A stretch of DNA of 52,792 nucleotides from positions 1-52,792 of IMG/VR virus record IMGVR_UViG_3300031659_000012; one strand, written 5' to 3'. Shown here piece by piece: positions 1-52,792 of the stretch (positions within the stretch are counted from its first letter, which is position 1; every line of letters starts with the position of its first letter). Made by a program: the position numbers and the translations under genes. The stretch comes from a virus. Its lineage: Duplodnaviria; Caudoviricetes. A model generated the notes under the pieces. It was not told the DNA's origin. It saw nothing but the letters and a program-made list of their open reading frames with translations, and did not search any database.

Positions 1-794
1 CCGCTATATCAGATGCTTTAGCAGGGCTTGAAAATATTAGCACTGAAGAGGTGCAAGGTGTTGTTGACGACACAGTGGCAGAACTTACTGGTGATGTGGC
101 GGGGCTTACGGGTGATGTGGCGGGGCTTACTGGCGATGTAGATGCACTGAGTAATGACTTATCTGCTTTAGGGTTAGACCTTGATGAGGTAGCGAAGTTT
201 GTTGGTAAACCTGCGCGTAATGTTACAGAAACAGACGTTGACTTTGTAATTGATGCAATAGCGCAGGGGAATGTCAACGCGGAGTTAACAGCGCAGTATG
301 ATGTTACTGGAGACGGTATCGTTGACATACTAGACCAAAACCTGTTAACCGATACACTACAGGGTACTACTGACACTCCCCTTGCGGATACGTCTATGTT
401 TAATCCAGCCACAGGTCTTTACTTGCAGGCGGACCAAAATACGCAGGCTACGTTGGACGCCGCTGCCGACATGAACCAAGACATGAACCAAGATTTTGTT
501 ATGCAAATGGATAGAAACAACAAACAGCAGAATGTAAATCAACTTGCTGAAATGCTAGCAGGGGCTAACGATATAGGTGGACGGCAAGTAGTGACTACAC
601 CGGGAGATAAGGCACAGATAGATTACCTGTACGATATTAGCGGGGACAACATATTCGCTACGGAGGAACAAGCGGGGCTGTTTGGAAGTCCGTACGGCAC
701 AAAGCGTGGTCCAACAGGTGCTGGTAACCTTGCACAGGGTGGACAAGTTGAAGACGAAAATGGTAGACTACTAAGATTACTTGGAGAATTGTAA
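1..794 (+). CDS. 5'-truncated acidic virion/internal protein with heptad repeats and a dockerin/EF-hand-like Ca-binding motif
   Basis: Frame is open from position 3, upstream of the GTG at 51, so the gene starts before the window. Contains three LTGDVAG-like repeats, YDVTGDGIVDILD and a C-terminal LAQGG motif. Stop overlaps the next ATG (TAATG). Confidence 0.7.
   Translation, partial: AISDALAGLENISTEEVQGVVDDTVAELTGDVAGLTGDVAGLTGDVDALSNDLSALGLDLDEVAKFVGKPARNVTETDVDFVIDAIAQGNVNAELTAQYDVTGDGIVDILDQNLLTDTLQGTTDTPLADTSMFNPATGLYLQADQNTQATLDAAADMNQDMNQDFVMQMDRNNKQQNVNQLAEMLAGANDIGGRQVVTTPGDKAQIDYLYDISGDNIFATEEQAGLFGSPYGTKRGPTGAGNLAQGGQVEDENGRLLRLLGEL
84..146 (+). repeat. 21-bp in-frame tandem repeat x3 (LTGDVAG heptads)
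   Basis: cttactggtgatgtggcgggg / cttacgggtgatgtggcgggg / cttactggcgatgtagatgca. Confidence 0.85.
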
Positions 795-1480
795 TGGCAA
801 GCTGGTTAGATGGTTTAATTAAAAATTTTACAGGGTCCGATGGGAACACTGACTTGCTCCGAGGACTTGTTACCGCTGGTGGTTCATACGCGTTGGACCA
901 ATCAGGTCTTTTTGATGCCGATATACAAAAAACAGGTTACCAAGGTAGTATTCCTAACTACACAGCACAGCGCGATGTAGTGCAGGGCACGTATGACCCC
1001 AATAGGCGTGCAGGGAGCGGCGGACAGCGGTATTTTACAGACACGCAATTCCAGCCTGCGGGTGCAGCCCCTGCCGCGCCGATGTCTGCTCAAGGTCTAC
1101 AAGCTCTGAACGCAGCAAACCCCGCGCAGCAAAGACGCCCCGGAGGTCCAAGAGTACCTTTAAACCCTATAGAAACAGCTATCCCCTCACAGAATATGGC
1201 TGCTGGCGGTATAGCACAGCTTAAAAAAGGTCAGTATCTAGCTGGCGCAACAGACGGTATGGCTGATAAAATACCTGCGTCTATCGAAGGTGAGCAAGAA
1301 GCGCGGTTGAGTGACGGCGAGTTCGTTATCCCTGCTGATGTAGTAAGTCACCTCGGCAACGGTAACTCCGATGCAGGCGCGAAAGTATTAAAAGAAATGA
1401 TGAGCCGCGTACGTAAAGTTCGTACGGGGAACGAAAAACAGGGTAAAGAAATTGACCCTAAAAAATTCTTACCAGCGTGA
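794..1480 (+). CDS. Putative internal virion protein
   Basis: 228 aa, RBS GGAG upstream. Contains MAAGG and GMADKIPA...ARLSDGEFVIPADVV, resembling the SDSIPARLSNGEFV motif of tape-measure/ejection proteins. Confidence 0.7.
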   Translation: MASWLDGLIKNFTGSDGNTDLLRGLVTAGGSYALDQSGLFDADIQKTGYQGSIPNYTAQRDVVQGTYDPNRRAGSGGQRYFTDTQFQPAGAAPAAPMSAQGLQALNAANPAQQRRPGGPRVPLNPIETAIPSQNMAAGGIAQLKKGQYLAGATDGMADKIPASIEGEQEARLSDGEFVIPADVVSHLGNGNSDAGAKVLKEMMSRVRKVRTGNEKQGKEIDPKKFLPA

Positions 1481-1488
1481 GGTAGATT

Positions 1489-2391
1489 ATGGCACTTGCA
1501 CCAACACCAATAGCTTCTACGGCTACACAGGACACTATGGATGGTAATAGTAGTATCGTCGGCAACGTAACGGGTAAAGAATCTAACCTATCTAACTGGG
1601 CAGGTGAATACGTCACCGACATGCTAGGCCAAGGTAAAGCGCTGGGTGAACAAGGTTACGACGCTTATATGGGGCCGTTAACTGCGGGGGAATCAAATTT
1701 ACAAACCCAAGCGTTTGAAGGTATCGGCGGACTTGCGCTTCCAACAGACCAGATGGGCGTTAGTGGGTATCAAGACCAGACATTTACTGGGGATATCGCA
1801 CAGCAGTACATGAACCCCTACTTGCAAGCCTCGCTAGACCCACAAATTGCAGCGGCGCGTAGGCAGTCTGAGATTGACCGCGTTAATAATGCGTCACGTA
1901 TGACACGCGCTGGGTCATTTGGTGGGTCACGTCAAGCTGTTATGGACGCAGAAAACCAAGGTAACCTACAAAGAAACCTAGCGGGTATTACCGGCCAAGG
2001 GTACGCCGACGCGTACAGTCAAGGCTTGAACCAGTTTAACACCGAACGCGGACGCGCTGCACAAAATCAAGACAGTATCAACTTATACGGCAGCACTGGC
2101 CTACAAGGGCTTGCGGATATGGGTAGTGTGCAACGGGGTATCGAATCTGAAGGCGTACAAGCAGATCGTTTGCAATTCGAGGAAGAGCGCGATTTTCCGT
2201 ACAAGCAGGTGCAGTATATGCAGTCGCTATTGCAGGGGCTACCTATTGAGGCGCAGTCTGTAAATTACGCACAACCCAGCCAACTGTCTGAAATTTTGTC
2301 GGGCACAGGTGGGCTTGGATCGTTATATGATACTATCTTTGGCGGCGGCAGTTCTAGTACAGCCCCAGTAGCCGCTAATTCAGGAAAATAG
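1489..2391 (+). CDS. Putative DNA ejection/pilot (internal virion) protein
   Basis: 300 aa, GAGG RBS. Gln/Gly/Ala-rich with YMNPY...AGSFGGSR motif typical of marine podovirus ejection proteins. Confidence 0.65.
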   Translation: MALAPTPIASTATQDTMDGNSSIVGNVTGKESNLSNWAGEYVTDMLGQGKALGEQGYDAYMGPLTAGESNLQTQAFEGIGGLALPTDQMGVSGYQDQTFTGDIAQQYMNPYLQASLDPQIAAARRQSEIDRVNNASRMTRAGSFGGSRQAVMDAENQGNLQRNLAGITGQGYADAYSQGLNQFNTERGRAAQNQDSINLYGSTGLQGLADMGSVQRGIESEGVQADRLQFEEERDFPYKQVQYMQSLLQGLPIEAQSVNYAQPSQLSEILSGTGGLGSLYDTIFGGGSSSTAPVAANSGK

Positions 2392-2401
2392 GAGCGCAAT
2401 A

Positions 2402-4414
2402 ATGGCTTTAGGTGATGGTGGGTTAGACGCTCAAGTAGAACAACGCATGGATACCTACCGAGGTAATCCAGCGCAACTGCAGAAACGTTATGGACAGAGC
2501 AAAGAGCTTCTGGACCTGCTAGCCCTGCAGAAATTGACCCGCGAAAAGAAAGAAGTAGCGGCGGCTATGCAGCTTGAGCAGTCGCAGCAACCGGGGACTA
2601 TTGCCGAGCAGCGTGAAGCGGAAGCCCTAGAACTAGTAAAACAAGAACAAGCGGGCGGGCTTGCCGACCTGCAGTCCCGTACAAAAGATACACTTGACCA
2701 AAAGCAGAAGATGCAGGGCAAGGGTATGCAAAAAATAGCGCAGGGGGCTGGTCGGCCACCACAACAAGCTGGTGGTCTTGCTGGATTAACAGGGGGGCAA
2801 CCGGCACGTCCTCCTATGCCACCACAGGGTGGCCCTCAAGCTGCGGGACTTGCTAACGCGCGTATGATGCAGGCTGCTAACGGTGGTCCCGTCCGTCGTA
2901 TGGCTGGAGGTGGTATTGTTGGTTTCGCTGGTGACGACGGGAACAACCAAGTTAAAGTTGGTAGCTCCGTACAAGAACGTATTAACGAACTTGGGATCAG
3001 TGCGGACGATTTTGCGGCTATGCCCGAAGCGCAGCGGAAAAGTGTTTTAGATTCTATAAATGACCGTGCCAGCTTAGGCCAATTTGGTTCAGGAACCAAA
3101 AATATACCCGCAGCTTTATACGACCTGTTAATAACGAACCCCATAGCAGGTTTTAAAAACATAGGCACTGATATATCAGAATCGCGTATTGGGGCTATGT
3201 TAGGACTATCTGACCCCACTACTGGCTCTGCGGAACGTGCGCCAACATTTGAAACTTTGACTGGAGTGCAGGATGAAATAGCGGACAACGAAGCAGGCTT
3301 AGACGAAAAAGGATTAAAGAGTTTATTGCCTCCGGGAGTCGAAGCGTTTGGGGGACCAGATGTTCCTGTTGTAATACCTCCCACTGTAGACCCAGTCGTT
3401 GATCCAGTCGTTGATCCAGTCGTTGATCCAGTCGTTGATCCAGTGGTAGAATCAGAAGTAGAAACAGCGGAAGCACCTCCTGCTCTGCCCGATGCAATTC
3501 AAACGATTGACCAAATAGATGCAACTCCTATGGATTCAGTCAATGATATGTCTGGCGATGTTGCACTGCGCAAGGGTACAGCTTTCTCAGATGATTACTT
3601 GAACCGTGATGCAAATAACCAGTCTTTCGAGGACATGAAAACTCGCATGTCAGAGTTTGACAAGGAGAACTACAGCCCGAATGAAGACCTCAACAACTTC
3701 TTAATCGGTATGGGCGGCACAGGTTCTATGGGCGAGGCCATGAAAGGCGGCAAAGCCGCTATGGATAAGAGCAAAACAAACCGCCGTAACCGTATGGTAG
3801 ACGAGTTCCTGATGGAAGAAAGCCGTATGGATATGGACGCGGGCCTTGGGAAAGCTGGTCTTATATTAGGCACAAGTATGAGCAAAGACGCTCAACTAAA
3901 TGAACGCAATATGATAACTGTTTTTAATAGCATGACCGAGAAACAAATGGACATCGCAGCGAAAGACGCGGACAGGATCGCAGCGCGAGAAGCAAACCTA
4001 CTTATCTCTGCCGATAAGAAATTACAAAGACACATTGATCTTTTGACGGTAAAAAACCAAAGTATCCAAATAAAACAAAAAGCTGCTACACAAGTTTTAA
4101 CTGAAATTAACATTACGCGTGACGCGCTACGTCTAGCTGAAGAAACAACTGGGCCAGAAAGTGAAGCGCTACGGAACGCAGGTGATGAACTGGCGGACGC
4201 AATCGAGGATGGTGCCCCAAGGCGTATTGCTGGTGCCCAAGCGGAAGTTGCGGCGATTAGAGCTAGAATTTACGCTGCGGTAGAAAACGTATTAAACCAA
4301 CCAAACGATGCTGGTCAGAACCGTCTTGAGCTTGAAACTTTGGCAAATCAAGTTTTCCAAGATACGTTATCCATGCCGACATTATCTGGAAATATAAGTG
4401 GTTTTAGAGAGTAG
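2402..4414 (+). CDS. Putative internal virion/ejection protein
   Basis: 670 aa, AGGAG RBS. Helical, with AANGG/MAGGG motifs and a VDPV repeat linker. Lies in the ejection gene block. Confidence 0.65.
   Translation: MALGDGGLDAQVEQRMDTYRGNPAQLQKRYGQSKELLDLLALQKLTREKKEVAAAMQLEQSQQPGTIAEQREAEALELVKQEQAGGLADLQSRTKDTLDQKQKMQGKGMQKIAQGAGRPPQQAGGLAGLTGGQPARPPMPPQGGPQAAGLANARMMQAANGGPVRRMAGGGIVGFAGDDGNNQVKVGSSVQERINELGISADDFAAMPEAQRKSVLDSINDRASLGQFGSGTKNIPAALYDLLITNPIAGFKNIGTDISESRIGAMLGLSDPTTGSAERAPTFETLTGVQDEIADNEAGLDEKGLKSLLPPGVEAFGGPDVPVVIPPTVDPVVDPVVDPVVDPVVDPVVESEVETAEAPPALPDAIQTIDQIDATPMDSVNDMSGDVALRKGTAFSDDYLNRDANNQSFEDMKTRMSEFDKENYSPNEDLNNFLIGMGGTGSMGEAMKGGKAAMDKSKTNRRNRMVDEFLMEESRMDMDAGLGKAGLILGTSMSKDAQLNERNMITVFNSMTEKQMDIAAKDADRIAAREANLLISADKKLQRHIDLLTVKNQSIQIKQKAATQVLTEINITRDALRLAEETTGPESEALRNAGDELADAIEDGAPRRIAGAQAEVAAIRARIYAAVENVLNQPNDAGQNRLELETLANQVFQDTLSMPTLSGNISGFRE
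3386..3445 (+). repeat. 12-bp tandem repeat x5 encoding (VDPV)5
   Basis: gtagacccagtc followed by four gttgatccagt(c/g) units. Confidence 0.9.
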
Positions 4415-4426
4415 AGAACAACTAAC

Positions 4427-7400
4427 ATGGGTATTTACACGCTAGACCTCGACGATGGTTCTCAAATTGAAGTAGAAGCTCCCCGAGATACTCCTCTCCG
4501 AGAACTGTTAACGATAGCCGCTCAACAACGCGTTGAAGCTAGTAAACCCGCTCTTGTGGAACGGCAAGGGGAGAGACAGGCAAAGATAGACAAACGATTA
4601 GCGACGGAAGTTGTAGGTGGTAGGGATGCCAACACTGCGATTGGACGTGGTATTGGTCGTGGTATTGACTCCTTGCAACAAAACCTTGGGTCCGCAACAG
4701 AGGGTATAGGGAGTGTCTTAGGGCTTGAAGGTCTTGAGAAATTTGGTTCTGAGATTGCGCTTAATAACGAAGCTGAATTACAACGCGCGGAACGGTTCTC
4801 CACAAGGCTAAGTGATGTTGACGGTGTTGGTAGTGGTCTGAGCGCAGCGGGGGAGCTAGTAGGTGAGTCTGCTCCACAAATGGCACAGGTTGCCGCGGGT
4901 GCCGCCGCTGGTGCCGCTTATGGTGGTGGTGCTGGTGCCGCTTTCTTTGGTATCGGAGCAGCCCCCGGAGCGGCCATAGGCGCTGTTGTTGGTGGCGCAT
5001 TAGCTGCGATCCCCTTGTTCTTTGGGGGAAACCGCGAACGGCAAATATCCGCTGCTGAGGGGGATCGTACTGGGGTTAATGAAGGCGCTGCGTTCCTTAC
5101 AGCCGTACCACAGGCACTTATGGATTCGATCTTTACTATGTTGGGCGCAAAATATGTTCTTGGGCCACTCGCAAAAGCTGCACCGGCAGGCCAAGGGCTG
5201 TTTACACGCGCTGCTAAAGGCGCTGGCGTCGGTGCCGCTACAGAGATACCTACTGAGATTGGGCAAGCTGTCCTTGAACGTGCGCAAGCGGGCCTCTCTA
5301 TAACAAGTGCGGAAGCCCTGCGAGAGTATGGTGAAGCTGGTTTAGCCGCAGGTCTACTAGGTGGTGGTCTCGGTGGTCTCGGTGGAGCAGCTAGACGTGC
5401 CGGCGTTCCAGAAGCAGAGCCAGAAGCCTTACTACAATTACCGGCACCTAGCGCAGCAGAACTTGGTAGCCCCGTCACGCAAACAGAACCGTTACAGATT
5501 ACCGATCAGCCCCCGCAGTTGCAGATTACAGGCCCAGATGATCTTGGTATTCAGTTAGACGCTGGAACAGGCCAAGCTACCACGAGGGATCAAAGAATAG
5601 AAACTGGCGAACAAGGTTTAGCAGGTCTTGTAGCCGAGAACGAAAAAACTAAGGCGACTGCAAAGAGGACTACAGAACTTGTAGAACAAGCTAAAGCCGA
5701 GTTACAGAACGACGGGTCAATAACTCCCGCAACTTTCCGCGCTTTAAAAGACAGCCCGATAAACCAAGTTAAAGCTGAACTAGAAAATACACAGTACCAA
5801 CCACTATTGAGTTTGATAGAAGGTTCCCCTGTTGATAAACGACCTCTCGGCACTAAACCCGAAGAGTTTACTCCTCCACAGGGTGTACAGAATAAAGAAC
5901 GTCTGGCTAAAGCTGTAGCAGATGCAAAAAGTGGCGTTGGCGCAGTTGCGGGTAAACAAGACACCGAGATTAAAGCAGACCTTGCTAGGGAACAAACGCA
6001 AGACACTAGCGCTAAGTTACGTAGGTCCGCAGCGGATCAGTTAGATGCAGATACAGACAGCCTTATAGCCGAGCTTGACCGAACTGGCAGCGACACACGT
6101 ACTCAGGCTCAAACTGACTTGCAGAAAGCATCCGCACTGGAAACAGTGGAAGGCCAGCGCGATACTGGTCGGGCAAAGCAGTCTGAGGCTACGCGCACGA
6201 AGATACTACAGGATACAGTAGCCAACGCAGGTGATCTTAAACAGCCAGCGGCTTTGCAGCGTGCATTTGAATCCGCATTGACCGCTGCAGGTATAGGAAA
6301 AGCCACAGCTACACCTGCCGAAGTCGCTAGTATAGAAAAAGCGTCTGCTATTATAGTCGCCAAAGCTCCTGATAGGGTTACTGCTGACATGGCACCTGCG
6401 CCTTTACCTGCAGTGGTAGACCCACGCCAAACTGCTATGGAAGCGGAGGTCGCTCCTAAACCTGTAGAGCCAATACAGCAATCCCTCCCCACACTAGGGC
6501 GTAAACGCGATTTTGGTACTGCACCTGCGCAGGAGACTACTGCAGAAACAACTGTAGAGCCAAAGATTGTAGACGCTGCGCTGTTTGACAAGCTGGGCGT
6601 GCCGCCGTCTGCCCCCATTCGTAAACGTGTTATGGGTAAAGACTTTAACGACACAGAAGTACGACAACAGTTTGCTACACTGGCAGGGAACAAGAATACT
6701 TCTGCTACAGTAAAAACAAAAATAAACCGAGAGCTTCAAGCTACCTCCGAAGCACAATTAGATTTACCATTTGCTAAAACAAGGGCAACGGCAAAGGAGA
6801 AAAAACCCGATGTCAAAACTGCAGAAATTAAGCCAAAAACAAGTAGAGACCGCGTTCCAACTCCTAAGTCAAATGTGGGAAGCAAGTCCGCAGCAGCAGT
6901 TCCTATCGCTACCACTACCGCGAAAAGTCCCAAAAAACCTACAGCACCTAGAACTAGCGGAGTGGGAAGCCCTGTCGTGGAGTCTGGATCAACTGCAGGA
7001 GCAACAAGAACAAAGTCAGATACACTAGAACGTTCTTTAAGTCGTGATGCTGCCCCCGGAAAACAAACCGCGAAAACACCAGCACAACCAATTCCTGCCG
7101 AGTTAAAAGAAGCAAAAGCAAAACGTGTTGCCGCTGAAAAAGCAACTACGCCTAGAGAAAGTTTAAAGTTTGCAGATCAAAAATCTGACGCGGCTACGAA
7201 AGCTCGTGCGGAAACAGTAAAGACTAAAGAAGCCGACGCAAAACAAGAGGCTATTTTCGCCGCGCAAGATGCGGTTATTCAAAGGCAAGGCAACGCGGAT
7301 TCAGATTTAACCGCTCCGCAAGCGCCTATAACCGCGAGTGATAAAAACAAAATACTTAAACTAGCGGAATCCAAACGGACAAGCGCCCCACGTTCGCGAC

Positions 7401-10400
7401 TTGCCAACGCAGTACAAAAATACTTTAATCAGTACCCTACGTTCACCGCCGCCTTAGACGCGATTATATACGATGTAAGTATGCAAATTCCTACTAGGAA
7501 AAAAGACGCTATCGAATACAAAGACAACGCTGACTTATCGCAGTTCTACACTGCGGACAAAGACAATAATCTACCTTCTATGGGCAGAGATAGCGCCCGT
7601 AAGATTACTGATTGGCTAACTTCTAAAGAGGCAAACATGTCTGTTGAGTTACAGAAATACGTAACAACAGAACTACAAAAAGGGAGTCAAGCTCGTGTTT
7701 CGCAGGCTAACTACCTAGCTGGAGACAGAGTAGTAAAAGCACGGTCAAAGTTAACCCCTGAAGAATTGGCGGATTTGGAAGTTATTAGCAACGAAGATTT
7801 CAACTTACCCGCAGAATTTGCAATAGACACACCGCTGCGTCCTTCTGTAAAAGCTGCCATCCTTGAGGGTGACTTAACGGGAGCGTTAAACGCACTCCGG
7901 TTTACTGCAGGATCAAAAGACATCGCACTTTTAGCAAAACGTCTTATGGAAAATATAGGTAATACAAAACTTATAACTAAAAAGAATCTTAAAACTGACG
8001 ATGGTTCTACACGTTTGGCAGGTTACTTTGATCCTGAGACCAACACGATAGCGCTAGACGAAAAAGCTGGTATCAATGCGCACACGCTGCTCCACGAAAT
8101 GTTGCACGCGGTTACGTCCGCTACAATAGCTAACAAGTCACACCCGCTAACCAAAAAATTAAACAGGATATTTGAGGGTGTTAAGGAGCAGTTGGCTGGA
8201 GAGTACGGTGTAACTAACTTAGACGAGTTCGTAGCAGAGGCTTTTGCTAACCCCGACTTCCAGACACAGTTAAAAACTACCACAGTAAACGGGGGCAACC
8301 CATTTCTTCGGTTAGTACGAGACATAGCTAATTACGTACGTACTTTCTTCGGACGCCCTACTGTATCTGAAACTTCTACATTTGATGCAGTGGACAAGCT
8401 GGTGCAGGAGATAATTGCACCGACTTACGATGGGCGGGCGGCTACTAAAATATACATGGAGGCTCAAACACCTAAAGGCGCGGCAGGAGTTATAAACAAT
8501 ATAGGCACCGCACCCAACGCTGTTAAAGTTACCACTAAAAAAGCGATGTACGACTATATACAAGAAGGTAGGAACTGGATGGGTAGCAAAGTGCCACTAC
8601 CCGCTAAGAAAGTATGGCTGAACTTACAACCTGTTAACATCTTAACAGCATTGTCGGAGTCACGTATCCCCAGAGCTAGTGAGCTTAACACCATAATAAA
8701 CAATATGAGTGCGGCCTTGCGCGGCAGGAATGAATCACTAGACCCGATTGTTAACGATCTGAGAGCCTTTAGAAAAAAATCGCCCAAGCTATACACCATC
8801 CTGCAATCTATGGTGCCTAACGCATCTAAAGAACGTATTGATCCACGCGAAGCTAACTTTGAAAAAGCCTACGGGCGCAAAGAGGGCGAAGAAGGTTATG
8901 ATCTAGTTAGAGCTAGGGAAGTCCACAAAAAACTTCGGGCGCAGTACGAAAGTTTAGCCGTTAAAAACGCGGATGGTACTGTAGATGCCACGGGGCAGAA
9001 GCTGTACAAAATTATAACCAACAACTTTGAGAAATCTTTGAACGACGTCATGGGTGCAATAGAAACAAACCTAGCGGCCACCATAGGGGACGTTACGGCG
9101 CGGAAGAGGGCAAGAGACAAACTGGCCGAGCTTTTGAACCGAGAGCGTGGGCGTATTAAACCGTTTGCTCCACTCACACGTTTTGGACCGCACCGTCTGG
9201 AGTACAACGCTCTCGACCCTGAAACAAACCAACCCGAAATGTTTGTAGAATATTTTAAAACAAGGGGACAGCTAGAGAAAGCCAAAGTAAAAGTTTTAGA
9301 ATACAACAAAAATTCGTTAGCTAAACTTCCCGCAAACGACCCAAGACGGGCGTATATCGTTGATAAAGCTGGTAACCCCGTTGGAATGCACGACGGTAAA
9401 GCCTCTGAGGTACGGGACTTTAGTGGCGCACCAAAAACCTCGTTTGTTTATGAGGTACTCCAAATATTAAATGCCAATGGCGCGGACAAGGCAACAGTTG
9501 ACCGTGTTGTAAACCTCGCCATTGACTCCATGCCAGAGCGTTCGTTTATGCAGTCGTTCCAAAAACGTAAAGACGTTCGTGGTTTCTTAGGAGATGTTAC
9601 TCCTACAGGGATGGCCGCAGAGGCATACGACCTTATAGATATGGTTCAGACCAAAGGACGTGATTACAACCGTCAACTTGTGCAGATGGAGTTTGGTGCC
9701 CAGCTAGAAATATTCCAACGCGATGTCTTAGGACTAGACGCAAAGAGAACAGACCCAACTACGATGTTGTACCGAGACAGGTTGGACCTAATTGTTAACT
9801 TCGCCAAGAGTCCTAATATCCCACGGTGGTCTCAATCACTCACGGCTGCAGGGTACGCATGGACTATGGGTTGGAACTTGTCTTCCGCTGCCATTACCAC
9901 CTTCGACGTGTTTATGAGTACGGCTCCACGCCTCATGGGCCGGTACGGTGACAGGGCTACTTTTAGGGCTATGGGTGCGGCTACATCTATTCTAGCGAAA
10001 AGTCCAAAAACTAAAATGGTTGCCGTAATGGACGAAAATGGCAACATGACCAAACGCAAAGTCAACACTGGGATGGCAGGGTTTTCTATAGGTAACTACG
10101 ACTTCAGTGACCCCGACCTCGACCCCAGAATAAAAGATTTAGAAATACTAGCCGAAGTTGCTACAGAGAACGCACAGATAAACCAGTCCTTGAACCAAGA
10201 AGAACTGGATATGAACAACGCTAAAGATGTTTTAGAGAAGATAAACTCTTTTACAAGTTTCTTGTTCCACCACTCCGAGCGTTACAACCGCGAAGTTGCA
10301 ATGACTGCTAACTACATGCTTGAAGTAGACCGCATGAAAGCAAAGAAGGGTAGCGCACTTACAGACCTCGAAAAACGTGAAGCCGCTGCAGTTGCCGTTA

Positions 10401-11443
10401 AAGAAACAGAATTTACTCTGGGTGCGACAGCATCAGCAGGGCGTCCTGTGTACTCGCAGTCATCGTATGGCAACGTGTTAATGTTGTTTAAGCGGTTTGC
10501 TATTAGTAAATACCACATGATGGCAACTATGACGAACGAAGCGTTCCAAGCAGGGGGCGATGCAGATACCGTAGCAAACCGTAAAATTGCACAGGGGCAG
10601 TTGGCGCGTTTTCTGATATCTACGGGGCTGTTTGCCGGTGTCGCGGGTATGCCGTTGCTGGGGGCGGTAGGGCAAATTTACAATATCTTCGTTGATGATG
10701 ATGAGGACGACTTTGATGCTATGCTCCGCAAGACTGTTGGCGAAGGGTTGTACGGCGGGGCCATAAACGCGGCTCTGGGTGTAGACGTTGCCAGCCGTAT
10801 CGGTATGAACAGCCTGCTGTACCGCCCACCAATTATTGATAAAGACCAATCACTATTCTACACTCTTATAGAACAGTTCGGTGGTCCCGTTGTAGGTATC
10901 GGGCTAAGTGTTGAACGTGGTTTTAAAGACGCCGCAGAAGGTGAGTATGCAAGGGCTGCCAAAGCTATAGCCCCCGCTGCGGTGCGCAACGTGCTAAAGG
11001 GTGGGGAGCAGCTTGCTACAGGTGAGGTACGAACTCGCAGAGGTGACGCCGTTGTTGAAGACATAGGTATCGCTCAGATACTCGCTCAAGCTGGCGGCTT
11101 CGCTAACGCTGATGTCAATAGACAATATGACATAAACAAGAACGAGCGTCGGAAGAATACTTACCTCGGTAAAAAACGTACATCTCTGCTACGCCAAGCA
11201 AACATCGCCGCCGCAAACGGGGATCGGAAAGCCTACAGAGATGCGCTTAGGGACATAAGAAAGTACAACAGCGGGTTGCCTCGTGATGCACGATCTAAAA
11301 ACCTTATTCTTCCAAAGACAATCGAACGGTCTCGTAAGGCATTTGATACACGAACAAGTAAGATGGTAGGTGGTATTGAGTACACACCTCTGATGCGCAG
11401 CAGCTTGGAAGAGTATGACCAAGGAATACAACTCTTTGACTAA
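4427..11443 (+). CDS. Giant polyvalent/ejection protein with zincin metallopeptidase (MPTase-like) and PLxRFG domains
   Basis: 2338 aa. Gly/Ala-rich hydrophobic N-terminus; AGYFDPETNTI...LLHEMLHA...LDEFVAEA zincin motif; FAPLTRFG matches the PLxRFG signature; hydrophobic helices near the C-terminus. Confidence 0.8.
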   Translation: MGIYTLDLDDGSQIEVEAPRDTPLRELLTIAAQQRVEASKPALVERQGERQAKIDKRLATEVVGGRDANTAIGRGIGRGIDSLQQNLGSATEGIGSVLGLEGLEKFGSEIALNNEAELQRAERFSTRLSDVDGVGSGLSAAGELVGESAPQMAQVAAGAAAGAAYGGGAGAAFFGIGAAPGAAIGAVVGGALAAIPLFFGGNRERQISAAEGDRTGVNEGAAFLTAVPQALMDSIFTMLGAKYVLGPLAKAAPAGQGLFTRAAKGAGVGAATEIPTEIGQAVLERAQAGLSITSAEALREYGEAGLAAGLLGGGLGGLGGAARRAGVPEAEPEALLQLPAPSAAELGSPVTQTEPLQITDQPPQLQITGPDDLGIQLDAGTGQATTRDQRIETGEQGLAGLVAENEKTKATAKRTTELVEQAKAELQNDGSITPATFRALKDSPINQVKAELENTQYQPLLSLIEGSPVDKRPLGTKPEEFTPPQGVQNKERLAKAVADAKSGVGAVAGKQDTEIKADLAREQTQDTSAKLRRSAADQLDADTDSLIAELDRTGSDTRTQAQTDLQKASALETVEGQRDTGRAKQSEATRTKILQDTVANAGDLKQPAALQRAFESALTAAGIGKATATPAEVASIEKASAIIVAKAPDRVTADMAPAPLPAVVDPRQTAMEAEVAPKPVEPIQQSLPTLGRKRDFGTAPAQETTAETTVEPKIVDAALFDKLGVPPSAPIRKRVMGKDFNDTEVRQQFATLAGNKNTSATVKTKINRELQATSEAQLDLPFAKTRATAKEKKPDVKTAEIKPKTSRDRVPTPKSNVGSKSAAAVPIATTTAKSPKKPTAPRTSGVGSPVVESGSTAGATRTKSDTLERSLSRDAAPGKQTAKTPAQPIPAELKEAKAKRVAAEKATTPRESLKFADQKSDAATKARAETVKTKEADAKQEAIFAAQDAVIQRQGNADSDLTAPQAPITASDKNKILKLAESKRTSAPRSRLANAVQKYFNQYPTFTAALDAIIYDVSMQIPTRKKDAIEYKDNADLSQFYTADKDNNLPSMGRDSARKITDWLTSKEANMSVELQKYVTTELQKGSQARVSQANYLAGDRVVKARSKLTPEELADLEVISNEDFNLPAEFAIDTPLRPSVKAAILEGDLTGALNALRFTAGSKDIALLAKRLMENIGNTKLITKKNLKTDDGSTRLAGYFDPETNTIALDEKAGINAHTLLHEMLHAVTSATIANKSHPLTKKLNRIFEGVKEQLAGEYGVTNLDEFVAEAFANPDFQTQLKTTTVNGGNPFLRLVRDIANYVRTFFGRPTVSETSTFDAVDKLVQEIIAPTYDGRAATKIYMEAQTPKGAAGVINNIGTAPNAVKVTTKKAMYDYIQEGRNWMGSKVPLPAKKVWLNLQPVNILTALSESRIPRASELNTIINNMSAALRGRNESLDPIVNDLRAFRKKSPKLYTILQSMVPNASKERIDPREANFEKAYGRKEGEEGYDLVRAREVHKKLRAQYESLAVKNADGTVDATGQKLYKIITNNFEKSLNDVMGAIETNLAATIGDVTARKRARDKLAELLNRERGRIKPFAPLTRFGPHRLEYNALDPETNQPEMFVEYFKTRGQLEKAKVKVLEYNKNSLAKLPANDPRRAYIVDKAGNPVGMHDGKASEVRDFSGAPKTSFVYEVLQILNANGADKATVDRVVNLAIDSMPERSFMQSFQKRKDVRGFLGDVTPTGMAAEAYDLIDMVQTKGRDYNRQLVQMEFGAQLEIFQRDVLGLDAKRTDPTTMLYRDRLDLIVNFAKSPNIPRWSQSLTAAGYAWTMGWNLSSAAITTFDVFMSTAPRLMGRYGDRATFRAMGAATSILAKSPKTKMVAVMDENGNMTKRKVNTGMAGFSIGNYDFSDPDLDPRIKDLEILAEVATENAQINQSLNQEELDMNNAKDVLEKINSFTSFLFHHSERYNREVAMTANYMLEVDRMKAKKGSALTDLEKREAAAVAVKETEFTLGATASAGRPVYSQSSYGNVLMLFKRFAISKYHMMATMTNEAFQAGGDADTVANRKIAQGQLARFLISTGLFAGVAGMPLLGAVGQIYNIFVDDDEDDFDAMLRKTVGEGLYGGAINAALGVDVASRIGMNSLLYRPPIIDKDQSLFYTLIEQFGGPVVGIGLSVERGFKDAAEGEYARAAKAIAPAAVRNVLKGGEQLATGEVRTRRGDAVVEDIGIAQILAQAGGFANADVNRQYDINKNERRKNTYLGKKRTSLLRQANIAAANGDRKAYRDALRDIRKYNSGLPRDARSKNLILPKTIERSRKAFDTRTSKMVGGIEYTPLMRSSLEEYDQGIQLFD

Positions 11444-11468
11444 AAAACCCCCGCTGGTAAGGCGGGGG
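11442..11468 (-). terminator. Rho-independent terminator at the convergence of the two arms
   Basis: CCCCCGC/GCGGGGG stem with an A6 run on +, i.e. a U-tract on the minus strand. Confidence 0.7.
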
Positions 11469-11517
11469 CGTAGTAAGGAGAACGACAAGTGTGTCCAAAC
11501 TTGTCAAGGGTAGGCTA

Positions 11518-11745
11518 TCATACAGTTCTCCATATGCGAACCCCAAACATTTCGTTCTCTATTCTGACCCGCATTTCTACTTGCCATGATTTTAACTCTG
11601 CGACTTTTTCCAGTTGCTGCTTGGCTTTTTCGGTGTCAATGCAAGGAACAAATACCGATGCGCCGACAACCATCTTATCCCACTGAACTATAATCTTAAC
11701 AGTGTCAGGGTTTATATCGTCAGTCTTCAGTGGGTTTTGGTACAA
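11518..11745 (-). CDS. Small hypothetical protein downstream of primase
   Basis: 75 aa, overlaps the primase end. Ends in GVRIWR, as seen in small phage DNA-binding-like proteins. Confidence 0.65.
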   Translation of the reverse strand: MYQNPLKTDDINPDTVKIIVQWDKMVVGASVFVPCIDTEKAKQQLEKVAELKSWQVEMRVRIENEMFGVRIWRTV

Positions 11746-14524
11746 CGTCTGCCCCCTCTAGTTTCACAGATATCGTCCATGAAGCAGGTAGGTTAAAGTT
11801 AGTGCCCTTACTGATACGCTTCTTAACTTTCTTAGCGCCCATCTGTTTCGTCATCTCCTCGATTGTGCTGGTGTAGTCTATCTTCTGCTCACCAAGCCAC
11901 TTCTGGAAATGCTTCTGCACGATGAACAGCATTTGTGTGTCTGTCTCGAACCGTGCCACAAACATGTTACGTGGGTTCTGTTCGGGTATAACCATAGTAG
12001 CTATACCATCCTGCCCTGCGGAAGTCTGCGTACTCTTTATCTTCAGTATGTTTGTCCAGTTCTCAGTCATAAAATCAGTGACGAGTGTCTGAACGGAAGC
12101 GGTGCTGTCGTCTACAAATGATTTCACCGTAACCAACATTTTTGCGACCCATTGGTACAACTTCTTCAAGTCGTAATCTATTATGCCTACTTCTTTAGCT
12201 ATATAAGCCCCAGTAAGTATAACCGCACAACCACCAGACCAGAAACGGTTGACGTTATTCAACCCAGCTTTCTTATCCAGCTTCGCCTTAATGTCTTTGT
12301 ACAGCGCGGCTATTTTTTCTTTATTGTTTATAACATATTGCACGTATATAGGCGCGAAGTGGCCGTAGTTAAGCTGCACGTCCGTAAGCTGTGCATCTGC
12401 TTCCTGCTGGTTAACTTCAACACGAGGCATCTCGTCTACTCTAAGCTCTAGTAAACGCTGCATTTCTGCTCTAGTGTCGCCTTTAAACATAGCCATTTGC
12501 GCGTACATGCTCACGTTACCCGTAGAGAAAGCCAGTAATCTCCAAGGTTTACCCCTAACACGTTCGTGGTTGCCTCCACCCGCCATCCTGTTTTTCTGCT
12601 TACCTTCGGACAGTTGGTATGCGTACTGAGATGCTTCCTTACCAACGAGGTTTGTCATCTCGTCTGTGTTTAACATCAGGTTGTGCATAAGCTCCGCAGC
12701 GTTCATTTTTGAGTTGAGTGTATCTCCAGTAGTACCCGTTAGCCCAAATGGGTCACCCCATATAGACGACCCTGCGTACATAGCAGTTGTTTTTCCGCCA
12801 CCTGTTTTACCGAACAGATGTACGCCTAGACTGTACAGACCTGTAAAGGGCATGAGTATAGTACCGAAACCACCACATACAGTAAATTGATGTAGTTCCA
12901 TACCATCACGGTTGTACCAATCCAGTATCTCTCTACTACGTTCTTGCGTACCTTTAGGTTTAAACTTCTCTATGTACCCCGAAGTTTTTGCGGAGGGTGG
13001 GTTATACTCGACACCTTTGGCAGTAATTAGTTGGTCACCCAACACAAACTCATCCATCTTAGTATCGTCAACCCAGCCAAACTGTTGGTGCGCTTCACTA
13101 GCTGTGGTGGTCTGCTGTAGTTCTTTTATCCATGCCGCTGTATAGGTCATTAGTTTATCTATATCCTTCCCAAAAGTGACTACGCCGTGCATAGACATAT
13201 TTTTACGGAACTCTTCCCTTGAGGTAACTGCAGCTAGTGGCACCACAAAATCTCGTACCCCATCTCTTGGCAAGTGAAGTGCAAACGCTATGACTTCCCC
13301 TAACTCCACATCATGTAACCTACGAGTGACGTAAAAATCGTGGTGGTACACGCAAACTTCTTCTGGGTCACCATCTGCGTTCTCGCCACGTATATACACC
13401 CCGCCGTTCTGACCTCGGAAATATGGGTTAGGGAATGTCGGTATTTGGTATATCTGTGGAGTATCCTTAGTCATGTCTGTTACGGTGTTATCCTCTGGTG
13501 CCGCTGCCCGTATCTCTTTCGTGAGCATAGCAGGTGTGGATATCTTGCCCTTGTTAGGGCAGACGGCACATATCTCAGGGTTGTGTAACTCAAACGTTGA
13601 ACAGAAATGTGGACCGCCTGTGTCTGCCATCTTATGCAGTGTAGCTTCTAGGCTGTAGTCCTCGTGTTCACTTGACATAAGCGCTGCCGCTTTGTCCCCG
13701 TCTTTACATACATTTGCAATAGACAACCCTGACCGCCATAGATCATGGGGTACTGTTTTCTGGTTCTGGATAATGTGACTTATCTGCCCACACCCATTAC
13801 CTTTGTTTGTTTTAAGCAGTAACCGCTTGAAACTACCTTTTTGGTTTTCGTTCATCGCGTCTTGGAACGCACTAGTGGTGCTGGCCGTGTACTTGGTTGG
13901 TACTGGTATCGGATCACCACCAAGTAACGCAGAAAACTTTTCAAACCCCACAGTGGTAGGAGCTTCTATACCGTAAAACGTAACAGGTAGTGGGGGGTCA
14001 TACTTGTAGTTGTAAGTAGAAGGTACACGTAAGATACGCGCCGCATCAGAAGTAACCGAAGGGTCAGCCTTAAAACCGCTGGCTGTGCATAAGTTCTTCA
14101 GGCGTTCAGCTACTGGCCACCAATCATCTCGCGCAACAGCCTCGGTTAAAATCCAGTACACATGTATGCCCCGTCCTGAGTTAACAAGTGTAGGGGTAGG
14201 TAGACTGTGCTGCTTGCAGAAACCTTGCAACTCCGCGATGGCAGTTTCTTTGTCTGCAAATTCTTTGGTAGGTCCACAATCTAGGTCTAAGAAGAACGAC
14301 TTCATCCGCATGACGTTATCCGCTACACGGGAGCCAGCCTTCTCATAAGTTCCTAGTGCGTAGAACGCGTTCCAACCATGATCGCTAAGGTCATGCGCCG
14401 CGCTTATAACTTCTTCTACAGAAGTATAGAACTTTTGTTGTATTTGTTTAGCAGGGTTATTAGCCCACACACAGTAGTAGCCCTCAGAGCCTAATACTAA
14501 ATCTAAAAATCTTTTCGTTTCCAT
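11720..14524 (-). CDS. Primase-helicase fusion (RepB/AEP-type primase, Cys-rich domain, DUF927-type helicase)
   Basis: FFLDLD and NSGRGIHVYW and D..RILRVP primase motifs; C..F...C..CP cluster; Walker A GKTGGGKT. Alternative GTG start at 14533. Confidence 0.88.
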   Translation of the reverse strand: METKRFLDLVLGSEGYYCVWANNPAKQIQQKFYTSVEEVISAAHDLSDHGWNAFYALGTYEKAGSRVADNVMRMKSFFLDLDCGPTKEFADKETAIAELQGFCKQHSLPTPTLVNSGRGIHVYWILTEAVARDDWWPVAERLKNLCTASGFKADPSVTSDAARILRVPSTYNYKYDPPLPVTFYGIEAPTTVGFEKFSALLGGDPIPVPTKYTASTTSAFQDAMNENQKGSFKRLLLKTNKGNGCGQISHIIQNQKTVPHDLWRSGLSIANVCKDGDKAAALMSSEHEDYSLEATLHKMADTGGPHFCSTFELHNPEICAVCPNKGKISTPAMLTKEIRAAAPEDNTVTDMTKDTPQIYQIPTFPNPYFRGQNGGVYIRGENADGDPEEVCVYHHDFYVTRRLHDVELGEVIAFALHLPRDGVRDFVVPLAAVTSREEFRKNMSMHGVVTFGKDIDKLMTYTAAWIKELQQTTTASEAHQQFGWVDDTKMDEFVLGDQLITAKGVEYNPPSAKTSGYIEKFKPKGTQERSREILDWYNRDGMELHQFTVCGGFGTILMPFTGLYSLGVHLFGKTGGGKTTAMYAGSSIWGDPFGLTGTTGDTLNSKMNAAELMHNLMLNTDEMTNLVGKEASQYAYQLSEGKQKNRMAGGGNHERVRGKPWRLLAFSTGNVSMYAQMAMFKGDTRAEMQRLLELRVDEMPRVEVNQQEADAQLTDVQLNYGHFAPIYVQYVINNKEKIAALYKDIKAKLDKKAGLNNVNRFWSGGCAVILTGAYIAKEVGIIDYDLKKLYQWVAKMLVTVKSFVDDSTASVQTLVTDFMTENWTNILKIKSTQTSAGQDGIATMVIPEQNPRNMFVARFETDTQMLFIVQKHFQKWLGEQKIDYTSTIEEMTKQMGAKKVKKRISKGTNFNLPASWTISVKLEGADVVPKPTED

Positions 14525-14551
14525 AGCCACCACTCGCCATTGTAAGGTTAA

Positions 14552-14575
14552 CCACGGCTAAGTTAATAGCCGTGG
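14552..14575. other. Intergenic hairpin between SSB and primase
   Basis: CCACGGCTA-agttaa-TAGCCGTGG, perfect 9-bp stem with no clear U-tract. Confidence 0.55.
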
Positions 14576-14586
14576 CATGGGATCGT

Positions 14587-15303
14587 TTAGTCGTCCCAAT
14601 TATCAATGATCGCCCCAAGGTCTCCCGCGTCAGAATCTGGAGCCGGTGCTGCTTTTGTAGCAGTTCTTTTTACCGGAGCTTCTTCCTCGTCAAACCCTTC
14701 GTGCAAGCTATCGTCTAGTACGTTATTGCTTTTGGCAGGTGTTGGTGCGCCCCCTGCAAACGGATTGTCGTCCTCAAGTACGAAGCCCCCGTCTACTGCG
14801 TCAAACGGATTACGTGTTTCCATCGGAACGTACTTGATAACCTGTACAGCCTTCAACCGTAGGGATACGCCCCAGTTGTTTTCTGACATGTAGTAGGGAG
14901 TAAAGGTTACTGCTACGCTGACTGTGCTACCCGTAGTTAGCTGGAAGTCATCTGGCAACGGAGTGCCCTGAGAATCTACCTGTAACGGCTTAGTAGTGAG
15001 CTTACCGCTATAAGCACCTTTTATGTTTGACTTACCGGTGTATGTTCCGTTGTCGTCTTTGACAAGCGAGTTAGTCAGCACTTCAGGCCAAGACTTCTCT
15101 CTGTTAGCGCTCCACACGTTGCTCATCGTTATGAACAATGCTTTTGCCGTTCCGTTGTCCATACGAAAACCTATGGAAAATTCAGCGTTAGTGTCTCGTG
15201 GACCGCAAGGCATACTACGTCTTACCTTCTGATCGAAGACGTACGTCTGGTCAATCCGAGGCCATAACGCCTCTACGTTTTCAATGATATATTGTTCAGC
15301 CAT
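14587..15303 (-). CDS. ssb: Single-stranded DNA-binding protein (T7 gp2.5-like OB fold)
   Basis: GVSLRLKAVQVIKY motif, acidic C-terminal tail ending WDD, position in the replication module. Confidence 0.75.
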   Translation of the reverse strand: MAEQYIIENVEALWPRIDQTYVFDQKVRRSMPCGPRDTNAEFSIGFRMDNGTAKALFITMSNVWSANREKSWPEVLTNSLVKDDNGTYTGKSNIKGAYSGKLTTKPLQVDSQGTPLPDDFQLTTGSTVSVAVTFTPYYMSENNWGVSLRLKAVQVIKYVPMETRNPFDAVDGGFVLEDDNPFAGGAPTPAKSNNVLDDSLHEGFDEEEAPVKRTATKAAPAPDSDAGDLGAIIDNWDD

Positions 15304-15322
15304 GTTGTTCTCCTTCTGGCGT

Positions 15323-15565
15323 TTATGCGTCTTCGTCTACACCGAAATCGAACTGTAACTGTTCTTCAATCGGAGCCTCGTTTACGTCCTGCGCACCTTT
15401 TGTTAGGGCTTCAGTCACTGAGGTTTTGTTGAACCGGTAGGTGTTACCGATCTTAATATACGTGGTTTTAGGGATATGACCCTGCCGTACCCACGCCCTA
15501 ATAGTAGAGATGGATACTGCAAAATGCTTCGCCAACTCCTCTATCTGTATAAATGGTTCTGCCAT
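15323..15565 (-). CDS. Excisionase/MerR-like HTH DNA-binding protein
   Basis: IEELAKHFAVSISTIRAWVRQGHIP...IKIGNTYRF is an HTH_17-type pattern. Confidence 0.8.
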   Translation of the reverse strand: MAEPFIQIEELAKHFAVSISTIRAWVRQGHIPKTTYIKIGNTYRFNKTSVTEALTKGAQDVNEAPIEEQLQFDFGVDEDA

Positions 15566-15966
15566 TATTTCTTCCTAACTGAGATTACGTACTCGTTATC
15601 AATGTTAAGCCCCTTCGGCATAACATCTGGATTCTCTTCTAAGAATTGTTTTACGTTGGTCTGGTTCAAACGCCGATCCAGAAATTCGGGCATGTCATGT
15701 TCTTTTATGAACGAGTACATAGATTCCCAATCCCCTGTCCAGTATTTCGTTTTCGTAGACCTAAAAAATAAACCCTCAGATGTTCGTACGCTTTCAACAT
15801 TATGCGAGTCACAATAATCTAGTAACGCTTTCTTCAAGATATCTTGTTGGCGAACCAACGATCCATCTCGTTCCTTAAATTCCGCAGACAACAACGCTCT
15901 CTCTGACCGTATTTTGATATACGCCTTAGTGAGTTTGTCCGCAGGAATGTCGCTATTATCACTCAT
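15565..15966 (-). CDS. Conserved phage hypothetical protein (N-terminal coiled coil)
   Basis: 133 aa, AGGAG RBS, translationally coupled to the downstream gene. Confidence 0.75.
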   Translation of the reverse strand: MSDNSDIPADKLTKAYIKIRSERALLSAEFKERDGSLVRQQDILKKALLDYCDSHNVESVRTSEGLFFRSTKTKYWTGDWESMYSFIKEHDMPEFLDRRLNQTNVKQFLEENPDVMPKGLNIDNEYVISVRKK

Positions 15967-15995
15967 TTTAACTCTCCTGCACTAACGAGACTTAC

Positions 15996-16024
15996 ACTGT
16001 AGTACCGAGCAATAGGCTAGTCAA
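15996..16024 (-). promoter_or_regulatory. Sigma70-like promoter for the SSB/primase operon
   Basis: Minus strand TTGACT-17 bp-TACAGT just upstream of 15966. Confidence 0.55.
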
Positions 16025-17552
16025 GTATTTCCTTGTATAAATCTATCATTTTTGTGTGGACGTTAATTCTCTTGTCGAGAAGTGCGTAAACACGCTTTTC
16101 TACAGCAGACCCTTGAAGCTGTACCACAGTACACGGATGCGTCTGACCTGACCGATGAACCCGCGCGTTTGCTTGCGCGTAGGTCTCTAAAGATGGTGTC
16201 GGACCCCACCAGACAACTGTATTGGCAGCGGTTAACGTAACACCGTGTGCCGCAGACTGCGGCTGGATAACCAGAACGCGCGGGTTATCAGTTGTTTGGA
16301 ACCGTTTGAATATGTCCGTGCGCCTAGCTACAGGCACGTCACCACGTATAACTTCTGTGGTAATCCCGTCAGTACGCAACTTATCTGTCAGTATGTCAAT
16401 GGTGTGTTTAAAAGGTACAAAGATAAGAACCTTCTGGCTGCTCTCGTCGATCACTTCTCTTAACACTTTATACCGATGTTTGATGTCGAACTCTAAGGTG
16501 TCGCCCTCGTCGGTGTACACGGCACCCGCAGAAATCTGTAGTAGCTTGTTCATAATGACAGCGGCGTTCACTGCGGATACTTCGTCGTCACCCACTGTCA
16601 TAACAAGTTTCTTCTTCAGCATGTCGTAGTACTTCTGCTGCTGGCGCGTCAACTCTACCTTACGTTTGACATATGTCATAGCTGGCAGGTCAAGGCACTG
16701 TTCTTTGGTGAAACGGATGGCAGGTTGTAACACGTTAAACACAAGGTCAGTTGCTTCTGGTTTGATGATCCACCTAAACTGCGTAACTTTGCGCATGACC
16801 ATATCTCTAAACGATCCAAAGAACCTTGGCACGTTGAGGGGGTTAATCATCTTAGCTAACCCGTAAGCGTCAAGCGGAGACTGCGCGGCGGGAGTACCCG
16901 TCATTAGCCACAGCCACGTATCGTCCTTAATAAGTTTGTTTAGTGTCTTCCACCGTTTTGATTGTGCGTTCTTGTAGTGCGTTGCCTCGTCCACAATGAT
17001 GAGGTCAAACCCACCGTTGGCAATCTCCTCGGATACAATCTCCACACCGTCATAGTTTATTATCACAAAGTCTGCACCTTGCTCTATGATTGCTTTGCGT
17101 TTCTTGGATGCGCCGTAGGCTATATCTACACTGCGATGCGGGGCAAAGGTAAAAAAGTCTTCGCGCCATGCTGAGTCCATAATTGACAGAGGGCATATGA
17201 CCAGAACGCGTTTGATCTTGCCTTGATTAAGTAGGAAGTCTGCGGCCCATATTGCGCTGGCTGTCTTGCCTGTACCCTGTTCGTTGAAGCAGAAAGACCT
17301 GCGGTTCATTGTAAAAAACGCTGCGGTCTTCTTCTGGTGGTCGAACGGTTCATACTTGCCCGTCCACTTGTACTGCCCTTGTATAGGAGATGGGACATTG
17401 ATGTTCAGCTTCTTTAACGTGTGCATCTCGTCGAGACCCCAGTTTACCAGAACCTCGTTGTCTCGCACTATCGTACTCTTTGGCACTGTTTCAGTGACAC
17501 GTTTTGGATTGCGTAGCTTCAATAGCAACGCCTTACTGTCGATTATTCGCAT
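16017..17552 (-). CDS. SNF2-family (SF2) helicase
   Basis: EQGTGKT Walker A, IVDEAT Walker B, MTGTP motif III, QANARVHRSGQ motif VI. Confidence 0.92.
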   Translation of the reverse strand: MRIIDSKALLLKLRNPKRVTETVPKSTIVRDNEVLVNWGLDEMHTLKKLNINVPSPIQGQYKWTGKYEPFDHQKKTAAFFTMNRRSFCFNEQGTGKTASAIWAADFLLNQGKIKRVLVICPLSIMDSAWREDFFTFAPHRSVDIAYGASKKRKAIIEQGADFVIINYDGVEIVSEEIANGGFDLIIVDEATHYKNAQSKRWKTLNKLIKDDTWLWLMTGTPAAQSPLDAYGLAKMINPLNVPRFFGSFRDMVMRKVTQFRWIIKPEATDLVFNVLQPAIRFTKEQCLDLPAMTYVKRKVELTRQQQKYYDMLKKKLVMTVGDDEVSAVNAAVIMNKLLQISAGAVYTDEGDTLEFDIKHRYKVLREVIDESSQKVLIFVPFKHTIDILTDKLRTDGITTEVIRGDVPVARRTDIFKRFQTTDNPRVLVIQPQSAAHGVTLTAANTVVWWGPTPSLETYAQANARVHRSGQTHPCTVVQLQGSAVEKRVYALLDKRINVHTKMIDLYKEILD

Positions 17553-17563
17553 ACCGTTCTCCT

Positions 17564-17581
17564 TTCGGGCACCTGCCCGAA
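17564..17581. repeat. 18-bp palindrome copy 1 (TTCGGGCA-CC-TGCCCGAA)
   Basis: Immediately upstream of the helicase RBS. Confidence 0.9.
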
Positions 17582-17836
17582 TTATTTTTTCTTTTTGTAG
17601 TTACGAGCGCGGTTCTTGCTTGAACTTTCTATGGTCACGCCATCTTTGTTAGTACCACCTTTGGACAAGGCTTTCTTGTGACTAACATCTTTGCCTTCAC
17701 GCTTGTCGGCCTTACCATTGCCATTGCGATCTGCACCTTCTTTATCAACCTTGCGGCGGGCACGCTGACGTTCCATACGTGCCTCAAACGTCTTACTACC
17801 TACAGGGGCGTTGACTTGCTTCTTACGTTTTCTCAT
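17582..17836 (-). CDS. Small basic HNH-like endonuclease
   Basis: DVSHKKALSKGGTN...KNRARN HNH-like pattern. The start at 17836 is coupled to the upstream stop. Confidence 0.6.
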   Translation of the reverse strand: MRKRKKQVNAPVGSKTFEARMERQRARRKVDKEGADRNGNGKADKREGKDVSHKKALSKGGTNKDGVTIESSSKNRARNYKKKK

Positions 17837-18504
17837 CAGTTTGCTCCATTGTGAACACATTCAATTACAGGGCAGTGGCGTCTGCATAACCCGTTAGGTC
17901 GTGCGTTCCACATGTCATCGTCTGCGGCAGCTTTCATTTGCGCGTACTTGCCCAACCATTTTTCCCACAGCTTGCCCTTATCATACTCCATGTATGTGTC
18001 TTTTACCAAGTCATTACATACAACGAATAGTAGCCCTGCACGTACAGTTTTGATCTGGGGGTACTTGGCAAACAACCCCAAGGCCATCAACTCTAACTGA
18101 CCCTTGTCTGCGTACTTGGCAGATTTACCTGTCTTGTAGTCCACCACCCACGCAAGATCATCGTCGAGTATTACTAGGTCAGCGATACCACGGAACCAAA
18201 CGTCCTTGGCATAGAAGTCACAGACTTCTAGGTTCTCTGTTACACCCAGCTTTATCTCGCATAGCTTTTTGCCCTTGCGGTTCTTCAGTGATACCAGTGC
18301 CTCTTCCGCAAAGCTAAACTTCTTAGGCACAGGTACGTCTGCACCTACAAAGTCTTCTGCCATCTTGTGGAACGCAGAGCCATACAAGATAGCCTCAGTC
18401 TGTTTAAACGGAAACTCTTTGAGTATCTTCTCATGGTAGAACTGCTTAGGACATTGCTCAAATGCTTTGATCCTGCTGAAAGACCACGGCGATACTTTAG
18501 TCAT
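17836..18504 (-). CDS. PD-(D/E)XK exonuclease (RecB/Cas4-like)
   Basis: WSFS..F.QCP, G..FH, GIADL, VVDYKTG, QL, C-terminal C..CP..C Fe-S motif. Confidence 0.88.
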   Translation of the reverse strand: MTKVSPWSFSRIKAFEQCPKQFYHEKILKEFPFKQTEAILYGSAFHKMAEDFVGADVPVPKKFSFAEEALVSLKNRKGKKLCEIKLGVTENLEVCDFYAKDVWFRGIADLVILDDDLAWVVDYKTGKSAKYADKGQLELMALGLFAKYPQIKTVRAGLLFVVCNDLVKDTYMEYDKGKLWEKWLGKYAQMKAAADDDMWNARPNGLCRRHCPVIECVHNGAN

Positions 18505-18868
18505 CAACAGAACTTTCTGAGTTAAACACATCACGCGTAAGGCGTTTCATACGTTTTGTTCTAAAGAACCCTACGTACTGTTGGTGCCGTACCATGTATA
18601 ACCGCGCAAACAATGCAATGAAGTTATTAGAAATTTTATACTCGTTGCCTCTAGTTACTACGCTAGTCTCCCAACGCACTCTGTTGGTTATCAACCAACC
18701 GCTTAAATTCTTATGTCCTCGGCTTATTGCATCTGCGGTAAACCGTTCAAACAGGGTAAAAAAGTCGGGGTTCTTTTTGTGCCAGCGCAACCAATCACGC
18801 CCTAAAGCGCTCTCGCGCATAACTTCGTAAAACTCTGCTTCAGTACAGGTGATTTCTATCGTACTCAT
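18497..18868 (-). CDS. Hypothetical protein
   Basis: 123 aa, overlaps both neighbours in an operon-like way. Confidence 0.7.
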   Translation of the reverse strand: MSTIEITCTEAEFYEVMRESALGRDWLRWHKKNPDFFTLFERFTADAISRGHKNLSGWLITNRVRWETSVVTRGNEYKISNNFIALFARLYMVRHQQYVGFFRTKRMKRLTRDVFNSESSVDD

Positions 18869-20694
18869 TCACATTCTCCATATGATTTGCCTGTGCCACT
18901 TTCACAGGTTATAGGTAATCCTTCGGCCCAATCGGGCGTCTGGCTCATGCACTCTTCCATGTACGCTTGTGCTTCATCTAGTTCTTCGTCACGTACACAG
19001 GTAATTATTGAATCATGTACAGTTAGCACAGCCTTGTACTTCTTAGCAAGGAGTATCATTTGGTGCCCTATGATACAACGTGCAACAGCTTGGCACACGT
19101 TCTCGACAACTTTACCGCCGTATATTCTGTTTGGTCCTTTGCGAGTTCGGTAGGTGTACTCATAGCCACGTTCGGATTTCTCTGCGGCTAGGCCATGATA
19201 GAACATGGGTAGACCAGAAGGTAACATGATAGCGTTCTTCCGTGCGTCTACTTGCAAGACACCTTCCTTACCAAACTGTACGCTATCGCCACGAGCCATA
19301 TACTGCACCATGTTGTTAGCGTCACGCCATAACTGGCTGATAGCTCCGTTGGTACTGCGGTAGATGTCAATGATACGCCGCGCTTCTTCAAGCTCTATGT
19401 ATACACCCATACCTTGCAACTGTACTTGGAACTTGACCGCACCCATGCCGTAACCGGCACCGAGGATTGTAGTCTTGCCCACGAACCTTTGGTCCTTGCT
19501 CACCCCATCTACTGGCACGTTATATATACTGGACGCCATGTGCTTATACACATCGTCACCCTTGGCGAAGGCGCTAGTCAGATCATCTTGCCCTGCTAGC
19601 CATGCCAACACACGCGCTTCGATCTGCGAACTGTCACAGTCAATCAGAGAATACCCTTCGGGAGCCACAATGCTACGCTTTAATTTCTTACCGTTCGGCC
19701 CACGGCTTGGTAGGTTTTGCAGATTGATCTTATCGTCCCCGCCCCACCGTCCAGTGTGTGCTGCATAATATCTTACAGGTACGGGTAGAAGGCCACGAGC
19801 AGAGATGTCTATGAACCTTTGCGTCCGTGTTTCTTCCAAGGTACTTTTAGTACCCAAACGTGCAGCTACTAGAGATTGTACCTTATCGTTCTCATGTGTG
19901 AGCAACGCCTTGAAACCCTCGTCTGATTTGGCAAACGCGAACGTCTCCTTGTCTGTCGTCGGGCTAATCTTCATAGGCGGATCAACATTAAACCCCTTCA
20001 GCAATTCAGCGAACTTAGGGTTAGACATAAGCTCTTTCTTATCCGTCACCCCTGCATCTACTAACAGCTTACTCTTACGCTCTTTAATGTCGTCGAGGTG
20101 CGAGGCTAATAGGTCGGCATCCAACTCTAATGAGGGTTCAGTGTACATACGCAAGGTGAGGTCGATCAACTGTAGCTCCGACTTAGGAAACTTACGTGCC
20201 ATAATACTAAACAACTTATAGGTTAGGATCACGTCATTGATGCAGTAGTCCCCGTACGCTGCTAGTGCTTCGGGTCCAAAATCTCCACGCAGCAGACCCT
20301 GCGCAGCCAATACTTCTGTCCCTTTAACGCCTATGTCATACCTTTCAGATAACGCCCCGAGACTTGCGCTAGCTTCAGTCCCATGTAGCGCACGGGCAAT
20401 GCACAGAGTATCGGTATACATGCGAGGACGAATATCAAAACGCCAATTAAGAATGGCACCATCAAACATAGTATTATGACAAAGTAACATAGCTTTGCCC
20501 CAGTCGAAGGTCTTGAGGTACTTTTTAATCTGTTCATGCGTTCCACTAGCCCACTCCGTCTCCCTGTTGTTTACTCTTACAGCCACGCCGATCACCTCAA
20601 AACGAGGATCACGGACGTAGGCTTCTGTTGTCATCTTACGCAGAGAATAATCTTTGTCGTAAAATGTTTCAAAGTCTAAGGTTATGAGGTCCAT
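18865..20694 (-). CDS. polA: Family A DNA polymerase with 3'-5' exonuclease
   Basis: LDFET and HNTMFD exo motifs; NLQNLP; motif A DSSQIEAR; motif B RFVGKTTILGAGYG; motif C TVHDS. Confidence 0.95.
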   Translation of the reverse strand: MDLITLDFETFYDKDYSLRKMTTEAYVRDPRFEVIGVAVRVNNRETEWASGTHEQIKKYLKTFDWGKAMLLCHNTMFDGAILNWRFDIRPRMYTDTLCIARALHGTEASASLGALSERYDIGVKGTEVLAAQGLLRGDFGPEALAAYGDYCINDVILTYKLFSIMARKFPKSELQLIDLTLRMYTEPSLELDADLLASHLDDIKERKSKLLVDAGVTDKKELMSNPKFAELLKGFNVDPPMKISPTTDKETFAFAKSDEGFKALLTHENDKVQSLVAARLGTKSTLEETRTQRFIDISARGLLPVPVRYYAAHTGRWGGDDKINLQNLPSRGPNGKKLKRSIVAPEGYSLIDCDSSQIEARVLAWLAGQDDLTSAFAKGDDVYKHMASSIYNVPVDGVSKDQRFVGKTTILGAGYGMGAVKFQVQLQGMGVYIELEEARRIIDIYRSTNGAISQLWRDANNMVQYMARGDSVQFGKEGVLQVDARKNAIMLPSGLPMFYHGLAAEKSERGYEYTYRTRKGPNRIYGGKVVENVCQAVARCIIGHQMILLAKKYKAVLTVHDSIITCVRDEELDEAQAYMEECMSQTPDWAEGLPITCESGTGKSYGECE

Positions 20695-21155
20695 TACGCG
20701 CTCACAAGCTCACCGCCACAGGCTAAATAACCCGCACCGTCAATGAAGTTATCCATATGGCGTGGGTTGGATTTGATACGCGCTACCTTTAGCAAGGTCA
20801 TCATCACTGCTACATCGTGGGCGTCGATGCGTTGGTCTAGGTGGACCGACCAGTAATCTGCAATGCGTTGAAAGTTGTCTTCCATGTCACCGTGGTCAGC
20901 CGCTCGGTCCTTAGTCACATACTGCTTGGCTGTGTCTAACACGTCACCGCGTGAGTATGAACGTGGCTCGGACCCGGCACGTATGTCTTCTACCGCAACA
21001 GAGCTTAATATTCTGGATGGCGTACCGATCTTTTGGAACAGTTTGTACACGTACCCGTAGGATGTTTTGGTGGCCTTCGCAACTTCGCTTACCGAGGCTA
21101 GTGGGTGGTCAACTTTGTATGCCCAGATTTTTACTGCTTTGCTTTTCTTAATCAT
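20694..21155 (-). CDS. DUF6378-like protein with N-terminal HTH-like segment
   Basis: R..DHGD...NF.RIA..WS...DVA.MM.LLK.AR...DN.ID.AGY pattern. Confidence 0.75.
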   Translation of the reverse strand: MIKKSKAVKIWAYKVDHPLASVSEVAKATKTSYGYVYKLFQKIGTPSRILSSVAVEDIRAGSEPRSYSRGDVLDTAKQYVTKDRAADHGDMEDNFQRIADYWSVHLDQRIDAHDVAVMMTLLKVARIKSNPRHMDNFIDGAGYLACGGELVSA

Positions 21156-21474
21156 GTCGTTCTCCCTTTATACTTATACGTACGTCGTTAGTGGCGTCGG
21201 CAAACAGTGTCACCACGTCCCCGACCTTTGCGCGTTTAGCAATCCCCTTGATTGAAAGCAGTTCATCGCCGCGTGGACGTCGGTATATACGCAACTCTGT
21301 TTTTGTACCGTCATCAAAGATAGCTTCACTATAGGTTGCCTTTTGTCCGTTGTTTAACTCGTCGTAACTTACAGGCAGGTGTTCTTTAACGAACGCAAGC
21401 ACAGATTTGTTTGCATCTATGATACTTTTGGTGAGCATCCGTTGAGTTAGTTTTATAATTGCCACAGTAGCCAT
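21148..21474 (-). CDS. Hypothetical protein
   Basis: 108 aa, AAGGAGAACGAC leader. Confidence 0.7.
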   Translation of the reverse strand: MATVAIIKLTQRMLTKSIIDANKSVLAFVKEHLPVSYDELNNGQKATYSEAIFDDGTKTELRIYRRPRGDELLSIKGIAKRAKVGDVVTLFADATNDVRISIKGERHD

Positions 21475-21488
21475 GTCGTTCTCCTTGG

Positions 21489-21743
21489 TTACTTTTTAAA
21501 TCGTTTCTTAGTCCGTTGCGCTACGTACTGGAAAAGCCCAACCCGTGTTGCCTTGTTTTTGAATAGCCGCTTTTGCACGAGGTTTACCAAACCCGCGTTT
21601 GCCGCTGCGAGGGCATCGTTCTTAAACAGCCCCCCTGCGTATATCCCAACATGATAAGTTATAGTGTCACCATGTTTGGTTGTATTTAAAGCGTCAGTGA
21701 ATGCACTTTTGTTCTTTGCGTCCAAAAGGTCTAACTCGATCAT
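21489..21743 (-). CDS. Hypothetical protein
   Basis: 84 aa, AGGAGAGG RBS. Confidence 0.7.
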   Translation of the reverse strand: MIELDLLDAKNKSAFTDALNTTKHGDTITYHVGIYAGGLFKNDALAAANAGLVNLVQKRLFKNKATRVGLFQYVAQRTKKRFKK

Positions 21744-21923
21744 ATTTATTGCCTCTCCTGTTTTGTTAGGTGCCCCACCCTACAAGGCAGGGGCTAACCG
21801 TCTCGTGGTTTCTCCGATATGGTCACAATGTTTTACGCTGAACGCGATAGGAGACTTTGCCCATACTGTTGCGGATATTTTCACTATGAATTGGCCTCTC
21901 ACAACTTAGCCTTAGTGTTGCTA

Positions 21924-22220
21924 TTATTTGGATACAGACCAGCGTGATAGAACTCTTGTAACAGAGTCCATATTTTCTTCATTCACTATTAGGTCAAGCC
22001 CACCTGCATGGTTGATTTCTTTTAAGTTCTTCTCTTGCAGGGGTGTGGCTGTGTTCTTGCCAGCTTTGCACTCGAACCCAAAGAAGAACCCTTTGTAACA
22101 CCCTACTATGTCAGGCACACCGCTTTTGCCGTAGCCGCCGGTGGCTGGGTAGAAATAATACGCGCCTAATTCTTTTAGTTGTTTGACAACAACCTTCTTA
22201 ACTTTTGCTTCGGGGGTCAT
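21924..22220 (-). CDS. VRR-NUC domain nuclease (Holliday junction resolvase-like)
   Basis: E..VK...GVPDI...ECKA...TPLQ motifs. Start chosen after the GGAG RBS. Confidence 0.88.
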   Translation of the reverse strand: MTPEAKVKKVVVKQLKELGAYYFYPATGGYGKSGVPDIVGCYKGFFFGFECKAGKNTATPLQEKNLKEINHAGGLDLIVNEENMDSVTRVLSRWSVSK

Positions 22221-22273
22221 AGTAATCTCCATTGATACCAGTAGTGGGGGTGGCGCTAACCACCCCGTTGAGT

Positions 22274-22291
22274 TTCGGGCACCTGCCCGAA
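22274..22291. repeat. 18-bp palindrome copy 2
   Basis: TTCGGGCACCTGCCCGAA, next to a GGGGTGG/CCACCCC hairpin upstream of VRR-NUC. Confidence 0.9.
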
Positions 22292-22292
22292 T

Positions 22293-22544
22293 TTAGGGGT
22301 ACACCCAATATAGATAAGGACTTAGCTTACTGCCCACACCTTCCACATCGCTTAGTGGTGGTGGGACATCCAGCATAGACAGCACAGCCAGCTTATATTG
22401 TATCCATAAAGGTAGCTCGTCCACAGAAGCATAAGTACCGTCAACACTCCTGTCAAGCGGATACATACCAAAACATTCCACGGAGACAGTTTTAGTTTTG
22501 TTTGATAGGATTATTCGGTATGTACTATCGTCCGATACACTCAC
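22293..22544 (-). CDS. Hypothetical protein, paralogous to the C-terminus of the upstream gene
   Basis: 83 aa; ELP..I..KLAVLSM...VEGVG motif. Confidence 0.7.
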   Translation of the reverse strand: MSVSDDSTYRIILSNKTKTVSVECFGMYPLDRSVDGTYASVDELPLWIQYKLAVLSMLDVPPPLSDVEGVGSKLSPYLYWVYP

Positions 22545-23461
22545 GTTGTAACATCTTCTACATAGAGGTAGAACATATTCTCACTTACCTTGTACCCAAC
22601 GTCTTCTACGAAATCTCCATCCTCACACATAGACATGACTGCGATATGACCCATAAGTTCTTCGGGTAGTTCTTTGGCAAGCCACGTCCGGTTGTGGTCT
22701 CTGTCTACCTCGAACCTGTAACTTGATATGTCCTTTACCCGCACAGTGTCCACACGCTGTTCGCCGTAGCTCATGGTATACGCACGTACGAAGTCCATAG
22801 GCACAGCATCGGCAGCGGCAAACCGTGAGAAGACCTTCTTCTTGGCAAGCATGTCTTGGATGGCCGTGCTCAACTCAGGGTTTGAGAAGACATGCCCACT
22901 TAACATCAGGTAACCTAGCTCACGTTCGAGCGCGTTACTACATAAGCCCCTACTTCCGGTTTGATAATCCAAGGTGGAGACTAGGCCAACATCTTCTTTA
23001 GCTTTCCGATACTCCATCCTTGCCGTGGTGCTTACATCTCTGACCGCCACCTTCGCTGGGTTATACAACGCTTGCGCAGTCTCGGATGTAGAGTAGTTAA
23101 TTAAGTACGCCTTAGCATGTTTCAGGGCCACGTCCATCTTCAGGGCCACACGCATGAAGTGCTGCTCGTTCATGTCGTTGTACTTCATGTTGCGGATACC
23201 TCGTGCATACACGGCGTACTTTTTAGACGCTGCTGCTCGGCTGGTCTGGAAGTCACCGTAGCCTATGTAACCCATAGCCATGTCTTCGCCTTCCATGTAG
23301 ACCCACGCACTGTTGAGGGTTCTGGGGGTTGTCTTGACGCCGCGCATAGACTTCGTAACCGCAAGGCAGAACTCTGTTAGCTCCTGTGGTATCGCCCGTG
23401 CGTTGAGCAAGCTCTCTTGATGGATCGCGATACTAGATATTCTTTGATGATTGTAACTCAT
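22541..23461 (-). CDS. Hypothetical early protein
   Basis: About 306 aa. Start placed after the palindrome and GGAG leader. Confidence 0.75.
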   Translation of the reverse strand: MSYNHQRISSIAIHQESLLNARAIPQELTEFCLAVTKSMRGVKTTPRTLNSAWVYMEGEDMAMGYIGYGDFQTSRAAASKKYAVYARGIRNMKYNDMNEQHFMRVALKMDVALKHAKAYLINYSTSETAQALYNPAKVAVRDVSTTARMEYRKAKEDVGLVSTLDYQTGSRGLCSNALERELGYLMLSGHVFSNPELSTAIQDMLAKKKVFSRFAAADAVPMDFVRAYTMSYGEQRVDTVRVKDISSYRFEVDRDHNRTWLAKELPEELMGHIAVMSMCEDGDFVEDVGYKVSENMFYLYVEDVTT

Positions 23462-23478
23462 AGTATTCTCCATTTGTA

Positions 23479-23496
23479 TTCGGGCAGGTGCCCGAA
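23479..23496. repeat. 18-bp palindrome copy 3
   Basis: TTCGGGCAGGTGCCCGAA fused to the leader TACAAATGGAGAATACTATG on the minus strand. Confidence 0.9.
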
Positions 23497-23501
23497 AGTT
23501 G

Positions 23502-23804
23502 TTATAGGTTATATCGTTTCTTGTAACTTGATACACCTTGGGCGCTGATGCCCATCTCTTCGGCTACCTCGAACGTGCGGAAACCTTGACCTAGCAACTC
23601 CTTAACCCGTTTTGCTTGTGGGGTTAGCTTCGTCGGATCATTAGGTGGGCGTCCCCCACTTGCCCCATACGCACCCAAGTTTTGGTCTCTTTTTCGACGG
23701 GCATGTGCTTCCGCATATGCTGAACTATTACCCCACTGCCGCCTTGCTTGCCGGTTCTCTGCCTCGGCCAACTTCTTCATTCGTTCCAAAGGGGTTAACA
23801 TCAT
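23502..23804 (-). CDS. Small protein with C-terminal HTH (sigma region 4/LuxR-like)
   Basis: LTPQ...LL.QGF...EVAEEMGISAQGVS.YK. Confidence 0.7.
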   Translation of the reverse strand: MMLTPLERMKKLAEAENRQARRQWGNSSAYAEAHARRKRDQNLGAYGASGGRPPNDPTKLTPQAKRVKELLGQGFRTFEVAEEMGISAQGVSSYKKRYNL

Positions 23805-23959
23805 TTGTCGTCCCCTTCCCCACGCGCCAACGACTTCATAAGTTCGTCACCTTTGGGCGGTACTGCACCGAAAATTTTGTAGAACACACCGTCGAGTATC
23901 TGCTCAATATCGGTATCTCTTTCTTGCAGACCCACGACATAATTACCTATCTTACTCAC
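23801..23959 (-). CDS. Small hypothetical protein
   Basis: GTG start after GGGAG, 52 aa, fills the operon gap. Confidence 0.5.
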   Translation of the reverse strand: MSKIGNYVVGLQERDTDIEQILDGVFYKIFGAVPPKGDELMKSLARGEGDDK

Positions 23960-23960
23960 C

Positions 23961-25163
23961 TTACATCTCCCTTGATTTAATATGTACAGTTGTGCCCACG
24001 TCGGGCTTTTTGCGGGCGTTGTCCAAGATGCACCACAACACAGGCGTATTCCATGTGCCCCATCCGCGATACAAGTCACCATCTGTTAGGACGATACACG
24101 CTTGCGGTTTGATGCCATGCTCTTGCATATACTCAGGCACACACTCGACATCCGTACCGCCGCCACCTGCTGGCTTGGTTGACTTCACTAGATCATCTAG
24201 CTCGTGCATCTCATACGCTTCGTCACGACAGACCTTTGTGTCCCAGTACAACACGCGCACCTTGTTAGGTTTTACCGTGTCACACACAGACTTGACCTCA
24301 GACAAGAACGCAGACAACGCCACGTTACCGATAGAACCAGACATGTCGATAGCCACAACCAACTCATCGACCTGCTGACTGATACCAGATGGCATGTAGA
24401 TATTCGCACCTATGTACCGTCTGTTAGGACGTTTCCACGTAGAGTAGTCAGACCCTGCGCACGTAGTATGTATAAACTCGCGCAGTGTTTCACGCCAATC
24501 TATCTGTGGTTGCATGAGTTCTTCAAGGTTGCGATCACCACCGCTACCCATCTTACCCGCGATCAATGCGCCTTGGCGTACAGCCTCGTCGATCTCACGC
24601 GCTAGTTCGCGTATCTCGTCGGCGTCCATATCGGTTGCACCTTCCCAGTCGTGACTGTCGAACCCTTGTGGCCCAGCAGTTCCGCCGCCACCTCCATCCT
24701 CACCCTGTGGCTTGTTATCGTGTAAGTCCCCGAACACCTGCGCAGTGTCCCAGCCACGATACTTCTCGTCATAGCAACCACCTTCGGGTAACTTGATCCA
24801 CCCATCTGCACCGTATTCGTCCATGAGCTTGATGTTGATAACGTAGTCCATAGCCATGTTGGCAAGATGTGGGGCTATCTTGGATAGGTGTGCCCACGTT
24901 GTCAGGTGGCGGTATAGTTTGTGATAGTTCTCGTGCAGTACAAGAAACCGTAGCTCTGCATCGTTAAGACTATCCACAAACTCTGCACCGTACCACTCGT
25001 CACGCCCGTTGGTACAGGCTGTTGGCACCTTGGCATTGTCATGCTCAACGACACGATCACCGATCATCAGCACTGCTGACAACGCAGGAATCTTAGACAT
25101 AAGAGCGACGATTGTTTTGGGCACCCGCTGCTCTGGAGTAAGTTGTTTACCGATAGATAACAT
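23961..25163 (-). CDS. DUF2201-like metallopeptidase + VWA domain protein
   Basis: TACTNG, LHENYH (HExxH), N.A.D..IN, MIDAS DMSGS, GGGGTD, VLTDG. Confidence 0.88.
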   Translation of the reverse strand: MLSIGKQLTPEQRVPKTIVALMSKIPALSAVLMIGDRVVEHDNAKVPTACTNGRDEWYGAEFVDSLNDAELRFLVLHENYHKLYRHLTTWAHLSKIAPHLANMAMDYVINIKLMDEYGADGWIKLPEGGCYDEKYRGWDTAQVFGDLHDNKPQGEDGGGGGTAGPQGFDSHDWEGATDMDADEIRELAREIDEAVRQGALIAGKMGSGGDRNLEELMQPQIDWRETLREFIHTTCAGSDYSTWKRPNRRYIGANIYMPSGISQQVDELVVAIDMSGSIGNVALSAFLSEVKSVCDTVKPNKVRVLYWDTKVCRDEAYEMHELDDLVKSTKPAGGGGTDVECVPEYMQEHGIKPQACIVLTDGDLYRGWGTWNTPVLWCILDNARKKPDVGTTVHIKSREM

Positions 25164-25164
25164 A

Positions 25165-25446
25165 TTATTTCCTCCACCACATCATGCTAGTCCACCAACT
25201 TGGTTTTGGTTGTGACCCTTGCACTGTTACAATTTTACTTTCGGGCACCTGCCCGAAATCCATCTCCACCTGCCGTATCTCACGACCACCCACGGGTAGC
25301 TTCAAGACAGTTATGCGGTTAGTCACCGATGAAGATGTGCGCTTCAAAATTATTGCAATCACCTTCGTGGATACGGCAGCCTCGCGCAGTAATACTAACT
25401 CTGCATCATCTGCTTGGGTCCAGCCCTTGTATGTACGTTTTGTCAT
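25165..25446 (-). CDS. Small GcrA/Myb-like HTH protein
   Basis: WTQADDAEL..L......K.IA..LKRT..SV..R pattern; AGGAGAG RBS before the ATG at 25446. Confidence 0.6.
   Translation of the reverse strand: MTKRTYKGWTQADDAELVLLREAAVSTKVIAIILKRTSSSVTNRITVLKLPVGGREIRQVEMDFGQVPESKIVTVQGSQPKPSWWTSMMWWRK
25240..25257. repeat. 18-bp palindrome copy 4 (inside a CDS)
   Basis: TTCGGGCACCTGCCCGAA encoded within FGQVPE. Confidence 0.9.
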
Positions 25447-25456
25447 TTGATCTCTC

Positions 25457-26551
25457 CTACTTTTTATCTGCTGCAAACATGTGGTTGTTATCCATAGCCC
25501 ACTTGGTGAGTTTCTTGTTCTGCATCGCCATAGAACGCTTTGAATACTTGGGGGCACGTACGCCATTGGCAAACATACCTTGTGCTTCGGTGTCGAGACG
25601 TGGCATGTAATCCATCCACGCATCCAGCCAATCCCGCTCCAAAGATGCTAACGTACGGTACACAACCATACATATAGCGGCAGCGCTGTCAGGCACCTTG
25701 GCGGTCTTTGGATCATCTTTGATAGACTGCAACGACGGTAGTTGATCCGACATCTTGACGAACGCCATCAAGTCCATTGCACCACGATCACCGATAGTAC
25801 CTATCAGGGCAGAGGTCAGCGTCTTATCGTTGAACAAGTGCCGTTGGTGTAGGATGTCAGACGCAGAGTGTAGCGAACGTGGGGTAACAAAGGCGGCGCG
25901 TTGCTGCTTGGGGTGGAAGATATACGGGTTCTCGTCGGGGTCTTTGATGTCCTCGAACGATGCGAACAAGTGCGGGTTATCTTTACACCAGCCAAGCAAG
26001 CTATGGTCGATACCAGCATTGATGCCCCATTCGATCCACTCCAAGTTGGTAGACTTGCGTATCTGTACGACGGTCATGCGATTACGTGCGTGAGGTGGTA
26101 GCATGTCACCCACACCTTCTGAACCTTTGTTCGTCGTTGCATACACGATGCTGTCAGGGTGCAATGTGTAGCTACCAATCTTGCGCTCCAAGATCAAACG
26201 TAGCAGAGCCAGCTTGACAGATGGATTAGCCTTGCCGAACTCGTCGATCATAATGATGACAGGCCCGTCCGTGTGCAGACCCAGTTCTTCGTTGGTGACA
26301 TAGCGAACGAACTTGCTGTTCTCGTCAATTTCCATAATCATCGGGATCATAATGTCACCAAGATCAAGGCTCGTGCAGTCTACGTAGAACGTCCTATGTG
26401 TTGGCTTGAGCTTGCCCAACTCACCGAGCGTTGATGATTTACCGTTACCGATGTCACCTTGGAATAGAACAGTACGTTGGTGGCCGATAGCCCCGACAAG
26501 GGTAACACCCTCGTCTAAGCTCAGTGAGTACATTTGTTGTGCAGTATTCAT
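25457..26551 (-). CDS. MoxR-like AAA+ ATPase
   Basis: GDIGNGKS Walker A, IMIDEFGKA Walker B, TTN sensor, TPRS. Confidence 0.88.
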   Translation of the reverse strand: MNTAQQMYSLSLDEGVTLVGAIGHQRTVLFQGDIGNGKSSTLGELGKLKPTHRTFYVDCTSLDLGDIMIPMIMEIDENSKFVRYVTNEELGLHTDGPVIIMIDEFGKANPSVKLALLRLILERKIGSYTLHPDSIVYATTNKGSEGVGDMLPPHARNRMTVVQIRKSTNLEWIEWGINAGIDHSLLGWCKDNPHLFASFEDIKDPDENPYIFHPKQQRAAFVTPRSLHSASDILHQRHLFNDKTLTSALIGTIGDRGAMDLMAFVKMSDQLPSLQSIKDDPKTAKVPDSAAAICMVVYRTLASLERDWLDAWMDYMPRLDTEAQGMFANGVRAPKYSKRSMAMQNKKLTKWAMDNNHMFAADKK

Positions 26552-26566
26552 GGTAGTCTCCTGTTA

Positions 26567-26584
26567 TTCGGGCAGATGCCCGAA
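26567..26584. repeat. 18-bp palindrome copy 5
   Basis: TTCGGGCAGATGCCCGAA directly upstream of the ATPase RBS. Confidence 0.9.
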
Positions 26585-26586
26585 AG

Positions 26587-26694
26587 TTAAATTAACCCTG
26601 TGGCGTAAGCGCCCCAGATAATAAGTAAGGGTATGGCAAAGACTGCCAGCCCCCCGATTAGGTCGTACAAAAATTCTCGGATAGTACCTTTCAT
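26587..26694 (-). CDS. 35-aa single-TM membrane peptide (not in ORF track)
   Basis: MKGTIREFLYDLIGGLAVFAIPLLIIWGAYATGLI; the ATG overlaps the upstream TAA (TAATG). Confidence 0.6.
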   Translation of the reverse strand: MKGTIREFLYDLIGGLAVFAIPLLIIWGAYATGLI

Positions 26695-27602
26695 TACATA
26701 TCCAGACTTGGCAGGGTAGCGATGGCTGCGGTTAGCTTCTCTTGCGTGTCAGCGCGAAGCGTTGGTGAGTTCTTGATTTGGTGCAGGTTTACCGGTTGAT
26801 TATTTTTGGTGAACGCTTCTTCTAGCTTGAGGCGCATTGCTTCCATTTGGCTATCACCTGTCACGTTACACGTACGTAACATGTCGATCAGTGACAAAGC
26901 ACCATCGAACACGGTATCATATAGCCTGTTACCTTTGCCCTCTTCGTTGACGTCAAGCTGTCGGACAAGTGTAGTCAGGTTATCATGTAGCCGCTTCCAA
27001 ACGTCATTCATCGCGCCCTTGATCTGCGCTGCGTACTGCGCGGCATACTGCGTCTGTATTTGCACCATGCCCTCGTTACCGATGTCGATACGAAAGTCAC
27101 CGCTGTCAGGTAGTGGGATGTAAGCCATACGAAATGCAAACTTACTCTCTAGCCCTGCGCGTGTTGGGTACTCGTCACGGTTAAACATGTCACCCAGTTT
27201 GGCCTGCGCTTCCATGATCTTCCACTCGTACACCTGCAAGAACTGCTCGGTCAGCCGGTAAAACTCTTGCTGTAGGTCAGTCATTACCTCGTGGTACTTG
27301 AAGTATTGCGCTGTCGTTAGTAGCCGTGACCCGTTGTCCGACCATGGCATTGTCATGCTGTAGTGCATGTTGCGTACGTTAGCGGCGAACTTCTGTACTG
27401 CGTCCAACTCGGCACAGTTACCCAGTAGGTTCTTAGACACATTGGCAACGCCCTTGTCAGCGTGGTTCGCGTCCGTCACATCCTCGGATGCTTTGCGATC
27501 TTTCTTACGTGCAGTCCAGACGCTTGCGTTGAAGTCAACGATCATAGCCGCTGATGATATGCTAGGCGCGGTGGCCTGCGGGGTTTGAAGTATCTCGTTC
27601 AT
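26694..27602 (-). CDS. DUF3150-like protein
   Basis: W.ARKKD...K.LL...T.PW...G.RL...LG..F...EYP....L..KF motifs. This family is typically found next to AAA/VWA genes. Confidence 0.7.
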   Translation of the reverse strand: MNEILQTPQATAPSISSAAMIVDFNASVWTARKKDRKASEDVTDANHADKGVANVSKNLLGNCAELDAVQKFAANVRNMHYSMTMPWSDNGSRLLTTAQYFKYHEVMTDLQQEFYRLTEQFLQVYEWKIMEAQAKLGDMFNRDEYPTRAGLESKFAFRMAYIPLPDSGDFRIDIGNEGMVQIQTQYAAQYAAQIKGAMNDVWKRLHDNLTTLVRQLDVNEEGKGNRLYDTVFDGALSLIDMLRTCNVTGDSQMEAMRLKLEEAFTKNNQPVNLHQIKNSPTLRADTQEKLTAAIATLPSLDM

Positions 27603-27620
27603 AGTAATCTCCATTTGTTA

Positions 27621-27638
27621 TTCGGGCAGGTGCCCGAA
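27621..27638. repeat. 18-bp palindrome copy 6
   Basis: TTCGGGCAGGTGCCCGAA plus leader TAACAAATGGAGATTACTATG. Confidence 0.9.
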
Positions 27639-27676
27639 AGGTTTGATTTATTTCGGTGAGTCTTCTCACTACCTAT

Positions 27677-27705
27677 AGTGTATCATAGGTAGTAAGTAAT
27701 GTCAA
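27677..27705 (-). promoter_or_regulatory. Strong sigma70-like early promoter
   Basis: Minus strand TTGACA-17 bp-TACACT with TGn extension. Confidence 0.75.
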
Positions 27706-27756
27706 GTAATGGGGTTTGGTGTCCCCTTGTGGTGTAACATGTTTAATCGTGGTCTT

Positions 27757-27957
27757 CTAGTCCCATTCACGTACACATTCGAGCGTAGTCACAAGCTCAT
27801 CGTAGAACGCCCATGCTTTGCAAGTTGGGCACTCGTCAAAGAACTCATCACACCTGTCTCCAACAAACGCGTACACAAGAGAATAGGTAGCGGTCAGCCG
27901 TTGATCCCATACCTTATCCGCGAACGGCAGTTCTTTTAGGTCTTCACTATTCATCAC
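27757..27957 (-). CDS. Small hypothetical protein with CxxC
   Basis: 66 aa, AGGAG RBS. Confidence 0.65.
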   Translation of the reverse strand: MMNSEDLKELPFADKVWDQRLTATYSLVYAFVGDRCDEFFDECPTCKAWAFYDELVTTLECVREWD

Positions 27958-27963
27958 AATCTC

Positions 27964-28158
27964 CTAACGTGTTTTCTGGTTGAGGTGCAGCAAGTCTTCC
28001 TTGCGCGATATTAATGTGTAGCCCTGCTTTGGCAGTGGAGCTATGCACCACCCAAGTCTTTGCTCAGTGGCAGCAACGTCACCGCATTTGAGACAGACCC
28101 GATAGCCTAGCTTGGCGCGACCTACTGGGAACGTGTCCCCACAATCTTTGCACTTCAT
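27964..28158 (-). CDS. DksA/TraR-like C4 zinc-finger protein
   Basis: CKDCGDTFP.GR..LG...CLKC. Confidence 0.65.
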   Translation of the reverse strand: MKCKDCGDTFPVGRAKLGYRVCLKCGDVAATEQRLGWCIAPLPKQGYTLISRKEDLLHLNQKTR

Positions 28159-28379
28159 TAGAATGCCACCTCGTCTTCTATCTTTGACGCAGCCAACATC
28201 CGCAGCATCAAGAACGATGTGTTGTCCGACAAGATAGTCAGGTTTAGCAAATGCACCGAGTTGCGTTCAATCCATGCCTCGGCAGTTACGATGTTAGTTG
28301 CTTCGTGGATTACTTTGTCCGAGTGGCATCGGGTCTTATCGCTCCAAGCGAACCCCTGAACTGTTACTGTCTGCTTCAT
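28158..28379 (-). CDS. Small hypothetical early protein
   Basis: Start after the palindrome and GGAG leader. Confidence 0.65.
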   Translation of the reverse strand: MKQTVTVQGFAWSDKTRCHSDKVIHEATNIVTAEAWIERNSVHLLNLTILSDNTSFLMLRMLAASKIEDEVAF

Positions 28380-28397
28380 AGTAGTCTCCATTTGTTA

Positions 28398-28415
28398 TTC
28401 GGGCATCTGCCCGAA
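28398..28415. repeat. 18-bp palindrome copy 7
   Basis: TTCGGGCATCTGCCCGAA plus leader TAACAAATGGAGACTACTATG. Confidence 0.9.
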
Positions 28416-28477
28416 AGTGCTGTTAGTGTAGGGTTACGTAGTGATTCATTAAACTACGTCTTTACCGTCCATATAAC

Positions 28478-28506
28478 ATACTACCACATAGAGCGTGCGA
28501 TGTCAA
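28478..28506 (-). promoter_or_regulatory. Strong sigma70-like early promoter
   Basis: Minus strand TTGACA-17 bp-TAGTAT with TGn extension. Confidence 0.75.
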
Positions 28507-28554
28507 GTTTTGGGGTGCGGTGGTGTCGCGTGGTGTCTGGTGGTAAGTCCTGTC

Positions 28555-28790
28555 AAGTTCCAACGTGTGTGTCTGTATGCTGCTGATTTAAAAAGAAAGT
28601 TCCAAAGTTCCAAAGTTCCAAGGGTATATGTCAGGATTTGTGAAAGGGTTTTTAGCGAGAAAGTACCCTCTTACTCTCTCTAACAATATATTTATATATA
28701 TACTTATAATCTTGGAACTTTGGAACTTTCTTCTACTTTCAATGCTTTACGAGCCGTTTGCTTGGAACTTCTTTGGAACTTCTGGAACTT
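28555..28790. repeat. Inverted iteron clusters around an AT-rich core (candidate replication origin)
   Basis: AAGTTCCAA at 28555, 28597, 28605, 28613; (T)TGGAACTT at 28712, 28720, 28762, 28773, 28783; AT-rich run at 28681-28710. Confidence 0.75.
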
Positions 28791-28812
28791 TCTTTTACTT
28801 TCAGATACTTAG

Positions 28813-29086
28813 ATGCGTAGAGCTACTCTACTTACTGGTATCGGAAGTTTCGGGCAGTTGCCCGAAGTACAATCTAGTGACATCCTATGGGCTAACCCGT
28901 TTGGAACACGCGCAAACGTGTCATGCGTAGAGCTACTCTACTTACTGGTATCAGAACTTTCGGGCAGGTGCCCGAATAAAAAAAGACCCGCCGAAGCGAG
29001 CCTAGTAGAGCATTGTGGTGCAATGTATTGCCTAGATATCATAGGCGTTGCGTATACGCAACAAAACTTTCGGGCAGGTGCCCGAA
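28813..29086. repeat. Array with 110-bp period: palindrome copies 8-10, the first two in a 54-bp direct repeat
   Basis: Palindromes at 28849, 28959 and 29069. 28813-28866 and 28923-28976 differ at only 3 positions. Confidence 0.88.
28978..29003 (-). terminator. Rho-independent terminator (cUUCGg loop)
   Basis: Minus strand AGGCTCGC-TTCG-GCGGGTCT-TTTTTT. Confidence 0.75.
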
Positions 29087-29095
29087 AAAAGACAC

Positions 29096-29125
29096 AAAAA
29101 AAGGGGCCACCCGAAGGCAGCCCCT
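29096..29125 (-). terminator. Rho-independent terminator (cUUCGg loop) after the first early gene
   Basis: Minus strand AGGGGCTGCC-TTCG-GGTGGCCCCT-TTTTTT. Confidence 0.85.
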
Positions 29126-29141
29126 GTAGAATGTTATGTGG

Positions 29142-29720
29142 TTAGCAGAATGTTTTGACGAAACCCTTGAGAACCGCGATCGCATCGTCGTGCGCGAACG
29201 TGTCAGGGAATGGCTTGTCACCTTGCAACAATTTGGTGGCCTTTTCCATTAACGCGGCGAGGTCTTCAATGGCCGTCTTAGGCTCATTCGCGCCACCCGA
29301 TACGTATTCCTCAGGACATGCCAGCTTATGAGCCGTGATTAAGCCACGTCGCACAGTCTTGAGAAATTCGGTGCGGCGATCCTGCAACACCTTGCGCGAG
29401 GCCTTTTGCTCGGCTGGTGCATCCTTTGGCAATTTGGTGGCCAATTCTGCCCGCTCGGCTTTGGTATAACATACCATGCCAGCCGCTTCCACGCGAGCCG
29501 CGTATTGCTCGACAGACGCTGTGCTGTCCTTATTCTTAGCGGAAAGGTAATCGCTTGGCAGGATGCCCGCAGCAACTAGGTAGGCATACGTATGGGCTAG
29601 TTTGCCCTCGGCCTTGCGGACAATGTCCATTGCGCCCACCTCAACAATGTCGATACCTTCGACGTTAAACTTTATGCCAATGGTTGCTAGTGTCTCGGTC
29701 ATCTTTGAAATAGTTGTCAT
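29142..29720 (-). CDS. First gene of the early arm, hypothetical
   Basis: 192 aa from the ATG after AAGGAG; followed by its own terminator. Confidence 0.75.
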   Translation of the reverse strand: MTTISKMTETLATIGIKFNVEGIDIVEVGAMDIVRKAEGKLAHTYAYLVAAGILPSDYLSAKNKDSTASVEQYAARVEAAGMVCYTKAERAELATKLPKDAPAEQKASRKVLQDRRTEFLKTVRRGLITAHKLACPEEYVSGGANEPKTAIEDLAALMEKATKLLQGDKPFPDTFAHDDAIAVLKGFVKTFC

Positions 29721-29832
29721 AGTGAAGTCTCCTTGTCTGAGATTGATCGTGCGCCAATCCCTTCTGACAACCAATCAATACCGCGCCATAACGTGTTATA
29801 CAATGGGTCTGCATACTAAATGATATTAAACC

Positions 29833-29872
29833 AAACTAAACGCCGTTGAAACTAAAACGCCGTCGAAACTAA
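29833..29872. repeat. Short imperfect tandem repeat (~16-17 bp x2.4)
   Basis: aaactaaacgccgttg / aaactaaaacgccgtcg / aaactaa. Confidence 0.7.
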
Positions 29873-29881
29873 CTGACTACA

Positions 29882-29899
29882 TTCGGGCACCTGCCCGAA
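29882..29899. repeat. 18-bp palindrome copy 11
   Basis: TTCGGGCACCTGCCCGAA in the divergent intergenic region. Confidence 0.9.
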
Positions 29900-30033
29900 A
29901 CACGTTTTACAGAAGGGTACCCCGTCCCCACCCCCCGCGCTGTCATATAGGATTCCGCCGTAGTACTATTATTACTAATCCAGACGAATAAATTGGTATT
30001 TTTTGAAAACCCCCCGCCCCTCTTTAGAAACCC

Positions 30034-30062
30034 TTGCTAAAATTTTTTTTGTAACCTAGTAT
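30034..30062 (+). promoter_or_regulatory. Sigma70-like promoter for the packaging/structural arm
   Basis: TTGCTA-17 bp-TAGTAT upstream of 30094. Confidence 0.55.
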
Positions 30063-30093
30063 TACGTTACCGGTTAACTACCTGCGAAATGAT

Positions 30094-30690
30094 ATGACAT
30101 TGAATCTAATGCCCGAACTAGGTGTACCCTTAGAGGATGAAGCAAAGCAGCTTCCGTTACCCAAACGCACCGCTGCGCTGGCTAAAACAGTGACAGAATT
30201 AGAGGGCCACGGGCTAAACACCACCCCAGACGAGGACGACAAAGAGGTTGCCGCTGTTTTAGCGACTGCGTTCGCGCGAGAACCAGACAAAACGTCCCGA
30301 AAAGTTACCAACAAACGCGCAGCGAAGCTAACGCCCCCATCTATTAAGATGGCAGGGGCTATAATAGAGGAATTTAACCACTCTGTAGTGGAATCTTCTA
30401 AGCAACTGCGCAACTTAGTAACAAACAAGCTCATCATAGAGTCAGAAAACCCTGATCCACGAGTACGTATGCGTGCTTTAGAGCTTATGGGTAAGATATC
30501 AGACGTAGGGTTGTTCACTGAGAAGTCCGAAGTGACCATTACCCACCAGACCACCGACGATATCAAAGAAAAACTCCGCAGTAAGCTGGCAAAGCTGGTA
30601 AACCCAGAGCCAGAGATAGAAGATGCCACCATTCTAACCGCTAGAACCCTAGACGTTGACGAAGAGTTCGGGTTTGACGACGATGACTGA
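30094..30690 (+). CDS. Probable terminase small subunit
   Basis: Immediately upstream of and overlapping terL; RMRALELMGK...GLF motif typical of TerS. Confidence 0.6.
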   Translation: MTLNLMPELGVPLEDEAKQLPLPKRTAALAKTVTELEGHGLNTTPDEDDKEVAAVLATAFAREPDKTSRKVTNKRAAKLTPPSIKMAGAIIEEFNHSVVESSKQLRNLVTNKLIIESENPDPRVRMRALELMGKISDVGLFTEKSEVTITHQTTDDIKEKLRSKLAKLVNPEPEIEDATILTARTLDVDEEFGFDDDD

Positions 30691-32233
30691 GGGTTTTGAC
30701 TTCAATAACGACGATATTGATATCATGCTGGCTAATCTTGACTCGTTTAGTGAGGAAGAAGTGGCCGAGATTGACCGTATGGTGGACGAATTGTCTACAC
30801 GGTCTAAAAACAAGCGTGCGTACGACGACCTGATTGAGTTCTGCAAACTTATGATGCCTGAGTTTATTGTAGGCAAGCACCACCGCATCCTTGCTGACTT
30901 ACTCATGGGGATTGAGCGAGGGGATAAAGACCGTATCTGCGTTAACATCCCACCACGCCACGGCAAATCACAACTTGTGTCTATCTTCTTCCCAGCATGG
31001 TTCTTAGGCAGGAACCCAGACAAGAAAGTTATGATGGTGTCCCACACCACAGACCTAGCGGTAGATTTTGGTCGTAAAGTACGTAACTTGATAGCCCTAG
31101 ACGATTACAGGTCTATATTTCCCACTGTGAAACTCGCACAGGACAGTAAGTCAGCGGGTCGGTGGAATACCAACGTAGGTGGAGAGTATTATGCGTGCGG
31201 TATTGGCTCTGCACTTGCGGGTCGTGGCGCTGACTTGCTTCTTGTTGACGATCCACACTCGGAGCAGGATGTAATCAACGGGAACTTTAGCGTCTTTGAG
31301 AAGGCGTATGAGTGGTTCACCTTCGGCGCACGGACACGATTAATGCCCGGAGGACGTGTAGCTATTATACAGACACGTTGGCACCTAGATGATCTTACAG
31401 GGCGTGTGGTACGCGACATGGGTAAGAACGAACGTGCGGATCAGTACGAAGTCGTTGAGTTCCCCGCCATCCTAGATGTTGTCAACAAGAAAACCAAAAA
31501 GGTAACTCAAAAGCCGTTATGGCCTGAGTTCTTTGACTTAGAAGCCCTACTACGTACCAAAGCCTCTATGCCTGTATTCCAATGGAACTCGCAGTATCAA
31601 CAGCAGCCCACCACAGAAGAAGCAGCTATCGTTAAACGTGAGTGGTGGAACGAGTGGACCCCAGATACACCGCCGTCCTGTGAATATATTATCATGTCGC
31701 TTGACGCCGCAGCCGAGAAACATAACCGTGCAGACTTTACAGCGCTTACCACATGGGGCGTATTCTTGAACGAAGAGACCAGCGCGTACAATATTATATT
31801 GTTAAATAGCATAAAACAACGTATAGAGTTCCCAGAACTTAAACAGCTTGCGATGGAAGAGTACAACGACTGGGAACCAGACTCGTTCATTGTGGAGAAG
31901 AAAAGCTCTGGTGTAGCCTTGTATCAAGAGATGCGACGTATGGGTCTACCAGTGTCTGAGTACACACCACATAGAGGGTCAGGGGATAAGTTGGCTAGAC
32001 TTAACTCCGTTGCAGACATTGTAGCATCTGGACTTTGCTGGGTGCCGCAGACACGATGGGCAGAAGAAGTGGTCGAAGAGATTGCAGGATTTCCATTTAT
32101 GAGTAATGATGACCTTGTGGATTCTACGGTTATGGCTCTGATGCGTTTTAGGCAGGGTGGCTTTATTAGGTTGCCTAGTGACGAACCAGAAGAACAACAA
32201 TATTTTAAACAACGCCGAGGCGGGTACTACTAG
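30683..32233 (+). CDS. terL: Terminase large subunit
   Basis: PPRHGKS Walker A, LLLVDDP Walker B, QTRWH..DL coupling motif, YQQ.P, nuclease SLDAA and NDDLVDS. Confidence 0.95.
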   Translation: MTEGFDFNNDDIDIMLANLDSFSEEEVAEIDRMVDELSTRSKNKRAYDDLIEFCKLMMPEFIVGKHHRILADLLMGIERGDKDRICVNIPPRHGKSQLVSIFFPAWFLGRNPDKKVMMVSHTTDLAVDFGRKVRNLIALDDYRSIFPTVKLAQDSKSAGRWNTNVGGEYYACGIGSALAGRGADLLLVDDPHSEQDVINGNFSVFEKAYEWFTFGARTRLMPGGRVAIIQTRWHLDDLTGRVVRDMGKNERADQYEVVEFPAILDVVNKKTKKVTQKPLWPEFFDLEALLRTKASMPVFQWNSQYQQQPTTEEAAIVKREWWNEWTPDTPPSCEYIIMSLDAAAEKHNRADFTALTTWGVFLNEETSAYNIILLNSIKQRIEFPELKQLAMEEYNDWEPDSFIVEKKSSGVALYQEMRRMGLPVSEYTPHRGSGDKLARLNSVADIVASGLCWVPQTRWAEEVVEEIAGFPFMSNDDLVDSTVMALMRFRQGGFIRLPSDEPEEQQYFKQRRGGYY

Positions 32234-32242
32234 AGGTGACAC

Positions 32243-34729
32243 ATGGCTATTGAAAAAGGGCAGTACGCTGCTCCAATGGGACTAGAAGACCTAGAGGGCG
32301 ACCTAGAGGGCGTAGAAGATATGGACATCTCTGAGTTAGAGATTGAGATTGTTGATCCTGAGTCTGTCACTCTAGCCGACGGTAGCATGGAGATTACCAT
32401 AATTCCCGGTAATGAACAAGATTTCTCTGAGTTTGGCGCAAACCTAGCGGAACTCATGGAGGACAGTGATCTTGAAACCCTGTCAGGTGAGCTTGTCGGC
32501 CAGATAACAACGGACATAGATGGTCGTAAAGATTGGGCAGACACGTTTGTTAAGGGCTTAGACGTACTTGGTTTCAAATACGAAGAGCGCTCAGACCCGT
32601 GGGAGGGCGCGTGTGGCGTTAACTCTACAGTTCTAGCTGAAGCAGCCATCAGGTTCCAAGCTGAAACTATGGGTGAGACTATGCCAGCCGCTGGCCCTGT
32701 AAAAACTAGAGTACTTGGCCGAGAGACTAAAGAAAAAGATGAAGCCGCTGCCCGTGTTATGGCAGACATGAACTACGAACTCACCGAGAATATGGTTGAG
32801 TACCGCCCAGAACACGAACGGATGCTGTACAGCCTTGGTTTAGCAGGCTCTGCGTTCAAGAAAGTCTATTACGACCCTAATCTAGGACGTCAGGTTGCTA
32901 TCTATATCTCCGCAGAGGATGTGATTGTCCCCTACGGTGCCTCGAATATTGAAGCTGCAGAGCGTGTAACGCACGTAATGCGCAAGACAAAGAACGAATT
33001 GAAGAAGCTGCAAGCTGCAGGGTTTTATAAAGACGTAGACCTTGGCGACCCAGAACCTTACCACACAGATATTGAAGAGAAAAAAGCAGAAGACGGTGGA
33101 TATTCGCTTACCGATGATGACCGTTATGCTGTATATGAAATACACGCAGACCTTCTTATTGAGGGTATTGATGATGATGACGGAATTGCTCGACCTTACG
33201 TTGTCACCATTGAGCGTGGAAGTGGCGAAGTGCTGGCGATCCGTAGAAACTACGAGGAGGGTGACCCACTCACCCTTAAACGTCAGCACTTCGTCCACTA
33301 TAATTATGTACCGGGATTTGGCTTTTATGGCCTCGGATTGATCCACATTATTGGTGGATACGCCCGCGCTGGAACTTCCTTGATACGTCAGCTTGTTGAC
33401 GCTGGTACGCTCTCCAATCTCCCGGGAGGGCTAAAGTCTCGTGGACTACGTATCAAGGGGGACGATTCCCCTATCAATCCGGGTGAGTTTAAGGATGTGG
33501 ACGTACCGTCAGGGTCTATCCGTGACAACATCATGCCACTGCCGTACAAAGAGCCTTCACAGACGCTCCTAGCGCTTCTAAATCAAATTACGACTGAGGG
33601 GCGGCGTCTGGGCGCTATTAGTGATATGGACATCTCTGACATGTCCGCCAACGCTCCTGTGGGCACAACACTAGCACTACTAGAGCGCACACTAAAACCT
33701 ATGGCTGCGGTGCAAGCACGCGTACACTACGCGATGAAGCAAGAGTTTAAGCTACTCAAGGCCATCATGGCTGAGTATGCCCCTGAAGAGTACGCGTACA
33801 TCCCATCCAGAGGCGAAGTAGGAGCCAAGCGGGCAGACTACCTGATGGTAGACGTGATACCCGTCAGTGACCCTAACAATTCGACTATGGCCCAACGGGT
33901 CGTACAGTACCAAACAGTGCTACAGATGTCAGCGCAGGCTCCACAGATATACGACCTGCCTCAGTTGCATCGCCAGATGATAGAAGTATTGGGCGTGAAG
34001 AACGCCGACAAACTCGTCCCGACTAAGGATGACGCAAAACCAGCCGATCCGATAAGCGAGAACATGGATGCCCTAGTTGGCAAACCTATGAAAGCGTTCA
34101 TCTATCAGGATCAAGACGCTCACATCGCTACGCATATGTCGTTTATGCAAGACCCGATGGTGGCTCAGTTGATTGGTCAAAACCCACAGGCCAAACAGAT
34201 TATGACTTCGCTACAAGCGCACATCGCAGAACACCTTGGGTTCTCTTATCGTCAGAAGATAGAAGAAAAACTAGGCGCACCGCTACCTGCCCCGAACGAA
34301 GAGATGTCAGAAGACATGGAAGTACAACTGTCACGTCTGGTCGCAGACGCAGGCAAGCAGTTACAGCAGGCTAACCAGCAGCAGGCGGCGCAGAAGAAAG
34401 CTCAAGAACAGCAAAAAGACCCGATCATGCAAATGAAGCAAGCTGAATTGCAGATCAAACAAGCTGAAGAGGAGCGCAAAGCAGCAAACGATCTGGCAGA
34501 TCAAAAGATCAAACAGTTTGATATGCAGCTAAAAGAGCAAAAGATTTTGTTGGATGGCAATGTTGCCTCCGAACGCCTGAAGTTAGATGAGAAAGAACTC
34601 ATGTTAACCGCGCAGAAGGACGGGTTAAAGATGGCGGGAGATAGGCGTGTATCCAACGCCAAACTTGACATGGATAGCCTAGAAGCTGACCGTGAAAAAC
34701 CTGACCGCAACTCGGAAGGTAACCAGTAA
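32243..34729 (+). CDS. Portal protein
   Basis: 828 aa directly after terL; PW.GACGV..., GSAFKKVYYD, FYGLGL motifs and Gln-rich C-terminal barrel typical of P22-like/marine podovirus portals. Confidence 0.85.
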   Translation: MAIEKGQYAAPMGLEDLEGDLEGVEDMDISELEIEIVDPESVTLADGSMEITIIPGNEQDFSEFGANLAELMEDSDLETLSGELVGQITTDIDGRKDWADTFVKGLDVLGFKYEERSDPWEGACGVNSTVLAEAAIRFQAETMGETMPAAGPVKTRVLGRETKEKDEAAARVMADMNYELTENMVEYRPEHERMLYSLGLAGSAFKKVYYDPNLGRQVAIYISAEDVIVPYGASNIEAAERVTHVMRKTKNELKKLQAAGFYKDVDLGDPEPYHTDIEEKKAEDGGYSLTDDDRYAVYEIHADLLIEGIDDDDGIARPYVVTIERGSGEVLAIRRNYEEGDPLTLKRQHFVHYNYVPGFGFYGLGLIHIIGGYARAGTSLIRQLVDAGTLSNLPGGLKSRGLRIKGDDSPINPGEFKDVDVPSGSIRDNIMPLPYKEPSQTLLALLNQITTEGRRLGAISDMDISDMSANAPVGTTLALLERTLKPMAAVQARVHYAMKQEFKLLKAIMAEYAPEEYAYIPSRGEVGAKRADYLMVDVIPVSDPNNSTMAQRVVQYQTVLQMSAQAPQIYDLPQLHRQMIEVLGVKNADKLVPTKDDAKPADPISENMDALVGKPMKAFIYQDQDAHIATHMSFMQDPMVAQLIGQNPQAKQIMTSLQAHIAEHLGFSYRQKIEEKLGAPLPAPNEEMSEDMEVQLSRLVADAGKQLQQANQQQAAQKKAQEQQKDPIMQMKQAELQIKQAEEERKAANDLADQKIKQFDMQLKEQKILLDGNVASERLKLDEKELMLTAQKDGLKMAGDRRVSNAKLDMDSLEADREKPDRNSEGNQ

Positions 34730-34731
34730 AT

Positions 34732-34929
34732 ATGGCTAGAACCGTCTTTGACGTGCTAAAAACTAAACTCGAGGATGATAAATCCTCCGCAAAAGAATTT
34801 CTTGGAACAGGTGGAGCAAAAGACTTCTCTCAATACAAGGAAGTTGTTGGCTTAATTCGGGGTCTCGAAGCTGGCATTAACTACGTGGAAGACCTTGCGA
34901 AGAACTATATGGATAACGATGATGACTGA
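34732..34929 (+). CDS. Small hypothetical protein
   Basis: 65 aa between portal and GroES; Y..VVG.I.GL motif. Confidence 0.7.
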   Translation: MARTVFDVLKTKLEDDKSSAKEFLGTGGAKDFSQYKEVVGLIRGLEAGINYVEDLAKNYMDNDDD

Positions 34930-35296
34930 CAAACCAGTTGAAATTAGCGATGACGACTTAGAACTACAACTACCTAGACCCGTAGGCTACCGCGTGTTGA
35001 TAGCCTTACCACAACCCGAAGAAACCGTTTCAGGAACATCAATCTTGAAGACAGAGACTGCCAAAACTCAAGATCACATTATGTCTATCATAGGACTTGT
35101 TGTGGACATGGGTGACCAAGCGTATTCCGATGCAGAACGTTTCCCCACCGGAGCATGGTGTAAGGAAGGTGACTTTGTAATGTTTCGTATGAACTCAGGA
35201 ACACGGTTCACCATTGGCGGGGTCGAGTATCGGCTTATGAACGACGACTCTATTGAGGCCGTTGTAGCTGATCCATCAGGCATTCAGAGGGCGTAG
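34919..35296 (+). CDS. groES: GroES/Cpn10-like co-chaperonin
   Basis: PVGYRVLI...GLVVDMG...KEGDFVMF...SGTRF...EYRLMNDDSIEAVV follows the Cpn10 pattern. Confidence 0.85.
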   Translation: MMTDKPVEISDDDLELQLPRPVGYRVLIALPQPEETVSGTSILKTETAKTQDHIMSIIGLVVDMGDQAYSDAERFPTGAWCKEGDFVMFRMNSGTRFTIGGVEYRLMNDDSIEAVVADPSGIQRA

Positions 35297-35298
35297 AT

Positions 35299-36306
35299 AT
35301 GGCATTTCAAAAAGTAGAATTTGAGTTTCCTGAATTAGAGGATAACAAATTAGAAATAGAGGACTCCGGTGCAGTTGAAGTTGATATCTCCGGTAAAAAG
35401 ACTAAAAAGGATTTCGCAGAAGATGCGGCTAAGTCTGACGATGACAGTCGTGAGGTTGAGGTGGAGGTTGTTGATGATACGCCTAAAGCTGACCGTAATC
35501 GCAAAGCGTCTGAACCTCCAGAGGACATCACAGATGATGAACTTGAGGATTACTCTGACAAGGTTCGTAAGCGTATCCAGCATTTTAGTAAGGGATACCA
35601 TGACGAGCGCAGGGCTAAAGAAGAAGCCCACCGTCAGAGCCAAGAGCTTGAGCGCGTTACTCAACAGCTTATGGAAGAGAACAAAAAGCTAAAAGGTAAC
35701 GTCAATAAGAACCAAGCTGCTTTATTAGATCAGGCTAAGAAAAACGCCGCTATTGAATCAGATAATGCTAAACGTGCGTACAAAGAAGCGTACGAGTCTG
35801 GTGACTCAGATGCAGTGTTGGATGCACAAGATAAGCTAACCAATGCTAAGTTAAAGTCCGAAAGACTAGCAAACTTCAAACTACCGTCTTTACAGGAAAC
35901 AGAAACACCTGTACCAAAAGAAGTAGAACAAATCGCTCCGGCAGTACAAGTCGATGGTCGGGCCGCAGATTGGCAAAAAGCTAATACGTGGTTTGGTCCT
36001 GACGATGAGATGACAAGTTTGGCGCTGGGGCTGCACAACAAACTTGTCAAACAGGGCGTAAGCCCGCAGAGTGATGAATACTACGAGTCGATTGACACTC
36101 GTATGCGTCAAGTATTCCCCGATAATTTCGAGGATGCTGAACCGAAGCGAAAGCAGACACAAGTGGTAGCGCCCGCAACGCGGAGTACAGCCCCACGGAA
36201 AGTGACGTTGACACGCACTCAGGTACAAATCGCTAAAAGGTTGGGTTTGACACCCGAACAATACGCCAAACAGGTTGCAATAGACATGAGGAAAGCAAAT
36301 GGCTGA
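35299..36306 (+). CDS. Putative capsid scaffolding protein
   Basis: Acidic N-terminus, coiled coil, C-terminal LT..QV.IAKRLG.TPEQYAK; located upstream of capsid genes. Confidence 0.7.
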   Translation: MAFQKVEFEFPELEDNKLEIEDSGAVEVDISGKKTKKDFAEDAAKSDDDSREVEVEVVDDTPKADRNRKASEPPEDITDDELEDYSDKVRKRIQHFSKGYHDERRAKEEAHRQSQELERVTQQLMEENKKLKGNVNKNQAALLDQAKKNAAIESDNAKRAYKEAYESGDSDAVLDAQDKLTNAKLKSERLANFKLPSLQETETPVPKEVEQIAPAVQVDGRAADWQKANTWFGPDDEMTSLALGLHNKLVKQGVSPQSDEYYESIDTRMRQVFPDNFEDAEPKRKQTQVVAPATRSTAPRKVTLTRTQVQIAKRLGLTPEQYAKQVAIDMRKANG

Positions 36307-36748
36307 AAATCGCATAGACCGCGAATTAGACAAACGTGAAAAAACTGTACGTAAGAAGGCTTGGACGCGCCCGGAGACTCTACCTTCTCCAATTCCCCAA
36401 GACGGTTACGGATTTCGGTGGATTCGCGTTAGTAATCAAGGCCAGATAGACGCTACCAATGTCTCATCTAAATTACGCGAAGGTTGGGAGCCTGTAAGGG
36501 CAGCAGATCACCCAGAGATTGCTATGGTTACAGTAGAACAAGAACGGTTTGCTGACAACGTAGTGATAGGTGGCTTGATGCTTTGTAAAGCTCCACTGGA
36601 GATGGTTGAAGAACGCACTGACCATTTTCAACAACAGACGGACAGTCAAATGAACTCCGTTGATAACAACCTAATGCGTGAAAATGACCCTCGTATGCCG
36701 TTGTTTAATGATCGCAAGACCAAAGTAACCTTCGGCAAAGGAACTTAA
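36299..36748 (+). CDS. Conserved head-module hypothetical protein
   Basis: FRWIR...REGWEPV...IGGLMLCK motif common in marine podoviruses. Confidence 0.75.
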   Translation: MAENRIDRELDKREKTVRKKAWTRPETLPSPIPQDGYGFRWIRVSNQGQIDATNVSSKLREGWEPVRAADHPEIAMVTVEQERFADNVVIGGLMLCKAPLEMVEERTDHFQQQTDSQMNSVDNNLMRENDPRMPLFNDRKTKVTFGKGT

Positions 36749-36765
36749 CTTTTTAGGAGCTTAAA

Positions 36766-37398
36766 ATGGCTTATCCTACTATCTCGGCCCCCTATGGGCT
36801 AAAGCCTGTTGGCTTGGTCGGCGGGCATAATTATGTGGGTTCTACCCGCAAAATACCTATTGCTTCCAACTATGGAACAGGAATCTTCTACGGAGATGTT
36901 GTACAGTACACAAGTGACGGTACTATCATTATCTCCACCTTGCAGAACAATACTTCAGCAGTTGCTGGCGTTATCGGTGTTTTTCTTGGATGTAGTTTTA
37001 CTGACCCAAACTCGGGTCAAGTAGTATTCAGGCAAAATTACCCTGCAAGCACTGTAGCATCTGATATTGAAGCTATCGTTGTGGATGATCCCAACGTGAT
37101 CTTTAAAGTTGTGAACGTTACGAACACAACTGCTAACGGCGCAACAACTGGACTCGCGCCTTTGGCGAAGTCTCGTGCCACTACAATCTCTTGTAACGCG
37201 GAGTTGGTGCTTAACACAGGACTGACTGCTACAGGTAATGGCCGTATGGGCGTGTTTATTAACAACGTCACATCTGTCTTACCATTCACTGTAATCGACG
37301 TAGTGCCAGACACGGTTGATAGTGCAGGCAATTTCACAGAGTTTCTCGTGAAGTTTACTGCTGGCTATCATCGCTATGACCACACCGTCGGCGTTTAA
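36766..37398 (+). CDS. Putative capsid decoration/cement protein
   Basis: APYGLKPV...IFYGDVV...GVFLGC...V.DDP; beta-rich; immediately before the MCP. Confidence 0.65.
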   Translation: MAYPTISAPYGLKPVGLVGGHNYVGSTRKIPIASNYGTGIFYGDVVQYTSDGTIIISTLQNNTSAVAGVIGVFLGCSFTDPNSGQVVFRQNYPASTVASDIEAIVVDDPNVIFKVVNVTNTTANGATTGLAPLAKSRATTISCNAELVLNTGLTATGNGRMGVFINNVTSVLPFTVIDVVPDTVDSAGNFTEFLVKFTAGYHRYDHTVGV

Positions 37399-37410
37399 GG
37401 AGATTAACTA

Positions 37411-38319
37411 ATGGCTATTTCACGCGCACAGCTACTTAAAGAGCTGCTCCCGGGCCTGAACGCATTGTTCGGCTTGGAATATGCAAAATACGGTGAAGAA
37501 CATACCGAGATTTTTGAAACAGAATCCTCAGATAGAAGTTTTGAGGAAGAAGTTAAATTATCAGGTTTCTCAGCGGCACCTGTCAAGAACGAAGGCTCTG
37601 CCATCGAATATGACAATGCTCAAGAGGCGTTCACCGCACGCTACACACACGAAACAGTGGCAATGGGTTTCTCTATTACTGAGGAAGCTATTGAGGATAA
37701 CCTGTATGACTCCTTGTCATCTCGTTATACTAAAGCACTGGCTCGTGCCATGGCGTACACTAAGCAAGTTAAGGCGGCTACAATTCTAAACAACGCCTTC
37801 TCTAGCGGCACCACTTACGGCGACGGCGTTGAGCTTTGCTCTACTGCTCACCCGCTGATTTCTGGTGGGTCAAACTCTAACGAACCAACAGTAGCTGCAG
37901 ACTTGAATGAAACTTCCCTTGAGGCGGCTATCATTCAGATTGCAGGTTGGACTGACGAGCGCGGCCTGTTGATCGCTGCAAAACCTAAGAAACTTGTGAT
38001 TCCACCGAACCTGCAATTCGTTGCAACTCGTTTGTTGGAAACAGAAGGTCGCGTAGGCACTGCAGACAACGATCTTAACGCTATCCGCAACAACGGCTCT
38101 GTTCCGGGCGGTTATACTGTCAATCACTATCTGACAGACACTGACGCTTGGTTCTTGATGACTGATGTTCCAAACGGTCTGAAGCACTTCACACGTAGCC
38201 CAATGGCTACTTCGATGGACGCTGACTTTGATACTGGCAACAGCCGCTACAAAGCTCGTGAGCGCTATTCGTTTGGTGTATCCGATCCTCTTGGAATCTT
38301 TGGTTCACCCGGAGCGTAA
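37411..38319 (+). CDS. Major capsid protein
   Basis: MAISRAQLLKELLPGLNALFGLEY N-terminus and KARERYSFG...GSPGA C-terminus typical of this capsid family; strong AAGGAG RBS; followed by a terminator. Confidence 0.92.
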   Translation: MAISRAQLLKELLPGLNALFGLEYAKYGEEHTEIFETESSDRSFEEEVKLSGFSAAPVKNEGSAIEYDNAQEAFTARYTHETVAMGFSITEEAIEDNLYDSLSSRYTKALARAMAYTKQVKAATILNNAFSSGTTYGDGVELCSTAHPLISGGSNSNEPTVAADLNETSLEAAIIQIAGWTDERGLLIAAKPKKLVIPPNLQFVATRLLETEGRVGTADNDLNAIRNNGSVPGGYTVNHYLTDTDAWFLMTDVPNGLKHFTRSPMATSMDADFDTGNSRYKARERYSFGVSDPLGIFGSPGA

Positions 38320-38374
38320 ACAATTACTTTGCTGGGTTAGGATTCGCACTGCAAAGGCAAAGTTTGTTGAGATG

Positions 38375-38404
38375 GGGGCTACTGCGGTGGCCCCTTTCTT
38401 TTTA
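38375..38404 (+). terminator. Rho-independent terminator after the MCP
   Basis: GGGGCTAC-TGCG-GTGGCCCC followed by TTTCTTTTT. Confidence 0.85.
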
Positions 38405-38481
38405 TTTTATTTTGTGTATAATATGCACATTCCCTGACAGCCGCCTAATGTGGCTGACACTCGCCACGACAGGAGATTATC

Positions 38482-39090
38482 ATGGCTAATACAACTTTTA
38501 ACGGTGCCGTTCGCTCGAAAAACGGTTTTGAAGACATCACTGTTTCCGCAACAGGCGGTGAAACAGTCAATTCCACGTATGGTACAAACGCCTCTGTAGG
38601 TGGCGATCTTACGGTACTTGGGTCTATCTTGTCTGGTGGTGCGCACCCCACGCTGAACGGTCTAACTGTAACGGCTAAAGCCACTGGTGCTACAATTACT
38701 TATGTTGCTGGAATTAACGTCAACCCATTCACTGGCGGCGCACAGCAGATTACTACTCTGCCAGCAGCGACAGTAGGCGTTGTTGTTGTCCACGCTCAGT
38801 CCGTAGACACTACTGGCGGCACTGCTTTCTTGAGCTTTGATTGTGCGGGTAGTGATGCTTATGAAACAGGCAGCGTTATCGAAAGCCGTACCAGCAGTGC
38901 AGTTGTGTTTGATAAGTCTACTGCGGGTGAAACTTTGTTGAAGTATACTCCTGCAAGCGCAACAACAAACTTGTTTAGCATTGGCTCGTACATCTACTTT
39001 ACTTGCACAACAGCAGGTCTGTGGAATATCTCGTTTCACTTTCAGCCTCTTGGTGCGGGTACTACTGGCACGTTTGCTTTTGCAGCCTAA
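38482..39090 (+). CDS. Putative structural protein
   Basis: MANTTFNGAVRS.NGF N-terminus, TLPAA motif, Thr/Gly-rich. Confidence 0.7.
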   Translation: MANTTFNGAVRSKNGFEDITVSATGGETVNSTYGTNASVGGDLTVLGSILSGGAHPTLNGLTVTAKATGATITYVAGINVNPFTGGAQQITTLPAATVGVVVVHAQSVDTTGGTAFLSFDCAGSDAYETGSVIESRTSSAVVFDKSTAGETLLKYTPASATTNLFSIGSYIYFTCTTAGLWNISFHFQPLGAGTTGTFAFAA

Positions 39091-39140
39091 TAACTAATCT
39101 GGTGGGGTGGAAGCCCCACCGTTACATATAGGAGATTGAC

Positions 39141-39752
39141 ATGAGTCATTCCGCACAATCTGACGTCACCCCCGTATTTATTAGTGACGAAAACGCTGCC
39201 GACCCAGACCGGTTAGTTACAGCGGCTAGGCCAAATACATCAGCTACTATGGCAGCGACTACCTTCTTAGGCGGCGGCGCTAGAAATGTGACCGTCACGA
39301 CGGCTGGTACTGGCGATAACAATAAAACTTGTACTATAACAGGCACAGATGTTTTTGGTAATGCTATTACCGAAGTGATAACATCTACAGGTTCTGCTGA
39401 AGCAGTAGCAGGCGCTAAGTTATTTGTCACAGTCAGTGCAGTAAAATGTTCTGCTCAGTATGCCGGTAATATTACAGTTGGTTCTGGATCATTATGCGCA
39501 CAGGCACTTCAAGGTGTTAACCGTGTTAGGCTAAAAGGTTTTTCCATTGTCTCTGGTGGCACAGCAGGAGTGGTTAACCACTTTGACGGTACGCCTGAGT
39601 CTGGTACAATTTTGTTTAAGTCCCGCACTATAGGCACTGATAACGATACTGTTTCTCACGCAGTACCCGGAGAAGGCGTGTTGTTTAAAGATGGTATGAC
39701 TGTACAGTATACAGTTGCTACCATTGATATGATGACGTTCTTCTATGCGTAG
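39141..39752 (+). CDS. Putative structural protein
   Basis: Beta-rich; TITGTD..G....E and PGEGVLF.DG motifs. Confidence 0.7.
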   Translation: MSHSAQSDVTPVFISDENAADPDRLVTAARPNTSATMAATTFLGGGARNVTVTTAGTGDNNKTCTITGTDVFGNAITEVITSTGSAEAVAGAKLFVTVSAVKCSAQYAGNITVGSGSLCAQALQGVNRVRLKGFSIVSGGTAGVVNHFDGTPESGTILFKSRTIGTDNDTVSHAVPGEGVLFKDGMTVQYTVATIDMMTFFYA

Positions 39753-40053
39753 GTACTTCAAGTCTGGTGGGAGTACAAACTCTCCTGCTTGGACTCGCAA
39801 AGCGGGTAAGAGTGAGTCCGGTGGGCTTAATCAAAAAGGGGTTGACAGCTATAAACGCGCAAATCCCGGTAGCAAGTTAAAGACCGCAGTCACTAAGAAA
39901 CCTAGTCAACTTAAAAAGGGTTCTAAGGCTGCTAACCGCCGCAAATCCTTCTGTGCCCGTATGTCGGGTATGAAGAAGAAGAACACAAGTTCCAAAACGG
40001 CTAACGACCCAGATAGCCGCATAAATAAGAGTTTACGGAAGTGGAATTGTTAA
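39745..40053 (+). CDS. Small basic protein (DUF6321-like)
   Basis: GGLN.KG...RRKSFCARM.G...SLRKWNC. Confidence 0.75.
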   Translation: MRRYFKSGGSTNSPAWTRKAGKSESGGLNQKGVDSYKRANPGSKLKTAVTKKPSQLKKGSKAANRRKSFCARMSGMKKKNTSSKTANDPDSRINKSLRKWNC

Positions 40054-40197
40054 ATGACGATGGGCCGTTCAAACTTTAGTAAACAGATACAAAGCCCTCC
40101 GTCTAAAAAGAACCCAGCATCTGCGGTATCTCAAGAACGCAAGATAGCTGCTGCGAAAAAATTGGAGAAGAAACTTAATGCCGTATCTAACAAGTAG
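40054..40197 (+). CDS. 47-aa basic protein (not in ORF track)
   Basis: MTMGRSNFSKQIQSPPSKK...; starts right after the upstream stop and overlaps the next gene. Confidence 0.55.
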   Translation: MTMGRSNFSKQIQSPPSKKNPASAVSQERKIAAAKKLEKKLNAVSNK

Positions 40198-40858
40198 TAT
40201 ACCGTATTTTAAAGCGTGGGTACGTAGAGAGTACACCAAAAACCTTGAAGACTACCATGGCGAGTTCCTACACGCTATGGTCATTGGCGTCACTACAATG
40301 CCTAACAGGACACTTAGTTTTCAAGTAATATTTACAGGTTGTGAGACCGACGATACAGACGACGAGAACGTCCATGGTGGGGCTATGTGGGCTAGAATGC
40401 CTCTTACAGCCCTTGTAGCAGACACACCGTACGAGGAATGGCCCGCAGAGCTACCCTCCTACTTAGCACAACCTTGGGACTGCATGTCCCACCACCACTC
40501 CGTGTATAAGTTAGAACGAGCTTCACCTGCTCCATGGATAGCTAAAGTAGACGGCGAGTTTTACCCTGCCAAGTATCTGTTCACCGTGGATTACACGGAT
40601 AACGAGGTGGCAGACGACCCAGCGCAGCACAAGCAAAGTCACGTACTTGAATTATTAGACGCTGGAGAGTATACAGGTAACATAGTAGCATTACCAAATA
40701 ATCGGGTTCGTGTAACGCACCCTGCGTGGTTTGAGACAGGGCAAGGCGCTCCAGATTTTAAACCAAACCAACATACCTACAACTCTAAAGAAGACGTAGG
40801 GTATGTCTGGGACACAGAACGCGTATTTAACAATCTCTATAAGGAGACGGACCAATGA
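40178..40858 (+). CDS. Conserved phage hypothetical protein
   Basis: 226 aa; GGAMWARMP, QPWDC, YLFTVD, HKQSH, LPNNR motifs. Confidence 0.8.
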   Translation: MPYLTSSIPYFKAWVRREYTKNLEDYHGEFLHAMVIGVTTMPNRTLSFQVIFTGCETDDTDDENVHGGAMWARMPLTALVADTPYEEWPAELPSYLAQPWDCMSHHHSVYKLERASPAPWIAKVDGEFYPAKYLFTVDYTDNEVADDPAQHKQSHVLELLDAGEYTGNIVALPNNRVRVTHPAWFETGQGAPDFKPNQHTYNSKEDVGYVWDTERVFNNLYKETDQ

Positions 40859-41382
40859 AGATGAAGAAAAAAGGTTACGCCATGGGTGGCATGAAAAAAG
40901 GCTACGCCATGGGTGGCATGAAGAAGAAGATGAAAGCTGGCGGCGGCGTCAAGAAGATGCAGGCTGGAGGTATAACTCAAGAACAGATAGACGATCCGAA
41001 GCGTGCTGTAGCTGCAGGTGATCGCATGTCTGAAATGCGTGCAAAAGAAGCTGTTATGGGCAAAAAGAAGCCAATGGATAATTCAACAGGTTCTTTAGAT
41101 GCAGCAGCAAGGACATTACCATCTGGCACATCAGTGGAAGAAGAGCGAAAGGCTGCTAGGGCCAAGAAGCCCATGCGTCCAAAAAAGCGTCCTACGGCTC
41201 CTTTGACTTCAAAGCGACCAGAGTCGCGCCCTGCTATGCCGATGATGAAAAAAGGCGGCATGACTAAGAAGATGAAAGCTGGCGGCGGTGTAGCCAAAAA
41301 AGGCAAAGCTAAAGGCGGCAAGTCCAAAGTACGTGGCGCAGGTATTGCCCAGCGCGGTGTACGTTCAGCACAGATGAGGTAG
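40855..41382 (+). CDS. Lys/Met-rich basic protein with repeated xxxGG motifs
   Basis: KKGYAMGGM x2, KKMKAGGGV x2, C-terminal VRGAGIAQRG. Confidence 0.75.
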   Translation: MKMKKKGYAMGGMKKGYAMGGMKKKMKAGGGVKKMQAGGITQEQIDDPKRAVAAGDRMSEMRAKEAVMGKKKPMDNSTGSLDAAARTLPSGTSVEEERKAARAKKPMRPKKRPTAPLTSKRPESRPAMPMMKKGGMTKKMKAGGGVAKKGKAKGGKSKVRGAGIAQRGVRSAQMR

Positions 41383-41384
41383 CT

Positions 41385-41546
41385 ATGCGTACGTATTATA
41401 AGTCTGGCGGTAAGATATGCGCAAAAGGTAAATCTTGGGCCAAACGTACTTTTGATACGTACCCTAGCGCTTATGCCAATATGGCTGCGTCTAAATATTG
41501 CAAAGACCCAAACTATGCTAAAGGTAGCAAGGGGAAGAAGAAGTAA
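41385..41546 (+). CDS. 53-aa basic protein (not in ORF track)
   Basis: MRTYYKSGGKICAKGKSWAKRTFDTYPSAYANMAASKYCKDPNYAKGSKGKKK; GAGG RBS; coupled to the next gene. Confidence 0.7.
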   Translation: MRTYYKSGGKICAKGKSWAKRTFDTYPSAYANMAASKYCKDPNYAKGSKGKKK

Positions 41547-41875
41547 TGGGTGATCTGAAGAAGTGGCGGGACCAAGACTGGGTTAGGGTTGGTACTGACG
41601 GTAAGATAAAAGGCGCGTGTGGGACTTCTAAAGATAAGAAGAACCCTGATCGTTGCTTGCCGCGCAGTAAAGCTAACAGTCTAAGCCAAGGTCAACGTGC
41701 CGCCACTGCTAAGAAGAAGAAACGTGCAGGCGCTGCGGGTAAAACTGTGGTAAAGAATACTAAGCCAGCGGTAGTAAAGCTCAACGGTGGTGGTCTAGCT
41801 AGACGAAAACGCGACATAGCACGAGGTTGTGGAGCAGTAATGGAAAACCGGCGTAAAGAGACGTTGTATACGTAA
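41546..41875 (+). CDS. Small basic conserved phage protein
   Basis: LKKW..QDWV...CG......RCLP..KA motif. Confidence 0.75.
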   Translation: MGDLKKWRDQDWVRVGTDGKIKGACGTSKDKKNPDRCLPRSKANSLSQGQRAATAKKKKRAGAAGKTVVKNTKPAVVKLNGGGLARRKRDIARGCGAVMENRRKETLYT

Positions 41876-41887
41876 AGGAGTCAAAGC

Positions 41888-42574
41888 ATGACTGCATCAA
41901 CCACAGCAGCGTTTGACATGGAGTTCACGGAGGTTGCCGAGGAAGCATGGGAACGTGCGGGTCGTGAAATGCGTTCAGGGTACGACCTACGTACTGCTAG
42001 ACGGTCTATGAACCTAATGACAATCGAATGGCAGAATCGTGGCATAAACATGTGGACGATTGACGAAGGCTCTGTAAGCCTCATTAAAGGCACGTCAGAG
42101 TACCCCTTACCAGCAGACACTATAGATTTACTCGAACACGTAATTCGCACTAACAACGGCAACGTTTCAACACAGTCGGACCTTACCATAAGCAGAGTTA
42201 GTGTATCCACGTACGCGTCTATACCTAGTAAGTTAACACAAGGACGTCCGATACAAGTTTGGGTAGAACGGTTAGCTGCAGCGCCGACTATTAACTTGTG
42301 GCCTGTACCAGACCGCGATGATTACGTATTCAAGTATTACCGTATGCGCCGCATTAAGGATGCAGGTGCAGGTGTAGAAACCCCCGATATGAACTTTCGG
42401 TTCTACCCTTGTCTTGTTGCTGGCCTAGCGTATCACATTGCTATGAAGATTCCTGAGCTAGTATCGCGCATACCAATGTTAAAAGCAGTCTACGACGAAC
42501 AGTTTGAAATGGCGGCAGGCGAAGACCGTGAAAAAGCGTCTGTTACCTTCGTTCCTCGGATAGCGAGGATATAA
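41888..42574 (+). CDS. Putative head-tail adaptor/tail tubular protein
   Basis: EEAWERAG...GYDLRTARRS...W.NRG, GRP, LWPVPD, GLAY motifs. Confidence 0.7.
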   Translation: MTASTTAAFDMEFTEVAEEAWERAGREMRSGYDLRTARRSMNLMTIEWQNRGINMWTIDEGSVSLIKGTSEYPLPADTIDLLEHVIRTNNGNVSTQSDLTISRVSVSTYASIPSKLTQGRPIQVWVERLAAAPTINLWPVPDRDDYVFKYYRMRRIKDAGAGVETPDMNFRFYPCLVAGLAYHIAMKIPELVSRIPMLKAVYDEQFEMAAGEDREKASVTFVPRIARI

Positions 42575-42576
42575 CC

Positions 42577-42930
42577 ATGGCAAACGCGTTCGCAGCCGCT
42601 AAAAGAACAATAGCTGAATGCGACGTCTGTGGATTTCGTTTTAAGCTAAAAGAGTTGCGTAATATCGTAACAAACGGTAGAGATACTAACATAAAGGCAT
42701 GTCGTGAGTGCTGGAGTGGAGATCATCCCCAGAACAAACTAGGGAAATTTCCAGTTAACGACCCGCAGGCGGTACGCGACCCACGTCCCGACTTTGCTGG
42801 GTACGACAGCAGCAGAAACTTTCAGTGGGGGTGGAACCCAGTGGGTGGCGGAAACAACATTTACGGGCTAACCGTTAACAAATTGGAATTAACCGCCTCA
42901 GTAGGCGATGTAACTGTAACGACCACGTAG
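42577..42930 (+). CDS. Hypothetical protein with CxxC..CxxC
   Basis: CDVCG...CRECW..DHPQ...DPRPD. Confidence 0.7.
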   Translation: MANAFAAAKRTIAECDVCGFRFKLKELRNIVTNGRDTNIKACRECWSGDHPQNKLGKFPVNDPQAVRDPRPDFAGYDSSRNFQWGWNPVGGGNNIYGLTVNKLELTASVGDVTVTTT

Positions 42931-42940
42931 GAGATACACC

Positions 42941-42991
42941 ATGGCTAAGAAACTGAGCAAAGGCTTGTTTGCAAGAGGACCGATGGGGTAA
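42941..42991 (+). CDS. 16-aa micro-ORF or truncated gene remnant
   Basis: Strong AGGAGA RBS; MAKKLSKGLFARGPMG; fills the gap between genes. Confidence 0.45.
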   Translation: MAKKLSKGLFARGPMG

Positions 42992-42994
42992 ACC

Positions 42995-43654
42995 ATGAAT
43001 TACGCTACGCTCAAAACTAATATCGAGGACATCTGTGAAACATCTTTCACCGCTGACCAACTTGCTATGTTTACGCAGCAGGCGGAAGAGAAAATCCTGC
43101 AGACGGTGGACATTCCAGCGTTACGTAAATCAGACGATGGACCTTTGGTCTCTACTAACAAGTTATACACACTACCAACCGATCATTTGTATACCTATAG
43201 CATAGCCGTTATAACAAGCAGCACTAGCACGTTTTTGCTTAACAAAGACGTTAATTTTATACGTGAGGCGTACCCCGTTAACACTAGCGCAAATTATGGG
43301 CTTCCTAAGTTTTATGCGCAGTATAGCGCAACAAAAATTGAACTAGCACCCACTCCTGATTCTAACTACGAAATTGAGCATATATACGGGGCATACCCCA
43401 CCTCTATTGTCACTGGCAGCACGTCTTGGTTGGGCGATAACGCCAGTGCGGCGTTGCTTAACGGAGCGTTGTTAGAAGCTATACGGTTCCAAAAAGGCGA
43501 ACCTGATGTTATTGCAAACTACGAGAAGTTGTTTTTGCAGGCTATTACGTTGTTGATAGATTTCGGTACCGGTAAGTTGCGTAGAGACGCATACCGTTCA
43601 GGGCAGGCACGTATACCCGTACCTAGTGCGCCAATAGCTCAAGGTGGAGTATAA
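42995..43654 (+). CDS. Putative head-tail connector/adaptor
   Basis: MNY..L...I...E, G.P..YA, APTPD..Y, TSWL...A...LL.G.L.EA motifs. Confidence 0.7.
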   Translation: MNYATLKTNIEDICETSFTADQLAMFTQQAEEKILQTVDIPALRKSDDGPLVSTNKLYTLPTDHLYTYSIAVITSSTSTFLLNKDVNFIREAYPVNTSANYGLPKFYAQYSATKIELAPTPDSNYEIEHIYGAYPTSIVTGSTSWLGDNASAALLNGALLEAIRFQKGEPDVIANYEKLFLQAITLLIDFGTGKLRRDAYRSGQARIPVPSAPIAQGGV

Positions 43655-43657
43655 TAG

Positions 43658-44104
43658 ATGGCCTTTACTGGGAACTACACATGCACGTCTTTCAAAGTCG
43701 CTCTACTAGATGGAGAAATGGACTTTAGCTCTAACACTAATCAGACGTTCAAAGCGGCTCTGTACACTTCTGATGCTACGTTAGACGCAACCACGACTGT
43801 GTACAGCACTACCAACGAAGCGTCTGGCACTGGGTATACGGCTGGAGGTAACACGTTAACCGTAGCTACAAGACCAACAAGTGACACGGCTACAGGTGGA
43901 ACTGTTGCGTACATAGACTTTAGTGACACAACTTGGACAAATTCTTCTATAACTGCCCGTGGAGCGTTGATATACAGCGCTGGCGGCACGAACCCTGCGG
44001 TAGCAGTGCTTGATTTTGGCGCGGACAAGGTAACTGTAAATCAACCATTTAAAATTGTTTTTCCCCTGTCAGGGGCCACAACTGCTATAATTCGCATCGG
44101 ATAA
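43658..44104 (+). CDS. Putative tail structural protein
   Basis: SFK..LL.G..DF...FK.ALY...Y.AGG..L...ARGALIY...VLDFG.DK. Confidence 0.7.
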   Translation: MAFTGNYTCTSFKVALLDGEMDFSSNTNQTFKAALYTSDATLDATTTVYSTTNEASGTGYTAGGNTLTVATRPTSDTATGGTVAYIDFSDTTWTNSSITARGALIYSAGGTNPAVAVLDFGADKVTVNQPFKIVFPLSGATTAIIRIG

Positions 44105-44116
44105 AGGTGAACTACA

Positions 44117-46282
44117 ATGAGTACATTTGAAAATGATCTGAGGCTTGAAGAGATTGGAACCGGCGAACGCGCGGGTACTTGGGGCACCGCTACTAACACA
44201 AACCTAGAGCTTATTGCCAACGCGCTTAGTTACAGCAGTACCGGAGAAGCTATACCTAACGCTAGTACACATACACTAACGATGGTAGACGGTGCGGCAG
44301 ACGAGTTTAGATCGTTGTACTTAAAGTGTACTGGGGGCGGACAGGCTTGTACGGTTACACTTGCGCCTAACACCTTATCTAAAGTCTGGATGATTGAGAA
44401 CACAACATCCCACACACTGACGTTCTCTCAAGGTTCTGGAGCCAACGTAGCAGTGCTTGCGGGACAAGTTAAAGTCATCGCCACTAACGGGGTGGGGAAC
44501 GCAGGAGCGGTCTTTGACCTTATGCAAGACTTATCTGTACCTGATTTGTTTGTGGATAATGATCTCACTCTGCAGTCCGACGCAGCGGTCTTGGGGTTTG
44601 GCGCAAACAAAGACGTAACTCTTACACACGTACACGACGCAGGGCTGCTGTTAAACGCTGCTATGAAAATACAGTTTAGAGACGCTGCGCTTTCGATTGG
44701 CTCAAGTGCTGATGGTCAACTTGACATTATTGCTGATACAGAGATTCAAATCGCTGCCACTACAATTGACATCAACGGTGCGATAAACGCTAGTGGTGAA
44801 ATTATCGCTGCAAGTTTAGACATATCAGGTAACGTAGACGTCGATGGAACTTTAGAAACTGATGCACTATCTCTTAATGGAACCGCAGTTACCAGCACCG
44901 CCGCAGAGTTAAACATACTTGATGGGGTCACCGCAACAACTGCCGAGTTAAACATACTTGATGGTGTAACTTCTACCACAGCAGAGTTAAACTTACTTGA
45001 CGGTGTAACCTCTACTACAGCAGAGTTAAATATTCTCGACGGGGTTACAAGTACTGCAGCAGAACTAAACATTCTCGACGGGGTTACAAGTACTACAGCA
45101 GAGTTAAACATTCTCGACGGTGTAACCTCTACTACAGCAGAGCTAAATATTCTCGATGGTGTTACAAGTACTGCAGCAGAACTAAACATTCTTGACGTAA
45201 GTAACAGTACAATAGGTGATCTAGCTGAGATAGGCACTGCAGCTAGCGACGATGTATTCATAGCCCTTGATACTTCTGGCGGTGGACTTAAAAAGATTAC
45301 TAGAAGTACTATTCTTGCAGGCTCTGGTTCAAGCAACGATATAGCTAACGTTGTAGAAGATACTAGCCCACAGCTAGGTGGAAACCTAGACATGAATGGG
45401 AAGGACATTGTTACGGTTTCTAATGCCACACTGGATTTGGCACCTAACGGTACAGGTACAGTAGTCGTTAGAGGTAACAGTAACTCAGGTGCAATCGTAT
45501 TTAATTGTGAAAGCAACAGTCACGGGCAAAAAGTATTTGGCCAACCTCACTCAGCAAATATAGATAACACTCTTATGCTGCCTGCTGGTGCTAACTCAAC
45601 GTTAGTATCTCTTGTATCTACAGATACACTAACAAATAAGACTTTAACGTCCCCTAAAATTAATGAGAATGTAGTAGTAACTTCAACAGCTACAGAGTTA
45701 AACATACTTGATGGTGTTACTAGCACAACAGCAGAGCTTAACATATTAGACGGGGTTACTAGTACTACTGCTGAGTTGAATATACTTGATGGTGTAACCA
45801 GTACGGCTGCAGAACTTAATATCTTAGACGGAGTTACTAGTACAGCCGCAGAACTAAACTTGTTGGATGGTGTTACTTCTACTACAGCAGAGCTTAACAT
45901 TCTTGATGGGGTTACATCAACAGCAGCAGAGCTTAACCTAGTCGATGGTCTGGTGGGCATTGTTGCAAAGACAAGTGCTACAGGTTCAGCCCTGCTGCCC
46001 ACAGGTAATACAGCCCAGCGAGATGGCTCACCAACTACAGGTGCATTCCGTTTTAACTCTACGCTGACTGCATTTGAGGGCTACAATGGTAGCGCATGGG
46101 GTTCAGTAGGTGGTGGAGCAACTGGTGGTGTCGGAAATGAAATGTTTTACGAAAACGACCAGATAGCAGACGCGAGTTATACAATCCCCGCTAATAAAAA
46201 CGCAATGACTACGGGACCAATAACTATTGCGGATGGTGTTACGATAACAGTTAGTGACGGTTCAAGATTGGTGGTGATTTAA
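44117..46282 (+). CDS. Long tail fibre protein with two blocks of 13-aa repeats
   Basis: GTWG..TN.NL N-terminal anchor, DTSPQLGGNLD, LTNKTLT, LP.G.TAQR...RFN....FEGY.G..W motifs. Confidence 0.85.
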   Translation: MSTFENDLRLEEIGTGERAGTWGTATNTNLELIANALSYSSTGEAIPNASTHTLTMVDGAADEFRSLYLKCTGGGQACTVTLAPNTLSKVWMIENTTSHTLTFSQGSGANVAVLAGQVKVIATNGVGNAGAVFDLMQDLSVPDLFVDNDLTLQSDAAVLGFGANKDVTLTHVHDAGLLLNAAMKIQFRDAALSIGSSADGQLDIIADTEIQIAATTIDINGAINASGEIIAASLDISGNVDVDGTLETDALSLNGTAVTSTAAELNILDGVTATTAELNILDGVTSTTAELNLLDGVTSTTAELNILDGVTSTAAELNILDGVTSTTAELNILDGVTSTTAELNILDGVTSTAAELNILDVSNSTIGDLAEIGTAASDDVFIALDTSGGGLKKITRSTILAGSGSSNDIANVVEDTSPQLGGNLDMNGKDIVTVSNATLDLAPNGTGTVVVRGNSNSGAIVFNCESNSHGQKVFGQPHSANIDNTLMLPAGANSTLVSLVSTDTLTNKTLTSPKINENVVVTSTATELNILDGVTSTTAELNILDGVTSTTAELNILDGVTSTAAELNILDGVTSTAAELNLLDGVTSTTAELNILDGVTSTAAELNLVDGLVGIVAKTSATGSALLPTGNTAQRDGSPTTGAFRFNSTLTAFEGYNGSAWGSVGGGATGGVGNEMFYENDQIADASYTIPANKNAMTTGPITIADGVTITVSDGSRLVVI
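44891..45202 (+). repeat. 39-bp/13-aa repeat x8 (TSTxAELNILDGV)
   Basis: Counted in the translation. Confidence 0.9.
45680..45952 (+). repeat. 39-bp/13-aa repeat x7
   Basis: Counted in the translation. Confidence 0.9.
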
Positions 46283-47026
46283 ATGACAATACTATTAGAT
46301 GGTACAAACGGTGTAACAACAGCAGGTATAACTCTAGGGTCAACTGCTATTGCTTCCACAGGTGCTGAGATTAACATCCTAGATGGTGTAACTAGTACAG
46401 CCGCAGAGCTTAATATATTAGATGGGGTTACCAGTACAGCCGCAGAGCTTAATATATTAGATGGGGTAACTTCTACTACAGCAGAGCTTAATATACTTGA
46501 TGGGGTTACCAGTACAGCAGCAGAACTTAACATCCTAGATGGAGTCACCTCTACAGCGGCTGAACTTAACATCATGGATGGAGTTACAACTACCGCAGCA
46601 GAAATTAACTTAATAGACGGTGGCACTGCAAGAGGCACAACAGCCTTAGCTGACGGTGACGGTATACTTATTAATGACGCTGGAACAATGCGTATGACTA
46701 CAGTGCAAACTGTTAAAACATACATGGGTGGTAACCCTTACACAGCACAGTCTACATCCTCTAATGGTTACATTACATTTGTTGGGGGTATTATCATCCA
46801 GTGGGGTTATTTCTCCTCTGGTGATACTAGCGTTACAACCGTGACGTTTCCGATAGCTTTTCCAAACGCTTGTCATAGTGTTGCAGGACTTCACCGAGGT
46901 ACTTCTGGTGCTAACGATCACCGCAACGGGTGGTGTCTTACGGGCAGTCCCGGTACATCCTCTATGGCTATAAAGAACGTAACCGCTGCTACAGCCGCTT
47001 TTTACTGGATAGCAATAGGGCATTAA
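46283..47026 (+). CDS. Short tail fibre 1 (7 repeats + gp53-like C-terminal tip)
   Basis: NGY....GIIIQWG...VTFPIAFPNAC...YWIAIGH is a classic tail-fibre C-terminus. Confidence 0.85.
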   Translation: MTILLDGTNGVTTAGITLGSTAIASTGAEINILDGVTSTAAELNILDGVTSTAAELNILDGVTSTTAELNILDGVTSTAAELNILDGVTSTAAELNIMDGVTTTAAEINLIDGGTARGTTALADGDGILINDAGTMRMTTVQTVKTYMGGNPYTAQSTSSNGYITFVGGIIIQWGYFSSGDTSVTTVTFPIAFPNACHSVAGLHRGTSGANDHRNGWCLTGSPGTSSMAIKNVTAATAAFYWIAIGH

Positions 47027-47038
47027 GGAGTATTAAAA

Positions 47039-47422
47039 ATGAGATATGCACATATAAATGAGAACAACCGCCTTCTTGGCTGGTACGCTGACGAAGTACA
47101 TTCTACTATACCGACACCTAAAGTGGTTGTTACAGATGAACAATGGCAAACAGCATTAGATAATAATCACAACTCCATTAATGCAGACGGTTCCGGTTCG
47201 GTTGTAGACTTTTCAAATGATGAAGAAAAAGCGTTGTCAGTAAGGGAAAGTCGTGACAACATCCTAGTAACAGTTGTTGATCCTATTGCAGGTAATGCAC
47301 TGCGCTGGGCTGCATTAACGTCAGAGCAACGAACTGCATGGGCTACGTACAGAACCGCCCTTTTAGATGTACCTGCACAAGCTGGCTTTCCTAGTAGCAT
47401 TACATGGCCTACTGCGCCTTAA
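47039..47422 (+). CDS. Tail fibre assembly chaperone 1
   Basis: R..RD..L...W..YR.ALLDVPAQAGFP..I.WP..P. Confidence 0.85.
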   Translation: MRYAHINENNRLLGWYADEVHSTIPTPKVVVTDEQWQTALDNNHNSINADGSGSVVDFSNDEEKALSVRESRDNILVTVVDPIAGNALRWAALTSEQRTAWATYRTALLDVPAQAGFPSSITWPTAP

Positions 47423-47453
47423 AACATAAGAACTACAACACGGAGTATGAAAT

Positions 47454-48152
47454 ATGAGTAAAATAGCCCTTACACCAAATGCAAGTGGTAATGGTGTATT
47501 TACAATTACCGCACCAAACTCTGGTACGAATAGGGCTATTGCTCTACCCGATGCTGCGGGTACAATTCCACTACTAGCAGCCGCAAGTAACACAGCCATT
47601 ACATCCACACCAGCAGAGCTAAATATATTAGACGGTGTGACTAGCACAGCCGCAGAGCTTAATATCCTTGATGGAGTTACTAGTACTACTGCTGAATTAA
47701 ATATACTTGATGGAGTTACATCAACAGCCGCAGAACTAAACATCTTGGATGGTGTAACCTCTACGGCAGCAGAGCTTAACCTAATAGACGGTGGTACAGC
47801 CAGAGGTACAACTGCTGTAGCTGATGGCGATGGCATACTAATTAACGATGCCGGTACAATGAGAATGACTACAGTACAAACTGTTAAAACATACATGGGT
47901 GCTAGTACAACCTCTGGCGCTGTTGGGACGTATCAACTAGGCAGGCCACTCTCTAATGCCGCTTTTGCTATTGGTGCTACAACTAGTTCGTTTTATGCAT
48001 GGGCGCAGGCCCGTGAGGGGGGAGTTGCGAATTTTGAGGCGCAGCTGGTTGGTGCAAATACCGCTAGTCAGTCTGGTACTTGGAGGTGCATAAGTGGCGC
48101 TGCAGCTGCCAGCGGCCAAGGTTTCGCTGGCTTATGGGTAAGGATATCATAA
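47454..48152 (+). CDS. Short tail fibre 2 (5 repeats + distinct tip)
   Basis: GAVGTY...SGTWRC...GLWVRIS tip. Confidence 0.8.
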   Translation: MSKIALTPNASGNGVFTITAPNSGTNRAIALPDAAGTIPLLAAASNTAITSTPAELNILDGVTSTAAELNILDGVTSTTAELNILDGVTSTAAELNILDGVTSTAAELNLIDGGTARGTTAVADGDGILINDAGTMRMTTVQTVKTYMGASTTSGAVGTYQLGRPLSNAAFAIGATTSSFYAWAQAREGGVANFEAQLVGANTASQSGTWRCISGAAAASGQGFAGLWVRIS

Positions 48153-48547
48153 TGAGTATAACAATTACACAAATCCGCAATGCGGTATCAATGAACGCTG
48201 CTAACACAAGCATTGACGTTGAGATTAATCATCCAGACTACGGATGGATACCCTACACACTAGACCCTGCTGACACTGATATGACTATCAACAACGATGC
48301 AGTCATGGCCCTTATTGGTGCAGACTTTGATGCTTATGTTGCTCCTACTGATGCAGAGATAGCCGCAGCTTTAGCAATTAAAGTTCGTGCAAAACGAGAT
48401 GAACTAATTGCAGCCACTGATTGGACGGGCAACAGTGATGTGACTATGACTTCTGCCATGACCACATACAGGGCTGCATTACGGAATGTACCTGCACAAG
48501 CTGGGTTTCCTAATAGTATTACTTGGCCAACCTTGGGGGGATCATAA
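48152..48547 (+). CDS. Tail fibre assembly chaperone 2
   Basis: IDVEINHP.YGWIPYT; RAKRD.LI..TDW...YR.ALR.VPAQAGFP..I.WP. Confidence 0.85.
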   Translation: MSITITQIRNAVSMNAANTSIDVEINHPDYGWIPYTLDPADTDMTINNDAVMALIGADFDAYVAPTDAEIAAALAIKVRAKRDELIAATDWTGNSDVTMTSAMTTYRAALRNVPAQAGFPNSITWPTLGGS

Positions 48548-49461
48548 TGTCCACACTACGAACAGACGCAATCGTTGACCTAGCGGGTAACGGTAAGCCT
48601 GACTTGAGTAACGGCGTTCAGATTGGTGGCGTTGCTGTTACCTCTACAGCCGCAGAGCTTAATATCCTTGATGGTGTGACCAGTACAGCCGCTGAACTTA
48701 ATATTCTTGACGGTGTAACTTCTACCGCTGCTGAACTTAATATTCTTGACGGTGTAACCAGCACCGCTGCTGAGTTAAACATCCTAGATGGAGTTACAGC
48801 CACTGCCGCTGAAATAAACCTTATTGATGGTGGAACGGCACGAGGTACTACAGCAGTAGCTGATGGTGATGGTTTTTTAACTAATGATGGCGGTACTATG
48901 AGGATGACCAAAGTTGAGACTTTGGCTACTTATATGGGTACTAAAGTTGGCGGCGGGGCAAGGGTTTTTGTTGCCTCATCTGGCGTTGTTAGCGGCGTTG
49001 CATCTATTGTATTCACTCAATTTGATTCAAGCAAGTTTGATTACTACGTATTTACAATGCTATCTGTGATTCCCGCAACAAATGAGGCTACTTTATTCTG
49101 CCAGACTAGCACTGATGGCGGTACTAATTTTGCAACTGATAGTGGAAATTACAGACATAGCGGTAATACACATAGTATTGGGATGAATGTGATAGACACC
49201 GCAATAGGTAGCTCATCTGGCCAAGACGGAGTGTTTGGGGATTTCTCTTTATTTGAGCCTGAAACCTCTGGCAAGCAGACAAGAGGTTTAAGCAATTGTA
49301 TGGCTATTCATAGTGCCTCCACTCATAGAGTTGCATCAACAGACGTCAGCTGTGCGTCATCTAGAGCATCTGCTGAAGATAATAACGCTGTCAGGTTTAT
49401 TATGAGCGCTGGCAATATAGGGTCAGGTGAAATTGTAATGTTTGGCATAGCCAATGCTTAA
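48547..49461 (+). CDS. Short tail fibre 3 (5 repeats + distinct tip)
   Basis: Shared hinge, then a beta-sandwich-like tip ending SG.I..G....FGI. Confidence 0.8.
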   Translation: MSTLRTDAIVDLAGNGKPDLSNGVQIGGVAVTSTAAELNILDGVTSTAAELNILDGVTSTAAELNILDGVTSTAAELNILDGVTATAAEINLIDGGTARGTTAVADGDGFLTNDGGTMRMTKVETLATYMGTKVGGGARVFVASSGVVSGVASIVFTQFDSSKFDYYVFTMLSVIPATNEATLFCQTSTDGGTNFATDSGNYRHSGNTHSIGMNVIDTAIGSSSGQDGVFGDFSLFEPETSGKQTRGLSNCMAIHSASTHRVASTDVSCASSRASAEDNNAVRFIMSAGNIGSGEIVMFGIANA

Positions 49462-49487
49462 AAATAATAAAATAAAGGAAGTGCATT

Positions 49488-49766
49488 ATGCCCAGATTTA
49501 ATATGGTAGATGGTGTGAGGGTACAGTGCAGTGCTGAAGACGAAACTTACTTTGACGCCTTAGATCAAACACATACTGACACAGCAGTAGCTCGTGCATC
49601 TGCTGCTGTTCGTAAAGAACGAGATGCCTTAATTGCAGCTACTGATTGGTGGGCTTTAGGAGACAGATCAATAACAGATGCACAAACTGCGTATAGACTT
49701 GCCTTACGTAATGTACCTGCACAGGCTGGGTTTCCTAACAGCATTACATGGCCGACTAAGCCATGA
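49488..49766 (+). CDS. Tail fibre assembly chaperone 3
   Basis: RKERD.LI..TDWW...YR.ALR.VPAQAGFP..ITWP.KP. Confidence 0.85.
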   Translation: MPRFNMVDGVRVQCSAEDETYFDALDQTHTDTAVARASAAVRKERDALIAATDWWALGDRSITDAQTAYRLALRNVPAQAGFPNSITWPTKP

Positions 49767-50020
49767 ACATTAACTGGACAGTCGTAACAATAGCAGGTGC
49801 TTTATTATTACAAGGAGCCGCTGTAGTGTGGGCTGTGTCAGCAATGGTGTTAGACATTAGGTACAATCGTATGGACATATCAGAGATGCGTTTAGATTCG
49901 TCTAGACTAGCTGATGAAATACATGAGAATGATATAATGATAGCACGTATTGATGCTAATGTTACTGCAATAAAAGAAGCGTTAAACGTAGTAACATTAA
50001 ATCATAGTTCAAGGAATTAA
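49763..50020 (+). CDS. Single-TM coiled-coil membrane protein (possible holin or lysis accessory)
   Basis: N-terminal hydrophobic helix followed by a coiled coil. Confidence 0.6.
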   Translation: MNINWTVVTIAGALLLQGAAVVWAVSAMVLDIRYNRMDISEMRLDSSRLADEIHENDIMIARIDANVTAIKEALNVVTLNHSSRN

Positions 50021-50022
50021 AA

Positions 50023-50586
50023 GTGACACGAATAATTGCCGCTATAGTACTTCTCTTGGTAGGAAGTTTAACCACAGCACAGGCTGCGGACACAGTGTAT
50101 AGTGACAGCAATGTCACCTCCTCTGGTACTATGGACACCACGGTTCGCAGCCCCCCGCCCTCTGCAATCTCTCCACAGATCAGCACTGGGACGGGCGACC
50201 TTTGCACGATTGGCGTATCTGGTGCAGTCCAAACCCAAATTCTTGGAATATCCGTAGGCAAGGTCTACACGGAAGAGAACTGTTTGCGGTTAAAGAATGC
50301 TAAAACCATGTACGATATGGGCATGAAAGTGGCGGCTGTGTCTGTAATGTGCCAAGATTCAAACGTAAAACTTGCGATGAAAAATGCTGGAACTCCCTGC
50401 CCAATCAACGGATTGATAGGCGATGCTGCGACGATGGCTTGGGAGGAACAAGAGCTTATCGAACCCGAAACATATGCGGATGATGGTGAGGGCGCTATAA
50501 AAGGTATGATAAAAAATGTGGATAAAGACACAAAGTTCGGTGTGGGTGCTGTCCTTGGCGCTCTTGGCCTCCTCCTCCTCCTCTGA
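50023..50586 (+). CDS. Exported protein with signal peptide, paired Cys and C-terminal TM anchor
   Basis: MTRIIAAIVLLLVGSLTTAQA signal; PPPSAISP..DLC...ENC; hydrophobic C-terminus. Confidence 0.75.
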   Translation: MTRIIAAIVLLLVGSLTTAQAADTVYSDSNVTSSGTMDTTVRSPPPSAISPQISTGTGDLCTIGVSGAVQTQILGISVGKVYTEENCLRLKNAKTMYDMGMKVAAVSVMCQDSNVKLAMKNAGTPCPINGLIGDAATMAWEEQELIEPETYADDGEGAIKGMIKNVDKDTKFGVGAVLGALGLLLLL

Positions 50587-51388
50587 GCCGTTCACGTACA
50601 GCGCCACGGGAAACGCGGCCCACGGGGCGCTAAACTGGTCAATGGGTGCTATCTTACCTGATATACCGGGATTAGACATTAACGGATTAATCTACCGATA
50701 CCGCACAGTAAAAAATACTGAAGACGCCATGAAAGTCCACGTCAGCAATCTAAAGGCCCAAGGCGGGGGGTACATTTTTAGAGAGACAGATGATTGGAGC
50801 GGCGTCCCCGGAAACAGAATTACAAAATCATTTGCCTTGGGAAACATTCCCAGCGCGAATTGGGGTAATGGCTCCATCTCTGTTGAAGGTACGGGCAGCG
50901 TTCAGGATGCGGTTGTGGTTTACAGCTATAGAGTTGACGCATGTTACGATCCACAATTAAACTCTAACTGCGTTGGTTACGTTAAGCCCGCGCCAGCCGT
51001 AGTTAAAGTCGAAGTTTATGACGCGCTTGAAGACGATGTTGTCCTTGTAACTTTAGACAGCAACACCAATTTTAAATACGATCAGGACGGCAACCGTATC
51101 GTTGACGACGAAGAGGAAGAGCAAGAAACAAGGCTGGAGATGGGGCTTACCGCTTCGGCTAATGCGTTAACAATGCTTCGAGTTGAGGGGCAATCTGCTA
51201 TAATAGACGCAATTAATCTAAACACTAGTTTGGCTACCTACTATAATTCCAGTATAAACGGTGGTACATACACAGAAGGGTACGCCCTAGCCGATGCGAC
51301 TCTGCCAGACAACGCACGGGGATTGAGAAATAATCTGGCGCAACAGCTACTGCACGAAGAAATGGTGCAGATGCAATATGGTGAATGA
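50516..51388 (+). CDS. Exported protein with signal-like N-terminus
   Basis: Hydrophobic VWVLSLALLA stretch, beta-rich domain, CYDPQ....C.GY, acidic helical C-terminus. Confidence 0.7.
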   Translation: MWIKTQSSVWVLSLALLASSSSSEPFTYSATGNAAHGALNWSMGAILPDIPGLDINGLIYRYRTVKNTEDAMKVHVSNLKAQGGGYIFRETDDWSGVPGNRITKSFALGNIPSANWGNGSISVEGTGSVQDAVVVYSYRVDACYDPQLNSNCVGYVKPAPAVVKVEVYDALEDDVVLVTLDSNTNFKYDQDGNRIVDDEEEEQETRLEMGLTASANALTMLRVEGQSAIIDAINLNTSLATYYNSSINGGTYTEGYALADATLPDNARGLRNNLAQQLLHEEMVQMQYGE

Positions 51389-51885
51389 GGTTTGATATGA
51401 AGTATTCTGTTTTAGTTTTCTCTGTTTGCGCTCTGCCTGCGCTTGCGGATGTTAATATCGTTGGAAACGTGGCGGCCAAGTGCATAATCCAGACAGACAC
51501 TAGCGGCGTTTACGGAAACCCGACAGCTACAAAACTCAGCACTCTACCTGCTGACGGTGGAGTAGTCCCGATTGTTCGCTACGATGTAGCTGTAGCAAAT
51601 TATTACACTGCTAAAATTACTCATCCATCAGCGTTTTCATCCTCACCAAGTCTGAGTGATACAGTTTCTTGGACCGGGGCAAGCTCAGTGGCTCAAACTT
51701 CAGTGGCTGGTATGGCAGCATATGACGCCGCAAAAGTTGTGTATGGCTCTACGACTAATTTTAATTTGACGATTGCTGGAAGCACTTGGTTTAAGACCGC
51801 GTCTACCGCTACTTACGGTGTGAGCAAAGCGTTTCCCGGTGGAAGTTATACCGCCATAGTTCAGGCAGAGTGCATTGCTAATTAA
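51385..51885 (+). CDS. Exported pilin/fimbrial-subunit-like protein
   Basis: Signal peptide ending ALA; VNIVGNVAAKC N-terminal strand; FPGGSYTAIVQAEC C-terminal strand. Confidence 0.6.
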   Translation: MRFDMKYSVLVFSVCALPALADVNIVGNVAAKCIIQTDTSGVYGNPTATKLSTLPADGGVVPIVRYDVAVANYYTAKITHPSAFSSSPSLSDTVSWTGASSVAQTSVAGMAAYDAAKVVYGSTTNFNLTIAGSTWFKTASTATYGVSKAFPGGSYTAIVQAECIAN

Positions 51886-52261
51886 AATAATCTTAACGCT
51901 GTTTGGTCTGTCTTCCGCTTTGGCGGCACATGAAATGACGCCTGCCTATCCTGATCTCAAACCTTCATATGTTAAAGATGTGATGAAGGCGGACATGTCT
52001 TTGTTCAACTACAGAGATGATGTTCAGTATTATCAAATAGCCGTCTTTGATATTGATTGGGTCAACGTACCTTTTGCTTCAAAATACAGGATTATGAAAG
52101 TAAAACATGAAAAGCGGCAGGATTTTTCGGTCTACATAAGAAAGGCTGACGTAGCTCGTGCTGTGTATTTATGCACAACTTCTAAAATGCTAAAAGAGTC
52201 TGGCGTTAAAACTGTAATCTCGTCTAGGATATGTTCGAGGGTTGATGGAGCAAAGCCGTGA
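51875..52261 (+). CDS. Exported PapD-like pilus chaperone-like protein
   Basis: Signal peptide, then MTP.Y..L......MSLFN.......YQIAVFD, resembling the PapD N-terminal Ig fold. Confidence 0.5.
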   Translation: MLIKIILTLFGLSSALAAHEMTPAYPDLKPSYVKDVMKADMSLFNYRDDVQYYQIAVFDIDWVNVPFASKYRIMKVKHEKRQDFSVYIRKADVARAVYLCTTSKMLKESGVKTVISSRICSRVDGAKP

Positions 52262-52692
52262 AGTGGTATGCAACCTTCTGGATTGTGTCATTTTGTATCT
52301 TTTTTGGCGTACTTGAGGCGAGGTCAGAGAGTAATTCTCTTGCATTGCAGTTGCCCAGCGCCCCAATGAACTATCAATCTGACAGGTTTCGGGCAGGAGA
52401 TTTGGATTGCAGTAACGCTGTCGGCGGTGGCACAACCCTTGAGTGGGGCGTCACTGGGGTTATAACAGATATCGGCAATGGAGTAGGGCAGGGGAAAGAC
52501 GTTGGGCTGTATGCGCGTGTCGTTATTCCGTTGGATAAACCTAAGAGCAGGGTGAACTGTGATACTCTTTTCCAACTTGAAATAAAACACAGGCGGCTTG
52601 AAATTGAAATGCTTCGAGCCGAACTGGAACAATTAAAAAGATTGCAGGAAACAGGTGAGAATAGTGACGGCGAACTGGAGTTTGAAAATTGA
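52258..52692 (+). CDS. Exported protein with Cys-flanked beta-hairpin and C-terminal coiled coil
   Basis: Signal peptide; DC...LEWGVTG...VGLYARVVIPL...NC; coiled coil. Confidence 0.7.
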   Translation: MKWYATFWIVSFCIFFGVLEARSESNSLALQLPSAPMNYQSDRFRAGDLDCSNAVGGGTTLEWGVTGVITDIGNGVGQGKDVGLYARVVIPLDKPKSRVNCDTLFQLEIKHRRLEIEMLRAELEQLKRLQETGENSDGELEFEN

Positions 52693-52792
52693 CAGACTTA
52701 ACCAAGGTTGCGGACAATATTGATGGCCTTGCGGATCGTGAGATCAAGGCTGGAGGGTTCAAGTTTACCTTCGCGTCAGTATTTGCAATACT
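52689..52792 (+). CDS. 3'-truncated hypothetical (membrane?) protein
   Basis: TTG start after GGAG, overlapping the previous stop; frame open to the window end. Confidence 0.5.
   Translation, partial: MTDLTKVADNIDGLADREIKAGGFKFTFASVFAI

Follow-up and report, generated by a model that had tools for sequence, protein, structure and literature searches.

A lineage-specific palindrome repeated along the early arm of an uncultured marine phage, and its possible reading as double-stranded DNA by a phage protein

The repetition of one palindrome at eleven places in the replication arm of a phage genome raises the question of what reads it, in which form (DNA or RNA), and to what effect. The window analysed here, i.e., the whole stretch of DNA under study, is the entire virus record (52,792 b, linear, CheckV completeness 85) of an uncultured phage of marine origin. 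An exact scan for TTCGGGCANNTGCCCGAA returned 11 matches, against 0.00 expected from 100 dinucleotide-preserving shuffles, and a scan allowing up to three mismatches returned the same 11 (0.09 expected) and no degenerate copies. All of them are confined to the minus-strand early/replication arm, and the plus-strand structural genes (about 40 kb) carry none, even with three mismatches. The central dinucleotides, in copy order, are CC, CC, GG, CC, GA, GG, TC, GT, GG, GG, and CC, and the copy-to-copy distances (4710, 1205, 1761, 1327, 1054, 777, 451, 110, 110, and then 813 b) fall toward the divergence point. Ten of the 11 copies are intergenic, the exception (25240) lying within an optional small ORF. 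A previous sequence-only reading had described the same positions and centres, invariant arms, absence from the structural arms, and rise in density, all of which were confirmed; since the window is the whole virus record, the full-genome scan that it proposed is identical to the window scan. The copies, to which no strand is assigned, and their neighbouring signals are as follows.

17564 to 17581, no strand: copy 1, centre CC on the plus strand; with the minus strand as coding strand, it follows the TAA of ORF 17582-17860 and precedes the AGGAGA-N5-ATG of the SNF2 helicase gene
22274 to 22291, no strand: copy 2, one base past the stop of an 83-aa ORF (22293-22544), followed by a G+C hairpin and ACTGGTATC, and then by a Hjc/RecU-like endonuclease gene
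23479 to 23496, no strand: copy 3, followed on the coding strand by TACAAATGGAGAATACTATG, the start of a 305-aa ORF
25240 to 25257, no strand: copy 4, inside the 3' part of the optional small HTH ORF 25165-25461; in relatives without this ORF, between the MoxR stop and the SD of the VWA gene
26567 to 26584, no strand: copy 5, followed by TAACAGGAGACTACCATG, the start of the MoxR AAA gene
27621 to 27638, no strand: copy 6, followed by TAACAAATGGAGATTACTATG (DUF3150 gene)
27677 to 27705, minus strand: strong sigma70-like promoter (TTGACA-17-TACACT with TG) upstream of copy 6
28398 to 28415, no strand: copy 7, followed by TAACAAATGGAGACTACTATG
28478 to 28506, minus strand: strong sigma70-like promoter (TTGACA-17-TAGTAT with TG) upstream of copy 7
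28823 to 28842, minus strand: GATACCAGTA-N4-GAGTAG element, 6 nt 3' of copy 8
28849 to 28866, no strand: copy 8, the first of three at a 110-b period, facing the putative origin
28933 to 28952, minus strand: second GATACCAGTA-N4-GAGTAG element, 6 nt after copy 9
28959 to 28976, no strand: copy 9, abutting the T-run of a terminator-like hairpin
28984 to 29003, minus strand: terminator-like hairpin and T-run immediately 5' of copy 9
29069 to 29086, no strand: copy 10, abutting the T-rich tail of a terminator-like hairpin after the first early gene
29102 to 29125, minus strand: terminator-like hairpin and T-run immediately 5' of copy 10
29882 to 29899, no strand: copy 11, in the divergent control region beside 17-b direct repeats, about 160 nt ahead of where the first early gene starts

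In relatives, the palindrome or an allelic counterpart is conserved at orthologous gaps, where TTCGGGCA-NN, TTAGGGA-NN, TTAGGGAA-N, and GTTAGTG-NNN are found. In the gap before the SNF2 gene, for instance, 60 distinct relatives carry type A (the allele of the window) in 29 cases, B in nine, b3 in four, C in two, D in 10, another form in one, and none in five. Three relatives (95-100% complete) have 10-11 copies each, all in one 13-15 kb arm, and two complete B-type genomes have 10 (all in one 14-kb arm) and eight (between 0.9 and 8.3 kb, with one at 60.6 kb, in a record of 65.1 kb). The site allele is particular to each lineage, and all copies within a genome match, save for three of 184 relatives' loci (two contigs) where two types are mixed, many loci being typed from a single site. 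The sequence-only reading had noted no compensatory changes, which holds within one genome; across relatives both arms change together. Such covariation had been expected to point to RNA, but it fits an RNA stem and a dimer operator alike, because the latter would also co-vary symmetrically.

The allele swaps are precise and occur in backgrounds 91-99% identical. L130 and L131 differ at two positions in about 460 nt outside the palindrome, and between L142 and L101 three sites are swapped in a 2,227-nt stretch of 91.4% identity. Consequently, something must read the sequence, beyond its mere fold. Patch-like swaps within near-identical flanks could also be produced by recombination, with the palindromes as crossover points of gene cassettes, or as targets or footprints of a site-specific nuclease followed by repair to the resident allele. 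Optional small genes adjoin the sites, a Hjc/RecU-like nuclease gene is present, centres at one site flip between complementary forms, and BLAST alignments end within 40 nt of a site in 22 of 202 bins (9.4 expected). Nevertheless, the main breakpoints lie elsewhere (18.4-18.9, 20.6-20.9, and 21.7-22.6 kb), no recombinase or transposase was found among the window ORFs scanned, and second-order selection would not hold 11 copies invariant, so that the cassette sites suggested in the earlier reading gain little support and this origin is very unlikely.

The placement of the copies hints at mRNA. Among 238 distinct contexts, an SD and start codon (within 34 nt) stand just 3' of the site in 113, and in 91 the site is flanked by a stop codon (within 8 nt) and by an SD and start (within 34 nt); several copies lie between cistrons only 0-8 nt ahead of the SD, and some type D copies fall within the first 10 codons. 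Moreover, D-type relatives have the same gap bare (TAAGGAGA..ATG), and elsewhere the palindrome occupies exactly that gap. Copy 6 is located 38 nt, and copy 7 62 nt, past the -10 of its promoter, both of them in 5' leaders. These observations fit an mRNA hairpin, i.e., a 7-bp stem and tetraloop 5' of the ribosome-binding site, which a sequence-specific RNA-binding protein or endoribonuclease would use to process or stabilise each cistron or to control its translation. The RNA is predicted to fold into a 7-bp stem-loop leaving SD and AUG free, and the stem (7-9 bp) and loop (3-4 nt) are constant across alleles, unlike the half-site spacing: the outer hexamers are conserved, with a gap of 3, 4, 5, or 6 bp between them, and b3 lacks the inner pair. 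Such variation is easier to accommodate in a stem-loop than in a rigid dimer.

On the other hand, the centre follows a rule that is symmetric under reverse complement in types A, B, and C, which is meaningless for a loop read on one strand. The type A centre is GN or NC in every one of the 11 copies of the window and, among the distinct copies of relatives, in 177 of 182 (chance level, 7/16 dinucleotides), the type B centre is AN or NT in 25 of 26, and type C has C or G in nine of nine; the centre is thus not free, contrary to the sequence-only reading. On the coding strand, GN (99), NC (134), and GC (20) centres show little bias. Furthermore, in copies with one arm mismatch (all types pooled, n = 31), coding-strand G.U pairs (7) are not above A.C (9), with 15 others. 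Since copies 9 and 10 abut T-runs and copy 11 precedes the first gene, upstream transcripts ending at those terminators would exclude them. There is also no Rfam family match. The preference for a protein on DNA over an RNA hairpin, previously argued from a free centre and the lack of co-variation, had grounds that were partly wrong, but it is favoured by the present tests (reverse-complement symmetry, absence of a strand bias and of a G.U signature, and copies placed after terminators or ahead of the first gene). The site thus appears to be read as double-stranded DNA by a phage protein rather than as a plain RNA hairpin, and the hairpin reading is unlikely, although it deserves consideration. 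In addition, a GAT(A/G)CCAGT motif is preserved beside palindromes of every allele; of 238 distinct type-A contexts, 45 have it no more than 20 nt downstream (at 4-6 nt in the examples inspected).

Which protein would read the site on DNA? The four HTH proteins previously considered do not track the allele: the HTH_17 protein (15323) has an unchanged DNA-binding part across types A, B, b3, and C; genes 23502 and 25165 are optional, each occurring in four sequences among the 184 relatives' loci and the window; and the DUF6378 protein encoded at 20694 is 85% identical between one A genome and one B genome. Two other products do co-vary with the allele.

29145 to 29720, minus strand: first early gene (192 aa, all-alpha, no known fold), candidate trans factor
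4427 to 11443, plus strand: giant polyvalent virion protein (2338 aa, HExxH metallopeptidase motif, LPD39 domain), candidate trans factor

The first early gene product, which the sequence-only reading had named (as 29142-29720) only among its proposed checks, occurs as an A-type family in 40 type-A loci and one mixed locus, and as a B/C family in 37 B/C loci; a D1st-like first gene is also present in eight B/C loci. Within type A, only five of its positions are at least 90% conserved (21 sequences), despite the invariant site. The C-terminal ~1,450 aa of the giant protein exist in deeply divergent forms: 16 of 17 type-A contigs (19 of 20 loci) have the A form, and all 10 type-B contigs (12 of 12 loci) have the B form. 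One A-type site occurs in a genome with a B-form giant protein which, together with the mixed-type contigs, indicates that single mismatched sites are tolerated. Genes between the two candidates reach 79-94% identity between A and B, and one A genome (G006), which aligns to a B genome (G011) over 65% at 84% identity, is less close to the remaining A genomes. Among the genes retained by the three other A genomes, the first early gene, the giant gene, and a short antisense ORF in the origin region are the sole ones that are absent from, or under 32% identical in, each of the two B genomes. No recognisable DNA-binding fold was found in either candidate, and their co-variation with the allele could partly reflect population structure; on this co-variation, the binder may be the first early gene product or the giant protein C-terminus.

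If the giant protein is the reader, it could act at entry, being injected and binding own-allele palindromes on incoming DNA before phage expression, in order to protect, pace, or mark self. Polyvalent proteins have been proposed to enter the cell alongside DNA (PMC5512222), and the giant protein, large, polyvalent, and with an HExxH motif and LPD39, belongs to this class; its C-terminus tracks the allele across non-tracking genes, and site density climbs toward the divergent region adjoining the terminase genes. However, the placement at stop codons and SD sequences is left unexplained, no DNA-binding domain was detected in the protein, and the association could be population structure, so that we regard this role as improbable.

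Coliphage N4 has hairpin early promoters read by a virion RNA polymerase, with a stem-loop size similar to that of this palindrome, few in number, and at the genome end. Short stem-loops in an early region and a giant virion protein tracking the allele are therefore reminiscent of N4, and N4-like RNA polymerases are themselves described as polyvalent proteins fused to zincin peptidases (PMC5512222). In the present phage, however, no RNA polymerase signal was detected in the giant protein (Pfam, PHROGs, and PDB sequence search; fold search of aa 1140-2338), the arm is served by strong host-type promoters, the 10-11 sites extend over 12 kb, their centre has no orientation relative to genes, and several lie between cistrons just ahead of an SD. 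Hairpin promoters, as also raised previously, are consequently most unlikely.

A host origin, with the site copying a host REP sequence or the operator of a host regulator, would suit a palindromic, intergenic element whose allele is tracked by genes (first early, giant) of kinds expected to adapt to the host. Nonetheless, a scan of 185,579 species genomes gave at least 120 stretches, and each of the 80 that were listed has just one site, the taxa being unrelated, which matches the chance prediction and lends no weight to the host match considered earlier. Viral loci with two or more sites all belong to this phage lineage (A 58/58, B 29/29, and C 7/7), and, outside the arm, genes common to one A-type and one B-type genome are 71-99% identical. 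We consider a host element scarcely credible.

The closest published analogue is the 17-bp palindrome of cluster O mycobacteriophages (5'-TGTTCGGNNNCCGAACA; 34 copies in Corndog), whose function is likewise without assignment and whose suggested binder is a dimeric protein (PMC4351075). Both have invariant inverted arms, a short variable centre without meaningful orientation, a predominant location in short intergenic gaps or close to the 5' ends of genes in one transcription arm, and no copies in the host; tens of copies occur per cluster O genome, and indels flanked by copies count as a further likeness. That element, in another phage group and another host, is 7-3-7 rather than 8-2-8, its copies are genome-wide with 11 in coding regions, and the section describing it reports neither an allelic series at orthologous sites nor a co-varying gene.

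Cluster A stoperators are described as 20-30 near-identical sites per genome, mostly away from promoters, with a consensus varying by subcluster together with the cognate repressor, and at which the bound protein stops elongation (PMC6550527, PMC9283540). They resemble the present palindromes in their many spread, near-identical sites and lineage-dependent consensus, but are 13-bp, asymmetric, in one orientation to transcription, and bound by the monomeric immunity repressor of temperate phages, whereas here the dyad has no orientation, no repressor or integrase was identified, and alleles are swapped in near-identical backgrounds. Similarly, cluster K SAS/ESAS repeats stand immediately upstream of many start codons, with ESAS being inverted repeats of subcluster-dependent consensus; a factor of host or phage origin, either RNA or protein, has been proposed for the repeats (PMC3203893). 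Start-codon-proximal placement and lineage-specific inverted repeats are shared; yet ESAS are imperfect 17-bp repeats with a 4-13 bp spacer, in one orientation and tied to the 13-bp SAS that includes the ribosome-binding site. The IncP plasmid RK2 carries 12 copies of a 13-bp palindrome, TTTAGCSGCTAAA, bound by the ParB-family global repressor KorB. A dozen identical palindromes in a mobile genome, promoter-near and promoter-far, served by one dimeric protein, are a comparable arrangement, and the outer TTTAG...CTAAA and central G/C resemble types B and C, as a lead only; among those window ORFs that were scanned with Pfam, none gave a ParB/KorB-like protein.

In brief, we propose, with a probability of about one in two, that the palindrome acts in cis and is recognised as double-stranded DNA by a phage-encoded, allele-specific protein, the candidates being the product of the first early gene and the C-terminal 1,450 aa of the putatively injected giant protein. 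The 10-11 copies occupy small gaps, some from a stop codon to the next SD, some in leaders 30-60 nt past a host-type promoter, and others just after terminators, next to the putative origin, or in the divergent control region; this spread would allow one factor to act on the whole arm at once, most likely by blocking or timing transcription, like cluster A stoperators or KorB operators. As to what sets the allele, genes at the left end of G006 (e.g., 1296-2408 and 2405-2692) have counterparts at 71-81% identity in the B genomes and are not shared by the remaining A genomes; should tail genes be among them, it would not be the host that determines the allele.

The palindrome TTCGGGCANNTGCCCGAA was found as 11 exact matches in the window (0.00 expected in shuffles), and a scan allowing up to three mismatches added no copy to these; hence, the copies are perfect and none lies in the plus-strand structural arms. 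In this respect, exact and mismatch scans of the whole record agree with the sequence-only reading, which had placed 11 copies between 17564 and 29899, in the early arm alone. The record, of which the window covers all 52,792 b, is linear, with an estimated completeness of 85%, and megablast recovered no cultured-phage relative among 50,697 records; for the family A DNA polymerase (PolA), the best identity to a cultured phage was 36% (Rhizobium phage RHph_TM3_14A).

Genes and sequence elements of the window
11.7 to 29.8 kb, minus strand: genes of the early/replication arm, with DUF927 primase-helicase, Enc34-like ssDNA-binding protein, HTH_17 protein, SNF2 helicase, PD-(D/E)XK nuclease, family A DNA polymerase, DUF6378, Hjc/RecU-like nuclease, VWA/DUF2201 protein, MoxR-like AAA protein, DUF3150 and Zn-ribbon protein
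Plus-strand arms: terminase, capsid, SU10-type adaptor, tail genes and the 2,338-aa virion protein
28555-28790: putative origin, nine copies of the 8-mer AAGTTCCA around an A+T-rich stretch
28823-28842 and 28933-28952, minus strand: GATACCAGTA-N4-GAGTAG, with an inverted copy at 22234-22242
29145-29720: first early gene, encoding a 192-aa, all-alpha protein

On the coding strand, the palindromes occupy gaps between the genes of the arm. An SD and start codon follow five copies by 0-8 nt (e.g., site-TAACAAATGGAGAnTACTATG), and the stop codon of the preceding gene stands directly before several. Copies 6 and 7 are located 38 and 62 nt downstream of the -10 element of strong TTGACA-17-TAnnnT promoters, within 5' leaders, leaving the promoters themselves uncovered; overall, a strong sigma70-like promoter was present at most 160 nt upstream of 2/11 sites, and overlapped 0/11. 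T-runs of terminator-like hairpins adjoin copies 9 and 10, copies 8 and 9 sit 6 nt upstream of GATACCAGTA-N4-GAGTAG and face the putative origin, and copy 11 belongs to the divergent control region that precedes the first early gene. Copy 4 falls within an optional small ORF, and in relatives lacking this ORF its equivalent is placed between the MoxR stop codon and the VWA SD. Among 238 distinct type-A contexts of relatives (type A being the window's own allele), an SD and start codon were found within 34 nt in 113, GAT(A/G)CCAGT within 20 nt in 45, and neither in 80, part of which are mis-oriented by the strand rule. A conserved trio, MoxR-like AAA, VWA/DUF2201 metallopeptidase-like and DUF3150 (23961-27614), carries a palindrome before each gene.

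At least 116 IMG/VR stretches contain the exact type-A motif, and a PolA relative is encoded in 596/599 candidate stretches, the best 80 of these relatives being 70-97% identical; judged by sample numbers, the samples of this lineage look marine. When the loci of relatives were searched for repeated palindromes, other alleles were recovered at orthologous gaps.

Multi-copy palindromes of relatives
Type B: (G/T)TTAGGGA-NN-TCCCTAA
Type b3: TTAGGG-NNNN-CCCTAA
Type C: TTAGGGAA-N-TTCCCTAA
Type D: GTTAGTG-NNN-CACTAAC

Types B and C were present in 96 and 35 IMG/VR stretches, respectively. The gap preceding the SNF2 gene carried A in 29 of 60 distinct relatives, B in 9, b3 in 4, C in 2, D in 10, another palindrome in 1 and none in 5. 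Alleles are seldom mixed: among 184 loci, single-type loci numbered 130 for A, 18 for D, 12 for B, 4 for b3 and 3 for C, 14 had none, and A and B co-occurred in 3, from two contigs. Three complete or near-complete type-A genomes harbor 11, 10 and 10 sites, each set confined to 13-15 kb; one type-B genome has 10 sites inside 14 kb, and in a second, with a 65.1-kb record, seven of eight sites fall at 0.9-8.3 kb and the eighth at 60.6 kb. Viral loci bearing at least two sites come without exception from this lineage (A 58/58, B 29/29, C 7/7), and unrelated viral contigs show single matches.

Replacement of the site was observed between otherwise close relatives. Around the SNF2 site, the loci L130 (type B) and L131 (type A) show 2 differences over about 460 nt, the palindrome itself being replaced, and L142 (B) and L101 (A) share 91.4% identity over 2,227 nt with 3/3 contained sites swapped. 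At the MoxR-VWA junction, types A, B and C each have their own palindrome exactly between stop codon and SD, and D-type genomes show a bare TAAGGAGA..ATG. Such a pattern cannot be produced by point mutation, and needs short-patch exchange coupled to selection acting on every site's sequence; therefore, something reads that sequence. In some lineages (L041, L029, L060, L063, L093), decayed type-A copies with one or two mismatches, often at the outermost pair, were noted, and L041 also bears one type-B site; these may be genomes in transition between alleles.

The centre of the palindrome, described as free in the sequence-only reading, turned out to be constrained. It is GN or NC in 11/11 window copies, in 253/262 unique contexts with at most one mismatch, and in 177/182 distinct flank-plus-centre events in relatives (7/16 dinucleotides by chance), and therefore TTCGGGCAG is read on at least one strand. 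Type B follows an analogous rule (AN or NT in 25/26), and the type C centre is C or G in 9/9. Reverse complementation leaves the GN/NC rule unchanged. GN (99) and NC (134) have similar frequency on the coding strand, and complementary centres interchange between close relatives at one orthologous site.

In the putative origin, AAGTTCCA is arranged as four plus-strand copies at 28555-28620 and five minus-strand copies at 28713-28790, with an A+T-rich (TATATT)n stretch at 28687-28708 between the clusters; in the window it occurs 14 times against 1.75 expected. TGTTCC-type iterons lie beside clustered palindromes in 3/5 complete relatives (G007, G011 and G012), and origin iterons were rejected as allele-linked elements because they do not follow the palindrome allele. 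The motif GATACCAGTA-N4-GAGTAG is found 6 nt downstream of two window palindromes and at 4-6 nt in the relatives read, being kept next to types A, C and D, and in inverted form in B; GATACCAGT occurs five times in the window against 0.44 expected. It could represent a binding site or promoter directed towards the origin. Other repeats were noted nearby: a perfect 16-b palindrome, GTTGCGTATACGCAAC (29047-29062), between copies 10 and 9 and upstream of the second terminator-like hairpin; and a 17-b direct repeat, AAACTAAAACGCCGTCG (plus strand, 29833-29872), present in 2.4 copies and adjoining palindrome copy 11, at a position of the divergent region that is occupied in relatives by different short direct repeats. 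The main breakpoint of alignments with relatives is the position after PolA (182 alignment ends at 18.5-18.9 kb). A 123-aa ORF directly following the PolA gene (18497-18868) had 0 homologues in 26 selected loci, and four sequences, including the window, among all 184 loci.

Most likely, a phage-encoded factor that acts on the early/replication arm as a whole has the palindrome as its multi-copy DNA site; to a duplex-DNA reading, taken together with its rival of a site used at genome entry, we assign a probability of about 0.65-0.7. That the site acts instead as an RNA hairpin in the transcript seems unlikely, although two results favour it: the sites adjoin ribosome-binding sites, D-type copies lying even within the first ten codons, and alleles preserve the sizes of stem and loop but vary from 3 to 6 bp in the gap between the conserved outer hexamers. 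The symmetry of the centre rule and the lack of strand bias argue against it, as do copies behind terminators and upstream of the first gene, and a distance to the conserved DNA motif that is short and alike in every allele. Moreover, 31 copies with a mismatch in one arm (alleles pooled) gave G.U on the coding strand in 7, A.C in 9 and other pairs in 15. As RNA, the site folds into a 7-bp stem with a tetraloop, with the SD staying free; on the coding strand, most copies have an A-rich 3' side, with A at +1 in 71%, in place of the U-run that follows the hairpin of an intrinsic terminator, and a simple terminator scan was passed by copy 10 and some antisense readings only. Covariance models of Rfam 15 gave 0 matches at E up to 1 on either strand of 16000-31000.

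Among multi-site systems, the KorB operator network depends on a ParB-family protein encoded by the element itself, and no Pfam match to this family was found in the window ORFs scanned, the record being about 85% complete. The nearest system of known mechanism is that of the cluster A stoperators, which resemble the window's sites in being many, near-identical and located in transcribed regions, mostly away from promoters; however, stoperators are asymmetric and share one orientation to transcription, whereas the site studied here is a dyad devoid of orientation. Stoperators are read by a monomeric repressor, which blocks elongating RNA polymerase when bound and whose sequence goes with the site consensus (PMC6550527). 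No cognate repressor of this type was recognised here, and the two genes that track the allele both lack a known DNA-binding fold. Closest among published descriptions is a 17-bp palindrome in cluster O mycobacteriophages, a descriptive class that comes with no known mechanism: its 34 copies have invariant arms around a variable, unoriented centre, favor intergenic positions in one arm and are not found in the host, and their function is not known (PMC4351075). The window's palindrome fits this description in its invariant inverted arms, short variable centre, many copies, enrichment in short intergenic gaps of one arm and, judged by the bacterial matches listed, absence from the host. Cluster K ESAS inverted repeats precede start codons and differ between subclusters (PMC3203893).

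An N4-type hairpin promoter is strand-specific and sets the direction of transcription, in contrast to the window's centre, which has no orientation to genes. REP elements occur in hundreds of host-chromosome copies, while in the bacterial/archaeal collection all 80 stretches among the matches listed had one site each, in unrelated taxa. These single sites, together with the absence of a Pfam match to the HUH/Y1 transposase (a REP/RAYT feature) in the window ORFs scanned, make a host REP element very improbable. Chi-like single half-sites were rejected as too few, the 8-mer being found four times outside palindromes against 1.4 expected; one of those four, the isolated half-site TTCGGGCA (30110-30117), is in the divergent region, close to where the plus-strand arm begins.

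Candidate readers were sought by comparing A with B/C proteins, restricted to loci in which at least three sites of a single type occur. Nearly every conserved arm protein reached 79-99% identity between some A and some B/C genome, with best values of 99% for MoxR, 97% for the endonuclease, 95% for VWA and 94% for HTH_17. The HTH proteins that the sequence-only reading had proposed as binders did not hold up: the helix-turn-helix region of the HTH_17 protein does not differ between types A, B, b3 and C, both small HTH genes (23502 and 25165) are optional, and the DUF6378 protein has no allele specificity. Also rejected were the Zn-ribbon protein (27964-28158), lacking allele-specific residues, and an 83-aa protein (22293-22544), which is acidic and highly variable within type A, its alignment having no allele-specific positions. 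Among complete or near-complete relatives, the genome nearest to G006 (A), ahead of any other A genome, is G011 (B), with 84% identity over the 65% aligned; G006 also has some genes outside the arm in common with B genomes only. Two genes are kept in the three other A genomes but are either absent from both B genomes or very divergent there, namely the first early gene and that of the giant polyvalent virion protein (4427-11443). A short antisense ORF in the origin region has the same pattern, which probably denotes conserved non-coding DNA. The allele-tracking candidates for the putative binder are the first early protein and the giant C-terminus.

The first early protein is very variable, its versions in 20 relatives being 19-80% identical to that of the window. 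Counted as loci, some of which share one contig, and with the gene adjoining several sites, the window's family was detected in 40 type-A loci and one mixed locus, a B/C family in 37 B/C loci, and a D-like family in 2 D and 8 B/C loci. The confident model of the window protein (pLDDT 87) had no PDB fold match and no family match, and the ESM Atlas returned unnamed viral clusters only, named clusters scoring at most 0.82.

The giant protein (2,338 aa) has an invariant HExxH (H1223, E1224, H1227), an LPD39 domain at about aa 1395-1573, and homologues named PLxRFG domain proteins, and is therefore assigned to the large polyvalent proteins, a class proposed to enter with the injected DNA (PMC5512222). 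Among relatives otherwise close, it exists in two deeply divergent forms, its C-terminal ~1,450 aa sharing 52-61% identity among four A genomes and 26% with two B genomes. In loci that include both its 700 C-terminal residues and one or more typed sites, the A form was detected in 16/17 type-A contigs (64-100% to the A reference, 26-32% to the B reference) and the B form in 10/10 type-B contigs (61-87%); a B-like form at 40-61% accompanied b3 (4), D (7) and two C contigs, and an A-like form one single-site C contig. The sole type-A exception, L047, aligns with L130 at 98.5% over 922 nt, and L080, L131 and L108 align likewise; consequently, the near-identical flanks of L130 and L131 may represent a B-form genome with one A-type patch. 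Since no differentiation between alleles is seen in the genes that separate the sites from the giant gene, simple linkage fails to explain the association. An AlphaFold model of aa 1140-2338 (pLDDT 70), in which these C-terminal 1,199 aa are mostly helical, had no Foldseek match at E up to 0.001, and a PDB sequence search of the protein gave two chance-level matches only (E 0.42 and 0.76). An N4-like RNA polymerase was rejected, with no signal in sequence searches or in the fold of aa 1140-2338.

A further proposal, which we consider quite improbable, is that the giant protein and the palindromes, possibly with the first early protein, constitute an allele-specific self-recognition system. A protein entering with the DNA would read its own palindrome allele on the leading arm, and co-infecting relatives of another allele would go unrecognised. 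If true, the alleles would be incompatibility or immunity types kept distinct by selection, with the rest of the genome recombining freely.

In brief, the palindrome is real, strongly selected, lineage-specific and allelic, and we infer both the function of the system and its binder. Literature searches of main texts, including a full-text search for either 8-mer arm in which none of the 20 papers listed out of 2,113 concerned phages, returned no description of this palindrome, nor reports of discrete allelic swaps at orthologous sites in near-identical genomes, a half-site-plus-one centre rule in two alleles, or co-variation with a polyvalent virion protein. Dispersed invariant palindromes are known in a few phage groups, none with a function found, and this case makes the problem testable through a very large natural series of sites, swapped discrete alleles and two co-varying genes. 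If the binder is confirmed, this would show how a single factor controls or marks an entire replication arm across a widespread uncultured phage lineage, and LPD39-bearing polyvalent virion proteins, for which searches found no function, could gain a first link to a DNA target.

What the first reader, a model, noticed from the sequence alone, without database searches (positions are those of the whole stretch)
50023..52792. Phage-encoded operon of exported proteins resembling a fimbrial pilin + chaperone system with no usher visible
Seen: five consecutive, mostly overlapping genes with N-terminal signal-like peptides and paired cysteines, which is unusual because virion proteins assemble in the cytoplasm. 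51385-51885 has the layout of a chaperone-usher pilin: an alternating N-terminal strand ending in Cys and a C-terminal G-x-Y strand. 51875-52261 resembles a single PapD-like Ig domain. No ~800-aa usher is present in the window. Inference: the phage may build a surface filament or envelope complex on infected cells, for aggregation, superinfection exclusion or grazing defence. This would be analogous to, but distinct from, the curli csgF/csgG genes of marine myophages.
Basis: partly seen in the sequence, partly recalled or inferred. Interest (0 to 1): 0.88.

Follow-up and report, generated by a model that had tools for sequence, protein, structure and literature searches.

The report
Phage-encoded pilin and mini-chaperone cassette
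A marine phage carries a run of exported-protein genes, two of which are predicted to fold and dock like a bacterial fimbrial subunit and its periplasmic chaperone, although no phage has been reported to carry such a pair and no outer-membrane usher is present.

Summary
A crude hydrophobicity/cleavage-site rule flagged 6 of 65 ORFs in the contig, and all six are contiguous (49763-52692). The five proteins of the finding keep even numbers of conserved cysteines.

AlphaFold2 models are confident: P4 (51385-51885) pLDDT 89.5, P5 (51875-52261) pLDDT 91.4.
- P4's best PDB matches are chaperone-usher and other donor-strand pilins, but weakly (best E 2.9e-3).
- P5's matches are almost all fimbrial chaperones (FaeE, FimC, Caf1M, SafB, PapD; 24 hits at E<=1e-3).

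A complex prediction puts P5's last strand between P4's first and last strands, parallel to the last. Score 0.83, best control 0.00; the mark was reached by 58 of 80 solved complexes and 2 of 110 mismatched pairs.

P5 is a single domain. No usher was found in the contig or in 5 related records.

The cassette is a composite:
- P2+P3 recur in pelagiphages.
- P4+P5+P6 recur in 76 Vibrio phage records.

No sequence family matches. Filament formation, surface exposure and function are untested, and P2, P3 and P6 remain unexplained.

Verdict: a new, abundant, phage-borne variant of the donor-strand chaperone/pilin principle, supported only by computation.

The parts
49763..50020 (+). P1, 85 aa: N-terminal transmembrane-like segment followed by a helical-looking tail. 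It lies next to the cassette but is not part of the conserved set.
   Evidence: ORF. Flagged hydrophobic. Found in only 6 of 32 related loci, at 99-100% identity, while P2-P6 in those same loci are 58-89% identical. No family match.
50023..50586 (+). P2, 187 aa. Signal peptide (..TTAQA|AD), a Ser/Thr-rich stretch, the invariant motif SPPPSAI, a nearly invariant four-cysteine domain, and a C-terminal hydrophobic anchor. This is module A.
   Evidence: Alignment of 16 sequences. phrog_20531 at E 1.5e-16. tblastn matches in 15 phage records: pelagiphages HTVC115P, HTVC023P and Mosig, roseophages, Ralstonia RSP15 and Achromobacter JWAlpha. The Atlas shows only viral hypothetical clusters. No PDB sequence match.
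50516..51388 (+). P3, 290 aa. Signal peptide encoded in the stretch that also encodes P2's C-terminal anchor in another frame, a beta-rich-looking N-terminal part, an acidic linker, and a conserved C-terminal part ending ..MVQMQYGE. This is module A. An alternative start lies at residue 9.
   Evidence: Alignment of 19 sequences. The Atlas holds the sequence from residue 9 on. The C-terminal 35 residues resemble the C-terminus of HTVC115P gp53, which follows the P2 homologue there (blastp E 0.001 against a database of 22 proteins). No family or PDB sequence match.
51385..51885 (+). P4, 166 aa: pilin-like Ig-fold subunit. Signal peptide (..PALA|DV), a conserved free N-terminal alternating strand (residues 22-32), Cys33, and a C-terminal G-x-Y strand with Cys163. 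This is module B.
   Evidence: AlphaFold2 pLDDT 89.5. By my reading of the entry titles, 22 of the 46 listed Foldseek PDB rows are donor-strand pilins or fibre subunits; best E is 2.9e-3. The interface with P5 uses residues 30-37 and 153-166. The family has 4035 clusters at E<=1e-3 among 8000 candidates scored, none named.
51875..52261 (+). P5, 128 aa: single PapD-like Ig domain, a chaperone-like partner of P4. Signal peptide with nearly invariant A18|H19, and a C100-C120 pair. Its C-terminal strand (residues 114-122) is the predicted donor strand. This is module B.
   Evidence: AlphaFold2 pLDDT 91.4. Foldseek PDB gives 24 hits at E<=1e-3; of the 20 listed, 19 are fimbrial chaperone chains by title and 1 is a PapD-like domain of CEP192. 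Complex score 0.83 against best control 0.00. The family has 166 clusters at 50% identity, and the 150 listed are all 181 aa or shorter.
52258..52692 (+). P6, 144 aa. N-terminal signal peptide or signal anchor, a Gly-rich two-cysteine part, and a C-terminal coiled-coil-like helix ending EFEN. Always follows P5; role unknown. This is module B.
   Evidence: Alignment of 18 sequences. phrog_37374 at E 2.6e-6. tblastn matches in 76 Vibrio phage records. No PDB sequence match below E 0.02.
52689..52792 (+). Start of a seventh conserved gene ('gene7'), TTG start, cut by the contig end. In relatives it is 152-223 aa: an N-terminal transmembrane segment, a long coiled coil, and a conserved C-terminus ..LQRALDNPLAD.
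   Evidence: The 33 residues at the window end are 94-97% identical to the N-termini of the L010, L012 and L017 proteins. A homologue follows P6 in 31 of 32 viral loci; the 32nd ends inside P6. HTVC115P gp49 is a relative.

Best explanation
The last 2.8 kb of this incomplete marine podovirus contig is a late-operon cassette of Sec-exported proteins. It is built from two modules.

Module B (P4, P5, P6) is a minimal donor-strand system.
- P4 is an Ig-like pilin-type subunit whose fold lacks its last strand.
- P5 is a one-domain PapD-like periplasmic chaperone. It caps P4 by inserting its C-terminal strand between P4's first and last strands.
- P4 keeps a conserved, unengaged N-terminal alternating strand. 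The most likely next step is head-to-tail polymerisation by donor-strand exchange into a fibre, without an usher.

Module A (P2, P3, with gene7 downstream) is a separate set of envelope proteins of unknown role. They may anchor or position the product.

By position, the cassette is probably made late, together with the tail fibres. I infer that it remodels the envelope or surface of the infected cell. The purpose could be shielding receptors against superinfection and against loss of progeny on debris, or aggregating cells.

What is shown by prediction: the folds and the P4-P5 docking. What is inferred: export, polymerisation, location and purpose.
For: Export signals are confined to this cluster: 6 of 65 ORFs were flagged, all contiguous. 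They are kept in relatives, along with the paired cysteines.

The P4 model has pLDDT 89.5. Its top PDB matches include CfaB, Caf1, CS17, the PapG pilin domain, FimG, CsuA/B, PapK, PapA and archaeal CanA.

The P5 model has pLDDT 91.4. It gives 24 PDB hits at E<=1e-3, led by FaeE, FimC, Caf1M, SafB, DraB, SfaE and PapD, with TM 0.5-0.62 on the query.

Complex prediction:
- Scores were 0.83, 0.81 and 0.83 in three runs; the best of 3 controls was 0.00.
- The runs agree in at least 94% of contacts, and partner pLDDT is at least 88.
- The mark was reached by 58 of 80 solved complexes and 2 of 110 mismatched pairs. These counts hold only roughly, because my own alignments were used.
- P4 158-165 pairs in ascending register with P5 115-121, and P4 35 touches P5 117 and 119.
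- P4 22-29 is not in the confident interface, yet I25 and G27 are invariant and V23, V29 and A31 nearly so.

Gene order P2-P6 is kept in 27 of 32 IMG/VR loci; the other 5 are cut by a contig end and keep the remaining genes in order.

The order P4-P5-P6 is also kept in 5 of 5 examined Vibrio phages of three different kinds.

No usher was found in the contig or in 5 related records; the E. coli control did match.

Phage pVco-14 has its own lysozyme, holin, i-spanin and overlapped o-spanin elsewhere in its genome, so module B is not its spanin.
Against: There is no sequence-level membership.
- Pfam, NCBIfam and PDB sequence searches give nothing for P4 or P5.
- PapD_N is hit by 1 of 75 P5 relatives at E 0.0096, and no pilin family by any of 80 P4 relatives.

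P4's structural matches are weak: none at E<=1e-3, TM 0.35-0.5, and rmsd often above 6 A.

Chaperone-pilin complexes are well represented among solved structures, so the complex score may reflect likeness learned by the model rather than binding (caveat stated).

Polymerisation was not tested, because only one complex job was allowed.

Other gaps:
- No route across the outer membrane is identified.
- P2, P3 and P6 have no fold assigned.
- In 15 related loci a GH19-type endolysin and small membrane proteins follow gene7, so a role in lysis is not excluded.
- RNA evidence is only three short low-depth contigs in RNA libraries, which can also carry DNA.
Confidence: 0.55

Rival explanations
1. P4 and P5 form a stable, non-polymerising periplasmic heterodimer, or a complex with P6. 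This Ig-like complex binds a host envelope component, for example to block the phage's own receptor from inside (superinfection exclusion). No fibre is made.
For: Only the heterodimer was predicted. No usher or other pore was found. No paralogous minor pilins were found: P3 and P6 are unrelated to P4 by profile comparison (probability 1.6% and 8%). Only 1 longer protein carries a P4-like part. The module always sits next to large fibre-like genes. From recall, exclusion genes such as T5 llp or cor also sit there.
Against: P4's N-terminal segment is strongly conserved, has alternating hydrophobic residues, and lies outside the predicted interface. That is hard to explain if it is not a donor strand or another binding element.
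Confidence: 0.2
2. The cassette belongs to the lysis machinery. It forms an envelope-spanning or outer-membrane-disrupting complex that works with gene7 (i-spanin-like topology), the neighbouring small membrane proteins and the endolysin.
For: gene7 follows P6 in 31 of 32 viral loci. A GH19-like endolysin follows in 15 loci and an EF-hand/TM protein in 19. In Vibrio phage Bennett a holin and an endolysin lie about 600 nt downstream. In Vibrio phages a small lipoprotein gene overlaps the 3' end of the P6 homologue, which is a spanin-like layout. P2 has a signal peptide plus a C-terminal anchor, which from recall is the topology of unimolecular spanins. No holin, endolysin or spanin was recognised in this contig.
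Against: pVco-14 has a complete separate lysis cassette with i-spanin and o-spanin about 11 kb away from module B. No lipobox ORF is conserved in the marine loci. The chaperone and pilin folds and the docking are not features of any known spanin. The contig is only 85% complete and is cut just after the cassette, so its lysis genes may simply be missing.
Confidence: 0.12
3. The likeness is a generic Ig-sandwich resemblance amplified by model memory. P4 and P5 are unrelated exported accessory proteins that do not bind each other.
For: No sequence homology to any fimbrial family. P4's structural hits are weak. The caveat on memory is stated. BFVD and PDB also list other Ig-like proteins for P5 at lower rank.
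Against: Two adjacent genes retrieve the two complementary partners of one system independently. All three controls scored 0.00 against 0.81-0.83. The two genes stay adjacent, in the same order, from marine podoviruses to three kinds of Vibrio phage, at about 20-bit profile similarity.
Confidence: 0.08
4. They are virion components, or are attached to virions after lysis: disulfide-bonded fibres or decorations that fold in the periplasm.
For: The cassette sits inside the structural gene block, directly after the tail fibres and their assembly chaperones. In Queuovirinae phages it lies between the head and neck genes.
Against: From general knowledge, tailed-phage virions assemble in the cytoplasm. 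None of the proteins hits a PHROG annotated as structural at a convincing E-value; the best are 0.06-0.08. No proteomic data were found or searched in depth.
Confidence: 0.05

Closest known systems
Chaperone-usher pili of Gram-negative bacteria: PapD/FimC/Caf1M/FaeE chaperones with their pilins, including the archaic Csu and alternate CFA/I classes
   Same: Both have Sec-exported partners encoded side by side. The subunit is an Ig-like fold lacking its last strand, with an N-terminal alternating extension and a C-terminal G-x-Y strand. The chaperone has a PapD-like Ig domain whose last strand is predicted to lie between the subunit's first and last strands, parallel to the last.
   Different: Here the chaperone has one domain, not two (128 aa; relatives 181 aa or shorter). 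There is no usher. No sequence match to any Pfam fimbrial family. No paralogous minor pilins or adhesin were recognised. The genes are carried by lytic-looking tailed phages rather than bacteria: only 8 loci turned up in 185,579 species genomes, all on MAG contigs of inconsistent taxa.
Chaperone-free donor-strand fibres: archaeal cannulae (CanA), Pyrobaculum bundling pili, Bacillus TasA
   Same: Ig-like or jelly-roll subunits polymerise by donor strands without an usher. CanA and the bundling pilin are among P4's structural hits (ranks 12, 13 and 43). Papers were seen only as search listings or abstracts (PMC12518558, PMC9674648).
   Different: Those systems have no dedicated PapD-like chaperone. 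Here one is encoded next to the subunit and is predicted to cap it.
Phage-encoded curli (type VIII secretion) genes of HTVC023P-type and myovirus pelagiphages
   Same: Marine phages related to this one (portal 40-44% identical to HTVC023P and 023Pt_psg01) carry exported fibre-assembly genes. The authors propose these act in aggregation or superinfection defence (PMC9599517, passages read).
   Different: That is a different machinery: CsgA/B amyloid subunits, the CsgG pore and CsgF. No Csg family matches P1-P6 at E<=1. The curli set includes its own outer-membrane pore, whereas none is identified here.
Spanins (Rz/Rz1-type and unimolecular)
   Same: Both are exported envelope proteins encoded beside holin and endolysin genes in many relatives. 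gene7 has the topology of an i-spanin (N-terminal TM plus coiled coil), and P2 has a signal peptide plus a C-terminal anchor. The spanin topologies are from recall.
   Different: No conserved lipoprotein partner in the marine loci. P4 and P5 have Ig folds with pilin/chaperone likeness. pVco-14 carries module B in addition to a canonical spanin pair.

Membership tests
Fimbrial periplasmic chaperone (PapD family) | N-terminal PapD-like Ig domain | tested here: met
   The P5 model (pLDDT 91.4) gives 24 PDB hits at E<=1e-3. By entry title, 19 of the 20 listed are fimbrial chaperone chains. TM on the query is 0.5-0.62.
Fimbrial periplasmic chaperone (PapD family) | Second (C-terminal) Ig domain forming the boomerang cleft | tested here: not met
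   P5 is 128 aa and about 110 aa when mature. A search with no length filter found 166 clusters, and all 150 listed are 181 aa or shorter.
Fimbrial periplasmic chaperone (PapD family) | Sequence match to Pfam PapD_N (PF00345) | tested here: not met
   No hit for the window protein at E<=1. Of 75 relatives, 1 hit at E 0.0096, below the cut-off. No match in the six-frame search of the contig at E<=10.
Fimbrial periplasmic chaperone (PapD family) | Donor strand (G1) inserted between the subunit's A and F strands, parallel to F | tested here: met
   By prediction only. P5 115-121 pairs in ascending register with P4 158-165, and P4 35 touches P5 117 and 119. Score 0.83 against best control 0.00. 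The result may partly reflect model memory.
Fimbrial periplasmic chaperone (PapD family) | Conserved basic pair anchoring the subunit's C-terminal carboxylate (Arg8/Lys112 in PapD; numbering from recall) | tested here: inconclusive
   R47 is nearly invariant and lies in the interface, as does the P4 C-terminal residue 166. K104 is invariant only among close relatives. No residue-level superposition was possible.
Chaperone-usher pilin | Ig-like fold lacking the last strand, with a groove between the first and last strands | tested here: inconclusive
   The fold resembles pilins, but weakly (best E 2.9e-3, TM 0.35-0.5). The groove is implied by where P5's strand sits. Model coordinates could not be inspected.
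Chaperone-usher pilin | N-terminal extension with alternating hydrophobic residues, used for donor-strand exchange | tested here: inconclusive
   The motif is present and conserved (V23, I25, G27, V29, A31) and is free in the predicted complex. Exchange itself was not tested.
Chaperone-usher pilin | Sequence match to a fimbrial Pfam family (Fimbrial, SCPU, CS1-type, Caf1 and others) | tested here: not met
   0 of 80 family members hit any pilin family at E<=1. A PDB profile search gave one chance hit at E 1.
Chaperone-usher pathway as a system | Outer-membrane usher (about 800 aa, PF00577) encoded with the chaperone | tested here: not met
   0 of 1 (own contig) and 0 of 5 related records at E<=10, including records estimated 100%, 100% and 95% complete and the complete Vibrio phage Bennett genome; the E. 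coli control matched. Of 52 ORFs of 350 aa or more in the related loci, 2 have a hydrophobic N-terminus; neither was examined further.
Curli / type VIII secretion | CsgG, CsgF, CsgE or curlin-repeat domains | tested here: not met
   No such Pfam family at E<=1 for P1-P6.
Two-component spanin | Outer-membrane lipoprotein partner (lipobox) encoded within or beside the i-spanin gene | tested here: not met
   No conserved lipobox ORF in the window cassette or in loci L010, L012, L017, L027 and L029. The Vibrio phage modules do have a small lipoprotein after the P6 homologue, but pVco-14 has a separate canonical pair.

The most novel reading that the evidence does not exclude
Tailed phages of marine bacteria carry a self-contained, usher-independent donor-strand fibre system. 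It consists of a one-domain PapD-like chaperone, a pilin that polymerises in or on the envelope of the infected cell, and a conserved third protein (P6, with gene7 or a small lipoprotein) that anchors or releases it.

The system travels with receptor-binding fibre genes. It protects the infected cell and the progeny by covering receptors, or by aggregating cells.

This would be the smallest known chaperone-pilin machine and the first one in a virus. It would also be very common in the sea.
Probability: 0.35. Interest if true: 0.9.

Novelty: new variant of a known kind. Interest (0 to 1): 0.8.

Why it matters
The P4 family alone has more than 4,000 clusters at 90% identity, none with a name or Pfam domain. 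The cassette DNA turns up in marine metagenomes of at least 13 studies. Cultured Vibrio phages carry the core trio as PHROGs of unknown function.

Assigning this dark matter to the donor-strand chaperone/pilin principle would do three things:
- Give a testable function to an abundant viral gene set.
- Show that a single PapD-like domain can suffice as a chaperone.
- Raise the question of how a fibre is built without an usher.

It would also extend the idea, so far resting on phage curli genes, that marine phages give infected cells new surface fibres. Cultured carriers make it directly testable.

Tried and rejected
**Nucleotide and single-sequence searches**
- Nucleotide search of the cassette against phage records: no match.
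- tblastn of P4 against phage records: no match at E<=0.01. The Vibrio homologues were found only through P6 and then by profiles.

**Family and structure look-ups that gave nothing usable**
- Pfam, NCBIfam and PADLOC on P1-P6.
- PDB sequence-profile searches for all five proteins.
- ESM Atlas for P3 (no usable hit, no model) and for P2 (only viral hypothetical clusters, no model).

**Paralogy and origin**
- I tested whether P3 or P6 are paralogues of P4 or P5. hhalign probabilities were 1.6-8%, so this was rejected.
- A bacterial origin or host operon is rejected as unsupported. The scan of species genomes gave 8 loci, all on MAG contigs labelled with mutually inconsistent taxa, which is most simply phage DNA binned by mistake.

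**The contig as a circle**
- Rejected. There is no terminal repeat, the end and the start are in different frames, and the end cuts gene7.

**Lysis genes in this contig**
- Homologues of the relatives' endolysin and small membrane proteins were sought: none found.

**Transcription signals and RNA**
- Promoter and terminator scans were at chance level: 13 against 12.5 expected, and 5 against 5.2.
- Only three short contigs (160-206 nt, depth 2.4-4.1) from RNA libraries of two studies lie on P3 and on the P3/P4 junction. The rest of the cassette had no cover. This shows neither transcription nor its absence.

**Viral structure library**
- BFVD search with P5 gave two unnamed viral proteins at E<=1e-3 and otherwise generic Ig-like proteins.

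**Literature**
- Searches for a phage-borne chaperone-usher-like pilin or chaperone found none.
- A preprint on envelope proteins of huge phages has 0 occurrences of usher, pilin, PapD, fimbri- or curli.

**Not available**
- Supplementary files of papers were not consulted.

Full report
**What the window is**

The window is a whole record of 52,792 bases. It is classed as a linear virus contig and is about 85% complete by CheckV.

It encodes a terminase, an 828-aa portal, a major head protein, a DNA polymerase, a helicase and a primase. The portal is 40-44% identical to those of Pelagibacter phages HTVC023P and HTVC027P, phage 023Pt_psg01 and Roseobacter phages CRP-901 and CRP-902. It is therefore a marine podovirus-like phage whose host is unknown.

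There is no terminal repeat. The two ends do not join in frame, and the 3' end cuts a gene.

**Immediate surroundings**

Upstream of the finding lie three successive pairs of genes on the + strand. Each pair is a repeat-rich tail fibre followed by a small protein with a Pfam Phage_tail_APC domain (a tail-fibre assembly chaperone): 46283-47422, 47454-48547 and 48523-49766.

Then come P1 (49763-50020), P2 (50023-50586), P3 (50516-51388), P4 (51385-51885), P5 (51875-52261), P6 (52258-52692) and the first 33 codons of a seventh gene (from 52689). Each overlaps or abuts the next.

Promoter-like and terminator-like sites are at chance level here. Nothing therefore separates the cassette from the late structural genes.

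The other end of the contig holds large proteins without export signals, including a 2338-aa protein whose C-terminal part matches a DarB-like PHROG.

**Checking the observation**

A crude rule of my own (an N-terminal hydrophobic decamer plus small residues at -3/-1) flagged 6 of 65 ORFs. All six are P1-P6.

In 32 related IMG/VR loci the N-terminal segments vary in sequence. They stay hydrophobic and end in Ala-x-Ala-like sites.

Each mature protein keeps conserved cysteines, mostly in pairs. This fits folding in the periplasm.

P3's signal peptide is encoded in the same 70 bases that encode P2's C-terminal hydrophobic anchor in another frame.

SignalP was not available, so cleavage is inferred.

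**Conservation and distribution**

All five genes P2-P6 are present in the same order in 27 of 32 viral loci. The other five loci are cut by a contig end and keep the remaining genes in order. Identities run from about 33% to 97%.

The seventh gene follows P6 in 31 of 32 loci; the 32nd ends inside P6.

The flanks differ between loci. The carriers include records of 53, 35 and 32 kb estimated 95-100% complete. So the cassette moves among different phages.

The family sizes are large:
- A profile of P4 found 4035 clusters at E<=1e-3 among 8000 candidates scored. None has a name or a Pfam domain, and many come from Tara and other marine sets.
- A profile of P5 found 166 clusters at 50% identity.

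Near-identical DNA of the cassette is held by marine or seawater metagenome runs of at least 13 studies.

In 185,579 species genomes only 8 loci were found. All are on MAG contigs labelled with taxa as disparate as Rhodobacteraceae, Saprospiraceae, Melainabacteria and Methanobacteriota. I read these as phage contigs that were binned by mistake.

**The cassette is a composite of two modules**

*Module A (P2 and P3).* P2's four-cysteine domain occurs in 15 phage records: pelagiphages HTVC115P, HTVC023P, HTVC033P, HTVC202P, Baldr and Mosig, roseophages, Ralstonia RSP15 and Achromobacter JWAlpha.

In HTVC115P the P2 homologue (gp54) is followed by a 466-aa protein whose C-terminus resembles P3's. 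Four genes further on comes a gene7 homologue (gp49). No P4, P5 or P6 is present there.

*Module B (P4, P5 and P6).* P6 matches 76 Vibrio phage records. In 5 of 5 that I examined, the three upstream-to-downstream genes best match my profiles of P4, P5 and P6 in that order. The five are PS14A.1, D93, K251 g3, Bennett and pVco-14, which represent an 84-kb siphovirus group, T5-like Thalassavirus and Queuovirinae.

The profile E-values, against a small database, were:
- P4: 2.6e-7 to 4.7e-3.
- P5: 3.3e-10 to 4.3e-3.
- P6: 1.5e-15 to 4.3e-10 in four of the five. In D93 the annotated CDS is in another frame, but tblastn finds the match.

These Vibrio phage genes belong to PHROGs 25895, 25455 and 37374, all of unknown function. 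The window's P5 and P6 had already touched two of those PHROGs weakly.

In the Vibrio phages the trio always follows a homologous protein of about 800 aa without a signal peptide (phrog_10818). It is followed by a small lipoprotein (phrog_16916). P2 and P3 are absent there.

**Folds**

*P4.* With an 80-sequence alignment, AlphaFold2 gave a mean pLDDT of 89.5, an all-beta model with one short helix.

Foldseek against the PDB gave no hit at E<=1e-3. The list is nevertheless led by CfaB (E 2.9e-3), Caf1, CS17, the pilin domain of PapG, FimG and the archaeal cannula protein CanA. CsuE, CsuA/B, PapK and PapA come further down.

By my reading of the entry titles, 22 of the 46 listed rows are donor-strand pilins or fibre subunits. 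TM-scores are only 0.35-0.5.

*P5.* With a 75-sequence alignment, the model has pLDDT 91.4.

Foldseek gave 24 PDB hits at E<=1e-3. Of the 20 listed, 19 are fimbrial chaperones (FaeE, FimC, Caf1M, SafB) and one is a PapD-like domain of CEP192. DraB, SfaE and PapD follow just below. TM on the query is 0.5-0.62, and the targets are about twice P5's length.

So P5 corresponds to one domain of a two-domain chaperone. Every one of the 150 listed relatives is 181 aa or shorter.

In the viral structure library only two unnamed proteins reach E<=1e-3.

**Docking**

Results:
- The verdict was that the model supports binding but does not show it.
- Scores were 0.83, 0.81 and 0.83; the best of 3 controls was 0.00.
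- The mark was reached by 58 of 80 solved complexes and 2 of 110 mismatched pairs. These counts hold only roughly, because my own alignments were used.
- The runs agree in at least 94% of contacts, and partner pLDDT is at least 88.

The confident interface joins P4 30-37 and 153-166 with P5 19-25 and 107-122. P4 158-165 runs in ascending register along P5 115-121, so the two strands are parallel. P4 35 touches P5 117 and 119.

From established knowledge of PapD-PapK, FimC-FimH and Caf1M-Caf1, this is the geometry of donor-strand complementation. In those complexes the chaperone's G1 strand lies between the subunit's A and F strands, parallel to F.

P4 22-29 is outside the confident interface. 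That segment is among the best conserved parts of the protein and has an alternating pattern: V23, I25, G27, V29, A31. This is what a donor strand for exchange would look like.

Such complexes are well represented among solved structures. The score therefore shows likeness and may owe something to memory.

**What is not there**

There is no sequence-level link to fimbrial families:
- Pfam and NCBIfam gave nothing.
- PDB profile searches gave nothing.
- PapD_N was hit by 1 of 75 P5 relatives at E 0.0096.
- No pilin family was hit by any of 80 P4 relatives.

There is no usher. PF00577 gave 0 matches at E<=10 in the contig and in 5 related records, while E. coli matched as a control.

No paralogous pilins were found:
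- P3 and P6 are unrelated to P4 and P5 by profile comparison.
- Only one longer protein in the large database has a P4-like part.

No fold could be obtained for P2, P3, P6 or gene7.

**Lysis as a rival**

In relatives, gene7 has a transmembrane segment, a coiled coil and a conserved C-terminus. It is followed by an EF-hand/TM protein in 19 loci and by an endolysin in 15. That endolysin looked GH19-like to my eye; NCBIfam gave only a peptidoglycan-binding-type C-terminal match.

In Vibrio phage Bennett a holin and an endolysin lie just downstream.

No lysis gene was recognised in this contig. The contig breaks exactly where relatives have their lysis genes, so they may lie in the missing 15%.

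Against a lysis role for module B:
- pVco-14 has a lysozyme, a holin, an i-spanin and an unannotated overlapped lipoprotein ORF that looks like an o-spanin at 1.5-2.9 kb. Module B lies at 13.7-15.0 kb, between head and neck genes.
- The marine loci have no conserved lipobox ORF.

I keep lysis as a rival, mainly for module A and gene7.

**Mechanism I think most likely**

1. Late in infection the genes are transcribed together with the tail-fibre genes. This is inferred from position.
2. The proteins cross the inner membrane by Sec and form disulfides. This is inferred.
3. P5 caps P4's groove. This is predicted.
4. P4's free N-terminal strand displaces P5 from another P4, and a fibre grows. This is inferred and was not tested.
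5. P6, always the next gene, and gene7 or the small lipoprotein may anchor, nucleate or release the fibre. This is speculation.

The module always sits beside large fibre-like genes, here and in three other phage kinds. I therefore favour a role matched to the receptor: shielding it against superinfection and against loss of progeny on debris. Aggregation, as proposed for phage curli (PMC9599517, passages), is an alternative.

**Novelty**

The principle is known. The context and architecture are not: a tailed phage, a one-domain chaperone and no usher.

Three full-text searches found no report of a phage chaperone-usher-like pilin or chaperone. A recent preprint on envelope proteins of huge phages does not mention them.

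The closest precedent in phages is the curli gene set. I could not see supplementary files, and subscription journals are not in the library, so an earlier mention cannot be excluded.

**Verdict**

The functional reading remains open.

- Confidence that P4 and P5 are an exported donor-strand chaperone-subunit pair: about 0.55.
- Confidence that a fibre is built: about 0.35.
- Interest: 0.8.

Noticed in passing
window 1-794 and 52689-52792: The contig is linear and about 85% complete. There is no terminal repeat, and the end and start do not join in frame. The 3' end cuts gene7, and the 5' end starts inside an ORF with GDVAGLT repeats and a weak dockerin-like match.
   Followed up: partly
window 46283-49766: Three tandem pairs of genes, each a tail-fibre protein followed by a Phage_tail_APC chaperone. 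The fibre proteins carry 4-6 copies of a 12-residue repeat (AELNILDGVTST) and have different C-terminal domains; one is Gp53-like_C.
   Followed up: partly
window 49763-50020 versus L002, L004-L008: P1 is 99-100% identical in six loci where the adjacent P2-P6 are only 58-89% identical. This marks a sharp mosaic boundary between P1 and P2.
   Followed up: no
window 51929-51952 (P5 residues 19-26): The predicted mature N-terminus of P5 is nearly invariant (A|HEMTP.YP), with His as its first residue. This strand touches P4 34-35 in the predicted complex. A metal-binding role for the His was not tested.
   Followed up: no
window 4427-11443: A 2338-aa protein without recognised Pfam domains. Its C-terminal 400-600 residues match PHROGs that include a DarB-like antirestriction family. 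It is probably an ejected internal virion protein.
   Followed up: no
L048 (Vibrio phage pVco-14) 2599-2859: An unannotated 86-aa ORF with a lipobox (..LLIGC|S) overlaps the 3' end of pVco14_007 (N-terminal TM plus coiled coil) and contains pVco14_008. It looks like an overlapped o-spanin/i-spanin pair.
   Followed up: partly
L043-L047 (Vibrio phages), genes before and after the P4-P5-P6 homologues: A protein of about 800 aa without a signal peptide (phrog_10818, 23-32% identical between phage kinds) always precedes the trio. A small lipoprotein (phrog_16916, ..C-T-x-N-x-x-I-D-T-D-Y-A) and a protein of about 70 aa (phrog_27736) follow it. In PS14A.1 a longer reading of the P6 homologue has a lipobox-like LAAC.
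   Followed up: partly
L010 9830-11414 and 18 other loci: Downstream of gene7, many relatives have a protein of about 100 aa with an EF-hand-like DxDxDG motif and a C-terminal membrane segment, then a small membrane protein, then an endolysin with a C-terminal peptidoglycan-binding-type repeat. This is a lysis block that the window lacks.
   Followed up: partly
window 23961-25163 (- strand): A 400-aa protein with DUF2201_N metallopeptidase-like and VWA-like domains among the early genes.
   Followed up: no
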